Source: Mobula hypostoma (taxonomy: Eukaryota). Taken from it: DNA of 64,000 nucleotides. A program made the position numbers and the translations under genes. How positions within the stretch are numbered: position 1 is the first letter of the stretch; each line of letters begins with the position of its first letter. The notes beneath the pieces are model-generated. The model made no database searches. It was not told the DNA's origin and saw nothing but the letters and a program-made list of their open reading frames with translations. The DNA is taken from NCBI RefSeq assembly GCF_963921235.1, contig NC_086097.1, forward strand, positions 37,264,001 through 37,328,000, given 5' to 3'. Shown here piece after piece: positions 1 through 64,000 of this stretch.

Positions 1-29
1 AGATGGAGAAGGAGTCTTCATTTCTGTTT

Positions 30-235
30 CCGTAACAATTTTGTTTGACCAGACAGGGTTGCTAACCCTGAGCTGAACCCCTGAACCTGGAGGATCAGTG
101 GACCACACACAGACTGACCTTTACCCTTTGACCTGTTTGGCATGGATGACCCTACACAGAGCCAAAGCATAAAGCCCTGACTCCAGCCAACATAGCTCTC
201 CATGTCATTGACAAGGTTGTGGTTCACTTGCAGGA
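30..235 (-). mobile_element. Interspersed repeat fragment, possibly the 5' UTR of an RTE-clade LINE
   Basis: The minus strand reads ccacaaccttgtc-aatgacatggagagctatg, resembling the RTE/BovB-type 5' motif as I recall it. No coding support. Confidence 0.3.
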
Positions 236-254
236 ATAACGATACCTGAGACTC

Positions 255-2136
255 TATAAGTCCATAAGACCCAGGAGCAGAATTAGGCCATTCAGCCCAT
301 CAAGTCTGCTCTGCCATTCTATCATGGCTGATCCCAGATCCCACTCAATCCCATACACCTGCCTTCTCGCCATATCCTTTGATGCCCTGACCAATCAGGA
401 AACTATCAAATTCTGCCTGAAATAGGTGCATGGGCTTGGCCTCCACCACAGTCTGTGGCACAGCATTCCACAGACCCACTACTCTTTGGCCTAAAAAATT
501 CCTCCTTACATCTGTTCAAAAAGGTCACCCTTCAATTTTGAGGCTGTGCCCTCTAGTTCTGGATACACCCTCCATAGGAAACATCCTCTCCTTATCTAGT
601 CCTTTCAACATTTAGTAGGTTTCAATGAAACACCCCTGCATTCTTCTAATTCCATTGAGTGCAGACCCAAAGTTGCCAAATGCTCCTCATCTATCAACCC
701 CTTCATTCCCAGAATCATCCTCGTGAACCCCCCTCTGGACCCTCTCCAATGAAAACACATACTTTCTGAGATAAGGGGCCCAGAATTGTTGACAATACTC
801 TAAGTGCGGCCTGATTAATGTCTTATAAAGGCTCAGCATTATCTCCTTGCTTTTATGTTCTATTCCCCTTGAAATAAATGCCAACATTGCGTTTGCCATC
901 TTTACCACAGACTCAGTCTGTAAATTAACCTTCTGGGAGTCTTGCATAAGGACTCCTAAGTCCCTCTGCACCTCTGATCTTTGAACCTTCTCTTCATTTA
1001 GATAATAGTCTACACTATTGCTCCTTTTACAAAAATGCATTACCATACATTTCCCAACACTGTATTCCATCTGCCACTTTTACGCCCATTCTTCCAATTC
1101 ATCTAAGTCCTACTGCAATTGCATTGCTTCCTCAGCACTACCAACCATTTCTTCTGTGGGACATATCTATCCTGCACCTTGTGAACTATTCGCAGAAACT
1201 TCAGTCATCTCTGCTCTGCCGTCACCCCCGCCAGTATCCTCTTACAATCCACCTGGGCAAGCTCCTCTCTCATGCCTCTGTAATTCCCTTTATTCTATTG
1301 AGATACTGATTCACCTAAAGTGCTTCTCCCTCTCAAACTGCAATATGAATTCAATCATATGATCACTGCTTCCTAAGGCTTCTTTACGTTAAGCTCCCTA
1401 ATAAGTTCTGAGTTATTACACAACACCCAAGCTAAGATAGTCCTTCCCCAAGCAGGCTCAAGTACAAGCTGCTCTAAAAATTCATCTCGTAGGCATTCAA
1501 CAAATTCCCTCTCTTTCAATCTGTCGCCAACCTGATTTTCCCAATTCCCTTGTTTTCCCATTACAATTGTGTCATTACCCTTATTACATGCCTTTTCCAG
1601 CTCCCTTTGCAATCTCAACCCCACATGTTGGCTACTATTTGGAGGTCTATATATGATACCCATAATGTTTTTTTTACCCTTGCAGTTTCTTAACTCCATC
1701 CACAAAGATTCAACAATCTCTGACCCTATGTCACCTCTTTCTAAAGATGTAATTCCATCTCTTACCAACACAGCCACGCCACCACCTATGCCTTCCTGCC
1801 TGTTCTTTCGATACAAAGTGTATCCTTTGATGTTAAGCTCCCAACTATGGCCTTCTTTCAGCCATGGCTCAGTGATGCCCACAACGTCATACCAACCAAT
1901 CTCTAATTGCACCAAGAGTTTGCCCACCTTATTCCAAATACTATGCGTGTTTAAACACAGCACCTTCATTCCTGCATTCTTCGCCCTTTTGAATTTTGCC
2001 TCTGCGGTACAACTTAACCAAATGCTCTGCATGCCTTTGTACCCACTCATTGGCTTGTCCTTCCTTACATTCATGTTACACCCATCATCTCCCTGTAAAC
2101 CTGCTGGCTCATCCTCAGCTTTATCATCCTGGTTCC
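255..2136 (-). mobile_element. CR1 LINE remnant with internal deletion (endonuclease part joined to RT C-terminus and 3' tail)
   Basis: ORF 1373..2176 has APE motifs (VVGITEPWL, GGGVAVLV, IYRPP). ORF 687..1070 has RDLGVL...LYKTLIRPHLEYC. (CCATAAGA)-type tail at about 255-270. Confidence 0.9.
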
Positions 2137-2585
2137 CAAAAAGAAATGCTCTCTCAGTAGACAATATGACAACCAAAAATCTCAGTTAAAAAGACATTCT
2201 GTCTGATGTAGATCTTGGATCCATGCACCCACATTTTCTTCTTAAATATCCCTTAAGTCCACCTAATTTCTCAACATATGTGTTGATCAACATACGCCAA
2301 TATTTCAATGATAATTAGAACTTAAATGCACAGGAGGAGTGATATGAATAATAAATTTTTGATTATTTATTTTTTTCTATTTAGCAAAATAATGCTTATT
2401 TTTATGTCCTAAGAAGGATGGAGCAAACCTTCTGACTTTTTGACTGGGACAAAAAAAAAATCTCATTCCAGCAATGCTGCCATCTCTCTGAACAATTCAT
2501 TCCAATGCAGAAGGTGAAAAAAAAGCCCATTGAAAACCAAGTTCCTGATATTCTAATCTAATATGTTGGCTCCTCTATGTATTTA

Positions 2586-2977
2586 CAGCACTGTGCAAAA
2601 GTCTTAGGCACCCTAGATTTTTAATTTCATTTCAGATATTATGGCCTCCACAGAAGCCTGATCTCAACATCATCGAGACTCTCTGCAATTACCTGGAGAG
2701 ACAGAAGCAAGCAAGACAGCCGAAGTCTGCAATTAAACTGTGGCAAGTTCTCCAAGATGCTTGGAACAATCTACTGGCCAACTTTCTTATAAAACTGCCC
2801 AATTGTGTACCTAAGAGAATTGATCCAATTTTAAAGGCAAAGGGCACTCAAATGCTTTACTGTTTACTGCTTTTTATAGTAATTTTTTGACATTGAAAAA
2901 CTTTTCATTTCATTACTTTGGAAGCATCTTCACTTTACATATTTTTTACATGTGTCTAAGACTTTTACACAGTACTG
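2586..2977 (+). mobile_element. Internally deleted Tc1/mariner transposon
   Basis: TA-flanked TIRs CAGCACTGTGCAAAAGTCTTAGGCAC / GTGTCTAAGACTTTTACACAGTACTG. Internal tggcctccacagaagcctgatctcaacatcatcgag is a frameshifted WPPQSPDLNIIE motif. Confidence 0.85.
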
Positions 2978-4157
2978 TAACTTACTACGAAAGGAACTTT
3001 TTTTATAAAGAATTTTAGTGAATGGTCTACTAACAGACGAACATTTGAATGGCACTGTCCTACGCCTATTGCAGCCTTAACCACCCATAAAATATATTTA
3101 TTCAGGGCTTTAAAAAATGTAACAGGAAACTCCACATCATCAAGTGAAGATATATAAGTACCTCACAAAAAGAGCAGAGAATGATAGAAATGACAACATT
3201 AGTAAAGTTTAGATGAAGCTGAGGAAGTATTTTTGGAAGAGTATCTGAAGGAATCTGGAATGTGAAGTATATTCTGCTTTCAAACTCTTGAAGACAACCA
3301 AATGTACCACAATATATTTCTCTAGTCCGATAAATAACCATGGTTCTGTATTCTGTCCCACTATGATGCTTCATCGTACTACGTGGTTCTTCTTTCGATC
3401 TTATGTATTGTTGTTTGTAGCTTTGTATTTAAATTCTTACTGATTATTTTTGTTCTGCAGTTCTTTAATTTATGTCTACTTCCTCTCTGAACACTTTTAT
3501 CCACTTTAAAGAAGAACATGTTGTTCCTCAAGGGGTGATTCTTGAGACTATCAATCTGTGATGTGAATGATAATTAATATCATTGAAAAGACCAATCATA
3601 TCCCCACCTAAATGCATTTGAAAATACTTTCCAGGGGGAGTCTTGTTGCTTTGTTATTCCTTGGGTCAAAAGACTGTAAGGCTGATATCAAGCTGCATTG
3701 TACTGACATCCATTTACATTCATTTATACAGATCAATTACATATTATTCTTATCAAGTGACTTATTGAGTAAACCGTATTTAATTACTTCTGTTTGGTTG
3801 CAGATCTTTTTTTCCAAAATGCATACAAAGTAGGGCCAAATCGCAGTTATATAGTTAAATAAGGATATGATTTTCATTTGGATTTCTAACATTTCATGGT
3901 TTTCCTTCCACACTGTGAAAAAAAAGTACAGTATGATGTGTCTCAGGACTCCTCTATTCATTTTTCAGTATCTGGGCATTATTGGCATAGCCCTTTGGGA
4001 ACATGATGATACCTTAATGGCTTAACTTGTTAGTTTAGAGTGCATTTTTAAGTGACAATCACATAGAGTGAAACGATAGGTAAAAGCAAATAAGGATAAC
4101 AGATTCTTGGGATCATCATTATTATGAAAAGCTGTTGTTACAATAATAGATTATTGA

Positions 4158-6177
4158 AGTCATAGAGTCAGAGAACACGACAGCACAGAAAAAGACCTTT
4201 CAGCCTAACTAGTCCATACCAAACCACTATTCTTCCCGGACCTATCAATCTGCACAAAGGCCATGACCTCCAGTTGCTGTCTCACCCAACATCAGTGTAA
4301 AAGTCCACCTATACCCTTCAGAATTGTCCATGCCTCTATCAAACCTCCTTCAATCTTCTACATTCTAGGGAATAATGAGCTACCTATTCATCCTTTCCCT
4401 GTAACTCTGGTCCTCAAGTCCCGACAACATCCTTGTACATTTTCTCTTCAATTTTATTTACATCTTTCCTGTAGGTAGGTGACCAAAACTATACACAATA
4501 CTTCAAGTTAGGACTCACCAATGTCTTCTACAATTTCAACATAACATCCCATCTCCTGTACTCAATGTGCCCTTAGGTGTCTCCTTCACCTTAACTGCTA
4601 GAGCAACCTATGGCCCTTTTTTTAGCCCCCCTGATTTCGCTCTTAAGAGTTCCCTTGCATTTCTTATACTCTATAAGCACCCCATTTATTCCTACCTGCC
4701 TATACCTGCAATGCACCTCCTTCATTTTCTTAACCAAGGCCTCAATATCTCTTGAAAACCAAGGTTCCCAAAATCTGTTATCTATGCCTTTTATTCTGAC
4801 AGGAACAGACGATCTCTGTATGTCTCAAAAATTTACTTTTGAAGGCCTTCCACTTATCAAGTACACCTTTGCCAGAAAACAACCTGCCCCAAATCCACAC
4901 TTGCCACATCCTTTCTTTCTCCAATTTAGAATCTCAACCTGAGGACTAGACCTATCCTTTTCCATAATTATTTGGAAACTAATACCATTATGATCACTAG
5001 ATGAAAAGGGTTCCCCTATTCAAACTTCTTTCACCTGCCCTGTATCATTCCCTAATAAGAGATTTAGTATCACACCCTCTGTAATTGGGACTTCAAAGTA
5101 CTGATGAGGGAAACTTTCCTGAACACATTTGTCAGACTCTTTCCCATCCAGCCCTTTTATACTATGGGAGTCCCAGTCAATATATAAAAAATTAAAATCA
5201 CCTACCATCACAAACTTGTGTTCCTTTCTATAGTCTGCAATCTCTCTACAAATTTGCTTCTCTAAATCCCACAGAGTGTTGGGTGGTCTATTATATAATC
5301 CCATTAATGTGGTCATACCTTTATTATTCCTCTGCACTATCCCTCATTACTGAACACAACAAGTTCTACCCATGAAGGCTCACTAGACGAGCTCCCCAGT
5401 CTGTCCTTTCTGAGCACTGCCATGACATTTTCCCTGACTAGTAATGCCACTGTTCCCCCTCTAATCCCTCCTGCTCTATCATACCTAAAACAACAGAGTC
5501 CTTGAACATTGAGGTGCCAGAACTGCCCTTCCTGCAATCAAATCTCACTATTGGCTCCAATGTCATAATTCCCCGTGCTGATCCATGGCCTAAGCTCATC
5601 ATCTTTCCTACAATACTCCTTGCATTGAAATATACAGCTCTGATCATGAGTCTCACCAGGCTGAACCTACTGATTCCTGACGTTGTATGTACGCTTAATA
5701 ATGTCTTCCTCCACAACTACTCCACTATCTGTTCTGGCGTTCTGGTTCCCATCCACCTGAGACTCAAGTTTAAATCCCATACCCCTCCATGCAGCGCTAA
5801 CAAACCTTCCCACTAGGATATCTCTTCCCTTCCAGTTCAGGTGCAAACTGTCTCTTCTCTACATATCCCACCTTTCCTGAAGATAGTCCAATCATCCAAA
5901 ATTCTGCAGCCCTCTCTCCTGCACCATCTCCTTAGCCACGTGTTAAGCTGTAAGATCTTTCTATGTCTGGCCTCCCTACCACATGGTACACATAGTAATC
6001 CTGAGTTCACAGCCCTGGAGGTCCTATCCTTTAACTTAGTACCTCACTCCCTGAACTCACTTTGCAGGACCTCACCACCCCTATTATCCGTGTTATTGGT
6101 ACTGACATAGACAACGACCTCTGACTGCTCACCCTCCACTTAAGAATGCCGTAGACTCGATCCAAGTTGTCCATGAC
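4158..6177 (-). mobile_element. Old fragmented CR1 LINE (3' end, endonuclease and ORF1 pieces)
   Basis: ORFs 5020..5337, 5337..5537 and 5438..5716 carry YFNARSI, GGTVALLV, YNRPPN and VGDFN endonuclease motifs. CR1 3' tail near 4160. Confidence 0.8.
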
Positions 6178-7266
6178 ATAAGAACATAAGAACACAAGAA
6201 ATAGGAGCAGGAGTAGGCCATCTGACCCGTCGAGCCTGCCCCACCATTCAGTAAGATCATGGCTGATCTGTCTGTAAACTCAGCTCCATCTACCCACCTT
6301 TTCCCCATAACCCTTAATTCCCTTACTATGTAAAAACCTATCTCTCTGTTTCTTAAACATATTTAGTGAAGAAGCCTCAACTGCTTCCCAGGGCAGAGAA
6401 TTCCACAGATTTACCACTCTCTGGGAAAAACAGTTTCTCCTAATCTCCATCTTAAATCTTCTCCCCTGAATCTTGAGGCAATATCCCCTAGTTCAAGTCT
6501 CACCTACCAATGGAAACAACTTTCCTACTTCTATCTTATCTATCCCTTTCAAAATTTTGTTTGTTTCTATAAGATCCCCTCTCATTCTTCTGAACTCCAG
6601 AGAGTATAGTCCCAGGCGACCCAATCTCTCCTCATAGGTTAACCCCTTCATCCCTGGAATCAACCTGGTGAACCTCCTCTGCACTGCCTCCAAAGCCAGT
6701 ATATCCTTCTTCAAGTATGGAGACCAGAACTGCACACAGTACTCCAGGTGCGGCCTCACCAGTGCCCTGTATAGTTGCAGCATGACCTCACTGCTCTTGA
6801 ATTCAATCCCTCTAGTAATGAAGGCCAGCATTCTGTTTGCCTTCTTAATAACCGTTGTACCTGCAAGCCAACTTTTTGCAATTCATGCACAAGCACTCCC
6901 AAGTCCCTCTGCACAACAGCATGCTGCAATTTTTCACCATTTAAATAATAATCTGCCCTTCTATTACTCCTTCCAAAGTTATTGATCTCACATTTACCAA
7001 CATTGTATTCCATCTGTCAGACCTTGGCCCACTCACTTAACCTATCTATATCTCTCTTCAGACTCTCCACATCCTCTGTACAATTTGCTTTCCCACTCGG
7101 TTTAGTGTCATCAGCAAATTTTGCTACACTACACTCAGTCCCCTCTTCCAAATCATCAGTGTAAATGGTGAACAGCTGCAGGCCCAGCACTGACCCCTGA
7201 GGCACCCCACTCACCAAAAACTGCCAACTGGAGAAACACCCATTTATACCAACTCTCTGCCTTCTC
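6178..7266 (-). mobile_element. 5'-truncated CR1 LINE (RT C-terminus and 3' UTR) inserted into the ORF1 region of an older CR1
   Basis: (AACATAAG)n tail at about 6178-6200. [17 protein letters not shown] and [17 protein letters not shown] motifs. Confidence 0.92.
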
Positions 7267-7690
7267 CTGACCCTGGAACCCTGAAGGCAACATACCATCC
7301 GGGAATCTTGTTCTCATCCACAGAAGCTTCCTTCTGTTCCCCTAACCAATGAATCCCCTATCACTACAACTCACTTCTTCTCCCCCTTTCCTTTCTGAGC
7401 CACAGAGCTGGACTCAGTGCAAGAGACCCAACTGCTGTGACTTTCCTCTGTTAGATCATACAACCCCACACCCCAACAGTATCCAAAGCTAAATAGCCAC
7501 AGGGGTTCTCTGCACTGGCTGCCTATCCCCTTTTTCCCTCCTGATGGCCAGCCAGTTACCTGTGTCCTGCACCTTGGGTGTAACTACCTCCCTGTATGTT
7601 CTGTCTATCAACCGCTCAGCCTCCCGAGTGATCCTGAGTTCATCCGGTTCCAGCTCCATCTCCCTAACACAGATCGTTAGAAGCTGCTGT
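7267..7690 (-). mobile_element. Continuation of the older CR1 ORF1 region
   Basis: Resumes the sequence type interrupted at 6177 (ctgaccctgg...) and is similar to 37770-38160. Confidence 0.6.
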
Positions 7691-9427
7691 TCTTCACTAA
7701 ATTTAAATTTGAATTGTTCCCATGGTAGGATATGAACTGTGGACTGTCAGACCAGGTCTCTGGATTACAAGTGGGTAGGTTAACTATTGTGCTATCACAA
7801 TAACCATGATGCCACTGATATAGATCATATATTTTAAAATTTGAATATTTATTTGATTTCTTTTAATTTGAATTTGCAAATTAATGTTATTGTCATTTTC
7901 AACATTACCGACATTTTCAAGTTCAAGTTTATCGTCATGCAACCATACACATATATATGTTCAAACGAAACAACTTTCCTCCTAACCAAGGCACACAACA
8001 CAGTATATATAATTCTCACAATAACACATTGAATAATCTTATCACTAGTAAATCAATAAGATGCATTTGCAACACAAGTTAAAAAGTAAACAGAATAACA
8101 CTACTGGCACTTTCATGCATTATAAACTGGGTGGAAGCAGGGAATTCAGTAATTTTCTTTCTGCCTGATATGGCAATTTGTTTTTGCATCTCTAAGTCAA
8201 AGAGTATGTATTATTTCAAAATCTAGGAATAATAGTTTCCTGTCTTTTTGTCTCTTGAACTTGTGTGTACTTGTGCTTGTTATAGTGCAGAAGGAATTTC
8301 GGTTTTAGTTGTTTCATTATCTTCACTTCCTTATTCTGTCCAACATCATTCTCCTTCTGATTCTACTCTTTTCACATTTCCTTTCTTTGACAGTTTCACC
8401 ATGTCATAAGACCATCAGACATAGCAGCAGATTTAGGCCATTCAGCCCATTGAGCCTTCTCCACCGTTCCATGATGGCTGAAATATCCCATTTGTGCTGC
8501 TCAAAACCTTGTCCAAATGTGCGCCTCACACGCAAAACGCTAGCAGAATTCAGCAGGCGAGGCAGCGTCTATGTAGGAAAATGGACAATTGACTTTGCCG
8601 AGCACAGAAGGGTCCAATGTTCCAGAATTCCAGCAATGGCAGTATCTCTTATGTCTCCAAGTGTGAACCTCAGATTGCCAGGTAAAACCTCACCGTCGTC
8701 AAAATATTTGACCTGCATGCTGAGTTTGTTTAATGACAATCAAGAGCAGTTTCCAGCACGTTTTTATTTTATGAACTATGAGACCCATGCCCATAACTTT
8801 ATCAATGTGGCAAACTCAGGTAACTGCATACAGGTCTAGGATCAAACCTAAAATCAAGCTAATTTGTCATGCTTAGAGAGCACATCCACCTGGAAACCCC
8901 TGGATTCACCTTGCAGCTGACAAAAAAAAAGAAGGTATAGCATTGTTTTCTCTTCATACAAGGTAGGCAGCATTTGTTTCCTTTACACAGCTCAGCTAAA
9001 ACAACTGGCAGACTTGATTTCTGCCATTTAGGATGAACTGATAACCACTGAACAGAAATAATCATTTTATACTTACCCTATTTTGCTCAGATAAAAAAAT
9101 ATAGAAACATTAAAAATCTGAAATGAAAGGCAAGTAGACAGCAGATTAACCGGCCTTTGAAATTTAACACCATAACGAGGGGGACTCAGGTTCTGCGGAG
9201 TCTGGGTGAGCATGAGAAATGCTAATCCAGCTTTCCTATTCATGTGCTGGTCAATCTGATGTGCCTTTCCGGCAGTCTTTAGTTTGACATTCCTTTAAGT
9301 ATTTGCCCACACTTGGTAAAAAGAATGTGCTCCAACATTACTTCGTTTCCAAAGTAAATGGGACAGGATTAGTTTTTAACCACAGATGAATTCAATTAAT
9401 TAACCAAGATTAGACAATTTAAACACA

Positions 9428-9737
9428 GGTGCCACGGTAGCATTGCGGTTAGTGTGTTGCTAGTCCGGCTCAGGGCGTTTTGGAGTTCAGAGTTCAGAGT
9501 TCAATTCTGGCATTGTTCTGTAAGGAGGTTCTGTGTGCCCTTTTTGTGGAATTAATCAGTTTTACCCCGGGTACTCCGGTTTCCTCCCACAGTCCAAAGG
9601 TGTATCAGGTAGATTAAGTAGTCATTATAAATTGTCCCATGACTGGGTTAGGGTTAATCGGGGTTGTGGGGCTGTAGGGGCGGTGTGGCTCGAATGTCTG
9701 GAAGGGCCTACTCCATGTTGTATTGCTAAATAAATAA
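9428..9737 (+). mobile_element. V-domain SINE (HE1-like)
   Basis: tRNA-like head, V-domain core ccgggtactccggtttcctcccacagtccaaag, and (TAAA)n tail. Confidence 0.75.
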
Positions 9738-11329
9738 ATCAATCCTAAATATTCTAGCTTTCTCAGTAAGAAAAATAGGGACTAGCTCAACTGCATTGGA
9801 TCTTATCAATGTTTGTTCTTTCGTTTTAAACATCCTTAGCTATCACTAAAGATTAATCTGAAATAGCCTATTACTAAGATTGCTGTCAGTTGATGTTGAT
9901 TGATTTGGGTTTGCTCTTGCACAAACTTTTGATCTTCCAAATGTTATGTGCTGGCTTGACTACAGAACAATTGTCTGGGAATTGTCAAATGCCATTTCAT
10001 TTTATGGCAGCTGTGACTTGAACATACAATGTGGATGACAGATACAGTTTCTTTCTTTGATATTGTTAATTCAAACTGTGGTAGCTAATTATACATTGAA
10101 AGGAATCATACATTTTTCCCATCTGTCAATGTACTTAGATTGGTACAATCTCACTTTGCTTCCAGATACCTACTGGATCTAAATTATAATATGCCTCACT
10201 CACATTTTGTTTTGTTTCTACAGCCTAATTAAGAAAAAAAATCCTTAGTATTTGCTGACTTGAAATTACTTTGCCAGTTAAGATGTTACACTGTTACATC
10301 CACTTCAGAAAGTAACTGAATCTTGAATGGTGTTACTGTATACAGTACATGCACATCACTTCTTTTCTTTATAAGATGATTTTTAATTTCTTGAACCAAA
10401 GTTAAGCATCTGCTATCTATTCATTTCCTTAGACATCGCCTGACCTGCTGAGTTCCTCCAGCACCTTGTGTGTGATGCTCTGGATTTCCAGCACCTGCAG
10501 ACTTTCTCATATTTAAAATTTAAGCATTTTCCAAAAAAAGTTTGTAATTTCTATAAATAACGTGCAAAAAAAAGCACATTTTATGTTGATTTTGGTTCTT
10601 AAATATAGACAATTTCCTAACAATTAATTAGAAATGTGTCCAAATTAGATGGCTTATGACAACAAAAAACGTGGAAGAAAGGATATTTGTGATACCAATG
10701 CCATAATTTTAATTTTTAAAAAGTTATTGAATTTCATAAATGAAAACAATGGCAACATTTCAAAAGTACCTAGTTTCACCAGCAAAGCTCTTTGGGACAG
10801 TGTGATGTTTTACTGCAATTTCTTCATTTTTTAATGTCGGAGGACAGGATTTTACTTTGCAAAACATATTTTGGATGATGGAAATCTGATATAAAAGAGA
10901 AAATTATGAAAACGCAACATTACGTCAGGCAGAATCTGATTGACAAGAATCATTTCTTTGTAGATAACTAATATCTCATCAAAACTGAGATTTGAATTTG
11001 TAAGACAAATAAAATTGTAAACTTCAAAGGAAAAAACAAATAGCCTTCATATTTGCACCTTCCACCATCATGAAGTCCATGATTTTTGCAAATGTTATGT
11101 GCTGCTATCCTCTGAGGGAGAAGAAAATGAATCTCACACTCATGGAGCAAGATACTAAGATTTCCTGAAAGAAGCAGGATGTTCCAAAGTGTGAATTATT
11201 GTTAAAATTCCTGACACCTTTAGTCCTATTCTGTGGTTGTATGTGAGCCTGCAACATGTAGCGTATCTTGAAGAAGTAAAAGAAGCCAATAGGTATCAAG
11301 CATCAACCTTTACTAAGATGCATATGGCT

Positions 11330-11532
11330 GGCTGGTGGTGTAGTGGCATTTGCACCAGTCTTTGAGGTGAATGGTCCCAGATTCGAATCCGGCCGGCTCA
11401 TTGAACTCTTTCCATCTGTGCTGGATTGAGAGTCAAGCTAGCAAATCAGCCTCACAAAAAAAAACCAGACAAATGCTAAAGGAACGGCAGGGTCGCCACC
11501 CGATGCACCACAACATGTGGAGAGGAGCAAAA
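11330..11532 (+). mobile_element. tRNA-derived SINE
   Basis: A-box TGGTGTAGTGG and B-box GATTCGAATCC followed by an unrelated body. No full cloverleaf. Confidence 0.55.
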
Positions 11533-12261
11533 TAAAAGATGCATATAACTGCACCCAAAACATTCACAATGAACAGAGCCCTTTTGCCAAAGAACCCCCT
11601 GAAGGCAAACCTTCTCTTTATTGCCCCAATTAGGATTGCAACAAGAAAAATTTTAACTAGTGCCTTTACATAGTGCAGCAAAAGTCTTTGGCTAAAGTTT
11701 TTACCTCTCTTCTACCACATCTTCCTGTGGTTTTCAGAAACAGTATTGAAGTCTAAAGTACAAAGTCATTCTAAAGAACCAAGAACCCTACAAACCTGTA
11801 CCAACAAATTATAAACAAATGACGTTTCATTTAAATAACTCAAATAAATTGTAGATAAAGGAGGACTTCATTCTGCAACTAAACTTTGAGTGTTATGATA
11901 TGAGCATATTGGATTAGATGTTTTGTTGATGTCCAATTTGTCAAATCAACATCTTTCAAAGACTGGCCTGGTGATTTTCCTGCATTCATACAAACGCCTT
12001 TCACAGCATGCTAATGACATGAATCATTCAACGGTAGGTCATGTTCTCATTGCACAGCAAACCAGCACCTCTAAAACAACAATGGGTGTTCTGAATATGA
12101 ACGTATGCCCCCTGGAATGTTCAGCATCCCTAGCAATTGGTTTGTAGCATTACAGGCACAATCTTGAGAATCTACCTCATCTTTCAGTCAAATCAGTTCA
12201 GAAAAATCAAAATGAAAACTGAATAATACTAATACATGCAGAACAATTTAAAATACACAGT

Positions 12262-12901
12262 CACGAGGAAATCTGCAGGTGCTGGAATTTCAAGCAACAC
12301 ACATCAAAGTTGCTGGTGAACGCAGCAAGCCAGGCAGCATCTCTAGGAAGAGGTACAGTCGACGTTTCGGGCCGAGACCCTTCATCAGGACTAACTGAAG
12401 GAAGAGCTAGTAAGAGATTTGAAAGTGGGAGGGGGAGGGGGAGCAAAATGTGGTCGAAAAGTTGAAGAGCCGAAGAAATTACAGATGGGGAGCAGTGAGA
12501 GATGGATTCACTGAACTCCTGAAGAGAAGATTTAAACTTCTTCAGTGTAGGCATCACGGAAGAGGCTTCGCAGTAGTGAATTTAAAAACGTAAACACGAG
12601 GAATTCTGCAGATGCTGGAAATTCAAGCAACACACATCAAAGTTGCTGGTGAACGCAGCAGGCCAGGCAGCATCTCTTCGACAGGAGTTCAGTGAAACCA
12701 TCTCTCACTGCTCCCCATCTGTAATTTCTTCGGCTCTTCAACTTTTCGACCACATTTTGCTCCCCTTCCCGTTCCCACTTTCAAATCTCTTACTAGCTCT
12801 TCCTTCAGTTAGACCTGATGAAGGGTCTCGGCCTGAAACATCGACTGTACCTCTTCCTAGAGATGCTGCCTGGCCTGCTGCATTCACCAGCAACTTTTAT
12901 G
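12262..12901. mobile_element. Non-autonomous Penelope-like element with tandem + inverted arms and 13-bp TSD
   Basis: TSD TAAAATACACAGT at 12249-12261 and 12902-12914. Minus-oriented unit with period 333 nt (12262 vs 12595), then an inverted copy at about 12678-12901. Terminal sequence is shared with the PLE at 38563-40248. Confidence 0.88.
12357..12392 (-). ncRNA. Minimal type I hammerhead ribozyme motif (PLE-associated)
   Basis: AGUC-CUGAUGA-A-GGGU CUCG GCCC-GAAA-CGUC-GACU: intact core, stem I AGUC/GACU, stem II with tetraloop, palindromic ACGU stem III, GUC cleavage triplet. Confidence 0.75.
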
Positions 12902-13331
12902 TAAAATACACAGTACATGGGTAACATTTTACTATCAAATAATAAATTCTGACTCATGCCTTGCATATCTCAATAACATTTACTGAGCAGTAAACACCAT
13001 TCACAAATCACTACCTTTACAAACTATGACCTTGTTAAAATACAATTTACATAATATTGATGCAATCCTTTACATGTGCAGTTTTCTAAACATGTTTTAA
13101 ATGATTTATAGCTTCTTCCTCCATCACTATTGGAAGTAAAATGTCAGTCTGAATGCACAGGTAATATTAGACATCATACTAAATATTATCAATTGATGTC
13201 TACTGAAGGTGATAATATTTAATCACATTCAGTAGCACGGTACCTGAATATTAAGAAATATCAAACTCAATGTTTTGTTGCAATATAGAAATAGTTCATG
13301 TGGCCCATCAAATATATGCCAGACTCTAGAG

Positions 13332-15163
13332 CAGGGGATCCCAACCTTTTTCATGCAATAGAATGCCTTGGGATTAAGGTGAATCGCAAGGCATTCTATA
13401 CATACACCAAGAGAAAAGGATAACTAGGGAGAGGGTGGGACCACTCAAGGATAAAGGGGGGAACATTTGCTTGGATGCTGAGAATGTGAGTGAGGTACTT
13501 AATGAGTAGTTTGCTCCAGTATTTACCAAGGAAAAGGACATGGACGACCAGGAGATCACTGCGGGTGAGTGTATAAAAACATTAGAACATTTAGAGGTCA
13601 AGTAGGAGGAAGTGTTGGGCCTCCTAATGAGTATTAAGGTAGATAAGTCCCCAGGAACTGATGAGATTTACCCCAGGTTATTAAAGGAGTCAAGAGAAGA
13701 GATTGCTGGGCCCTTGACCAGTATCTTTGTGTCTTCTCTATTTACAGGCAAGTGGCTAATGTTTTGTCTCAATTTGAGAAGGGATCGAGAGAAAATCCTG
13801 GGAACCATAGACCAGTGAGTCATACATCAGTTGTAGAGAAATTGCTAGAGAAAATCCTTACGGATAGAATATATGTGCATTTGGAGACCCATGGCCTAAT
13901 TGGGGAGAACCAGCATGTCTTTGTGCTTAACAGTTCATGCCTTACTAACTTGATTGAGCTTTTTGACAAGGTAACGAGAGAGATTGATAAGGGTAGGGCA
14001 GTGTATGTTGTCTACATAGATTTTAGAAGGCATTTGATAAAGTCCCTCATGGGAGGCTAATCCAGAAGATTAAGATGCATGGGGAACTATGACAAATGCT
14101 GTCTGGATTCTGAACTTGCTTGTCCATAGAAGAGAGAAGACAGTGGTTGATGGGACTTATTCAAGTTGGAGGTCTGTAACTAGTGGAGTTCAGCAAGGAT
14201 CTGTGCTGGGAGCTCTGCTGTTTGTAATGTATATAAATGACTTGGATGAAAATGTAGATGGGTGGGTTAGTAAATTTCCAGATGATACCAAGATTGGTGG
14301 CATTGTGAATAGTGTAGAAGATTAGCAAAGAATACAGCATGATATAGATCAGTTGCAGATATGAGTAGAGAAATGGCAGATGGAGTTTAACCCACATAAA
14401 TGTTACATGTTGCACCTCAGTAGGGCAGACAGTATAGTGTAAAGGGCAAGTGTTGCTGAGCAGAAAGATCTTGAGATCCAGTTTCTTAGCTCCTTGAAAG
14501 TGGCTACATGGGTCAATAAATGTTTGCTTTTATTTGTTGATGCATTGAGTTGATAAATCAGGAGGTCATGATGCAACTTTATAAAACTCTGGTTAGGCCA
14601 CATCTGGAGTATTGTGTACAATTCTTGTTGGCCCACTATAGGAAGGACGTTGAGGCTTTGGAGAGGGTGCAGAAGAGGTTTACTAGGATGCTGCCTGGTT
14701 TAGGGGACATGTGCTACCATGAGAAGCTAGATAAACCTGGTTTGTTTTCTCTGGAGCGTCAGAGGCTGAGAGTAGGTTTACAAGATTATGAGAAGCATAG
14801 ATAGTGTAGACAGGGAGTATCTGTTTCCCAGGGTTGAAATGTCTAATACCAGAGGTCATGGATTGAAGTTGGGAGGGGGTAAGTTCAAGGACGATATTTA
14901 GAGAGTCATGGATGCCTGGAATGCGCTACCTGGTATGGTGGTAGAGGCAAATACATTAGAGGCTTTTAAGAGATATTTGGATAGGCATGTGGATGTAAGG
15001 AAGATGGAGGGATATGAATAGCGTTTGGGTGTTTTTGATATGCTTTTTAGCTGGTTCGGCATATTGTAAACTGAATGGTCTGCTACCAGGTTGTTCTCTT
15101 CTGTGTTCTATGTTCTAATACTATTAAGCAAAGGGTCCGTGGATCCTGGGTTGGGAACCTCTG
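13332..15163. mobile_element. ~80-bp hAT (Charlie-like) MITE split by a CR1 insertion
   Basis: 8-bp TSD CTCTAGAG (13324-13331, 15164-15171). TIRs CAGGGGATCCCAACC / GGTTGGGAACCTCTG. The two halves rejoin to match the copies at 31096 and 60304. Confidence 0.85.
13363..15115 (+). mobile_element. 5'-truncated, degenerate CR1 LINE ORF2
   Basis: KSPGTDEIYPRLLKE, SCLTNLIE, SGVQQGSVLG, KFPDDTK and [13 protein letters not shown] motifs. (TTCTATG)n tail. Confidence 0.92.
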
Positions 15164-15582
15164 CTCTAGAGTAATCCCACCAATCTCATTCCCACATTAA
15201 ATTCCCCACAACCATCCAGCCACACGGGGGCAAATTAGACAGCTGATTCACCTAACAAACAGCATGTGTACTTTGGGAAGTCAAATCCTGGTAGGACATA
15301 TATATTAAATAATAGGGACATGAGGAGCATAGATGTACAGAGGGACCTAGAGTACAAGTCCATATCTCTCTTCAAATGTGGGCAAAGCTGGATAGGTAGT
15401 AAAAAAGGCACTTGATATGCTTGTCTTCAAGGGTTGAGGCAATAAAGGTAGTGCAGGAAAGATTCACTAGGATGTTGCTTGAAATGGAGGACTATGGTTA
15501 TAAAGAGAGATGGGAAAGGCTGGATTCATCTTCAGTGGAACTTTGGAGACAGAGTGGTGACCTTGTAGAGGTTTACAGAGAC

Positions 15583-16056
15583 TGTGGCAGGAAAGCGGTG
15601 TTCTTCGTCAGGGACCCCCACTACCCAGCTCATGGTCACTTCTCGCTGCTGACAACAGAAAGAAGATACAGAAGATTCAGGAATCACACCTCAAGGCTCA
15701 GGAACAGGTATAACCCCTCAATCATGAATCAGGCTCTTGAACCAGTGGGTTAACTTCACTCAATTTCATTCGCCCCATCACTGAACTATTCCCACCTGTG
15801 GACTCACTGTCAAAGACTCCTCATTTCATGTTCTCAATATTTATTTATTTATTTATCTATCTATCTCTATATGTACTTATTTATTTATTATTTGCACAGT
15901 TTGTTGCTTTTTGCACATTGGTTGCAGTCTTTCATTGATTCTATTATGGTTCTTGGATTTACTGAGTACGCATGCAAGAAAGTGAATCTCAGGGTTGTAT
16001 ATGGTGACATTCAATATATATCCTTTGATAATAAATTTACTTTCAACTTTGAACTT
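15583..16056 (+). mobile_element. Rex1/Babar-type LINE 3' fragment inserted in an old CR1 remnant (about 15270-16360)
   Basis: RDPHYPAHGHFSLL..RRYRR.R.HTSRLRN motif. AATAAA followed by a (TTTGAAC)n tail. Confidence 0.7.
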
Positions 16057-16949
16057 TACAAAATTATGAAGGTATAGATACTCAGAATCATTTCTCCAGA
16101 GCAGGAGAATTAGAACTAGAAGGCACAGGTTTAACATGAGAAGGGCTAAGTTTTCTTTATACAGAGAGTGCTGGGTGGCCAGGAATAGGCTACCAGTGGA
16201 AGCAGATATGACAGTGGCTTTTAAGAAAGTCTTATATAGCCATATAAATATGCAGAGAATGGAAAGTTATAGATCATATTGGGGTAGAAGAGAATTAGCA
16301 TTATTTTCAGCACAGACAGTAGTCTGAACGACTGTTTCTGTTCTTCACCCTTCTCTGTTATAATAACACTGGAAATCAGAATTAAACTCATGTACCTCAA
16401 GCAGGAAGGCAGCAACAAAGACTGCTGTGCCACCATGCCGCAGAATGTGATGTGTGTTTTTTCCAGTTTGTAACAATTAAGAGTATCATGTGTTGATTTG
16501 GGATAAAGTAAACAATGCCTTAGACGGAGTGGAGACTTTTGCTCCTAATTGTTCAGCATATAAATCTTGAAATATTGGCAAAGTGTCATTACTACTCTGC
16601 TAAGCAACACCTTATAATATCTGCAGAAGCAGAGGTGATATCTGCCTGAGTTACCACCATAATGAATGTATTTAATAACTCCATGGCATTTTTTCCAAAA
16701 TGTGTCACCTCACCTACTTCATTCTTGTTCAGCTTGAACTTTCAGTGCAAATAGCAATGGGACAATTGTTTACAGATGATCCAAAAACTGATGACGTAGT
16801 TGATAGTGAGGAGGGCAATCTTTGGCTTCAGAACAATACTAATGGGTTAGTAATTTGAGCAGAGAAATGGTGGAGTTTAATCCTGAAAATAAAATGTGAG
16901 GTGATGAGTTTTGAGTGGACTAATAAACCTCGGACATACGCAGAGAATC

Positions 16950-17775
16950 TTAGCTCTCCATGATTCCCTTGTCCATTCAACTCTACTAATCTCCCTCCTA
17001 GCATTTCTCCCTGTAAAAAGAATTGCTACACCTCCTCCCTCACCTCCATTCAGGGCTCCAAACACTCCTTCCAGGTGAGGTAGCACTTCACCTGCAAATC
17101 TGTTGGGGTCACCTGCTGCATCCAGTGCTCCCGATTTGGCTTCCTCTACATTGGTGAGACCCAACGTAGATTGGGGACCCCTTTGTTGAGCACCTTTGCT
17201 CCAACCACAACGAGCAGAATTTCACAGTGGCCATTTATTTTAATACTAATCCCCATTCTCATTCCAACATATCAGTCCATGGTTTCCTCTACTGTCACAT
17301 TGAGGTTGGAAGAGCAGCACCTCATATTTCGTCTGGGTAGACTCCAACCTGATGGCTTGAACATCAATTTCTCTAACCTTCAGTAGTTTCCCCTCCCCCT
17401 TCCATCTTCTTCCATTTCACACTCTGGCTCCCCTCTTACCTCTTCTGTTCTCCTCACCCACCTGTCACCTCCTGGTGCCATTCCTCCTTCCCTTACTCCT
17501 ATAGTCCACTCTCCTTTCCTGTCAGATTTCTTCTTCTTCAGTCATTTACCTTTGCTACCTATCACCTCCTATCTTTTCACCTCATCCCCCACACACCTGG
17601 TTTCACCTATCACCTTTTAACTTGTACTCTTTGCCCTCCTTCCACCTTTTATTCCAGCTTCTTCTCCCTTCCTTTCCAGTCTTAACGAAGGGCCTCTGCC
17701 CAAAATGTAGATGGTTATTCCTTTCCATAGACACTTCTCACTGAGTTCCTCCAGCATCTTGTATCTGTTACTCTT
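16950..17775 (+). mobile_element. Degenerate Penelope-like element 3' part (GIY-YIG endonuclease + pLTR)
   Basis: Colinear with 39400-40250. [25 protein letters not shown]. Decayed hammerhead at about 17677-17712. Confidence 0.85.
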
Positions 17776-18519
17776 GGTTACACTACCCACCAAGGGTGGG
17801 GTGGGGGCGCAAATCCTTGCCTCTCATTTGCCTTTTTACAATTTTGATGCTGTCCTTTGGAATAGTGATAAGCAAAGTCTCTTTGGAATCAGTGAGCTGT
17901 TGGACCTTCAGAATTAAGCCAATCTCAATGCAAATTTGATAATTCATATCCTAACCAAACAAATTTATCGTGCTTTGAGGCTCCATTGATAACAGATCAG
18001 CTATTTGGCTTACTAATGGAATCAGGAACTTTCTGTGTGCTTCATCTTCAAATATCCATCTACTGGCAACTTCCATATTCTCATCACTTTGTGCTAAGAA
18101 GCTCAGCCTAAATTATTTATTTGATCTATTAGTGGCTTTTTATATTTACACTGCTTTGTTCTAGACTCACCCACAAATGGAGATGTTTCCTCTGCATTCA
18201 CTCGATTAAACATTACCAAGACTTCAGTAGATTAAAGATTTCTCTAGCCCTTTCATTTTCCAGTGATAAACCTGACCCTGTTCATTCTTTGCTGACAGTT
18301 GTATCCTTTCCAGCCTGGTAAAGATTGTGCACGTTATCTTAATCAGCACTCTGTTCAGTGTTTCAATCTCCTTTCTGTTGAGTGGAAACCACTACTACCC
18401 ATAAGATTCCACCAATTTCTACATGATTTTAAAATAGCCATACTTTCAATTGAAATTAATGTGTTTTTATTTTGCATTTGTCATCTACCATGTCTGTACC
18501 AGGCATTAAAACCTATTGA

Positions 18520-18863
18520 ATATTGAAGGGCCTAGATAGAGTGGAAGAGGATGTTTCCCATAGTCAGGGAGGAAGGGTGGGGGGGGGTGGTCTCGAACCT
18601 CAGGACACAGCCTCAGAATAGAATGACATCCTGTTAGGGGAGAAACTTCTTTACCCAGGGGGTGGTGAATCTGTGGAATTCCTTGCCACAGACAGCTGTG
18701 AAGACCATCATTGAGCATAGTTAAAGTGGTGTTTGATAGGTTCTTTGTAACTAAGGGCATCAAAGGTTATGTGGAGAAGGCAAGAGAATGGGGTTGAGAG
18801 CAATAAATCAGCCATGATGGGCTGAATGGCCTAATTCTGCAGTTATGTCATATGGTCTTATGG
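18520..18863 (+). mobile_element. CR1 LINE 3' end fragment
   Basis: gggtggtgaatctgtggaattc...ggcctaattctgc...(TATGGTCT)n tail. Confidence 0.8.
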
Positions 18864-19014
18864 TTTGCACGTGTTATATCCCCAGATCTTTTCCTCCTCT
18901 ATTCAATTTAATTTTTAATCTACCCAAGATATTAGAGGTCTCCTTTTTTGTCTATCAACATGAACTACACCTTACTTCACTCTAATAAATATTATTTATC
19001 TTTTATCCTACCAT

Positions 19015-19825
19015 TCAGCTGCCCCTACACCTCCTCCCTCACCGCCATTCAGGGCCCTAAGCAGTTCCTCCAGGTGAGGCAGCATTTCATAGGTGAATCC
19101 ATCAATGTCATATATTGTATCCAGTGTTCCCCATTTGGTCTCATCTACATCAGTCAGATACAACTCTGATAGGGGGATTTCTCTATCTGCCACAACAGCC
19201 AGGATATCTCAGTGGCCATCCATTTTAATCCAACTTTCCTGTTCCACATTGACATGTCTGTCCGTGACTTCTGCTACTCCTTGTTGAGGCCAGGCACAGA
19301 TTGGAGGAGCTTCTGTCTTGATAGCCTCAAACATGACGGCATCAAAGTAGATTTCTCTAATGTCTGATAACAACTGCTTTTGTTTTTCCTTATCCCAATG
19401 GCTTATTGACCCCTTTACCCCTTCACTATCCCCTTCCCCAACCTCATCACCTTCACCTTCTTCCCTATGGTTTCCTGCCTCCTTTCTTATCTAATGTCCT
19501 CTCCTATCAGATTCTTTCTTCTTCAGCCTCTTCCACCCATCACGCCTCAATTTCTTAAACCATTCCATTCTTTCCCTCCCCCCACCCTCCCACTTTCACC
19601 TTCTCCTCACCTGGATTCACCTATCACCTGCCACCACATGCTCCTCACCCTCCCCCCCCCAACCCATCCTTTTATTGTAGATTCTGCTCTCTTCCTTACC
19701 AGTTCTAATGTAGGACCTTGGCCCAAAACACTGACTGGTCATAGATGCTGCCTGACCTGCTGAATTCCTCCTGCATTTTGTGTGTGTTGCTCCGGATCAG
19801 CATCTACAGTCACTCTTGAATCTCT
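19015..19825 (+). mobile_element. Degenerate Penelope-like element 3' part
   Basis: IQGPKQFLQVRQHF..VIYCIQCSPFGLIYIS is a GIY-YIG remnant. Pyrimidine-rich pLTR and agatgctgcctgacctgctga tail. Confidence 0.8.
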
Positions 19826-20039
19826 GATGTTATAAGCTTGTCTACGTGTCCTTACATTTTGTCTACATGTCCAAATAATTAATCATGTCCCTCATATCTG
19901 CAACTTTTGACAGTGTACTTCTGATTTCTAAATCCAAATCATTTATTTGTATGATAAACTATTTTGAATCTGGTAGAGTGAGAGTTAGCACTGCCAGCTC
20001 GAACCAACCTTGTCACTCTCCTTTGACTCCTGTCACTAA

Positions 20040-20347
20040 CAAGGTATTTTCGTCCACAGAACCACCACTCACTGGATTTTTTTGCACCATTCTCTAGAGA
20101 CTGTTATGCATGAAAATCCCAGGAGAATAGCCGTTCCTGAGATACTCAAGCCACCCCATCATTCATTCCATGATCAAGGCCACTTAGATCACATTTCTTC
20201 CCCATTTTGATGTTTGATCTGAACAGCTGAACCTCCTGACAATGTTTACATGCTTTTGTTCATTGAGTTGCTGCCCCAAGATTGGCTGATTAAATGTTCG
20301 CGTTAACCAGCAGGTGTACGGTTGTGCCGAATAAAGTGGCCACTAGG
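20040..20347 (-). mobile_element. Tc1-like non-autonomous element fragment
   Basis: Similar to 51072-51542. Ends in the TIR-like aataaagtggccact. Confidence 0.6.
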
Positions 20348-20699
20348 CGTATTTCATAATGAGTTTAAAAAATACAATCATTCATAATTGCAGCTAATCC
20401 TAAATAAAGTGGCTGGAAGAGGAATGAAATAAGATATAAAGCTCCTTTAAGGTAATAGATTAAAGATCTCCGCTTGTTTTGTTCTACAGTACTTTCAAAG
20501 ATTCTCAACTTGCTCAGTCTTTTGTATGGACCAAAGAAATGACTGGATAAAAGCCAACAATGGGCCAGTGTCCGAAGAAAGGTAAAAGGACAAAAATATT
20601 ATCAAGGTAGTACAACAATAAACCATATTTCAATAGGAGACTAACAGCTTTCATGAGAAGTGATTCCCAACTGAAAAATAGCTAACCACGATGGATAAC

Positions 20700-23600
20700 A
20701 AATCGAGGTTAAAAATAAATCGGGGGAAAATCCTTAACCGAAATTTATACATAAAAGAGTGCAAGGTGGGCTTGAACTAGAGATCACGACGGAAAACAAG
20801 ACGGGGAATATAAGATTAAAATATCAACGAATATGAAAGGAAATCGTCAGAATTCATGGATATATGAATCACGAAAGAAGAATGAACCGGAAGGGGGCCG
20901 TAGATAAACTTCGCAAGAAACATAAGTCCCTGGAGCCAAGTCCATCGAGCGATTTCAACTCTTTCCCGTTGGCTGAATTTGTTATTTGCTTCAGTTTCCG
21001 CTGTCTTGTTCTGATAAGAATCGTTTTCGGTTCTATCCCACTGAAAGACGCAATCCAAACCCAATCTACCATTCTCAAGGTCTTGGTGCAGGGTCTTCGC
21101 CCGAAACGTCGATCAGTCCCTCTTCCTCCACAAATGCATCTTCACCCGCTGCGGACCTCCTGCAGTTTGTGTTCTTGCTCCAGATTCCAAGCACTTGCAG
21201 TCTCTCCCCAAACCTGACACAAAATTAATCGGACCCCTTCAACGTAAACTAATTTGTCAAAGGGTCATTACTTACTTTTTACACGTATATTTATGAGTAA
21301 ATAAGAGTAAAAAAACGAAATGTTCAACCATTCCAATATGATTTACAAATTCATTCGTTCTGAGTTACACTCTTGATTTGCCTAGAGTTCGCAAAGTCCA
21401 CAATGTAATAATTAATATTAGCAAAATGTTATTATCCTTCTTAATTGAAAACAATCTTGAGTACCCATAGATTTATGGAGAAAGAGACATCCTATTAGCT
21501 ACGACTTTCTCTCCCGGAAAGTCAGGGAAATTTAATTTCAGCTGATTGACAGTTTCCATAGAAACGACCAGGTCTTAATCTGTCTGGACCCACCCTCGGG
21601 AAAATTTGACCAATCACTAGTAGAGAGGACGATCCGATCCTACAGCAGAGTAGGTCGCCGTCACGTTGAAAACACACAGATCCATCCTGGGAGATAGTCA
21701 TCTGCATGGGGGGGAAAACCTGATCGGCTAAATTTAGCCGAGAAAAGAGCGCTTTAGGGCGTAACTTGGGAGGGTGGGGGGGGGAAAGGAGAATCATGTC
21801 TTCCGCTTCCAGCGAAGTCACCAGCACACTTGAGGTTAAAGAGGAGAACGGCAGCCTGCAGCCAAAGATCAATGTATTGGGCTCTCCAGCCACTCTGGAG
21901 CCTGAAGTAAATGCACTGTCTGCAAGCCCGGAGATTACCGAGCAGGTTCCCGTTGAACTTTTAAGCAACCCCGCGTCCGCTCTGACTTTCTCCCCGGAGC
22001 AAGTGGCGTGCGTGTGCGAGGCTCTGCAGCAAGGAGGGAACCTAGATCGCTTAGCCCAGTTTCTCTGGTCTCTGCCTCCCAGCGATCTGCTACGTGGCAA
22101 CGAAAGCATCCTAAAAGCACGGGCTTTGGTGGCCTTCCACCAGCACAGATACAAAGAACTCTACAGCATTCTGGAAAGCCACAACTTCGACGCGTCGTGC
22201 CACACTTCGCTGCAGGACCTGTGGTACAAAGCCCGGTACACAGAAGCCGAGAAGGTCCGGGGCCGGCCTTTGGGGGCCGTGGACAAGTACAGACTGCGCA
22301 GGAAGTTCCCCTTGCCCCGCACCATATGGGACGGCGAGGAGAGGGTCTACTGCTTCAAGGAGAAGTCACGCAACGCGCTCAAGGAGCTGTACAAGCAGAA
22401 TCGCTACCCTTCGCCAGCAGAGAAGCGCAACTTAGCAAAGATCACGGGGCTCTCTCTCACCCAGGTCAGCAACTGGTTCAAAAACAGGCGCCAGCGGGAC
22501 CGAAACCCGTCGGAAACGCAGTCGAAAAGGTGAGGCAGCAAAACTTTCCCAACTTTTCCCAGTCAGGGGGCGCTTCCTAAATGCCACAAAATGGCGCTTA
22601 TCTTGTCCATTATTTCCTACCTCAAAGTTACAAAGGATCACGCCGAAGGATCGTTGGTGGTGTGCAGTGTGCCTCGGCACTACCCCAGTCTTTATCCCCG
22701 GCCCAGCCTGCGGGCCAGTGGGCAGTGCGGGGCCGCCACCGCTGCCTCCGAGAGGAGGGCTGCACACGAACTGTTAAGGGAAGTGTTCTGCTTAAAAAAA
22801 AGAGCAGGGAGAACAAAGAGGTCATTCGTTTGTTGTGTGTTATTCTGATTTTCTTCCTCAAAGACAGAAAGCACCGAGTGTGTGTCCACGCCGGTTATTT
22901 TGGGTGTTTTTGAAGCTGCTTTGCAGCATGGCCGGGCTCTTGGCTTTGTTTTGAAACCTGAGTCTTTCCCATTCGGCTCGAATTTCAGCCGAGTTCACTT
23001 CTCGGCAGCAAGTTTGCTGCTTATTCTTCCATCGAACTCTTCCTGCACCAACTCGCACCTCTAGGGTGCTTCTCCCTTTTCCACTGTTAGATGGGGGATT
23101 GAGCTGATTCTTATCTGTTTACCCCTTTTTTTTCTTTGGGGGTGGGTGGGTGGGGGATCTAATGCAGTGTGGCGGATTCGTTTTTCCCTGCTGCATGAAG
23201 TTGTCGAAATGCTTTTGTATTTGAGGGGTGAGTGCGCACCTGGCGGAGGTAGTGTCGAGCGACAAGTTCGAACTGTATTCTTTTCAAGTGGTGATGTAAG
23301 AAACTGCTGCTGGGCATTAGTAAAGTAAACGAGGTAAAGCACGCCTTTGTACTCGATCAGTGCAGCCTTCAGTTGTATAGGAAAAGTCAAATTCCACAAG
23401 TAAGGAACCGGGCTTCTGACTCATCACCCACTATTGTCTCCTATTTTTTATTGCTTTTTCACAAGGTACCTGGTGCTAAACAGGCACACATGGACGCTTA
23501 CGTGAATCGTCGGTACGATTTGGTAAAGAACTACTCAGTTGCAACTTTATTACGTTGTAAGACCTAAAGGTCATAGGAGTCTTTACTGAGTTGCACTGTC

Positions 23601-23780
23601 GGGGTTGTTTGATCGCGATGGCTGGAGGAAGAAAGCCGCCGCTTCGAAGGGAGCGCTTGAAGTATTCTAAGGTGGTATTTATAGTGCAAACTGCAAGTCC
23701 GAAAGGAGGACTCTGCTAAAACGTAAAGATTAAATGGATAATGGAGCATTGGGGATTCAACAGTGATCGCGCATCTTTAC
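20700..23780. promoter_or_regulatory. CpG-island-like promoter / exon 1 / start of intron 1 of SIX4
   Basis: CpG density is visibly higher than in the flanks. CCAAT at 21610-21614 and TGATTGACAG at 21543-21552 lie upstream of the ATG. Limits estimated by eye. Confidence 0.7.
21796..22529 (+). CDS. SIX4: SIX4 coding exon 1 (SIX domain + homeodomain)
   Basis: ATG at 21796 (MSSASSEV). [17 protein letters not shown]...[18 protein letters not shown] and [10 protein letters not shown] motifs. Donor AAAAG|GTGAGG, phase 2. Confidence 0.96.
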
Positions 23781-26700
23781 AATTGTGTTTTCAACAGACA
23801 TTTGATTTACTAAATATTTTTAATAATGTTAACTGAAAAGACGAATCCGTAACATAATAAGAATTTGCTAGAAACATACCAAGGAACAGGAAGCATTCCT
23901 AAAGAATGTTTGTTTACAGGGTAATTTGTGGTCTTCAAATCATGAAAGTCAGTTGAAAGCTTCTGTACGCCCGTAATGACATAGGTTGTTCTATTTATCA
24001 CTGTGCACCCGATGAAGAATAATAGTTCCAAATCTTCATAAAATAACCCGACAAACCAAATATCTGGAAAGCAAATTCAAGCTGAAACATAAATGTAAAT
24101 TTCTGGTCCGACAATGGTGTATGATGCCCTCCGAACAAAACATTGTATCATGATTAACTGTAAAAATAGAAGCAGGCGTTGTTGCTCTTTACCAACTATC
24201 AAATACTTTAACTTTTTGAGACATTTGTTCTTGGTGCATCTCCTAAAATTAATGAAGATCTAGTGGATAATTATCAAAGGTTGAGAACTATTGGTGCAGG
24301 TATTAATTTGCATGGTTTGTTTTAATAGTCTTGTTATTTATTTTTAAAGGGATAAATACAACCATAGGAAGTGCATATCTATTGGTATTAGTTTTAGCTA
24401 CTGTCATATTTTACATACTGGGAAAGTAAACGAGGAATCCAGTTTACCAGGAACATGAATGGTACCTGCTGATTAGCAGGTGGGAAGGAGGGGTCTCTCT
24501 CCTATGGTATAACATGGAAAAAAAATCATCCTGCTGCCCCTTTTGAAGAATGATCCAATCATTCCCATTTCTCTCAGTATTTCCCTGCAGGTTTGTGTAA
24601 CCCCTGGGTACTTAACAATTTCACATGTTAGCAATTTTAGAATGTACCCACCATCCTGTCAGGAAATATATTCTAAATCCTAGCCATTCAAGGCACGAAG
24701 CCTTTTTGTTTATCACCTCAAGTCCTTTTTCCCGGTTACTTGAAATCCAGTTGTCTGTCTTACATACTTTGAAATCAGTCTAAGTGATTGCTAATGGTTG
24801 TCAATGATTCATTATTTTAGACACCCATAAGAACTACAGTGAGCCTTTCTGCTCTATAGTGGAAATATTCACCTTTTCTAGAAAGCTGCATAACCAACGT
24901 TCTTCATGTATTGAGCTCTGCACCATCCTTTTCATACTTCCTGCTGTTTTGTCTATAATCATTCACAATTGTGCAGACGTATTTTCAGAGTAACTTCCTG
25001 GTCATTGTGCTTCGTTGTCTCTGCCTCGTAGCTGGAGCCCGGGGCTTCAGTTTTGACATCCCACTTTCGTAGCTGGAGCCTAAGTGCTAAAGGTTTGCTA
25101 TGTCATCGGAGATATTGCCTGCCTTTTAAACAAACTGAAGCCCCAGCTGCGGCTTAGGTAATGCTAAAGGTGAGAAGTTTAGTTGTCACCAGTGTCGCGC
25201 GCAAACTTTATTCCTTCCTCAACATTTACTCGAAGTTCGATCATTTGGGTTAAGAAACTCCAGGACATTTATGTTGTTATTGTGGGTGTTCATTGCAAGT
25301 AAATTGACTGCAATACACAAACTGTAATGAATCTTAGCATACTGTGAATACTATTGGATAGTTGAAGGCGGTTCCATTGAAAACTACTACCGGTTATGTC
25401 GTGTGCGGTTCACCTCCTGTGTGCTCTGCAGGGCAGCTGGACATCTGACCAACCTCCCACCGCACTGCAGGAGCTCAGGTTGGAGTTGGCCATGGCTTTG
25501 AAATTGAATGTCTCTGAATCACAGAAATAATTAAAAGTTCAAAACCTTTGGTAGTTGTTAAAAGTACATCAGTTCTATAATTGTGTGGGGAGTGAATCTT
25601 TAGGATCTGTCACCTGAGGCCCAGTCACTGCTTACAGCGATTCAACTTTTTGGAATGACTGTAGCCAAATTTCCAGAAGAATGCGCCTGGGAGACTACAA
25701 GAAGTGCAGCTGTGGGAGTCATGGTGGGCTGAGGTTGGGGTACTCTATAATTGGGGCGTTAAGGTAGCATAGCTGCTGGTGCGAAGCTTAAGGCATTGGA
25801 GTTCAATTCTGGTGTCCATCTGTATGGAGTTTGTATACTCTCCCCGGGACGCGTGGGTTTCCTCTGAGTGCTCTGATTTCCTTCCATAGTCCAAAGACGT
25901 ACCAGTTAGTCATTGTAAATTGTCCTGTGATCAGGCTAGTGTTAAATAAGTAGGTTGCTGGGTGATGCAGCTCACTGGGCTGGGAAGACTGTGCTCTACC
26001 TTTAAATAAAATAAAAGTTGTATCACTCACTGAGAATGAATCTAACTACAGCCTCAGTTATTTATACATTCAGAGAAAGCTGGCATTTATCTACTTTCCC
26101 TCAGCCTCAAATGATGGCTTTGCTGATTATTCCAGAAAGCAGTTAAGAGACAACCACTCAGGTGTATCTGCAGTCACATGTAGTTCATACCAGCTTTGCA
26201 TAGCATATTTTCAAGTCCTGAAAGATGTCAGTGAACCAAATAGGTTGTAGTGTCCCAGAGCCTTTCTCCTGGATACAGTTGTTCCAAAAAGTTGTATCAT
26301 TTGTAAGCCATGACTAGGCCTCAGGTGACAGATCCTAAGGACCCACTCCCTATACAATTCAGACACTGATGTACTTTTAACCTCTCACTACCATAAAAGG
26401 CTTTGAACTTCTAAATATTTCTTGAGATTCAGAGATGTTCAAAGTGATCAAAGTAATTTGTGAACATAAATTTATTTTAAATGTCTGTGCAGGTAAATGA
26501 ACTTAATTATAAAACACAAATAAAGAAAGATATACTCCATACCTGGTGTAAAGTTGAGGGGCTGGTTGTGAACTTCCTCAGTTTTATGATCACTATTACA
26601 GATGTCCTTATTCCAGATTTATGAAATAGTGTTAGTTTATATTTGAGCAACCAAGATGGGACTCAAGACTCTTGTAGCTGTATGTTAGTCCAATAACTGA

Positions 26701-29700
26701 ACCACAATGCTTTCATGCCCCAGCACCACCCGTTTTTGTAACTTCTGTATACCTACACACGGCATATATACACCAAAGTATCTGTGTCCTGTGTATTCTT
26801 GTACATTTCTCTGTATCAATTTAAGTAAAGAGTTATTGTCAATCGTATTATCTTTATTATTAGTTGAAACGCATTATTTCCCAAGTCCAGTGTAAACTGA
26901 ATTACGGTTGATTCTTTTCCACCTCTGGAGCCATGTTAGCAGAAAGCAGAAAGTCTTTATCCCATCATTCGGAAGTTGTTGAAGCATTGCTCATAGGATT
27001 TAATAATTAATGCTCTAAATCTCCGGATGACCTAGCCTCTCCTTTAGCCCAGTATGTTGGAAAATCACTTTATGGTAAATTTAAAACAATGTTTATTCTG
27101 ATATTTGTTGAAGTGTACATTTCAAACAGATACCCTCATTATGTGGCGTATGAGATCTTTTTCTATATATAATGTATTTTTAGTGGATTTGAGTGATCCT
27201 CTGTCCTATCTAGTTATTAAAATTAAAGTTCAATTTCATTTTTAGGACCACTTGAAGGTGAAATTGATAATTTATATATTTATTTTGGGATCAGATATTA
27301 TATAAAATGAAGTTGCCACTGTCCAATCCATCTGAAGAAATGAACCTGTCCAACATCCGTATTCATCCACACCCCACAAGCCATGTTCATGCATCACATT
27401 TGCTCACATATTATTGAGCAGAAATTTTAGGTGGTCACTACCAGTTTAGCTTTAGAAGTTCGATGCATGTCATTTGCAAATATGCTATCGTGCTAATGTT
27501 CTGCACTTGTAGGACAAAGGATTAAAATACTATCCAACCCTATTATGCCAAATGAAATATTCTTAAAGAATAGCTTTAAAATATTGTTCTCCTGTAATAA
27601 AGATTAATAACATAGCATGAGTAATTCTCATCTTGTTTTACAGTGAGTCAGATGGTAATCACAGCACTGAGGATGAATCCACCAAGGGTCAAGATGACAT
27701 GTCACCTCGGCCACTATCCAATCCATCTGAAGGAATGAACCAATCCAATATCCATATTCATCCAGAAGGCATGTGCATGCATCACATTGGGGAACTGAAG
27801 CCCTCCCAGAGTTCCTCTGGCATACTACTGAATGGAAACCTAGTAACTTCAAATGGATCTCCCGTTTTTTACAATGGAGGTTCTTTCATTCAAGGACCCA
27901 CTGGCGTCCTTGTAAATGGCCTGTCATTAGGAAATGCCCAAGCAATAAGTTTAAGTCCAGTAGCAACCACTCCAAGTGTGCTGGTTAATAATATTTCAAA
28001 TGGTAAGTGATTAAAAGAATTGCTGTTCTTCAAATAAGATCATTTAAAAACTAGTCAGAAATGGCATCCTGTTCGATTATGACTTTCCAATCCAAATTAA
28101 TGTGTACTCTTCCCAGGCTCTGTTAATGGCACAGAAATTAAAACTGAAAATGTACACATCGTTCCCTCTCAAGAAGAGGCACCTTCGGGTTCTACAGAAG
28201 TGAACCAAGGCCCGACGCAAGTAAGCCAGTACAGCCTTGTGCAGCTCCAGAACTCGGAGAGTAATATCCACTTGGTTAATGGAAATGTTGGGATCCCTTC
28301 ACTGCAGCTGCCTGCTGTCTCTGCTACTTCATCTCAAGGCAAGTTGCACTCGCAGTTCCTTTTCTCTGATCTAGACAATGTCTATATATTTTGAACTCTT
28401 AACTCTTAAAAATGAATAGTTTGATTGCATAATGCTAAATGCAATGTATTGATAAAATTGACATAGCACTTTGTGGAGGTGGCACTATTGAGCTGAAAAG
28501 CATCATGTCTGACAAGTGTAGGCCTTATTCATTCTTTAACAGCTGACCAGCTGCATGCAAACATCATCAGCTTACTTAACTGGATTGGTATTTGGACATG
28601 TATATTGTGGAAAAATCCTTTTGAATCTTTGAGCAACTGTTTTGTAACTTTCACCTACAAAACAAAAATGCATCATGGAATTTAACTTTGCAATATAAAA
28701 TTTCCAACAACAAAAAAAAAAGAAACATATGCCTGACCTGTGCTGGAAATGTGATGAGTGCAGTATTTGCATAGTGAATACCAACTGCTATACAAAAAAA
28801 AATTGGCAGCATTGCTGTTATCCAGTATGGTTCAGTCACTGAACAAGGTCACTGGGTGGAAGTCACAAGGCATTGGCAAAACCTGATTCCCTTTGGAAAA
28901 TTGTCTTTACATCTTGTTCTGTTCTTTACCATTAAACTTCTATTGCTGTGGCTCTTTATGTTTTTAGAGCAGACCAAGTTTCCTTGTCTGACCTTAGATC
29001 AGAATTGAATGCACCAATAACCTTATCAAAGGTATCTGGAATCCTCTCCAGGATCTATCAGAATAAGCCCATTCTGTTCTGCATACTGGTAATGTGTAGA
29101 AAGCAAATACTCACTGCCTATTGGTTTTGTTGCTGATGACAACCTTGATTTTGGTACCTGCTTTCTGATTTATTTTATTAATCAATGAGAAGTAAGTGTC
29201 ATCCATAATTTTTCTTGGAAACGAGCCATGTCATTTACAGGCAGAGCGCTAAAATGAAAGTTAAACAACTGAGCATGCACTGTTCTGTGTCTGTATTTGT
29301 TAAAACTTGGTTCCAGGCACAGAAATCCAATAACATAAGCCAAGTGTCATTTTATGGACTTAGGGGCATGAAGGATTATGTGGAGAAGACAGGAGATTGG
29401 GATTGAGATGGAAATGAATCAGCCATGGGGAAATAACAGAGCAGACTTGATAGGGCAAACGCCTATATCTTATGGTCTTACTTTGTTTAGTTCAACATGA
29501 AGGAATTGTCTTAAGAGAAATATAATCATGTACATTCACAAAACCTGCCTGTTATCAGTTTAAAAATCCAAGAAATATTTAAAAGAGCATTGAATTAAAA
29601 TAATCATATTATTACTGGACATTAGCAACTTTTTCCAATGTGCAGTTGGAACCGCTTTAAATATCTGCCAGATGAATAAGTTCAAATGGATGCCAATCAA

Positions 29701-32700
29701 TTGGAAAGGTGTAGTTGAGGGTAAGATGGACCAAACTCATAACAGTCTAGTATCACTCAAATTATGATAGTCATCTTGACTAACTTGTTAGTCTTCCAGG
29801 TACCAGAATAGATTCCTGCTCTCGGCGTTAATTTTTTTTTTCATTTCTAGCTTGAGCTGTACCAATGGTGTTAGTAATAATTCAAAACAGGACGGATGTT
29901 GCATGAACTGATCCAGCAACTTTTCCAGCCCTTGAGGCATGAATAAGGGAATTTCCCCTCCTATTTGAAATTAACATTCAATTTAAAATTTTACTCCTTT
30001 ATAGCTTTTTATTTCTTTTTGTATTTCTAACCATTCTTCCCAACAAGTAGTTTTATTGATTTTTGAAATCTAAGGATAAGCATCTATTTAAGATGATCAA
30101 TTTTGTTCTTCCTTTCCCCACTCACTTTACAGGTACTTTTTCCACCTCCAAAAGAGGTTCCTAGGAATAGAGGTAAATAGTTCACTGAAAGTGGCATTAC
30201 AGGTAGACAGGTTAGTGAAGGATGTGATAGGTGCACTGGCCTTCGTCGCTCAGAGAAGTGAGTATAGGAGTTGGGTCATCGCATTGCAATTGCACAAGCC
30301 ATTGGTGAGGCTGTGCTTTGAGTGCTGTGTACAGTTTTGTGGTCACCCTGTAATAGGAAAGATGACTGTTGTCTCTCCTCTCATTGTGGAAGGAGTGGCA
30401 TCTGTCTTTCCTTTATTAGAGGGAGAGAGCGAGCCAGTGGGATGTTGAAATATTGGAGTGAACAATTAGTTTTTGATTGACTGTAGACCATGGTCTCTCT
30501 TTGGAGTCTTTGCTTTTGCTTGGGTGGTGTGAATGCTGATGTTTATACTGGAATAAGTGGGGGGTGTGGTTGATGCTGCTTGTGCATGGGAGGGAGGAGG
30601 GAGGGCTTTGGGGGCCTTACTTTTTTTCTGTCATTCACTCTTGGAGTTTTTCTTCTGTTTCGAGGATGTCTGTGAAGAGTAAGAATTTCGGGTTGTATAT
30701 TGTATACATTCTCTGATGTTAAATGGAACCATTGAAAGAGTGCAAATAATATAATGAGAATATTCTCAGGAGTCTGAGTTGCAAGGAGAGGTTAGGCAAG
30801 CGAGGGCTTTATTCCTTTGAATGTAAGAGAAAGAGGGGCAACCTTAAAGAATATATTTATGAGGGGCATAGACTGAGTGTGTGCACATAGTCTTCCCAGG
30901 GAAAGGGAATTAAAAATTAGAGGACGTAAGTATAATGTGAGATGGGAAAGAATTAAAAGAAACCTGAAGGGCAACTTCCTCACGAAGAAGATGGTGCACA
31001 TATGGAACTAACTGCTAAGGAAAGTTGTTGAGACAGGTCCAATAGCAACATGTAAAAGGCATTTGGACGAGTATATGGATAAGAATGGTTTAGAGCAGGG
31101 GTTCCCATCCTGGTATCTGTGGATCCGTCAGTTAATGGTAGGGGTCCATGACGTAAAAAAGGTTGGTAACCCTGATACAGGCTAAATGGTGGCAAATTGG
31201 ACCAGCTTTGCTGGGTATCTTGGTTGGCATGGACAAGTTGGGCGTTTGGGTCTGTTTCCATGCTGTATAATTCCAGAAAGATGGGCTTTATTTGTCACAG
31301 GTACATCGAATCACACAGTGAAATGTGTGTGATCAAATCAAATTAGAGCAGATTGTGCTCAGGGCAGCCTGCAACTTACTAACCCTAACCGAACACCTTT
31401 GCAATGTGGGAGGAAACTGGAGCACCCAGAGGAAACCCGCGCGGTCACGGTGAGAATCTATAAATGCCTTACAGGCAGCGGCAGGAATTAGACCATAAGA
31501 CCATAAGACAAAGGAGCAGAAGTAGGCCATTCGGCCCATTGAGTCTGCTCCGCCATTTTATCATGAGCTCATCCATTTTATCCTATTTAGTCTCACTGCC
31601 CCGCCTTCTCACCATAACCTTTGATGCCCTGGCTACTCAGATACCTATCAATCTCTGCTTTAAATACACCCAATGACTTGGCCTCCACTGCTGCCCATGG
31701 CAACAAATTCCATAGATTCATCACCTTCTGACTAAAAAAATTTTTTCGCATTTCTGTTCTGAAGGGGCGCCCTTCAATCCTGAAGTCATACCCTCTCGTA
31801 CTAGACTCCCCCATCATGGGAAACAACTTTGCCACATCCACTCTGTCCGTGCCTTTTAACATTCGAAATGTTTCTATGAGGTCTCCCCTCATTCTTCTAA
31901 ACTCCAAGGAATACAGTCCAAGAGCGGACAAATGTTCCTCATATGTTAACCCTCTCATTCCCGGAATCATTCTAGTGAATCTTCTCTGTACCCTGTCTAA
32001 CGTCAGCACATCCTTTCTTAAATAAGGAGACCAGAACTGCCCACAGTACTCCAAGTGAGGTCTCACCAGCGCCTTATAGAGCCTCAACATCACATCCCTG
32101 CTCCTATACTCATTCCTCTAGAAATGAATGCCAACATTGCATTCCCCTTCTTCACTACCGATTCAACCTGGAGGTTAACTTTAAGGGAATCCTGTACGAG
32201 GACTCCCAAGTCCCGTTGCATCTCAGAACTTTGAATTCTTTCCCCATTTAAATAATAGTCTGCCAAAGTGCATAACCATACACTTTCCAACATTGTACTT
32301 CATTTGCCACTTCTCTGCCCATTCTTCCAATCTATCCAAATCTCTCTGCAGACTCTCCGTTTCCTCAGCACTACTGGCCCCTCCACCTATCTTCGTATCG
32401 TCAGCAAACTTAGCCACAAAGCCATCTGTTCCATAATCCAAATCGTTGATGTGCAATGTAAAAAGAAGCGGCCCCAACACTGATCCCTGTGGAACACCAC
32501 TGGTAACCGGCAGCCAACCAGAATAGGATCCCTTTATTCCCACTCTCTGTTTCCTGCCAATCAGCCAACGCTCTATCCACGTATGTAACTTTCCTGTAAT
32601 TCCATGGGCTCTTATCTTGTTAAGCAGCCTCATGTGTGGCACCTTGTCAAAGGCCTTCTGAAAATCCAAATATACAACATCCACTGCATCTCCCTTGTCT

Positions 32701-35700
32701 AGCCTACTGGTAATTTCCTCAAAAAATTGTAATAGGTTTGTCAGGCAGGATTTTCCTTTAAGGAATCCATACTGAGTTCTGCCTATCTTGTCATATGCCT
32801 CCAGGTACTCTGTAACCTCATCCTTGACAATCGACTCCAACAACTTCCCAACCACCGACGTCAAGCTAACAGGTCTATAATTTCCTTTTTGCTTCCTTGC
32901 CCCCTTCTTAAATAGCGGAGTGACATTTGCAATCTTTCAGTCTTCCAGAACCATGCCAAAATCTATCGACTTTTGAAAGATCATCGTTAATGCCTCCGCA
33001 ATCTCCACAGCTACTTCCTTCAGAACACGAGGGTGCATTCCATCTTGTCCAGGAGATTTATCGACCTTTAGCCTATTCAGCTTCCTGAGTACTTTCTCTG
33101 TCGTAATTGTGACTGCGCACACTTCTCTTCCCTGCCACCCTTGAGTGTCCGGTATCCTGCTGTCTTCCTCAGTGAAGACTGATGTAAAATACTTGTTCAG
33201 TTCCTCTGCCATCTCCTCATCTCCCATTACAATTTCTCCAGTATCATTTTCTATCGGTCCTATATCTACTCTCACCTGTCTTTTACTCTTTATATACTTG
33301 AAAAAGCTTTTAGTATCCTCTTTGATATTATTTGCTAGTTTCCTTTCATAGTTAATCTTTTCTCTCTTAATGACCTTCTTGGTTTCCTTTTGTAAGGTTT
33401 TAAAGACTTCCCAATCCTCTGTCTTCCCACTAATTTTTGCTTCCTTGTATGCCCTCTCCTTAGCTTTAACTTTGGCTTTGACTTCTCTTGTCAACCACGG
33501 TTGCATCCTTTTTACACTCGAAAATTTCTTCTTTTTTGGAATATACCTGTCTTGCACATTCCTCATTTCTCGCATAAACTCCAGCCACTGCTGCTCTGCC
33601 GTCTTTCCCGCCAGTGTCTCTTTCCAGTCAACTTTGGCCAGTTCCTCTCTCATGCCACTGTAGTTTCCTTTACTCCACTGAAACACCGACACATCAGATT
33701 TTGGCTTCTCTTTTTCTAATTTCACAGTGAACTCAATCATGTTATGATCACTGCCTCCTAAGAATTGATCCCCACTTGGTGATCGCTGGTGCTGTAAAGC
33801 AATTATGCTAACCATTGTACTACCGTGCCACCCTTCAGTGACTTGAGCATTACAGGAAAATACTGTTTTCTATTTAACATGTCTATGAGTTGGATGAAGA
33901 CTATTTAGCAGTCTTCTCAAGGGACGTTAGGTCTTTACAAAAGATTCTGTTGTCACCCTCCTTCCTTCTGTCCTATCTCTCCTAGTTCCCTTTTCCTTGA
34001 TGTACGATCTTGTCCTCTGTCTTAACTTTACAATAATCCTGTTTGCTTTCCAGCATAAAATGCCCTATTTCCACTCTCCTCATATATTTGAAGGCATCAT
34101 CCAGATAATTTGTCATCTCCAGGCTCAACCATTAAAATGTTTCTGCTTTGTCTCCAGTTCTCTGCAAACTGCAGCTCCTCTAAAGAATAACTTGTCTTTA
34201 TCAAACATACATTCAGTTGCATTCGCTGTCAAACACTTCTTCATTGGCATTATTCCCAATGTCCTAGTTTTGCAAAATATACACGTTTTAGAAATATGCT
34301 TAGATTCATTTATCACAGACGTGATTTGACTTGCCTTGCTCACCAGACCAGGACTATTCAGTACTATCTATACCCTAGCATCCCTCTTCCTCTAACCCCA
34401 CCCTCTCACCACCCCACACTCAGGACATGTGTGTTGAAGTCATTAATTTATAAGATGAAGACCATTTATTCAGTTGGTATTGCCCAGTTCAACCTTGTTT
34501 CTGCATTACCACCAGACCAATTTCTTCTCCATCTCCCTTCGAGCCTCTACTATGAGCCTCTGTCCATTGCAAACCTGTGGCACACCTGTGTCCATCCCAA
34601 TCATATATCACTGAACTGTTCATTATTCAATTTCTCTTCCTGGCCTCTGGGCCTGCCAATATTTTGAATGATTCTCTCAGATCTCTTTTTCCAAATCTAC
34701 CAGCATCATCATCCTCAAAGAAAGGAACTGACTCCTCCTCCTTCTGGTTTCACCTATCAACTTGTGTTGCTCTCTCCCCGCCTCAACTTTTCTTCTCCAG
34801 TCCTGCCGAAGACTCTCGGCTCGAAATGTCGACTGAACTCTTTTCCATAGATGCTGCCTGGTCTGCTGAGTTCCTCCAGCATTTTGTGTGTGTTGCTCGG
34901 ATTTCCAGCATCTGCAGATTTCCTCTTGTTTGTGACTCCTCCGTCCTTGGAGGTTGGGTGTGGTGGTAGTGTTGGTGGCAGGTGGAGTGCAGTATGTCCT
35001 GTATGTCAATGTCGTTAGTTGTTCAAGTTCTCATCTCACAAATCTCTACTAGTGTTTCCCCCAGCACCATCGTTCAATCACTCAATTTTGGTTTAGTCAG
35101 ACTCTGAAACAAATGTAAATTTAATAACAAAGTACAATCTGTGTGGTGAACTATTCTTCTTTGCATTTCTTGAGACCTTGCAGTTGCTGAAAATCCAGAG
35201 TGACGCACACACAATGCTGGAGGAACTCGACAGTGTACCAGCATCTAAGAAGAGGAATAAACAGTTGACATTTATCTCAATGAAACGTCAACTGTTTATT
35301 CTTCTCCATAGATGTTGCATGACCTGCTGAATTCCTCCAGCATTTTGTGTGTATTACTTTGGATTTTTTGATCTGTCTCATACCTTTGACATGACCATCT
35401 GCTTCAATCTGAAATTTATTCTGATTCCACTCTTACCTTTTTAGTGATTCCATGAACCCCCCCCGCATTGTCATAGTTGCTGCTTCTGAAGTCTCCTAGC
35501 AATTAGACTACACTTGCTTACCTTCTCCCATGCGAGCTCTTGCATTCTTTCTCTGAAGCTCTACACACAATCCACCCCACCACCAGCTGTATTAATTTTT
35601 CTGGTATTTGTCTTGTGAATCCACTTAATCAGTGTCTATTTATGGATTCCCTGTAGCTTCACCCAAGTAAATCTTCACCTATGTAAGTAGTGCAGAAGGA

Positions 35701-38700
35701 GAGGAAAAAAATAATAAGGTAGTGCGTACGGATTTATCGTACATCAGATGGATTCATTGTCCAACTGATGGTAGAGGGGAAGAAGCTGTTCCTAAATTGG
35801 TGAGTGCATGTCTTCATGCTCCTGTACCTCCTCCTTGATGGTAGGGATGAGAAGAGGGCATGTCCCAGGTGATGGGGGTCCTTAATGGTGGAAGGCGCCT
35901 TTTTGAGGAATTGCCTTTTGAGGATGTCCTTGTTGATGGGGTGGCCTGATGGAGTTGGCTGAGTTTGCAACTCTCTATAGCTTTTTTCAATCCTTGCATC
36001 CTCTATCCCCGATGGTGATGCAACCAGTTAGAGTGTTCTCCACAGTACATCTGTAGAAGTTTGCTAGAAACTGAAATTTGTGAAAGAGACTGAAACATTT
36101 ACCTTTAGGTCCCAAGTTAAACTCCATTCCTTCTGAATCAGTTCCATCCTGCCCTTTGGATGCTGTGTGAAGAAAATTGTTAACAATCTCAATCCATTGT
36201 CTCAGCTGAGCTGAGGATCTCTTTTACCAGTCATTCCCATCGCACACTAATTTCCCTGTGACCCATTCCATCATGTATACCCATGAAAGCTACATGGTTC
36301 TTCCACTTGTCACCTTCACTAGGTGTAACACAGAAACACCAGAAGTATATATTTAGGAGAAAACTGGAAAACCCGTTTAATTAGGAACAATGTGCAAACT
36401 TCCACATAGAAAATGCAGGAGATCAGAATTCACCAGAGTTATTGAGCTGGCGAGGAAGGTACACAACTATCTTTTACCACTATATAAAAATGTACGTTCA
36501 TTTTTTTATTGATTTAGTTCTTAATTTTGCTTCTTTTTTTTTTAATCTTGACTGTATCCTTTCATTTCACATGGACAGTCAAAAACAAATGGAATGAAGT
36601 GGGAATAGAGGGAGAATGAAAAGCCTACACAAAAAAATTCAGTCACCGTTTCTAAAACTATTCACTCAGTCCTTTTATTTGTTAATACCTTTCTACTTCC
36701 AATTATTTTTATGTCAAGTTAACTACAGTACTGAAAGTAGTTTAGGAAATGAAGACATGGATGGGGGGGCCAGCAAGCAAGGGAGTTTCCCTGTAGTACT
36801 ACAGGACAATAAGACATAGAAGAAGTAGTAGGCCATTCAGCCCATTGACTCTGCTCAGCAATTCAATCATGGCAAATTTATTTTCCTTCTAAACCCCTTT
36901 CTCCTGTTCTCACCCCATAACCTTTGCCATTAAAACCTATCAACCTCTGTTGAAATATACCCAAGGACTTGGGCTCCACAGCCATCTGTGGCAACGAATT
37001 CCACAGATTCAACAAACCTGCTGGAAAAGCCTTCCTTATTTCTTTTATAAAGGGACATCCTTCTAATCTGAGGCTGTGCCCTCTCCCATCATCTCCATGT
37101 CCACACTGTCTAGGCCTTTCATATTTGGTAGGTTTCAACGAGACACCCCCCCCCCCCCCCCGCCGTTCAAGTACAGAAAGATAAAACACTCCTCATGTGT
37201 CATCCAGGGATCATTCCAGTAAATCTTCTGAATCTGTTCCAATGCCAGCACATCCTTTCCTAGATATGGGCCCAAAGCTGCTGTAATATTTTAAATGTGG
37301 TCTGACCAACGCCTTATAAAGCCTCAGCATTACATTTTTACTTTTATATTCTAATCCTCTTGAAATGAATGTTAACAGTGCATTTGCATTCCTTACTACA
37401 GACTCAACATGAAAGTTAATCTTCAGGGAGTTCCGCACTAGGACTCATAGCCTCTTTGCACCTCTGATTTCTGAACTGTATCCACATTTAGAAAGTAATT
37501 ACTACTTTATTCCTTCTACCAAAGTGCATAACCATAGACTTCCCCAGACTGCAATCCAGCTACTACTTCTTTACCCATCTCCTAATCTGTTTCAAGTTCT
37601 ACTGCAGGCCTCCTGCTTTCTCAACACTGCCTGCTCCTCCATCTTTCTTTGTATCATCCACAAACCTGGCCACAAAGCCATCAATTCTGAGATAAGAACG
37701 TAAGACATAGGAGCAGAACTAGGCCATTCAGCCCATTGAGTCAGCTTCACCATTCCATCATATCCTGAAGTTATTACCCTTGAGCTCCTTCCTTCCTAAC
37801 TCCTTGTATCCTTTTTTTCCACGACCTCCTTTTTCTACCCGTGTCGTTGGTACCAATATGTACCATGACTTCTGGCTGCTCACCCTCCCTTTTCAGGATA
37901 TTGCAGACGCGTTCAGAAACTTAATGGACCCTGACACCTGATGGGGCAAACTACCATCTGTTTTTCCTTTTCATATCCACAGAATCACCTTTGTGTCCCC
38001 CTAACTATAGAGTCCCCTATTACTGCTCCCATCCTCATCTGTTCCCTACCCTTCTGAGCCACAGGGCCGTACTCAGTGCCAGAGGCACAGCCGCCATTGC
38101 TACCCCCAGGTAGGTCACCCCCCCCCCGCCAACGGTACTCAAAATGGAGTACTTATTGCCATCAGATCATTAACATATAACATGAAAATAACTGACCCTC
38201 TCAGAACACCACTCGTCACCAGAAAGCCCGCTTTATTCCCTTTCTTTGCCTTCTACCAGTCAGCCAATCTTCTGTTCATGCTAGTACCTTCCCTGCAAAA
38301 CCATGGCCTCTTATCTTGTTTAACAGTCTCATGTGTGGCGCCTTGTCAAAGTCCTTCTGAAAGTCCATATAAACAACATTTACTGACTTTCCTTTGTCAA
38401 TCCTGTCTGTTATTTCCTCAAAGAATTCCATAAGATTTGACAGGCAAGATTTCCCCTTAAGCGAATCATACCTGATTTATCTTGCACCTCAGAGTACCCT
38501 AAAACCTCATCCTTAATAGTAGATTCCCCAAGTACCCAAAAACCTCATTCTTAAAAATGGAAACAACAGGAATTCTGCAGATGCTGGAAATTCAAGCAAC
38601 ACACATCAAAGTTGCTGGTGAACGCAGCAGGCCAGGCAGCATCTATAGGAAGAGGCGCAGTCGACGTTTCAGGCCGAGACCCTTCGTCAGGACTAACTGA

Positions 38701-41700
38701 AGGAAGAGTGAGTAAGCGATTTGAAAGCTGGAGGGGGAGGGGGAGATGCAAAATGATAGAAGAAGACAGGAGGGGGAGGGATGGAGCCGAGAGCTGGACA
38801 GGTGATAGGCAGAAGGGGATACGAGAGGATCATGGGACAGGAGGTCCCATTAACTTTGCCTCCAACTTTCACCCTGCCCTCAAGTTTACCTGGTCCATTT
38901 CCGACACCTCCCTCCCCTTTCTAGATCTTTCTGTCTCTGTCTCTGGAGACAGCTTATCCACTGATGTCTACTATAAGCCTACTGACTCTCACAGCTATCT
39001 GGACTATTCCTCTTCTCACCCTGTCTCTTGCAAAAACGCCATCCCCTTCTCGCAATTCCTCCGTCTCCGCCGCATCTGCTCTCAGGATGAGGCTTTTCAT
39101 TCTAGGACGAGGGAGATGTCTTCATTTTTTTAAAGAAAGGAGCTTCCCTTCCTCCACTATCAACTCTGCTCTTAAACGCATCTCCCCCATTTCACGTACA
39201 TCTGCTCTCACTCCATCCTCCCACCACCCCACTAGGAATAGGGTTCCCCTGGTCCTCACCTACCACCCCACCAGCCTCCGGGTCCAACATATTATTCTCC
39301 GTAACTTCCGCCACCTCCAACAGGATCCCACCACTAAGCATATCTTTCCCTCCCCCCCCTCTCTGCATTCCGCAGGGATCGCTCCCTACACAACTCCCTT
39401 GTCCATTCGTCCCCCCCATCCCTCCCCACTGATCTCCCTCCTGGCACTTATCCGTGTAAGCGGAACAGGTGCTACACATGCCCTTACACTTCCTCCCTTA
39501 CCACCATTCAGGGCCCCAAACAGTCCTTCCAGGTGAGGCATCACTTCACCTGTGAGTCGACTGGGGTGATATACTGCGTCCGGTGCTCCCAATGTGGCCT
39601 TTTATATATTGGTGAGACGCGACGCAGACTGGGAGACCGCTTTGCTGAACATCTACGCTCTGTCTGCCAGAGAAAGCAGGATCTCCCAGTGGCCACACAT
39701 TTTAATTCCACATCCCATTCCCATTCTGACATGTCTATCCACGGCCTCCTCTACTGTAAAGATGAAGCCACACTCAGGTTGGAGGAACAACACCTTATAT
39801 TCCGTATGGGTAGCCTCCAACCTGATGGCATGAACATTGACTTCTCTAACTTCCGCTAGGCCCCACCTCCCCCTCGTACCCCATCTGTTACTCTTTTTTA
39901 TGCACACATTCTTTCTCTCACTCTCCTTTTTCTCCCTCTGTCCCTCTGAATATACCTCTTGCCCATCCTCTGGGTCACCCCCCCCCCGTCTTTCTTCCCG
40001 GACCTCCTGTCCCATGATCCTCTCGTATCCCCTTCTGCCTATCACCTGTCCAGCTCTCGGCTCCATCCCTCCCCCTCCTGTCTTCTTCTATCATTTTGCA
40101 TCTCCCCCTCCCCCTCCAGCTTTCAAATCCCTTACTCACTGTTCCTTCAGTTAGTCCTGACGAAGGGTCTCGGCCTGAAACATCGACTGCGCCTCTTCCT
40201 ATAGATGCTGCCTGGCCTGCTGCGTTCACCAGCAACTTTGATGTGTGTTTCTTAAAAATGGAATCTAGTTTCTTGCCAACCACTGAAGTCAGGCTAACTG
40301 GCATATAATTTCCTGAGTTTTGCCTACACCCTCCCCCTTCTTGAAGAGTGGAGTGACATTTGCGATTTACTGCTGATACTAGTAGTAAAGAGTGAGGTGA
40401 CAAACTAAGACGCTGCAGCCCCACCATTAGTGAGAGAATGCAATTACAATGTGAGAAATTCACAGGAAGATTTTCCATTTCATCATTAATGGAATAGTTG
40501 ACATAGAACAGGGTGCCACGATAACGTGGCGGTTAACGCAATGCTTTTACATCGTTGGAGTTAAGAGTTCAATTCCGGCATCCTCTGTAAGGAGTTTGTA
40601 GATCCTTCCCTTAACCGCATAGGTTTCTTCCCACCGTCCAATGGCATGGCGGTTAGTAGGTTAATTGGTTAAATAAGTGGGTTGCTGGGCAGTGCAATTA
40701 GTTAGGCCGGAAGGACCTGTTCCATGCTGCATCTCTAAAGAAACAGTGTCATGTGACAATAGTCAATAACGTTGCAATGGGAGTATGTAAGCCTGGAAAT
40801 TTGATAACGCAGTACTGCTTTCTTTAGTAGACACCTCTGGGTCAAAGTGAAACTGTTCTGGGTTGGTTTACGTCAATCAGAAATTTGGCTGTACATCTCC
40901 CAGAACCATTTACTGCCGCATTACCTGAAGCATTGGGCGGCATGATAGTGTGACGGTTGGTGTAATGCTTTATAGCACGAGCGACCCGGGTGTAATCTGC
41001 ACTCTTTCAGGAGTTTGCATGTTCTCTCACATTCAGGTAGTAAATTGGATGAGATAATGGCAACTTGGGAGAGGCCAGAGAGTTGTAGTAGATGGTTTCC
41101 TCTCTGACTGGAGGTCCATGGCTAGTGGAGTGTTGCAGGCATCGGTGCTGGGATCTGGATGATAACGTGGTTAACTGAATCAGCAAATTTGCAGGTAGAC
41201 AGGGTCATAGAGAAAGCTTTTGGCACATTGGCCTTCATAAATCAAAATATTGAGTAAAGAAGACTAGAATGTTGAAATTGTACAAGACATTGGTGAGTTC
41301 TAATTTGGAGTATTGTGTGCATTCTTGGCCATTTACCTGCAGGAAAGATGTAAATAAGGTTGGAAGAGTACAGAGAAAATTTACAAGGATGTTGCCGGGT
41401 CTGGAGGAACTGAGTTATTAAGACTTTATCCCTTTAAACGTAGCAGATTAAGAGAAGATGTTGCAGGGACAAAGCTGAGGATGAACCCAAGTGCAGGACG
41501 CAGGCGCGGAAGCAGAGACATGAGGCGTTAGCACCGCTGCGAACGGGGAACCGGTATCCAGGAGAGTCTTTACACAGAGACAAGGTTTACGTAGAGTATC
41601 CAGGAAATGATGCGGAGCTTAGAACTAACAGTCCCAAGGAATCGGGAAACAAGGTTTACTCACATTAGAGTTGACCAACAAACTGGCAAAGCATGGCTGT

Positions 41701-44700
41701 GCTGCCCGAGTTCTATCCTATGTTCGCTAACGGGAACCAGGTGTGTTGTAATTAGTGGAACTGGGAATGACTGGAAATCAGACGAGGGGATTAAGGCCCA
41801 ATTAAGGAGGTAATAGCAAGATGGGGAATTGCCAGACAGGACCATGACAGTACTCCCTCCACCCCCCAGGCGATCATCCAGGCTTGTCCGGATGGTCCCG
41901 GTGGATGTCTTAGATGAGGGAGGGGTCCAGAATGAAGGAGCAGGGAACCCAGGAATGCTCCTCTGAGCCGTACCCTTCCCAGTCGAACAGGTATTCGAGC
42001 CCCCTGCCCCGACGGCACACATCTAGTAGCTGCCAGATGGTGTAGGCCGGGTGGTTGTCGACGAATCGGGCGGGTGGAGGGGTTTCGGCCAGAGAACACA
42101 AGGAGCTGACGGAAAGTGGTTTTAATTGGGAAACATGAAAAGTAGGGTGGATGCGCATTGATCTAGGTACTGCTGTGGGGTTGATAATACTTTCGACCTT
42201 GAAAGGTCCCAGGAAGCAAGGGGTGAGTTTCTTAGGCTTGTTTTTGAGAGGGATGTCTTTGGATGAAAGCCACACCATCTGCCCAGCTCGATACTCAAGC
42301 GCAGGAGTTCAGTGTCGATCGGCAGTCGTTCTATTGCAATCGGCTGATCTCAGCAGGGCCGTGTGTGTGTCCTCCCAAACCTTGCGGCACCGATCGATAT
42401 GGGCCTGAACAGATGGCACCACAATCTCCTCTTCTTGCACGGGGAACAGCGGGGGTTGGTACCCAAGGGAGCACTCGAAGGGGACCTTCCGATGGCAGTA
42501 CAAACCAGAGAGTTGTGGGCGTACTTAACCCACGCGAGGTGATCACTCCAGGTAAATGGGTTGTTGGTTGTAATACAACGTAGCGTCGCCTCCAAGTCCT
42601 GGTTGACCTGTTCTGTTTGCCCATTCGTCTGTGGGTGGAAGCCGGATGACAGGCTGACCGAGGCACCTAAGGCTTCACAGAAGGCCTTCCATACCTGCGA
42701 GATGAATTGGGACCTCGATCGGAGACGATATCCACGGGGATTCCGTGGAGGTGGAAGACGTGACGGATGAGAAGGTCTGCGGTTTCCTGAGCAGAAGGGA
42801 GTTTAGGGAGGGCTACAAAGTTTAGTGTGTTGGGACCTCTGGTGCACCGTCTTGGAGAACTGGTCTACCACAGTCAGTACGGTGGTGTTTCCATGTGAAG
42901 GGGGTAGACCAGTGACAAATCTAGGGCGATGTGTGACCAAGGACGACCAGGGACAGGTAGGGGATGAAGTAAACCCGCAGGTGGCCGATGGGAGGCTTTT
43001 CCACGGGCACAGACGGAACATGCAGAGACATAGGAAAGGGTATCCGTCGCCAGGGTCCGATCACTCCTGGGGTGGCAGGCGAACCGAGATGTGTACCCCC
43101 ACCGGAGAACCTGAGATCTGACGGAATCAGGCACAAACAGGCGATCGACAGGTCCATTGCCAGGGTCAGGGTCATCCAGTTGGGCTTCCTTTATTGTGGA
43201 CTCAATCTCCCAAGTGAGGGTTGCCACCACACAGGACGGTGGGAGGATAGTCTGTGGGCTGCAAGTGTCCTCCTTGGAGTCGTATTGGCGGGAGAGCGCA
43301 TCCGGCTTCCCATTCCTGGACCCTGGATGGTACATGAGGGAAAACTTGAGCCATCCAAAAAATAATGCCCAATGGGCCTGGTGGGAGTTCAAACATTTGG
43401 CGGTCTGAATATATCCCAGGTTCTTATGATCAGTCCAAACAATAAATGGGTGTTCTGCCCCCTCTAGCCAGTGCCTCCACTCCTCCAATGCTAGCTTGAC
43501 TGCCGCGCCAGTAGTTCCCGATTCCCCACGTCATAATTCCACTCAGCGGGGGACAGTCGGTGAGAAATGAAGGCACAGGGATGAAGCTTTTCGTCCAGAT
43601 TTGATCATTGGGACAGGACTGCTCCTACCTCGGAATCGGAGGTGTCAACCTCAACAATGAATTGACGGGAGGGGTCCAGTTGGACCAGGATGGGAGCGGT
43701 TGTGAACCGCCTCTTCAGGTCAGTGAATGCCGAATCAGCCTCGGAGTCCCAACAAAAAGGTGTGGTAGGCGAGGTAAGTCGGGTAAGGGGTGCTGCCACC
43801 CAGCTGTAATCCCTGATAAATCAGCGTTAAAAGTTTGCAAACCCCAAAAAACGCTGAAGTTGCTTGCGGGTTGTGGGTCTGGGCCATTCCACTGCCCGGA
43901 TCGTCTCGAGATCTGCCCTCACCTGCCTGCTCACAATGATGTCGCCCAGGAAGCTGGCCAAAGGGATGTGGAACTCACATTTCTCCACCTTCACAAATAC
44001 CTTGTTCTCCCACAGTCTCTGGAGGACTAGACGGACATGGTGAATGTGTTTCTGGGGGCTGCTAGAAAATATTAAGGTATCATCTAGGTAGGCAAACAGG
44101 AAGTGATTAATAAAGTCCCTCAGTACATCATTGATGAGGGCTTGAAAAACGGCGGGGGCATTGGTGAGGCCAAACGGCATGACCAAGTATTCGAGGTGGC
44201 CCTGAGGTGTATTAAAGGCCGACTTCCACTCGTCTCCATCCCTCATCCTGACTAGATTGTAGGCACTACGAAAGTCCAACTTCGAGAAGATGGTGGCTCC
44301 GTGAAGCGGTTCAAATGCCGAGTTAATGAGGAGTAGTGGGTACTTATTTTTAAACTGTTATATTGTTTAGGCCTCGGTAATCAATACAGGGACAAAGCAA
44401 CCCATCCTCCTTCTCTACGAAGAAGAAACCGGCGCCCACCAGGGAGGATGAAGCTCGAATAATGCCCGCCACGAGGGACTCACTGATGTATTTCTCCATG
44501 GCCTCTCTCTCTGGTCGGGATAAGTTATAAAGACGACTGGTGGGTAACTAGGCCCCGGGGAGAAGGTTGATAGCACAATCATACGGGTGGTGTGGAGGCA
44601 GGGAAAGAGCCCATTGTTTGCTGAATACCTGTCCCAGGTCATGGTATTCTCATAGTCATAGTCATACTTTATTAATCCCGGGGGAACTAAGGACAAGTCG

Positions 44701-47700
44701 AAGGGTTCCAAGTCAGGCAGGGTCACGGTAGCCTCCCTAGGGGATGGAGCCGACCGCAGACAGGTGGTGTGGCAAAACGGGCTCCAGCTGGCTATCCTCC
44801 TGGTAGACCAGTCGAAGTAGGGGTTGTGATGGTTCAGCCAGGGATATGCTAGAACTACAGGGGCTTGAGGGGAATGGATGAGATTAAATTGTACCTCCTC
44901 TCAATGGTTTCCGGACAGAATCAAGGTCAGGGGTGGCGTACAGTGGGTAACCCGGGCCAGCAGTTTCCTGTCCAGCGCCCAGGCCTCTAGAGGGGTACTT
45001 AATGGCTCCCGAGGTATTCTGGCCCGGGAGGCTATGTCCTCGTCCAACAGATTTCCCTCGGCTCCAGAATCCACCAAGGCAGATACGGACAGGGACTGTC
45101 GTTGATAGTTCACGGCAGCCGGGATCTGCATCCGGGTCTGGGGGACTGAAGGGAGTGTTGCCTGGCTCACCAGAGTCCCCCTTTCTACTGGTGAGTCCCC
45201 CACTTTAGGCCGCAGAGGACAGGTATCCCGGAAATGTCCAGGCTGGCCGCAATAGTAACAATCCCCAGCTCTCCACCTCCGAAGTCGTTCGGCTGGTGAG
45301 AGACGGTTCCGTCCCAGCTGCATCGGTTCCTCCCCCAGGGTAGTGGGGACGGTCGGAGCAGGAGCTATAATTGGAGCGGCTGGGGAACGGAGGCTGGCTG
45401 AAGATGATAAAGTGGGACGTGGGCTGACCCGAGGGACTGGTCTTTTCTCTTAGACGCTCTTGAAGTCGATTATCGAGCCTGGTGGCTAGAGAGATCAGAG
45501 AGTCCAGGCTGTCCACGTCATCCCTCGCTGCCAGTTCATCTTTTATCTTATCTGAGAGGCCTTGCCTTGTCATTCCACCCAGAGTCGGCTGCTAATGTTC
45601 AGAACTCGATGGAGTATTTTGCTACGCTTCGCAAACCCTGGTAGAGAGTTAGCAAGCGCTTAGCGGCGTCCTTACTGTGAATGGGCTGTTCAAAGACCTT
45701 CCTCATTTCAGAGACGAAGGAGGGGAAAGAGGAACAGACCTCTGGACGGTTGTCCCAGATCGCGGTGGCCTATGCTAAGGCATCCCCTCGTAACAGGCCC
45801 ATGATGTATGCAATCTCTGATCTGTCCGAGTTGTACGTACGTGGCTGTTGCTCAAAGACCAAAGGACATTGTAATAAGAAGGCCCAGCACTTCCCTAGGT
45901 CCCCAGCATAGGGTTCCAGTTCATTCTGTTGCAAGGACGAGGCTGAGGACAAACCCAAGTGCAGGACACAGACGTGGAGGCAGAGTCGTGAGGCGTTAGC
46001 ACCGATGCGAACGGGTAACCAGTATCCAGGAGAGTCTTTACACGGAGACAAGGTTTATGTAGAGTATCCAGGAAATGATGCGGAGCTTAGAACTGACAGT
46101 CCCAAGGAATCAGGAAACCAGTTTTATTCACACTAGAGTCAACCAACAAACTGGCAAAGTATGGCTGTGTCACCGGAGTTTTATCCTATGTTCACTAATG
46201 GGAACCAGGTATGCTGTAATTAGTGAAACTGGGAATGACTGGAAATCAGACGAGGGGATTAAGGCCCAATAAGGAGGTAATAGCAAGATGGGGAATTGCC
46301 AGTCGGGACCATGACAGGAGACTTGACAGAAGTATAAAAATTATGAGGGGTGTAGATAGGGTAAATGCAACCAGGCTTTTTCCACTGAGGTTGGGTGGGA
46401 CTCCAACCAGAGGTCATGGGTTAGGGGTGAAGAGTGATAAGTTTAAGGGGAACATGAAGGGAAACATCTCCACTCAGAGGGTTGTGAGAGTGTGGAACAA
46501 GCTGCCAGCACAAGTGGTGCATGCAAGCTCGATTTCAACATTTAAGAGAAGTTTGGATAGGTACATGGATAGTAGGTGTATAGAGGACTATGGCCCCAGT
46601 GCAGGTTGATAGTAGTTGGGAGTTTAAATAGTTCGGCATGGACTAGATGAGTCAAAGGGATTATTCCTGTGCTATACTTCTCTATGACTCTATTCCAAAA
46701 ACGTATCGGTTAATAGGTTAATTGTCACATGGGTGTAATTGGGTGATGCAGTCTTGTTGGACCAGAAAGTCCTGTTACTGTGCTATATATCTAAGAAGAA
46801 GAAATAGTTTTGTTCTCTGTGCAATCTTCCTGTTGATGAGTAATTTGGTTAGTGTTGTGCTGTGAATACCTGCTGGGAAGTTTAGATTAATAAATTTGCA
46901 ATAATTTTCAGGTAGTCCAGGATCTCTTAAGGTCTATCCTTCCTAGCACCTCTCAGTTTCCTACACTCCAAGGAAAAAATCTTATATCCAACCTCTCCCA
47001 AAACACAGTCCCTAGCAACATCTTCATAAATCTTTTCTGCAATCCTTCCAGTTTAATAACATCTTTTGTATGGCAGGGTGACCAGAACTGTACGCAGTAC
47101 TCCAAGTGAAGCCTCATTGGTGTCTTTTAGAATTGCACCATAATTTGTATACTCAATACCCTGACTGACAGTGATGACTCTTTAAAAAGTTTTGAGGGAT
47201 CTTGAAAGACAGACACTGCATTTCATTCCATCATTTTAGATTTTAATTCTGTTGCACTTTAATTCAATTTTAATTTCGAGCTCCTGCTCAGTAACCAGCC
47301 GTTCCAACCCAACAAGCCCAAGCCACATAATTACAACCATGTGATCCATTAACCGCGTAAACCGTACGTCTTTGGAATGTGGAAGGAAACTGGATCACCT
47401 GTAAGAAACGCACGTGGTCATGGGGAGACTGTACAAACTCCTTACTGACAGCGGTGGGAATTGAAAACCGGTTGCTGCCACTGGGATATGACGTGCTGAT
47501 CACTGCACTACCGTGCCACACACTGAGAATTATCATCGAGGTACAACGTAGAAATTTTCCCTTTGGCTACATAGTCTCAACACCGGCCATCAAACTAAGT
47601 TACACAAAGTTACATTAAGCCTTTTTCTTAATTTTTCCCCACATCCCCATCAACTTTCCCAGATTCCTTCACTCATTGGGGGTAATATACAATGGTGAGC

Positions 47701-49953
47701 CAATATGAAACAGGAGCAGTGGGAGGCAATGTACGAGGGGAATGTGCAAACTTGATGCAGATGGTGCCCAAGGTCAGGATTGAGCCCGGGTCTCTGGCTC
47801 TGCAAGGGCAGCAGCTCTACCACTGTGCCACCATTCAGCTCCAAACATTCAGAGGTTAACTTGTCACGTGTACATCACACCATACAGTGAAAAACGTTGT
47901 CTGGAATGTCCTGGAGGCAGTTTGCAAGAGTCGCCATATGCTTCTTGTGCCAACTTATTAACTCATTGACTAATCCGTGCATCTTTGGAGCGTAGGAAGG
48001 AATTGGAGCACCCAAAGGAAACAATGCGGTCATGGGTAGAATGTACAAATTCCTTACCAGCAGCAGTGGCAATGAAACCCCAATCTTCTGATTGCTGGCA
48101 CCATGAAGCGTTACGGTATCATGCCACTTTATTTGATTGTTTATTTGTATTCATTTTCAGTATTGCTTCTAACGCAGGTTACATTTCAGTTTTTTGTTTT
48201 ATAGAACATAGAACAGCACAGTACAGGCTCCTAGACCCATGGTGTTGTGCCCTTCCCTAATCAAATACTTTCTCATAGCATCTGCTCCTATCGCACCTAT
48301 CCCTGTCCAAAACTAGGCTGAAGGTCAGGGAGTTGTGGTCACTGTCTCCAAATTGCTCGTCCACCAATAATTTGGCACTTGACCAGGTTCACTAAACTAA
48401 CTTGCAGCAGTTCCTCAAAAATGCTTGCATCGTCTGTGCAATACGTGTCATGGATGACAGTAGCATTTGATGAAAGTGGATTTTCCTGTTATAGTACAGC
48501 CTTTGTTTGTGCTAAAATTGTGACAGCAGGGATTTAACCTGGCAAAAACAAAATTGTCAAGTATGATTGAGTGGGGTAGAAAGGATGCAACTATGGTATT
48601 GTATTGGGGGAAACATCTACAGAACAGCCACTAAATACACAGCCTCTGTGTTTATTTGTATTTCTACTGGCTTGGGGTTTTCAGTAGTTTCGAGTTCGCT
48701 ATGTCCTGCAGAAGTAAATGCAATGCTAATGTTGGAAAACATAATTAACAATTACTGTGTATAACAGTATGTCTTTTTAATGTGGAATGAAATAAACAAT
48801 AGATTTTAAACTGGTAAGTTTCTGCTTTTAACAATGCAATTGCATTCGGTAATTTTAAAAAGTTGATTGTAACCCAAACTTTTAAAATTTGTTTCTGGGA
48901 ATGCTTTGAATCATTTTATTGTTATTTTGTATATATGAGCATTTTATACTCCCGTCCAGTTTAGGGGAAAAAAAAAACTGATTATATAGAAATAATTATG
49001 GCAACAACATTGTACGTTCTCATAAATCAGTACAATGTTTACAGTTTAAATAGGGTGCCTCGTGTATATGTTTTTACAGTGGGTTGTTATTACGTGCACA
49101 CTTCAATATGATTTACGCTTTATCCTGTTTTACAGGAAACATTTTGATAACAAATACATCTGAGGGAGGAACATTCCTCAGTGGCACTGCAGCCAGTCTT
49201 CAGCAAGGTAAGGTTTTCTTGGCTGCCACACTCCCTCCAAATGCAGTGATGTGTGCATTACCTAATTCAGGACAGGCTGTACCTCCAGTCAAGCAAGAAA
49301 CAGTGGATGGGGGCCTAATCTTTTCACAATTGATGTCTGTGAATGGAAATAATCAATTGAATGTTAATACTTCTACTGGGAGTCAAGCTGTTTCAGCACT
49401 ACAAACTCAGTCGTCGCCTCTAGTAAACACAGGCCTTTCTCATAGCCTGCCTTTGACGACTTCAAATCTACTGAATACATCAAATACCTTAAGCTTCAGC
49501 CTCACAGTGAGTCTCCCACTGTCGACAACTGCATCTCTAAATTGTGATCAGCATTTGCCATCTACTGAAACAAATGTCGTTCCTGTGTCAATGGCCAACA
49601 ACGAGTATGCTACACTCCAGAACTGCAATCTGCTCTCACACTCCGGCCAAGAGACTGTAACAGAATCTAATACTGGAGCTTCTAACATGCGAGATAAACC
49701 CAGAAACCCCATTCCTGAGGAGGCACATGTATTCAGTAGTGGGCACGTGTCAGTACTTCACCCCCCTGTGAAAGAAAACTACTTGGTAGTCTTGGAGAAC
49801 AAACCTAGTAACCACCTGACAGTGATGGACTCTAAATCCAAATATGTTGTAAATGATGTAGTTAATAATGTCTGCAAAGAATTAGAAACGGAAGAAAAAG
49901 AACTAGCAAAACTTCAAAATGTTCCCATGGATGAAGATATCGGTGATTTATAA
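21796..49953 (+). CDS. SIX4: SIX homeobox 4, full spliced CDS: join(21796..22529,27644..28002,28117..28338,49136..49953), 710 aa
   Basis: Exon lengths 734+359+222+818=2133 nt are in frame with matching splice phases. Contains a SIX domain plus homeodomain followed by [15 protein letters not shown], and a C-terminus SKSKYV...[24 protein letters not shown] that matches my recollection of vertebrate SIX4 rather than SIX5. Confidence 0.93.
25752..26016 (+). mobile_element. V-domain SINE in SIX4 intron 1
   Basis: gcgtgggtttcctctgagtgctctgatttccttccatagtccaaagac V-domain and (TAAAA)n tail. Confidence 0.75.
27315..27400 (+). repeat. Diverged duplicate of part of SIX4 exon 2 (source 27710-27788) inside intron 1
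   Basis: gccactgtccaatccatctgaagaaatgaacc...catgcatcacatt aligns with exonic gccactatccaatccatctgaaggaatgaacc...catgcatcacatt, with a 7-nt insertion. Confidence 0.9.
27644..28002 (+). CDS. SIX4: SIX4 coding exon 2
   Basis: Acceptor tcttgttttacag|T completes AG+T=Ser, giving [13 protein letters not shown]...GILLNGNLV...SFIQGP. Donor AATG|GTAAGT, phase 1. Confidence 0.92.
28117..28338 (+). CDS. SIX4: SIX4 coding exon 3
   Basis: Acceptor gtactcttcccag|GC in the correct phase. Encodes [10 protein letters not shown]...[10 protein letters not shown]...[13 protein letters not shown]. Ends at a GC donor, CAAG|GCAAGT. Confidence 0.87.
30150..31270 (+). mobile_element. Old CR1 3' fragment interrupted by another repeat (about 30362-30735) and a hAT MITE
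   Basis: [24 protein letters not shown], then CR1 3' UTR-like sequence resumes after the inserts. Confidence 0.7.
31096..31174. mobile_element. hAT-type MITE (79 bp)
   Basis: TIRs CAGGGGTTCCCATCCT / AGGTTGGTAACCCTG. Same family as the 13332 and 60304 copies. Confidence 0.75.
31490..33761 (-). mobile_element. Relatively young 5'-truncated CR1 LINE (ORF2 RT) inserted in a V-SINE
   Basis: Long ORF pieces 32937..33815, 32223..32864 and 31593..32093 ([27 protein letters not shown]). (AGACCATA)n tail. GAATT duplicated at 31485-31489 and 33762-33766. SINE halves at about 31330-31489 and 33762-33832. Confidence 0.95.
34735..34933 (+). mobile_element. PLE pLTR/tail fragment with decayed hammerhead
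   Basis: cagtcctgccgaagactctcggctcgaaatgtcgactg...agatgctgcctgg...ccagcatctgcagatttcctc. Confidence 0.75.
35180..35365. repeat. Palindromic (head-to-head) pair of PLE tails
   Basis: ...gaataaacagttgacattt / gaaacgtcaactgtttattc... with arms extending about 85 nt each side (cacaatgctggaggaactc / gaattcctccagcattttgtg). Confidence 0.75.
35760..36067 (-). mobile_element. Rex1/Babar-type LINE fragment
   Basis: ORF 35734..35970: [37 protein letters not shown]. Confidence 0.8.
36808..38547 (-). mobile_element. Composite of nested CR1 fragments (continues at about 40250-40367 beyond the PLE)
   Basis: CR1 tails at about 36810 and 37692. [13 protein letters not shown] (37211..37438). ORF1-like piece at 37770-38160. 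RT-like sequence resumes at 38160 and after 40263. Confidence 0.8.
38659..38694 (-). ncRNA. Minimal type I hammerhead ribozyme motif in the inverted pLTR
   Basis: AGUC-CUGACGA-AGGGUCUCGGCCU-GAAA-CGUC-GACU. Confidence 0.72.
40153..40188 (+). ncRNA. Hammerhead motif with mutated stem III (GAAACAUC)
   Basis: agtc CTGACGA agggtctcggcct GAAA catc gact. The ACGU palindrome is broken. Confidence 0.5.
40512..40740 (+). mobile_element. V-domain SINE
   Basis: Same family as the 9428 copy (ggtgccacg...gagttcaattccggc...ggtttcttcccaccgtcca). Confidence 0.7.
41459..41849 (-). repeat. 3' LTR
   Basis: Direct repeat of 45927-46316, adjacent to the polypurine tract ggggggtggagggagtac (minus strand). Confidence 0.95.
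45927..46316 (-). repeat. 5' LTR
   Basis: Direct repeat of 41459-41849, about 10% diverged by manual count, mostly transitions. Confidence 0.95.
47290..48125 (-). mobile_element. Cluster of three V-domain SINE remnants (about 47290-47520, 47690-47830, 47860-48125)
   Basis: Reverse-complement V-domain (tgtggaaggaaactggatcacc...gaaacgcacgtggtca) with tRNA-like heads. Confidence 0.65.
49136..49953 (+). CDS. SIX4: SIX4 last coding exon
   Basis: Acceptor tcctgttttacag|GA completes Gly. Encodes [37 protein letters not shown], stop TAA at 49951-49953 (ORF 49084..49953). Confidence 0.94.
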
Positions 49954-52900
49954 CACTCTACACATATGCGGCTAACTTTTGCAGATTAAACTTTTCAATA
50001 GTTTCCGTCCTTGCATTTTAAGCCATCCTAATACAGAAGTGTTTTTGATAGCAAACTTTATGTGCTTCATAATTTAAAAAAAACTTGCAGATTGATTGAG
50101 ATAACTGAAGATTGTCTGTTACACATTTTTACTGGAGTCTTGAGAATTCTTAGTTTTAAGCTGGTATTTATTTTTCCAAAGTATAAAGATGGCAAAAAAA
50201 ACTCATCTAGTCAGTGGAATATAGTTTGGTTATTGTTTTCAAAGTACATGTCTAATATTATTATTTTTGAATCTTATCAGTTGTTTTATATGCATGGTTT
50301 GATATCAACCTGCCATCAGCAAATGTTAACACTATTTTCAGCATTTCCAATGCACTGTCCACAAACTGACACATATAATGGAAAAAAAAGCAGTTTGTTC
50401 CTCCTCAGACAAATGTTTAAAGAAATACTCTTCAAATGTAATTTATTCTCTGCATATTTTCAAACAGCTTTTTTAAAGACAGTACCAAAATCATATAGGA
50501 AACATTTTTGACATTTTTTAATATGACTATTAACTGACAATCAATATCAAAACTAGAACTATAACTAGAACTACCATGACAGTATAAAAACTTATCTTTA
50601 AATATCCTGGAGTCTAATAAAAACTGTGAAAATTGACAGGAAGTTTGCCTTTCCTGCTCACCAACCTGCCCAAAATACTAATGCAGGTGGGATGTGTAGT
50701 AAAGATGAATATCTCAAATTGGTACAATCCATGAAAAAAGCACTACAAGGAAACTTTATTTTTTATTAACTTTTATGTGCATGTGACTAGTTCAATTAAC
50801 TACTTGAATCTTGGCCAGGGATATCATGTTTTATGGTGTTTCTGTACATTGATTTGAGTCCCTTAACACATATTCACTGGGATTACTCAAAGCTGTCATA
50901 CTATTAATATCAAAATTAAAAGTAAAATGACTTTAATATCTTTGTGCTTTACAATGTACCCCTTTATCTCTTTTGTTCCAGTACAGTACCTTTCTGTTTC
51001 ATTGATGTGATGCACAACTGGCATCAAAATTCACTCCTAATTTGAGTCAATTCTGGCTCACTACCAGCATACAATCAGTGGCTGATTTATTAGGCATACC
51101 TGTTAGGTACACTAACATGATCTGCTGCTGTAGCCCATCCACTTCAAGGTTTGATAGGTTGTGTTTTTAGAGATGCTGTTCTGCACACCACTGCTGTAAC
51201 ATGTAGTTATCTGAATTACTGTCAGCGTGAACCAGTCTGACCATTCTCCTCTTACTTCTCTCAATCATTGAGGCATTTTCGCCCACAGAACTGTAAACTA
51301 GAGACTGTCAGATGTGAAAATCCCAGGAAATCAGAAATTTTGGAGATACTCAAATCACCCCATCAGACATTAACCATGGTTAAAGTTACTTAGATCACAC
51401 TTCATCCTCATTCTGATGTTTGGTCTGAACAACACTGAACCTCTTGACCATTTCATTTCTGTATTGAGTTGCTGCCATATGGTTGGCTGAGTAGGTATTT
51501 GCATTAACTAGCAGGTGTACCTTGTAAAATGGCCACTGACTCTATATTGGATTCTGTTGCATTTTAAGTCATTTTTTAACATTTTCAAACATTTGTCTTT
51601 GATTATACAGGGAGCTTAAATGTATAACCATATATAACAATCGATTACACACAGGTTAGCAAATAAATTGCACTGTTAGGTTGTAATTAATCAAGATTTC
51701 AGATTATGCCCACAATGGGGTTATGTTTTCATAGTTTATATTATCTTCCCCAGTCATTAACTGCTACAGCATTGCAGTTTTCCTGTCTGAAGTTAAGGTA
51801 GTCACAGAGCCAACAAGATAGGTCAAGGTATCACTCTTGTTGATTTGTAAGTCTTCAGTTATGTTAACAGCCAACAAAATGTAAATATAACATTTCTATA
51901 TCAGTAAAATAATACTGTAGGTATATACAGTGACATTAATCTTATGGTGAACACCTTCAGCTATGGTCAGCGAGTTTAATGAAATCCTTTTCAACTGTTT
52001 GAAATGCTGTTACTTTGCAACCTAACTACCATTCAGAGAAACACTTTAATTTATTATCAATTTCTACCAGGCAATCTAATCCCATTTCAAAAATTCAACA
52101 GGCATGGTACTAAATTCAATTGTAATTCATACTATTCAGTATGCATACTTGTTTCTTGCAAATTTAAACTTGGGAAAGTTTGTTGCTGTTAGATTTTTAA
52201 ATCTAAGAAATCAAATTGTTGGTACAGACCCTCATGTTTTCCAATTACTTGAACTTCTCCCCGAACCTGTGTGCCTTATGACGTTTTTAAAAAGTGTAAA
52301 CACATATTTTCTGTTTGTGAAATGGAAATTCTGTAACTCTTTATATATGCATTTTAAATTTATGCAAATATGTTCATTATCTTAATATGCCTTCTTGCAT
52401 TCAGTGCCTCTTTGGTTTTAAATATATTTCAAGAATGTTAGGCATCTGAAAACCTGTCTAACTCATTGAAAAAAGAAAAAAAAAACGATTGTTCTCCAAG
52501 CAGAATTGAATTGTAGTCAAGTATGATTTTTTTTTTGATATGTGAAGCCTGCCTGTATGTTGAGACAATCTTCATATTATTTGGATAAGCGTATTTTTAT
52601 ATGAGCATAAAAGTTTCCCAGAGGAAATGACAATGTCAGCAGGAGGTTTGAACAAAGATTTTAATGATGCTCACCTTAAGATTTGTTTTAAAATTTAAAA
52701 CCTCTTTCAAAGCATCAATTATTTTTTTAAAAATCCTTTCCAAAAAAGGACTGTTTTGCAGATAGTTTAAGGAGGAATCTTGGGAAAAAAAGACACTCCA
52801 TATTTCTTCTACGATAATAAGTATTGGGTTTGTGTACTCCAACATCAACATAACAGCTAGTAAAATAATATGGCCTGATTTACCGTAAATCCTCGTCACC

Positions 52901-53600
52901 TCTTTTCAATTCATCTTTTGAACTGCTGACCTTTGAACATGTAAGGTATGAGACAGTGCATTATTTATACTTTATATTTTTTTAACTCTTATTCTAAACG
53001 GTTCTTGCAAAATAACATTTTGATGATCCTTAAAATAATTATTGGGGTGTGAAGTGATGTGTATTACTGTGTCACCTCCTTATTTGACTGCACATGAAGA
53101 AAAGTAATGTCTTTTCGATATCTAGGAATTTGTTAGTTAATGTTTTGTAGCTTACTCTTGGGTACTAATTTAAAGGGAAGGTTTAATTAGCCATTGCAAG
53201 TTATATACTTTGATTTCAAGTCTGTTTTACTGTACGGTAGATTTGGCATGAAACTTTATAAACTTTTTAAATTGTATAAACATAGACATAATCAAACCAG
53301 TGTGAGGTATATGGATAGCTAAAACATCTATACTGCACTAACTTCTTGGTGATGGTACATTGAGCATGTATTCGTGTTTTGTGTTCACCCTTATTATACC
53401 AAAGATATTTTAAATGATAGTTTTGACATATAATCTGGTTTGTCTATACTGTTATATGACCTTTGTTTATATCCTGAAATGATTTGAACTTATTTTTCTA
53501 AACCCTATACTCAATGAACTTTATATTTATACATTTTGTATTGTCCTTTGTTTTAATTTATTGCATTTCATGAATGTTTTTGAACTTGTGTATGAATTCA
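49954..53600 (+). other. Probable long AT-rich 3' UTR of SIX4 (end not defined)
   Basis: Follows the stop codon, AT-rich and nearly TE-free apart from one Tc1 MITE. AATAAA at 50616-50621 and 51662-51667. Confidence 0.45.
51072..51542 (-). mobile_element. Tc1-like non-autonomous element in the putative 3' UTR
   Basis: TA-flanked degenerate TIRs caatcagtggctgatttattaggcatacctg / caggtgtaccttgtaaaatggccactgactc. Reverse complement of the 61930 copy. Confidence 0.75.
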
Positions 53601-55734
53601 GAACTTGGGTCAGGTTATTGGCTGGTTGATTTAACTTTTGCATAGCCAGCAATTATCATCATAGTAGCTTCCCATCTCATTTGTTAACATGACAACGAAA
53701 GACCTCCTTTCAGAGCAAGGTGGCATATACTTTGTCTTCAGGGCATGAAGGGTTAACGGGGAGAAGGCGGGAGATTGAGCTACAAGGGGCATGGATCAGC
53801 CATGATGAAATGGCGGAGCAGACTCGATGGGCCGAATGGCCTAATTCTGCACCTGTAGCTTATGGTCTTAAAACTTTGTTGTCATCAGAAACCTTGTGGT
53901 GTTTTCATTTGGGTTGGAAGCCCCAGCTATAGAGTACATTACCCACCCCTACAAATGTATAAATGTAGGTTGGTTTGTGGGTAGTCGGGATGAGCTAGAG
54001 CTTTTGCAGTGCAGCTTTCTTTGTGCTGCATCAAACAGTGGGCCATACACACTGCTGCTGGGTCTGCAGCAGTTGTAAAGCCTCACTCACCACTGGTGCA
54101 CTGGGGGTGATGTATGGAGCTACTGCTGTGATTTTAAGTTAACAGAACACCATGCAGGGATTGAATCAGATAGTTTGTCTCAGTATTGTACTAAATATTC
54201 AGCCACTGACCTGATGGTAATGAAGAGGAGAATTATTAAATCATTGTAGAACCGTGTTGTATCCAAAGCTATGAATATGTGATCTCTCTGATATCTTAAT
54301 TACGTAGTGAGATTGAATAAGCCAATTCTTTTGTAGTGGCTGTCACTTAGGTATGTTTAGGTTCTATTGAGGGGCGTTTCCCCCTCAGGAGCAAACTGCA
54401 GGAGTTTAACACACAGAGGAAGAAGTTGTTCCTTGTACACCATGACTTGCTGTTACTTTGCAGGTAATGGGGTAGTAGCTGATACAAAACCCTAAATTCC
54501 ATTAGAATTTGTTTTAGAGCTGACGGAAATGTCAGCTCAAGAGTCCGGTGCCTTTAAAATTTTCAATTACACAAAATATTGTTGGAATATTGTACTTCCC
54601 AGCACAATAACTTCCTTCATTCTCCAAAAAAGCACCAGAATCAACCTTGGATCTGTGAATAAATGCCTCTCTTCCCCTGATCTTCCAATATCAAAAATAT
54701 TCTGATACAGTATTTAGTTGGAAACTGTCACAACTCAGTGGCTTGTCTGGTTCCTGGCAAGTCAGGTGAAAACATTCTTTCCTTCTGTTGCAGAATGGTT
54801 TTCAGCTTCAGAGTCATAAAATGATAAGCTGATGAGCTGAGGTTAGGTGAGATGTTACATTTTGTGTATGAACCTAACCTCAATGAGGGAGTAGTCAGTC
54901 AGTTCCTAAAAATGCATTGATAATTAAAATATTTTAATAATATATGTGGTCTCCAATTCAGTCTGTTTGCATTATTAACAACAACTAGCTTGATATCTCA
55001 GGACTTGAGGAAACCCAGCAACTGAAAGGAAACGACTGGTTTGAGAGGAAGCTAAGAATGATTACCCTGATTGGAGAGAATGTGGCTGGTGTCTCTTACT
55101 TGGGGCTAATGTCTCAGATTAGGAGAAATTTCTTCACCTGACAGTATTGTGAATCTTTTAAATTATTTACCACGAAGGAAAAGTATATGCAAGAGATTAA
55201 TAAATTCTTGGATATCAAGGGAATTGCGGGGTAGCGAGTGAAAGTGAATTTGTGGTAGAAGATCACTCTTTATCTCACTGAATGTCAAATGTTACATTTA
55301 AATCACATAGCCAATTCCATTTTCTAGCAATCTTACATAAATGCTTCCAGCTCTGCCTGTGAGCTATGAAAACTCTGCACCATCCCCAGCCACGTCACCA
55401 ACCTGTGTCAGATTGTCTGCTCTAGATTGCTTCCTGGAATCCAAGCCTGTCAATCAGGCTGATTTCAGGTGGCGAACATGTTAAATCCAAGAAATGCAGA
55501 CTTATGTTTGAGCTCCAGTGCATGTGGGGGCCGCATGGATTTCTGCCTTTCCTGTTTGGAATCCCATATCCGTGCCTATGTAATCCATTTCTACCAACAG
55601 CCATCCCAAAAGCTTTTGAGATGGTTGCCCATTTTACAACTTTGTAAAAATAAACAAAGGACTCTCAGAAAGAACCTGTTCAGTGTCATTACACTGATAA
55701 ATAAGCTGGCTTTTATCACTACTTGCTTTCCATG

Positions 55735-56330
55735 AAGTTCTCACCTGCATCTCCTCCATTTCATGCATGTCTACCCTCCCCCCATGCTCTTCACCCCAAC
55801 GTAACAGGGATAAAGTCCCTCTTGTCTTCATTTACCACCCCACAAGCCCACAGCTCCAAGGGGATCGTACCATCAGACACCACTACTCTGCTTTCTGCAA
55901 GGATTACTCTGTCCCTTGTCCACTTGTCCTTCCTCACCTTTCTCCCTCTTGGCACTTAATTCTGCAACCATGCAAAGTTTTAGTCCTGCCCCTACATTTC
56001 CTCCCTCACCACCACTCAGAGCCCTAAGCAGCCCTTCCAGCTGAGACAGTGCTTCACCCACCGGCATCATTTACTGCATCCAGTGAGGCCTCCTCAACAT
56101 CAGTGACACCCGACACAGACTGAAGGACCACCTCGTCGAGCACCTTCTTTCAATACGCTACAACAGCCAGGATCTCCCATAGCCAACTATTTCAATTCCA
56201 CTTCCCATTCCCATACTGACACATCTGCCCACAGCATCCTCTTCTGCCACAATGAGGCCAAGCGCAGGATGGAGCAACAACTCCGGATGTTCCATCTTGG
56301 TAGTCTGCAAGCTGACAGTATCTAACTTTC
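55735..56330 (+). mobile_element. Degenerate Penelope-like element (GIY-YIG region)
   Basis: RNRDKVPLVFIYHPTS. Colinear with 39170-39850. Confidence 0.8.
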
Positions 56331-59300
56331 AGTGAATAGGACAGGTGTTATAGAAATGAAATTCTAAAATGTGATTGACAGCTTTCTAAAATTGAATATT
56401 ATGATGTGTCAACCATTTTACACACATTCTAATTATAATGTGCATTTTTAATTCACCGATCAGGCACACAGGTTATAATGCAAAGAATGTATTTGTGGTA
56501 GCATTCCTCACCATTCCGGTAACTGGGGTCAATACTGTCTTGGTGGAGTTTGCACATACCCCCATGAATGTGTGGGATTTCCTTTGCATATGCTGGTTAG
56601 CTCTTCCATTTGCAAGAGTTGCAGGTTGGTAGATTAATTAGCCACTGTAAATTGCTCTAATATAATTGGTGGGGGTGCTTGATGCATGGAAAATAACATG
56701 GGATTATTGTACATTGGGCTGAAGGCTCAGTATCTGTGTTGTATAACTATGAAAAGTAGAGAATGAATTGTTAAAGGCTATTCAGGTAATATTTCAATTG
56801 ACAGACAATTAAAGATTGGCAATTTTCATTTATTTTGGAGTTGTATAGTCTACAAACTTCATTACAGGTACTGAATTGGTAGAGGGACAAAGTACATACA
56901 AACACTTAATCTGGCTGATTTTTATATTGATGTGTCATTCTGAACAAGTGAAAAATTGGTACAAGATTTTATTTTTGACAGCTGTCCAAAGACAACTCAA
57001 CAAACTAGACAGGAGCACTCTGGCCCTACAGAATACTCAGCAACTGCTGTCACTTGCCCTGGGCCAACCCTGGTTTGCTTCTTTCCACTTTTAACACTTG
57101 CTTCCACCTTTTTTGCACAGTGGAGTTGCCTTCCTGTTCTGAGCTGCCACTTTACATTTGTGTCATGCTGACTTCTCACCAGCGCCATTCAAATGAGGGA
57201 TTGTCATTAAAAAAGATCAATCTTTCCCAATATACAATGATACTAGTCTCCAAAATACTTCCTTTATATGTGTTCAATATCAAAATAAACAACCAGCTCT
57301 AGTGTGAGATTTTTGTTTAATTTTTTCAATTAGAGATTGAAAACTGTAAAAGTGTGTTATCAATTACATTGGGCTAAAAGTTTCAATCCCTGCCTCCGTG
57401 CTGCCTAACCTCTTAAGCCTTGCTGTGTTACTGGCAATTTCCATGTTTTCTATCCCAGTTCCCCTGCCTGGGAGATGTCCCAAAGTGATTCAGAGTCTCC
57501 AGTGAGTTACACAGATGACTGGGGTTCTTGCTTTTCTTGTTTCATCTTAGTTCTCTTTGCCCCATAGTCAAGAGAGTACGAGGGAGTGGATGTGAGGACA
57601 GGCAGCACATTGGCCAGTGCTCTTTGGGACGGGAGGAGTTTTCCCAAGTATTTGGTAAGCAGGGAAAATATGTTTAAGAGTCTTGTTGAAAAGTTCATGC
57701 ATTCTTCCAAAGTCACAGTTATTCTTAAATGTAAACAGCAAATCTTACTTATTACAACACAAAAAGTGGTCTCGTGGCCCTCAGGACCATGCCAACTCCT
57801 AGCAGAGCAACCTCATCAGTCCCATTAACTCCACTTAAATTCTTTTGCTGCTTATCTTCACTGAGAGATCATCTATAGCCACCAACTAACCTAGCCCAAC
57901 ATGTTTTGGAGGGAACTAGAACACCCAGTGGAGGACATGTAAACACCACCCAGATTACCCATGGGCAGATCATTCGAACTCGGGTCCCCAGAACTGAGTG
58001 GCAATGGCAATAACTGCTGTAGCGCCATGTTGTCCTTGAAATACATAACTAGGTGGAGAACGTCATGATGATGTCTTATACTTGGTCATAAGGCTGTTTG
58101 GAAGCAGGCTAATCAGCCCACCTAGTCCATACTACCATCAGCCACCCATTTACACTGGCCCTTCCCTAATTCCATTGTCCATTCATTCTTTAATCTCCCT
58201 CCAAATTCTGCCATTCCATCTACACACTTGGGGCACTTTGCAGTGGCCAATTAAACCATCAACATACACGCAGGTGTTGGGCACAGCATTGTGGGCTGAA
58301 GGGCCTTTACTGTGCTGTAGGTTTTCTATGTTTCTGTGTCTTTGGGACATCGGAGGAAAGTGGAGCACCCTCAGAAAACCCACAAGATCACGAGGAGAAT
58401 AGCAACTTCCCACAGGCAGCACACAAAGTCCAGAATGAACCCGGGTCTTAGACACAATGAGATAACGGCTGGGCCAGCTACATCACTCAATAAAAGAGTC
58501 TTAAGTTCTTACAGTTTTACAATGACTTAAAACAGAAAATCCATTGACTTTAACTGAAGGTGCAGAGATGAATATGACCAGCCATTGATGGCATTGTATA
58601 TTTTACGGTACCTCTAGTGACCAATGTGTAACTTCTGCCCCGTTACCTCTTGGCAGTAAATGTATGGCAGAATGCATCATAAGAGATGAGCAATTTACAT
58701 CGGGAGATTTGAGAACAGGTCCACTTCCAGTGTGTGTGAGCTCTGTCACAACAGACATTCCTGTGACTCTCCAGATTTGCTTGTTGAAGGCTCTAGGAAC
58801 AGATATTGTTGCAGTGGCTGCTTTACCACAGTAGCAGCCTCAGCTTATGCCCTGAAGGATCGCAAGATTTGCTAAATGCAGAAGTTTCCATGTATATTAG
58901 ATCTGCCAGAAGAAAGATGATTTCTTCATGTCTCCAGAGTGCAGGGCTGCCTCCAGTTAAGGTCACTGCTCTGGCGTCCTTGCAGTTCTTCTAATAACTC
59001 ATCCCTCAGTTTCAGGGCTTCCTGCCAATAGTGGTGAGTGATTGCCCCTGGGGTTGATTAGTTTAGTCTAGCAAAGGGGTGGAGTGTTTCTAAAGGCCTT
59101 GATTAAGATGATGTGTATTGTACTGAAACCAAATATGGCAGAAGCCCTTATGTAAGCTGAAGAATCTTTCTAGGCAACTTAATGAATGCTGCAGGTAGCT
59201 AATTGATTTCATCATGTAAATATAATGAGGACAAGTTATTTCCAAAATAACCAGGCCCCACCTCAAAAATTTTCCTTCCTTTAATCAACCAGGAATCTTG

Positions 59301-60303
59301 CAGTGCAGTTAGGTAGCTAGAAATGTAACTCTTATTTAGTACATCATTCACACTGTTTTGGAAATGTAAGTACCAAAAGGAATAAATGACATTTATTTAT
59401 CATTCTCATAAAGATTAGGAAGTGAAATGCAAAACCACAGTCAAGCACACAAAATAAAAATTGGTTGGCTCTATAAACTGGTAGCCAATGCATAATTTTC
59501 TGGTAGGGCATGGACAATTCCATTGTTATCCAATTCCTTTAAAGTGATGCAGTAGCAGATCTGCTAATGTTCTGGATCTACTGGATAGAGCAGTCCACAA
59601 GGCAAAATTTTTTATTTCGTTCAGAACTGTATACTGTGTGATTATGGAGTTGATATACTCATAAGTGAAAGCAACATTCAGACCTGTAAATATACTGGCC
59701 ATTCATTTCAAGGGTAGAGATCATTTACAATTTCAGGCTTTAAAGAGACATATAGTAAGACCCAAAGAGAAGAGCACTCTTCTTCACACTCCTTTGCACT
59801 GGTATGCTTATAAAACTACTTCCTTCGACTTACTAAGGGATTTATTATTGGAGATAAACAAATGGAACATTTTGCAGAAAAATATTAAAAGAAATAAACC
59901 AAGTCTATTCTGTTTTTACTCACCTGGATCCCAAAAATCACCAACTTTTAATTATCCTTGGCTACCATTTACAACTTGTAAAATTGTTTAGATGTTAGTA
60001 GGCCATACATCAACTGTGCCATGCAAAGGTCAAAACATGGAAGCAGCTAAATTTCACAGCCATAGGAGATTAACTAGTGTAGGCAATAGCTGTAATCACC
60101 AAATAAACAAACAAATAAATAAATAAGTAATTTGCTGTATGCAAATGATTGAGTTTCCATCTCAAAATCCTATATAATTTTCCATCTTGAAGTTAGTTTT
60201 ATATATATCCTACTTTTGGAAGTGATCTTAAAATGTCACTATTCTGGAAGACAAGATGTATCAAGGCTTAAAAGTTCTGAAGAAGACATGAGAGGCTATG
60301 AAG

Positions 60304-60370
60304 CAGGGGGTCCATGGACCCCTTGCTTAATGGTATTGGTCCATGGCTTTAGAGAGTTTGGGAACCCCTG
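60304..60370. mobile_element. hAT-type MITE (small deletion)
   Basis: CAGGGG...GGGAACCCCTG. 8-bp TSD CTATGAAG/CTATAAAG. Confidence 0.75.
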
Positions 60371-60659
60371 CTATAAAGAGATATACGTATATTATGTGAG
60401 CATGCATTGATCTGAAAAATGAAGCAAACTGTTGGAAAAGTGTGAAATTGACTATTTTGGTAAAAAACAGGAAAAGGCATAATATGATTGGATACAGAGA
60501 TTGCACAGTTCTTAGATACACCTGCTGGCTGTATTGGTGAATGATTTGGAAATATCTAATACGTACTGAGGGAAGTTAATGGAAAGTTATCACGTATTAC
60601 TCAAAGAATTGAATACAACATTATGGAGGTGATTTATCAGTTATTTCAGGCACTGATAT

Positions 60660-61190
60660 CTTGCTCACTTTAGGTCGCACCTGGAAATTCCAGTTGGCGG
60701 ATCATTTCCCTCCACGCCGCTCTGACATATTGGGAAATCGTGTACTCGGCAGGTTACAGCAGTGGTTTGCCTTTGCCTTCTGCCGGGTGAGTTTAAAGAG
60801 GACATCACCTCTTGCAGTGGATGACCAGGACGTCTAAGTGCTTTATCGTGCTCTTAGCGCTCCATGATGCCTGCTGGCCTGCCTCCTTGACCGTTGGACC
60901 ATCAATCGGTGTCCTCTGCTCCATCTGCCAGGGCCAGACTTCACATGCTGGGACAGGCAGATCCTCTACTCACCGAGGGTCCGATACCCATCGGCTGCCC
61001 TCACCTGGTTTGGCCCGACTACCAAGACAGTTTACCGGGGTATTGCCATTGCGCATGCTACAGCAACTTGGAGCAACAAGTGAGAGCTGAGCGCCAGGTG
61101 GGGACCAAAGGTGGATGAGCTATCCTGAAAAGGGTACGGCAGGCCCCCTCACCAGAGGTGCTACCCCTCTCTAGACACCCCATACACCCC
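60660..61190. repeat. Unclassified GC-rich insert, probably an interspersed repeat, inside an old CR1 remnant (about 60420-61620)
   Basis: Abrupt GC/CpG-rich block interrupting CR1-like sequence. The tggtttgcctttgccttct motif is reminiscent of RTE-related elements. Confidence 0.4.
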
Positions 61191-61929
61191 CACACATACA
61201 GTGTAGAGTACTGGTTTTCAAATTTTAGGAAGAAGGTTAATGCATTGGAAACAGTTTAAAGAGGATTTAATAGATTATTACCTGAAATAGTCAAGTTGTT
61301 TTATTGGAGAAAGTCGCACAGGCTAGATTTCCATCAGTTAGAGTTTAGGAGAGTGAGAGTTGTTTTAAAAACATTAAATGTAGAGGTGAGGTGAATTTTG
61401 TTTCCTCAGTAGGTTGTGAGACTAAAGAATTCTTCCTCAAAGAGTTGTGGAAGTAGTCTCTGTTAAGGCAGGGGTTGAGAGGTTACTGATTAGAAAGGAA
61501 GTGAAGGTTACCGCTGGTAAATGGGCAGGGAGAGTTGAAGTTACAATCAGATCAGATGATGCTTTCCAATGATGGAGGTGGATGTGAGGGACTTGAGGGC
61601 CTATCTCTATTCCTAATTCTTCTTGTTGGTATTTTTTTAAACCTGTCCACACGTAGCTGAATATTTCATTATAAATGTATTTACTTGTTTCTTTTTCTAT
61701 TCTGTCCCAAAGTTGTTGTTACCTGGACAACCCTGTCACAGGAATTTACTTCAATCTCTCCAGCACTTCCTATTATCTAAAATGTTCATATTTTCTCACT
61801 TTTTCAGTTTCTGCAAAGGGTCTTTGATCCAGAATGTTGGTTCTTTTTCTCTCCCATGAACGCTGCCTGACCTGATAAAAGTTTCTGGCATTTTCACATT
61901 ATTTCTTAGCAGAATCCTCTACATATATA

Positions 61930-62455
61930 AACTTAGTGGACATTTTAGTGGGTGCACCTGCTTGTTAATGCATGTATCTAATCAGCCAATCATGTGACAG
62001 CAGCTCAATGCATAAAAGCATGCAGATATGGTCAAGAGGTTTTTTTTTGTTGTTCAGACAAACATCAGAATGGAGAAGAAATGTGATCTAAGTGACTTTG
62101 ACCATAGAATGAATGTTGGTACCAGACAGGGTGGTTTGAGTATCTCAGAAACTGCTGATCTCCTGGGGTTTTCATTCATAACAATCTCTAGAGTTTACAA
62201 AGAATGGTGCAAAACACACAAAAAAAATCCTGTGAGCGACAGTTCTGTGGGCAAAAGTTCATGAGAGAAGTCAGAAGGGAATGGAAAAATCTAGTTCAAG
62301 GTGACAGTAACTCAAATAACCAGGTGTTAGAATAGTGGTGTGCAGAAGAGTGTCTCTGAAGGCACAACACGTTGAAGCTTGAAATGGTTGGGCTACAGTA
62401 GCAGAAGATCACAAATATACAGTAGACTTAGTGGCCATGATATTAGGACAGGAGG
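61930..62455 (+). mobile_element. Tc1-like element remnant with transposase N-terminal HTH
   Basis: ORF 62028..62264: MEKKCDLSDFD..GLSISETADLLGFSFITISRVYKEW. TIR-like acttagtggacattttagtgggtgcacctg. Confidence 0.8.
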
Positions 62456-62520
62456 TGTTCCAACTGATTCGACCACCCTGTTGTACTGGGCTCCACATTC
62501 TCACCACTGTCTAGGAAAAG

Positions 62521-63035
62521 ACCATAAGACATAGGAGCAGAATTAGGCCATTTGGCCCATTGAGTCTGATCCACCATTCAATCATGGCTGATCCTTTTCC
62601 CCCTCCTGAGCCCCATTCCCCAGCCTTCTCCGCTTAACCTTTGATGCCATGTCCAATCAAGAACATATCAAGCTCTGCCTTATATGTACCTGAAGACCTG
62701 GCCTCCACAGTCGCCTGTAGTAACAGATTCCACAAATTCGCCACCCTCTGGCTAAAGAAATTTTCCCGCATCTCTGTTTTAAATGGGCACCTCTCTATCC
62801 TGAGGCTGTGCCCTCTTGTCTTAGCCTCCCCTACCATGGGAAACATCCTTTCCACATCTACTTTGTCTAGGCCTTTCAACATTTGAAAGATTTCAATGAG
62901 ATCTCCCCTCATCTTTCTAAATTTCAGTGAGGACAGACCTAGAGCTATCAAACATTCCTTGTATGATAACCCTTTCATTCCTGGAACCATCCATGTGAAC
63001 CTCCTCTGAACTCTCTCCAATGCCAATACATCTTT
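62521..63035 (-). mobile_element. CR1 LINE 3' end
   Basis: ORF 62634..63026: LERVQRRFTWMVPG..RGDLIEIF. accataagacatagg tail. Confidence 0.9.
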
Positions 63036-64000
63036 TGAATTGAATTAAATTAACTTTATTACTTACATCCTTCATATACATGAGTACAAATCTTTACGTT
63101 ATGTCTCTGTTCAAGAGTGCAATGATAGTAATTTATAATAAATATGTACAATAGGATAGTCATAACATAGAATTACAGTTGTGTCAACATGAATTAAGAA
63201 GTTTGATGGCCTAGTGGAAGAAGTTGTCCCGGAGCCTGTTGGTCCTGGCTTTTATGCTGCAGTACCGTTTCCCGGATGGTAGCAGCTGGAACAGTTTATG
63301 GTTGGGGTGACTCAGTCTCCAATGATCCTTTGGGTCCTTTTTACACACCTGTCTTTGTAAATATCCTGAATAGTGGGAAGATCACATCTACAGATGCACT
63401 GGGCTGTCCTCTCCACTCTCTGCAGAGTCCTGTGATTGTGGGAAGTACAGTTCCCATACCAGGCAGTGATGCAGCCAGTCAGGATGCTCTCAATTGTGCC
63501 CCTATAGAAAGTTCTTAGAATGTGGGGGGCCATACCAAACAACTTAAACCATCAGAGGTAAAAGAGGCGCTCTTGTGCCTTTTTCACCACAAGCCAGTAT
63601 GTACAGACCACGTGAGATCCTCGGTGATGTTTATGCCAAGGAATTTAAAGTTGTTCACCCTCTCAACCCCAGATCCATTGATGTCTATAGTCTATTCCTC
63701 CCGTAATCCACAACCAGCTCCGTTGTTTTTGCGACATTGAGGGAGAGGTTATTTTCTTGACACTACTGTGTCAGGGTGATAACTTCTCTGTAGGCTGCCT
63801 CATTATTATTTGAGATTGGGCCAATCAGTGTGGTGTCGTCAGAAAATTTAATTAGCTGATTGGAGCTGTGGGTGGTGACACAGTCATGGGTCTACCGAGA
63901 GTAAAGGAGGGGGCTAAGTACACAGCCCTCAGTGTCACCTGTGTTGAAGGTCAGTGAGCAGAGGTGAAGGGAGCCCACTCTTACCACCTGCTGGCGATCT
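63036..64000 (-). mobile_element. Rex1/Babar-type LINE 3' part (runs off the window)
   Basis: ORF 63312..63542: LRTFYRGTIESILTGCITAWYGNC..LQRVERTAQ. AATAAA plus a (TTCAA)n-like tail near 63036-63060. Confidence 0.85.

Follow-up and report, generated by a model that had tools for sequence, protein, structure and literature searches.

A probable trans-mobilised, internally deleted Penelope-like insertion with two inverted arms in Mobula hypostoma

A 640-base insert (12262-12901), located between two exact TAAAATACACAGT copies in a 64-kb window of Mobula hypostoma DNA (the window is the whole stretch of 64,000 nucleotides that was analysed), is an old, dead copy of a Penelope-like element (PLE) in which the start of the ORF runs directly into the 3' part of the pLTR. 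It is likely to be a SIDE-like copy that was moved in trans and was gutted before insertion. On balance, the probable account is that of a dead, internally deleted PLE insertion, which was re-copied in trans, its linear RNA coming from a gutted source elsewhere in the genome, and which is present in low copy number. The features of the insert, together with a sister insertion of the parent family, are as follows.

12249..12261, plus strand: left copy of the TSD, 13 bp, AT-rich, with an exact match at 12902-12914
12262..12301, minus strand: one-sided 3' tail of about 40 nt, in the long arm only and absent from the inverted arm
12262..12443, minus strand: pLTR 3' part of the parent Penelope-like family, 182 nt, 91% identical over 188 nt to 38568-38755
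12357..12392, minus strand: minimal type I hammerhead, intact (helix I of 4 bp, CUGAUGA core, one extra A, helix II of 3-4 bp, GAAA)
12438..12455, minus strand: deletion junction 12444/12443, with the 7-nt microhomology CATTTTG at a 3-nt offset
12444..12554, minus strand: ORF start, first 37 codons, assigned by protein homology, with a 3-nt deletion at about 12520
12555..12594, minus strand: leader between pLTR tail and ORF start, assigned from the sequence
12595..12677, minus strand: upstream partial copy, the last 83 nt of the pLTR, without hammerhead
12673..12677, no strand: inversion point, 5-nt microhomology TCTCT
12678..12901, plus strand: inverted 5'-truncated arm with ORF fragment, junction (12748-12765) and decayed hammerhead (core at 12815), without tail
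12902..12914, plus strand: right copy of the TSD, identical to the left 13-mer
38563..40248 (38548-40263 with TSDs), plus strand: sister insertion of the parent family, 5'-truncated, with the C-terminal part of RT, GIY-YIG, an inverted tail-bearing arm and a 15-bp TSD

The TAAAATACACAGT 13-mer is found at 12249-12261 and 12902-12914 and has no third occurrence in the window, so that the 13-bp TSD described in an earlier note on this DNA is confirmed. On the minus strand, the 83-nt pLTR tail (12677-12595) is followed by a 40-nt leader, 37 codons (12554-12444) and the 182-nt pLTR part ending at 12262, which is the order, with the ORF-start translation, that had been claimed. A repeat search returned a direct repeat with a start spacing of 333 nt and inverted arms at 12301-12531 and 12672-12902 that are 94% complementary. 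Thus the 333-nt period of the earlier note stands as a spacing, but the upstream copy consists of the last 83 nt only, without a hammerhead, and the tandem therefore amounts to just 1.25 units. The 5' end of this upstream copy lies 16 nt past the predicted hammerhead cut. The long arm (416 nt) and the inverted arm (224 nt) are joined head to head; the latter corresponds to about positions 73-293 of the unit and differs from it by 10 substitutions and a 3-nt gap in 226 aligned bases. The three bases missing from the unit at about 12520 are present in the inverted arm and in other contigs of the family. The divergence between the arms since insertion is 4.4%, and one of the two hammerheads has decayed. 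The GC content of the 333-nt unit is 0.47. Among the contigs of runs X1 and X2, the consensus of the loose ends at 12262 ends in leader-like letters, with an agreement of only 0.46. The unit had been described as non-coding; a frame across the junction is in fact open for 97 codons to the unit end, but it has no Pfam match and no homologue beyond residue 37, and it is taken as incidental.

The junction is the most informative part of the insert. Its 18-nt word occurs exactly twice, once per arm (12438-12455 on the minus strand and 12748-12765 on the plus strand), as the earlier note had it, while shuffled sequences gave a mean of 0.05 occurrences and none of 100 reached two. The last 7 nt of the 5' part recur 3 nt before the landing site in the parent pLTR, and in the sister copy none of 1340 other positions matches as well, indicating that the junction was guided by microhomology with a 3-nt slip and is not a splice. 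A spliced origin of the deletion was set aside, since the parent sequence leading up to the landing site ends in CAT (sister) or GAT (loose-end consensus) and offers no AG within reach. The protein homology of the ORF start ends exactly at the junction; in the long pieces that cover the 5' part, the match is lost at 12444 (X1 record 7; X9 record 24 has a further 74 letters), and contigs of the pLTR family diverge into the parent sequence at 12443 (239 contigs in X2 and 29 in X9). Since the junction is present in both arms and the arms end at the two usual 3' ends of the family, the template RNA was likely already without its middle part, in agreement with the earlier proposal of a template deleted before or during insertion.

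The 37 codons were aligned with the first 38 residues of a 478-aa Hemiscyllium protein, P0018 (XP_060689572.1), with 26 of the 38 identical (68%) and an E-value of 1.2e-4 in a protein library search; the single gap in this alignment corresponds to the three bases that are missing in the unit and kept by the inverted arm. Judged by sequence, these 37 codons open a longer, conserved ORF, and this N-terminus is inferred, from its position behind the pLTR tail, to belong to the RT/EN ORF. An index-free protein search with the ORF start returned two proteins, P0017 and P0018, the former being discarded as a repetitive match. Word-index protein searches with residues 1-40 (longer proteins) and with residues 1-55 (proteins of 53-170 aa, a weak test) returned no relatives. 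P0018 has no Pfam match, and an Atlas look-up of its residues 1-165 gave only HEAT/CLASP-like entries (0.87-0.91) with low shared counts, which were set aside. This protein is annotated as 'mucin-2-like', which is likely a misnomer for a model derived from a retroelement; several gene models of Hypanus and Mobula (P0004, P0005 and P0013) likewise contain the RT/EN of the parent PLE under host gene names.

The parent family is represented in the window by the sister insertion, whose pLTR is 89-91% identical to that of the gutted copy. A GIY-YIG domain was detected at its C-terminus with an E-value of 2.5e-4 and 21.7 bits, just below the cut-off of 22.6, and the frame encoding the endonuclease shares 92% of its residues with a Mobula protein and 75-84% with Hypanus proteins; homologues of this frame that reach further towards full length include the RT region. 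The earlier description of a PLE-derived unit that has lost the interior of its ORF is upheld, the unit consisting of the pLTR of an abundant GIY-YIG Penelope family and of an ORF start. The inverted arms of the sister are 98% alike (3 differences in 249), and by this measure the sister insertion is younger than the gutted copy. Other relatives in the window are a fold-back insertion (35190-35367), which consists of two decayed pLTR ends from a related subfamily with arms 9 nt apart at the centre, and decayed pLTR copies of related subfamilies (34138-34928, 19431-19809, 21080-21200 and 10425-10515), which are 67-81% identical to the unit and have damaged or absent hammerheads.

The two arms may be explained by the way in which PLEs are inserted. 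The Poseidon protein of the anole is reported to cut and extend both strands at AT-rich DNA, and to use two internal start sites of reverse transcription, whose spacing gives a tail of 30-40 bp (PMC11167929). In the insert described here, the short arm stops at about unit position 293, as do the majority of the family contigs, and the long arm runs about 40 nt further; the summed depth of these contigs in X1 is 2.1M, 9.0M and 24M over three bins covering 12258-12311. The two arm ends match the two start sites described in PMC11167929. The tail of the sister is found on its short arm and is missing from its long arm; neither arm is contained in the other, and two separately primed cDNAs were therefore needed at its insertion. 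Two separately primed cDNAs are the simplest account of the gutted copy too, and, as the same slipped junction is found in both arms, the RNA likely carried the junction. At the gutted locus, where the long arm encompasses all of the inverted arm and a 5-nt microhomology is found at the inversion point, fold-back is possible as well, and self-priming has been proposed for inverted pLTRs (PMC3846280).

The age of the copy is indicated by its left end. A contig of X2 (organism B, possibly the source of the window itself and thus not independent) covers 12060-12290 without a difference, and a contig of X1 (organism A) covers 12060-12287 to its last base with 7 differences, 26 of its bases being inside the insert. 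The left insertion end is thus common to two differently labelled organisms that are about 2-3% apart, in line with the 4.4% between the arms; hence the copy is old and fixed and is not a sign of current activity.

As to copy number, no other locus with the junction was found within the 64-kb window. In X1 and X2, contig depth over the pLTR part exceeds that over the ORF start by a factor of 64-74, and the ORF start itself is still far above the single-copy flank: in X1, its summed depth, which is not a copy number, is 4e4-5e5 versus 30 in the flank. Just before the junction, the depth on the ORF side is 0.47, 0.57 and 0.66 of that of the next bin, compared with 0.69 for the case that no copy spans it, and the junction is not crossed by any of the 24 pieces (aligned contigs) that are listed, a further 179,110 being outside the listing. 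Of 84 joints, among which the reference's own junction cannot appear, 15 are listed, and in eight of these, from X1, X2 and X9, the hammerhead edge (12380-12394) is connected at other points to the ORF start (12481-12526); each has a summed depth of at most 111 in 1-3 contigs, which is about that of a single locus, and six have unknown letters between the two parts. This suggests that other gutted copies with different junctions arise repeatedly and stay rare, and the junction studied here is likely present at only a few loci, although the depth argument for this is weak, since contig alignment favours contigs resembling the reference. Shares of words in the runs (0.34-0.72) do not separate junction words from those of the parent. 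A 19-nt ORF-start word gave 10 matches in metagenome contigs, none extending past 19-31 bases, and all 10 were regarded as chance-like.

The hammerhead of the unit, the core of which lies at 12388 on the minus strand, is intact as the earlier note had stated, but the copy in the inverted arm has decayed, with changes in helices I and II and in the palindrome that stands for helix III. A palindromic ACGU replaces helix III in the unit, and cleavage is predicted after GUC (12361/12360). By inspection, the motif shows all four features given in PMC4209133 for minimal PLE hammerheads, namely a short helix I, an extra base after position 9, the G10.1-C11.1 pair and the palindromic 15.2-16.2; its helix II, of 3-4 bp, is shorter than that of 7-8 bp in Schistosoma (PMC4209133). 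No hammerhead was detected by an Rfam search of the region 9000-17000 with E-values up to 5, which returned five chance-level matches. The circular monomer is predicted to fold with -64.3 kcal/mol, 50% of its bases paired and a z-score of -1.1 versus 100 shuffles, and the hammerhead helices are absent from its best predicted fold; for the linear 416-nt RNA, the z-score is -1.2 and the predicted pair probabilities are 0.00 for helix I and 0.045 for helix II. The hammerhead is read as a passenger from the parent pLTR. The 16 nt that separate the predicted cut from the 5' end of the long arm would suit a cleaved template, but also an ordinary truncation, and were not counted as evidence. A strong pile of loose ends is located at the 5' edge of helix I (12391-12392; 903 contigs in X1, 1095 in X2 and 70 in X9 at 12392), which may be either a truncation hot spot or the point where other subfamilies diverge.

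The two tail copies bear on the form of the template. The tail of the unit differs from the upstream tail at 4 of 83 sites, and the identity to the tail of the sister insertion is 77/78 for the upstream tail and 73/78 for the unit tail. At 12288, the letter of the unit makes up 47%, 40% and 22% of the summed depth in X1, X2 and X9 (all three informative runs), shares that are inflated because contig alignment favours contigs resembling the reference, although the letter is still plainly common. The difference at 12328 is found at 0.1-1.8% in the family and was read as a later mutation; at 12271 no change is listed in X2 and X9, and the unit letters at 12279 and 12271 recur in more distant copies of the window (two of them for 12279). 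From these letters, the two tails look like pre-existing variants of the family, placed on a linear template or on two RNAs, an argument that is firm at one site, 12288, and that for 12271 depends on the absence of a listed change. As 1.25 turns of a circle would give identical tails, the presence of two variants argues against rolling-circle copying.

The probable account would comprise the following events. A template jump or repair at the 7-nt microhomology may have joined codon 37 to the pLTR, with the loss of RT and endonuclease, and this jump may have joined two different variants of the family. The gutted copy would have kept the pLTR signals, its transcript consisting of the upstream tail, leader, ORF start, pLTR and tail. 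The protein of an intact element, to judge from PMC11167929 and from the sister, would then have nicked both strands of an AT-rich site 13 bp apart, where two cDNAs were presumably primed at the long and the short start sites, both copying the junction. These cDNAs would have stopped after 416 and 224 nt and been joined head to head at the 5-nt microhomology, as is seen in the insert, and the arms would afterwards have drifted 4.4% apart with the decay of one hammerhead, as is also seen.

A dispersed non-autonomous family, that is, a Penelope counterpart of the R2 SIDEs with tens to hundreds of loci spread by the parent protein, seems unlikely. The deletion was, to judge from both arms, likely borne by the template, a minority of minis could hide in an ORF-start region so far above single-copy depth, and pLTRs suffice for mobilisation in trans (PMC3846280); however, there is no other copy in 64 kb, the depth profile fits most ORF-start copies not crossing the junction, the other junctions present are each at low depth, the upstream and downstream tails are not homogenised, and no translated relative of residues 1-55 was found among proteins of 53-170 aa (weak). 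Similarly doubtful is the proposal that the locus is the founder of a dispersed SIDE-like Penelope family of rays, one tandem step from a retrozyme, with one RNA templating both arms. It is improbable, too, that the deletion was a single event during insertion, with a jump of RT out of the pLTR to codon 37, followed by fold-back priming that copied the inverted arm from this first cDNA. The microhomologies at the deletion (7 nt) and at the inversion point (5 nt), the containment of the inverted arm in the long arm and the many different low-depth joints of ORF start and hammerhead in the family would agree with such an event, and the two tail variants would follow from a jump between two RNAs; yet a fold-back copy would have no reason to stop at the short 3' end of the family, where the arm does stop, and fold-back cannot explain the sister, with its tailed short arm and tailless long arm.

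The earlier note had raised a retrozyme-like unit whose tandem transcripts may self-cleave to ~333-nt monomers; in a non-LTR retrozyme, such monomers would be circularised and copied by rolling-circle reverse transcription. The unit falls in the 170-400-nt range (PMC7229834) and is close to the 363-bp mean of one chondrichthyan (bioRxiv 10.64898/2026.07.22.740005), there is a more-than-unit copy with an intact core, and circular PLE templates have been proposed (PMC4209133). The insert has, however, only one complete sense hammerhead, short of the two units asked for in bioRxiv 10.64898/2026.07.22.740005, and the locus therefore cannot release a monomer. The motif is moreover of the minimal PLE type, the predicted circular monomer is half paired at a z-score of -1.1 without forming the hammerhead helices, and the tails look like two family variants in place of identical copies. 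In published work, single minimal hammerheads did not cleave and dimers did so poorly (PMC4209133), the anole hammerhead needed protein and was dispensable for TPRT (PMC11167929), and eight of nine Xenopus dimers were not cleaved (bioRxiv 10.64898/2026.07.22.740005). Self-cleavage to monomers or circles is accordingly not supported, the retrozyme reading being very improbable; in its working the locus is SIDE-like and, on the features tested, not a retrozyme.

As it stands, the insert is a tidy fossil of known PLE behaviour. The insertion architecture of EN+ PLEs is standard (PMC8557442, PMC8969392), and like EN+ Penelope/Poseidon insertions the insert has a partial tandem pLTR, an inverted 5'-truncated copy and a 30-40-bp tail at one end (PMC8557442, PMC11167929, PMC3846280), an AT-rich target with TSD and a hammerhead in the pLTR. 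It differs from those described in that the ORF is nearly gone, with 37 codons left, and in that the junction in both arms dates the deletion relative to the insertion. Among the traits of EN+ PLEs, the partial tandem, the inverted arm with one-end tail and the minimal hammerhead are found in the insert itself, and the RT/GIY-YIG parent is seen via the sister only. PMC3846280 already describes a PLE copy whose pLTRs are inverted and which has a TSD and an internal deletion mediated by microhomology, as well as mobilisation in trans by pLTRs. Like the R2 SIDEs, the insert conjoins the 5' and 3' ends of a ribozyme-bearing retroelement, leaving cis signals for use in trans (PMC3414825): the ends are conjoined at 12444/12443 and both 3' ends of the family are used. 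R2 SIDEs are propagating copies at a fixed rDNA site (PMC3414825) with an HDV-like ribozyme (PMC6765202), whereas the parent here is a PLE with a minimal hammerhead. Non-autonomous PLEs are known from Chlamydomonas (PMC8557442); these Chlamys elements, such as MRC1, are also non-coding PLE derivatives with pLTRs and 3' similarity to autonomous families, but they belong to a green-algal, permuted-domain clade, are mostly without canonical hammerheads, often form head-to-tail multicopy arrays and are demonstrably active.

With metazoan non-LTR retrozymes the insert has in common a length of about 330 nt, a type I hammerhead, a large TSD and kinship with a PLE pLTR, and its size features (333 nt, within 170-400; GC 0.47, below 50%; TSD of 13 bp, above 4 bp) are those of a retrozyme. 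Retrozymes as described in PMC7229834 are tandem units, each with a complete and mostly canonical hammerhead, and give self-paired circRNAs, whereas the insert has 1.25 units, weak self-pairing and an inverted arm. At least two complete units and a self-paired monomer (by prediction) are not found at the locus, nor is the canonical loop 1-loop 2 hammerhead of PMC7229834, the unit hammerhead being without a helix III loop. A link between PLEs and retrozymes, which the earlier note had put forward, is already argued in bioRxiv 10.64898/2026.07.22.740005, with one chondrichthyan genome in the sample: retrozymes, which were found in that genome as well, are derived there from PLE pLTRs by local amplification of the pLTR, in contrast to the internal deletion keeping the ORF start that is seen here, and cleavage was seen in one of nine dimers. 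The PLE origin of retrozymes has so far been argued from co-occurrence and pLTR trees. No internally deleted non-autonomous PLE family from sharks or rays was found in a literature search, with Repbase and most subscription papers outside its scope. The presence of a rare junction in both arms means that the two cDNAs of an inverted PLE insertion likely came from the same or sibling RNAs, a point of relevance to the unsettled question whether inverted pLTRs arise from two primed cDNAs or by fold-back. Should the junction be multi-copy, vertebrate PLEs would have a counterpart of the R2 SIDEs and the derivation of retrozymes from PLEs would gain a concrete intermediate, and if the locus were a family founder, a route from PLE to retrozyme by internal deletion would be caught in the act.

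About 9 kb downstream of the gutted element is the first SIX-like frame of the window (21724-22533). This frame and that at 49054-49953 are presumably exons of a SIX-family homeobox gene (SIX4/SIX5-like). An element with 15-bp terminal inverted repeats and an 8-bp TSD (CTCTAGAG), apparently interrupted by a LINE fragment, occupies 13324-15171; we take it to be hAT-like and the interrupting fragment to be a CR1-like LINE. The stretches 42350-45449 and 31593-33869 are presumably the remains of a Gypsy-like LTR element and of a CR1-like LINE, respectively.

Follow-up and report, generated by a model that had tools for sequence, protein, structure and literature searches.

A 114-nt intron of manta SIX4 that very probably arose by intronisation of coding exon 2

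The gain of spliceosomal introns is very rare in vertebrates, and its mode of origin is still debated. Intronisation of coding exons was reportedly described by Irimia et al. and by Catania and Lynch, both in 2008. Among the closest described systems, an exitron is an alternatively spliced intron that lies wholly within a protein-coding exon (Marquez et al. 2015, PMC4484396). When 3,493 vertebrate genomes were surveyed in 2025, only three convincing intronisations in human genes came to light; CYP21A2, RPGR and HELZ2 are presented as human cases and, in the passages cited here, the authors state that they know of no report of intronisation across vertebrate subgroups (PMC12124190).

We analysed the SIX4 locus in a window of 64,000 nt, the whole stretch of Mobula hypostoma DNA under study, for which a preliminary description had proposed the conversion of an in-frame exitron into a constitutive intron in this lineage, with the loss of about 38 amino acids. 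Judged from the sequence and its orthologues, the segment 28003..28116 is very probably a true spliceosomal GT-AG intron of manta SIX4 whose origin lies in the intronisation of coding exon 2.

Gene model and anatomy of the intron

The gene at this locus is SIX4, a homeobox gene of the SIX4/5 subfamily, as identified by its SD domain, its homeodomain and its orthology. Pfam detects SIX1_SD (PF16878, 2.7e-48) and Homeodomain (PF00046, 1.7e-13) in the RefSeq SIX4a protein of M. hypostoma (P0124), and the best protein matches of the gene all bear the names SIX4 or SIX4a. A four-exon model with the junction 28002^28117 (Table 1) totals 2133 nt and translates into 710 amino acids plus a stop. This translation is identical to P0124 at 710/710 residues, so that NISNG does join directly to the downstream residues as initially described, and it differs from the M. 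birostris protein (P0001) at 4 residues. The GC donor at 28339 was accepted because it is the one donor whose phase leads in frame into exon 3 and yields P0124. For the last intron, a GT donor at 28344 was also considered and dropped, the frame being kept only by the GC donor.

Table 1. Coordinates of SIX4 features in the window (slashes within sequences mark splice boundaries)
Feature	Position	Strand	Description
SIX4 exon 1	21796..22529	+	ATG at 21796; codes SD domain and homeodomain; donor AAG/GTGAGG, phase 2
SIX4 exon 2a	27644..28002	+	359 nt; acceptor ttgttttacag/T; 3' end ...AAT G; aligned with exon 2 in all orthologues
114-nt phase-1 GT-AG intron	28003..28116	+	Probable decayed homologue of the 37-codon shark/chimaera exitron and of the bony-vertebrate coding segment
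Donor GTAAGT	28003..28008	+	Context ATG/GTAAGT; agrees with the consensus at -1 and +1 to +6
First in-frame stop TGA	28008..28010	+	Codon 3 of the read-through, which runs G K stop
Region with three +1 frameshifts	28011..28088	+	Aligner placement near 28011-14, 28036-39 and 28085-88; approximate positions
3' splice region	28094..28116	+	Candidate branch site TTAAT, pyrimidine-rich tract, acceptor CAG/G overlapping the ancestral F-P-G codons (TTC CCA G/G)
SIX4 exon 2b	28117..28338	+	222 nt; 3' end is a GC donor (CAAG/GCAAGT at 28339)
SIX4 last exon	49136..49953	+	Acceptor ctgttttacag/G; stop TAA 49951-49953

The left boundary of the intron (28002/28003) reads ...TCAAATG/GTAAGTGA... and the right boundary (28116/28117) reads ...tgtgtactcttcccag/GCTCTG.... 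With 114 nt it measures exactly 38 codons, and its GC content is 0.32 versus 0.45 in exon 2. Removal of the intron brings the G at 28002 onto the GC at 28117-8 and rebuilds a Gly codon. U2-type GT-AG introns carry consensus donor and acceptor sequences and a YTNAY branch site. The segment has the appearance of such an intron, with a GT donor, an AG acceptor, consensus context and a pyrimidine tract (ATG/GTAAGT, tgtgtactcttcccag/G), and the candidate branch-site A, chosen by the YTNAY consensus, lies at about -17, against the usual 18-40 nt upstream of the acceptor.

Read in the literal frame, the intron contains four stops (TGA at 28008, TAA at 28035, TGA at 28080 and TAA at 28098) and ends ...CVLFPG, while stops in the frame restored by homology fall at 28008, 28052 and 28098. 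The preliminary description was accurate on these points, namely a perfect donor and a good acceptor bounding 38 codons (ATG/GTAAGT and ctcttcccag/G), the four stops in that order, the ending ...CVLFP/G, and an acceptor formed by the F-P-G codons TTC CCA GG. Because of the frameshifts and stops in the manta copy, removal of 28003..28116 should be obligatory for the full-length protein, and the annotated model together with the in-frame stops suggests that splicing is constitutive in manta.

A pseudogene or an assembly error as the source of the stops was considered and dropped, since the remainder of the 710-aa frame is uninterrupted and agrees with that of eight batoid species. In a search of the manta genome with the long shark protein, no further locus covering residues 245-748 was found, and the long isoform aligned straight across the intron, with two TGA and two TAA codons within. 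A second own-genome search, in which a 56-aa piece of shark sequence served as query, yielded three matches at chance level (E 1.3-4.9) and missed the SIX4 locus itself; at that sensitivity, it revealed no other intact copy of the segment. When four sequencing runs (out of 18 listed for 5 studies, with no RNA run among those listed) were compared with positions 27400-28600 at 80% likeness, no contig matched in any of the four. The word share was 0.80 in four runs, about the value of an intron-less copy, (329+192)/665 = 0.78, and is not diagnostic.

The orthologous segment in jawed vertebrates

A coding segment of about 37-41 aa is present in the SIX4 proteins of tetrapods (117/117) and in the majority of bony-fish models, and the interval spans 40-58 residues in 97 of the 108 bony-vertebrate models that cover it. 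The tetrapod context reads ..VSNG .. SFPGLIPSTEVKRE with about 40 residues between, in agreement with the preliminary description; a general lack of a coding segment of some 38 aa in tetrapods and bony fishes, the observation that would have spoken against the initial proposal, was not what we encountered. Mammalian X1/X2 pairs differ by about 8 aa outside the interval, and both members carry it in full. In mouse, three splice forms of Six4/AREC3 were reportedly described in 1996. Only 20-27 residues occupy the interval in six teleost models (P0022, P0048, P0113, P0101, P0045 and P0075), and in three of them (P0022, P0048 and P0101) the missing piece has Val (GTN) at its start and Gln or Glu (CAG or GAG) at its end, a pattern that fits internal GT..AG splicing near the same place. 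The segment lies in the long region after the homeodomain, which is predicted to be disordered (pLDDT 25-28, without secondary structure), and contains a conserved core, K-D/E-F-K-x-L.

In cartilaginous fishes, pairs of isoforms are annotated in six shark species (Heptranchias, Heterodontus, Carcharodon, Cetorhinus, Scyliorhinus canicula and S. torazame), the long form (748 aa) and the short form (711 aa) differing by exactly the 37-aa segment, and both forms also exist for the chimaera Callorhinchus as models of 753 and 674 aa. The short form alone is annotated in 8/8 batoid species, and a short model is likewise the only one for the sharks Chiloscyllium, Hemiscyllium, Stegostoma, Mustelus and Rhincodon. 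These models are automatic predictions, so that the long shark forms might stem from protein alignments, and the absence of long batoid models is weak evidence that could reflect annotation practice. The segment is open in all seven shark and chimaera species, without indel or stop, and is 64-94% identical between species; between sharks and chimaera it is somewhat less conserved (0.64-0.75) than the remainder of exon 2 (0.75-0.80). Furthermore, the shark and chimaera segments resemble those of bony vertebrates in 12 of 14 comparisons (z 4.1-7.8, with 0-3 of 1000 shuffles reaching the score), the other two, both with bichir, giving no significant similarity (z 1.4 and -0.3). When the shark segment (residues 345-425 of P0004) was compared with other proteins, cluster representatives being the only targets, nothing but the query was returned.

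The manta intron is homologous to this coding sequence. In frameshift-aware alignments it is colinear with the peptides of sharks and chimaera in 7/7 cases. The alignments score 52-80 (z 7.1-10.1), shuffled sequences average -4.8 to -8.5 (sd 8-9), and 0 of 200 shuffles reached the score for any of the seven peptides. Its codons match P0127 at 20 of 36 positions, and three +1 frameshifts relative to the shark segment together account for the difference between 114 and 111 nt. Moreover, the flanks of the intron align with the orthologues of bony vertebrates and chondrichthyans, so that an apparent intron with well-aligned flanks corresponds to orthologous coding sequence, as expected for intronisation. 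The initial estimate of about 38 deleted residues was therefore right as to a homologous coding segment and slightly off as to its size, the shark and chimaera equivalent being 37 codons (111 nt).

Evidence from a second batoid comes from the skates. A skate-derived Logan protein (P0146) is identical over 102/102 residues to Leucoraja (little skate) SIX4a residues 264-365 and then has a terminal K; it ends ..NISNGK, like the G-K-stop of manta, although this end could be that of the contig instead of a stop. A 2266-nt Logan contig, by comparison, codes for a complete 704-aa skate SIX4 with the homologous junction, NISN/GSASG, and is on that account intron-less and mRNA-like, which lends indirect support to the manta junction. 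Since the first of these skate products ends ..NISNGK as well, the loss of coding capacity is probably older than manta; frame closure across batoids is suggested by one protein, P0146, and the genomic DNA compared is that of manta.

Origin of the intron and alternative explanations

We propose that, in the jawed-vertebrate ancestor, some 37-41 aa of the disordered stretch that follows the homeodomain were encoded by this part of exon 2. In cartilaginous fishes, the GT within the Gly-Glu codons (G/GTGAG) and the AG of Phe-Pro-Gly (CCAG/G) would have become splice sites, by which 37 codons would have turned into an in-frame exitron. Sharks and the chimaera would have kept the frame open, with both forms annotated, and rays would have abandoned the long form, after which the manta copy may have acquired its three insertions of 1 nt each, its multiple stops and its reduced GC content while both splice sites stayed intact. 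Translation of unspliced manta mRNA would stop at ..NISNGK, with the last exon junction lying 330 nt further downstream, and because of this position such an mRNA would be expected to undergo nonsense-mediated decay. The analysis shows directly how the locus is built, that the spliced product equals the annotated protein, that the intron is homologous to the coding segment and how the models are distributed among taxa; we infer the order of events, along with the splicing ratios, the decay of unspliced RNA and the batoid-wide timing that belong to it.

The preliminary description had also offered the opposite polarity, in which an ancestral intron became permanently retained coding sequence in bony vertebrates and manta kept the old state. 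The short model is annotated in all chondrichthyan species examined, as this would predict, and vertebrate introns are in general lost or retained more often than gained (PMC12357937, as far as the passages cited here go), but the 36-residue open frame in sharks and chimaera is free of indels and homologous to the bony-vertebrate segment, from which it follows that the common ancestor already had a translatable segment and that the open frame predates the split of the two clades. The manta frameshifts and stops relative to that frame also mark the manta copy as derived, and we regard such an exonisation as highly improbable. The ancestral state would then have been coding, a polarity that is argued for the jawed-vertebrate ancestor only. 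For intronisation itself, the bony-vertebrate coding sequence, the shark and chimaera isoform pairs and the colinear, frameshifted manta homologue all uphold the proposed passage from exitron to constitutive intron, with the amendment that the short form is annotated in all chondrichthyans examined, so that optional splicing would be chondrichthyan-wide rather than specific to manta.

Two further scenarios concern the timing of this passage. The decay might be recent and limited to the Mobula lineage or the stingrays, other batoids still having an open exitron and merely no annotated long isoform. Manta is the only species whose DNA was read, and the lack of long models in the eight batoids could be a matter of annotation; however, the read-through of the same GGT AAG stop predicts the ..NISNGK end of the skate-derived P0146, which is identical to the little skate protein over 102 residues, and skates and mantas are distantly related among batoids, which makes a recent decay unlikely. 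Optional splicing might instead be older than cartilaginous fishes, most bony vertebrates having lost the splicing and rays the coding. The six short-interval teleost models, three of them with a GTN...CAG or GAG type of missing piece, would agree with an exitron of the jawed-vertebrate ancestor, as would the report that exitron-type splicing has recurred in disordered regions throughout the jawed vertebrates (preprint 10.64898/2026.10.06.756961, SIX4 being unmentioned in the passages cited). In contrast, the teleost junctions lie at other nucleotides, with a donor after the Gly codon instead of inside it and a different acceptor, and the segment is missing from 0/117 tetrapod proteins, many X1/X2 pairs included, so that we consider this ancient exitron rather less probable still.

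Under an origin by intronisation within cartilaginous fishes, three stages of intron birth may be alive in SIX4 exon 2, a reading that we put forward tentatively and a little short of an even chance: an exon that tetrapods and the majority of bony fishes use constitutively, an optional exitron maintained by selection in sharks and chimaeras for about the whole of cartilaginous-fish history, and an obligate, decaying intron in all rays and skates. If this three-stage reading is true, loss of the long isoform with its K-D/E-F-K-x-L core would count as a synapomorphy of batoids that affects a developmental regulator, and the nearby but non-identical teleost junctions would make the disordered linker a recurrent site of intron birth.

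Comparison with described exitrons and intronisations

Among the papers searched, none contains both SIX4 and exitron. As for the exitrons described in the cited passages of PMC4484396, the shark and chimaera segment is 111 nt long, a multiple of three, has an open frame and both long and short models, would yield an internally deleted protein upon splicing, and falls in a region predicted to be disordered. Its orthologues place it inside a protein-coding exon (117/117 tetrapods and the long shark and chimaera forms), and in-frame stops are absent from the six sharks and the chimaera. Unlike these, the manta copy has four stops and three frameshifts and is without coding potential; lacking the coding property that defines an exitron, it would be an ordinary obligate intron. 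The cited parts of the TARDBP preprint (10.64898/2026.10.06.756961) likewise describe donors in disorder-coding sequence and recurrence that includes the elephant shark; that study differs in that it concerns another gene, with 0 occurrences of SIX4, and describes no decay into an obligate intron.

The conserved 37-aa, motif-bearing piece of SIX4 that rays have dispensed with invites a functional test. As in the intronisations presented in the cited parts of PMC12124190, the SIX4 intron is exonic coding sequence in orthologues, has well-aligned flanks and a length that is a multiple of three, and, as for CYP21A2, its translation is still similar to the orthologous peptide. In contrast to those cases, the SIX4 event is old and lies in cartilaginous fishes, and sister lineages still carry its presumed intermediate in the form of an optional exitron whose frame is conserved, which allows three states to be compared. 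Exon, optional exitron and obligate decaying intron would thereby stand side by side in one conserved developmental gene, with residual homology clear enough for disabling mutations to be counted. Because of these three states and countable lesions, a route in which alternative splicing comes first and coding loss later could be tested with existing genomes and RNA-seq. Taken together, SIX4 is best read as a new and clear-cut case of intronisation by way of an alternative-splicing intermediate, a process that is rare but already known.

Structure of the manta SIX4 gene and its 114-nt intron

In the window sequence, the exon end ...AAT ATT TCA AAT G is followed by GTAAGT at 28003, and at 28116|28117 ...tgtgtactcttcccag on the intron side gives way to GCTCTGTTAATGGC on the exon side, bounding an interval of 114 nt (28003..28116). 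Read in the exon frame, this interval gives G K stop L K E L L F F K stop ... C V L F P G, with stops at 28008 (TGA), 28035 (TAA), 28080 (TGA) and 28098 (TAA). The donor, acceptor, length, four stops and ..CVLFPG end set out in the preliminary description are all borne out. The intron is in phase 1, and splicing remakes a Gly codon from G (28002) and GC (28117-8). Its donor fits the consensus at -1 and +1 to +6, its acceptor consists of a pyrimidine-rich run and CAG|G, and TTAAT at about -17 is a candidate branch site.

The four SIX4 exons amount to 2133 nt and translate into 710 residues plus a stop, with Pfam matches to SIX1_SD and Homeodomain. This product shows 4 differences from P0001 of M. 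birostris and is identical (710/710) to P0124, the NCBI homeobox protein SIX4a of Mobula hypostoma, so that the junction 28002^28117 is already present in public automatic annotation. Removal of the intron is needed for full-length SIX4 protein. Nonsense-mediated decay usually follows a 50-55-nt rule; since the stop at 28008 lies 330 nt upstream of the final junction between exons (28338), unspliced mRNA is predicted to undergo such decay. The last SIX4 intron (28339..49135, about 20.8 kb) has a GC donor (CAAG|GCAAGT) and a normal AG acceptor (ctgttttacag|G); only with this donor is the reading frame preserved and the annotated protein obtained.

Remnants of mobile elements were also found. 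The GIY-YIG match narrowly misses the curated 22.6-bit cut-off; its ORF may be Penelope-like. Outside the window, this contig carries two further SIX-type exons at about 94 kb and 184 kb downstream from exon 1 of SIX4, which probably belong to the SIX1 and SIX6 neighbours of the conserved cluster.

Features in and around the window (G000:C1, own-genome coordinates on the same contig, outside the window)
Feature	Position	Strand	Remarks
Exo_endo_phos endonuclease ORF	1376..2185	-	transposon remnant upstream of SIX4
SIX4 exon 1	21796..22529	+	SD domain and homeodomain
SIX4 exon 2a	27644..28002	+	
SIX4 exon 2b	28117..28338	+	
LINE-type reverse transcriptase remnant	32226..32936	-	RVT_1, 1.9e-33
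Transposon-remnant ORF	39338..39856	+	weak GIY-YIG match, 2.5e-4, 21.7 bits
LTR-retrotransposon-like element, fragmented	42353..45449	-	within last SIX4 intron; ORFs with zf-CCHC 7.7e-05, RVT_1 2.9e-28, RT_RNaseH 3.9e-10
SIX4 last exon	49136..49953	+	
SIX-type SD/homeodomain exon	G000:C1:37380261-37380794	+	69% identity to shark SIX4 N-terminus
SIX-type SD/homeodomain exon	G000:C1:37469921-37470463	-	61% identity to shark SIX4 N-terminus

The corresponding coding block in sharks and chimaeras

The chondrichthyan pattern was drawn from cluster look-ups and A2, a protein alignment of SIX4 orthologues, with automatic annotation models as isoforms. Long and short forms of 748 and 711 aa are annotated in Heptranchias perlo, Heterodontus francisci, Carcharodon carcharias, Cetorhinus maximus, Scyliorhinus canicula and S. 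torazame (740 and 703 aa in the last), differing by exactly one 37-codon block, G-ELLVNCSPSNKDFKN.TESLSCSTVTFNPNSSVPFP-G. In the chimaera Callorhinchus, the block is present in a 753-aa model (P0150) and absent from a 674-aa RefSeq model (P0010). Six further sharks (Hemiscyllium, two Chiloscyllium, Stegostoma, Mustelus and Rhincodon, the last partial) have only models without the block, and annotated models of all eight batoid species (two Mobula, Hypanus, Hemitrygon, Narcine, Rhinoraja, Amblyraja and Leucoraja) show the short form only. Because the block starts with Gly-Glu, a GT lies inside codons of the G|GTGAG type; it ends with Phe-Pro-Gly (..CCAG|G), and its GT and AG coincide with the splice sites in the manta. 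No indel or stop interrupts the block in any of the seven long forms, and its identity among them is 64-94%, compared with 75-98% for the rest of exon 2; it is somewhat less conserved, yet clearly maintained as a frame. The segment is spliced out in the annotated manta model, as had been proposed, but optional splicing is chondrichthyan-wide in annotated models rather than specific to the manta lineage. The shark and chimaera coding equivalent has 37 codons and not 38.

In the sawshark Pristiophorus japonicus, the model P0128 (388 aa) joins ..SISN to a point about 36 nt into exon 2b, where it runs in a different frame and soon terminates (..VYTCLPLKKWQLQVLLKSVEARHK), which indicates the same donor with a downstream alternative acceptor.

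We aligned each of the seven shark and chimaera peptides with 28005..28115, allowing for frameshifts and using 200 intron shuffles each as the null. All seven were colinear with the intron over its whole length, scoring 52-80 against shuffle means of -4.8 to -8.5 (sd 8-9; z 7.1-10.1), scores reached by 0/200 shuffles in every case. Three 4-nt steps in the intron, near 28011-14, 28036-39 and 28085-88, account for the length of the manta interval, 114 nt as against 111. With the frame restored, 20/36 codons agree with the peptide of Heptranchias (N-C-.-.-S-N-K, F-K-N, E, S-C-S, T-F-N-P-N, V, F-P), and stops fall at 28008, 28052 and 28098. A search of the manta's own genome likewise aligned residues 245-478 of the long Cetorhinus protein through the intron, with two TGA and two TAA inside. 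Judged by these alignments, the manta intron and the shark and chimaera coding block are homologous. The intron has a GC content of 0.32, versus 0.45 for exon 2; the alignment lesions and low GC are the marks of a stretch whose translation has ceased and whose two ends are still under selection.

The long Cetorhinus protein, modelled by AlphaFold2 on a 30-sequence alignment, had pLDDT <50 at residues 253-714 and 25-28 in the segment, which showed no secondary structure; its removal would therefore shorten a disordered linker rather than a fold.

Polarity and age of the loss

The direction of change was judged against bony vertebrates, whose SIX4 orthologues were gathered by an exon 1 search for longer proteins, supplemented for tetrapods by a second search seeded with caecilian SIX4. 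In A2 and a further orthologue alignment, A1, about 30-41 residues separate ..SN(G) from ..FP(G/A)..TE(V/I)K in coelacanth, lungfish, caecilians, bichir, paddlefish, gar and pike. By script alignment, the interval spans 56-60 residues in 117/117 tetrapod proteins (P0151-P0267; birds, turtles, a frog and mammals) versus 19 in the manta, none of the 117 lacking the segment. It spans 40-58 residues in 97 and 20-36 in 11 of the 108 bony-vertebrate models from the exon 1 search that cover it. The human context given in the preliminary description, ..VSNG .. SFPGLIPSTEVKRE, agrees with, for example, chimpanzee P0167.

The alternative considered in the preliminary description, that bony vertebrates exonised an ancestral intron, is disfavoured. 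In global alignments with 1000 shuffles, the shark/chimaera peptide significantly resembled the chimpanzee, turtle, frog, coelacanth, gar and paddlefish segments (z 4.1-7.8; score reached by 0-3/1000 shuffles), with no significant similarity to bichir in either of two comparisons (z 1.4 and -0.3). The common core of cartilaginous and bony segments reads K-D/E-F/Y-K-x-L, then a Y/F-N/S-P stretch, then F-P. This similarity implies that the ancestor shared by all jawed vertebrates had a translatable segment and that the manta state is derived.

Contigs from Logan, a source of assembled sequencing data, bear on the age of the loss. P0146, present on three contigs (longest 2975 nt), is identical at 102/102 positions to residues 264-365 of little-skate SIX4a, continues with K and ends. 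This is the product to be expected from an unspliced, manta-like skate copy starting GGT AAG stop, a contig end being a possible reason instead. A 2266-nt contig holds the full coding sequence of a 704-aa skate SIX4 (P0003), in which the NISN|GSASG junction is present; it is mRNA-like, given that the manta gene spans 28 kb, and shows this junction in skate transcripts. Taken with the 8/8 short-only batoid annotations, these contigs make loss of coding in the batoid stem fairly likely, and the decay of the segment probably dates to the same stem. The proposal that an in-frame exitron became a constitutive intron in this lineage is supported, refined by chondrichthyan-wide optional splicing, the 37-codon length and the probable batoid-stem date of the decay.

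Six teleost six4a models (P0022, P0048, P0101, P0113, P0045 and P0075) have an interval of only 20-27 residues. In the first three, the absent piece has Val (GTN) at its start and Gln or Glu (CAG/GAG) at its end, fitting GT..AG splicing within exon 2 two bases off the chondrichthyan donor position. These protein models suggest that splicing of an exitron-like kind arose independently within this disordered linker. In many mammals, annotation gives SIX4 X1/X2 pairs about 8 aa apart (e.g., 781/773 and 787/779); both members carry the full interval, which places the difference outside it.

Proposed history and comparison with known systems

The most parsimonious history runs in three steps. A GT and an AG latent in the coding sequence would have been put to use as an in-frame exitron in cartilaginous fishes; sharks and chimaeras would have retained both isoforms; and in rays the long form may have become dispensable or been disrupted by a stop, after which only the splice signals would have been maintained. 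This is the same alternative-splicing route to intronisation attributed to Irimia et al. and to Catania and Lynch in PMC4484396 and PMC12124190.

The shark state fits the definition of an exitron, whereas the manta state, because of its in-frame stops, is an ordinary intron. The preprint 10.64898/2026.10.06.756961 (2026) describes recurrent exitron-type removal of disordered regions in jawed vertebrates, elephant shark among them; SIX4 is absent from that text, and no paper in the literature searched combined SIX4 and exitron. PMC12124190 recognises intronisation where the flanks align, orthologues carry an insertion whose length matches, and the intron when translated is similar to it, all of which hold here; that paper presents three human cases, and its authors had met no report across vertebrate subgroups. 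Compared with those cases, SIX4 adds an extant intermediate. The manta gene is a new, unusually clear example of a known, rare process.
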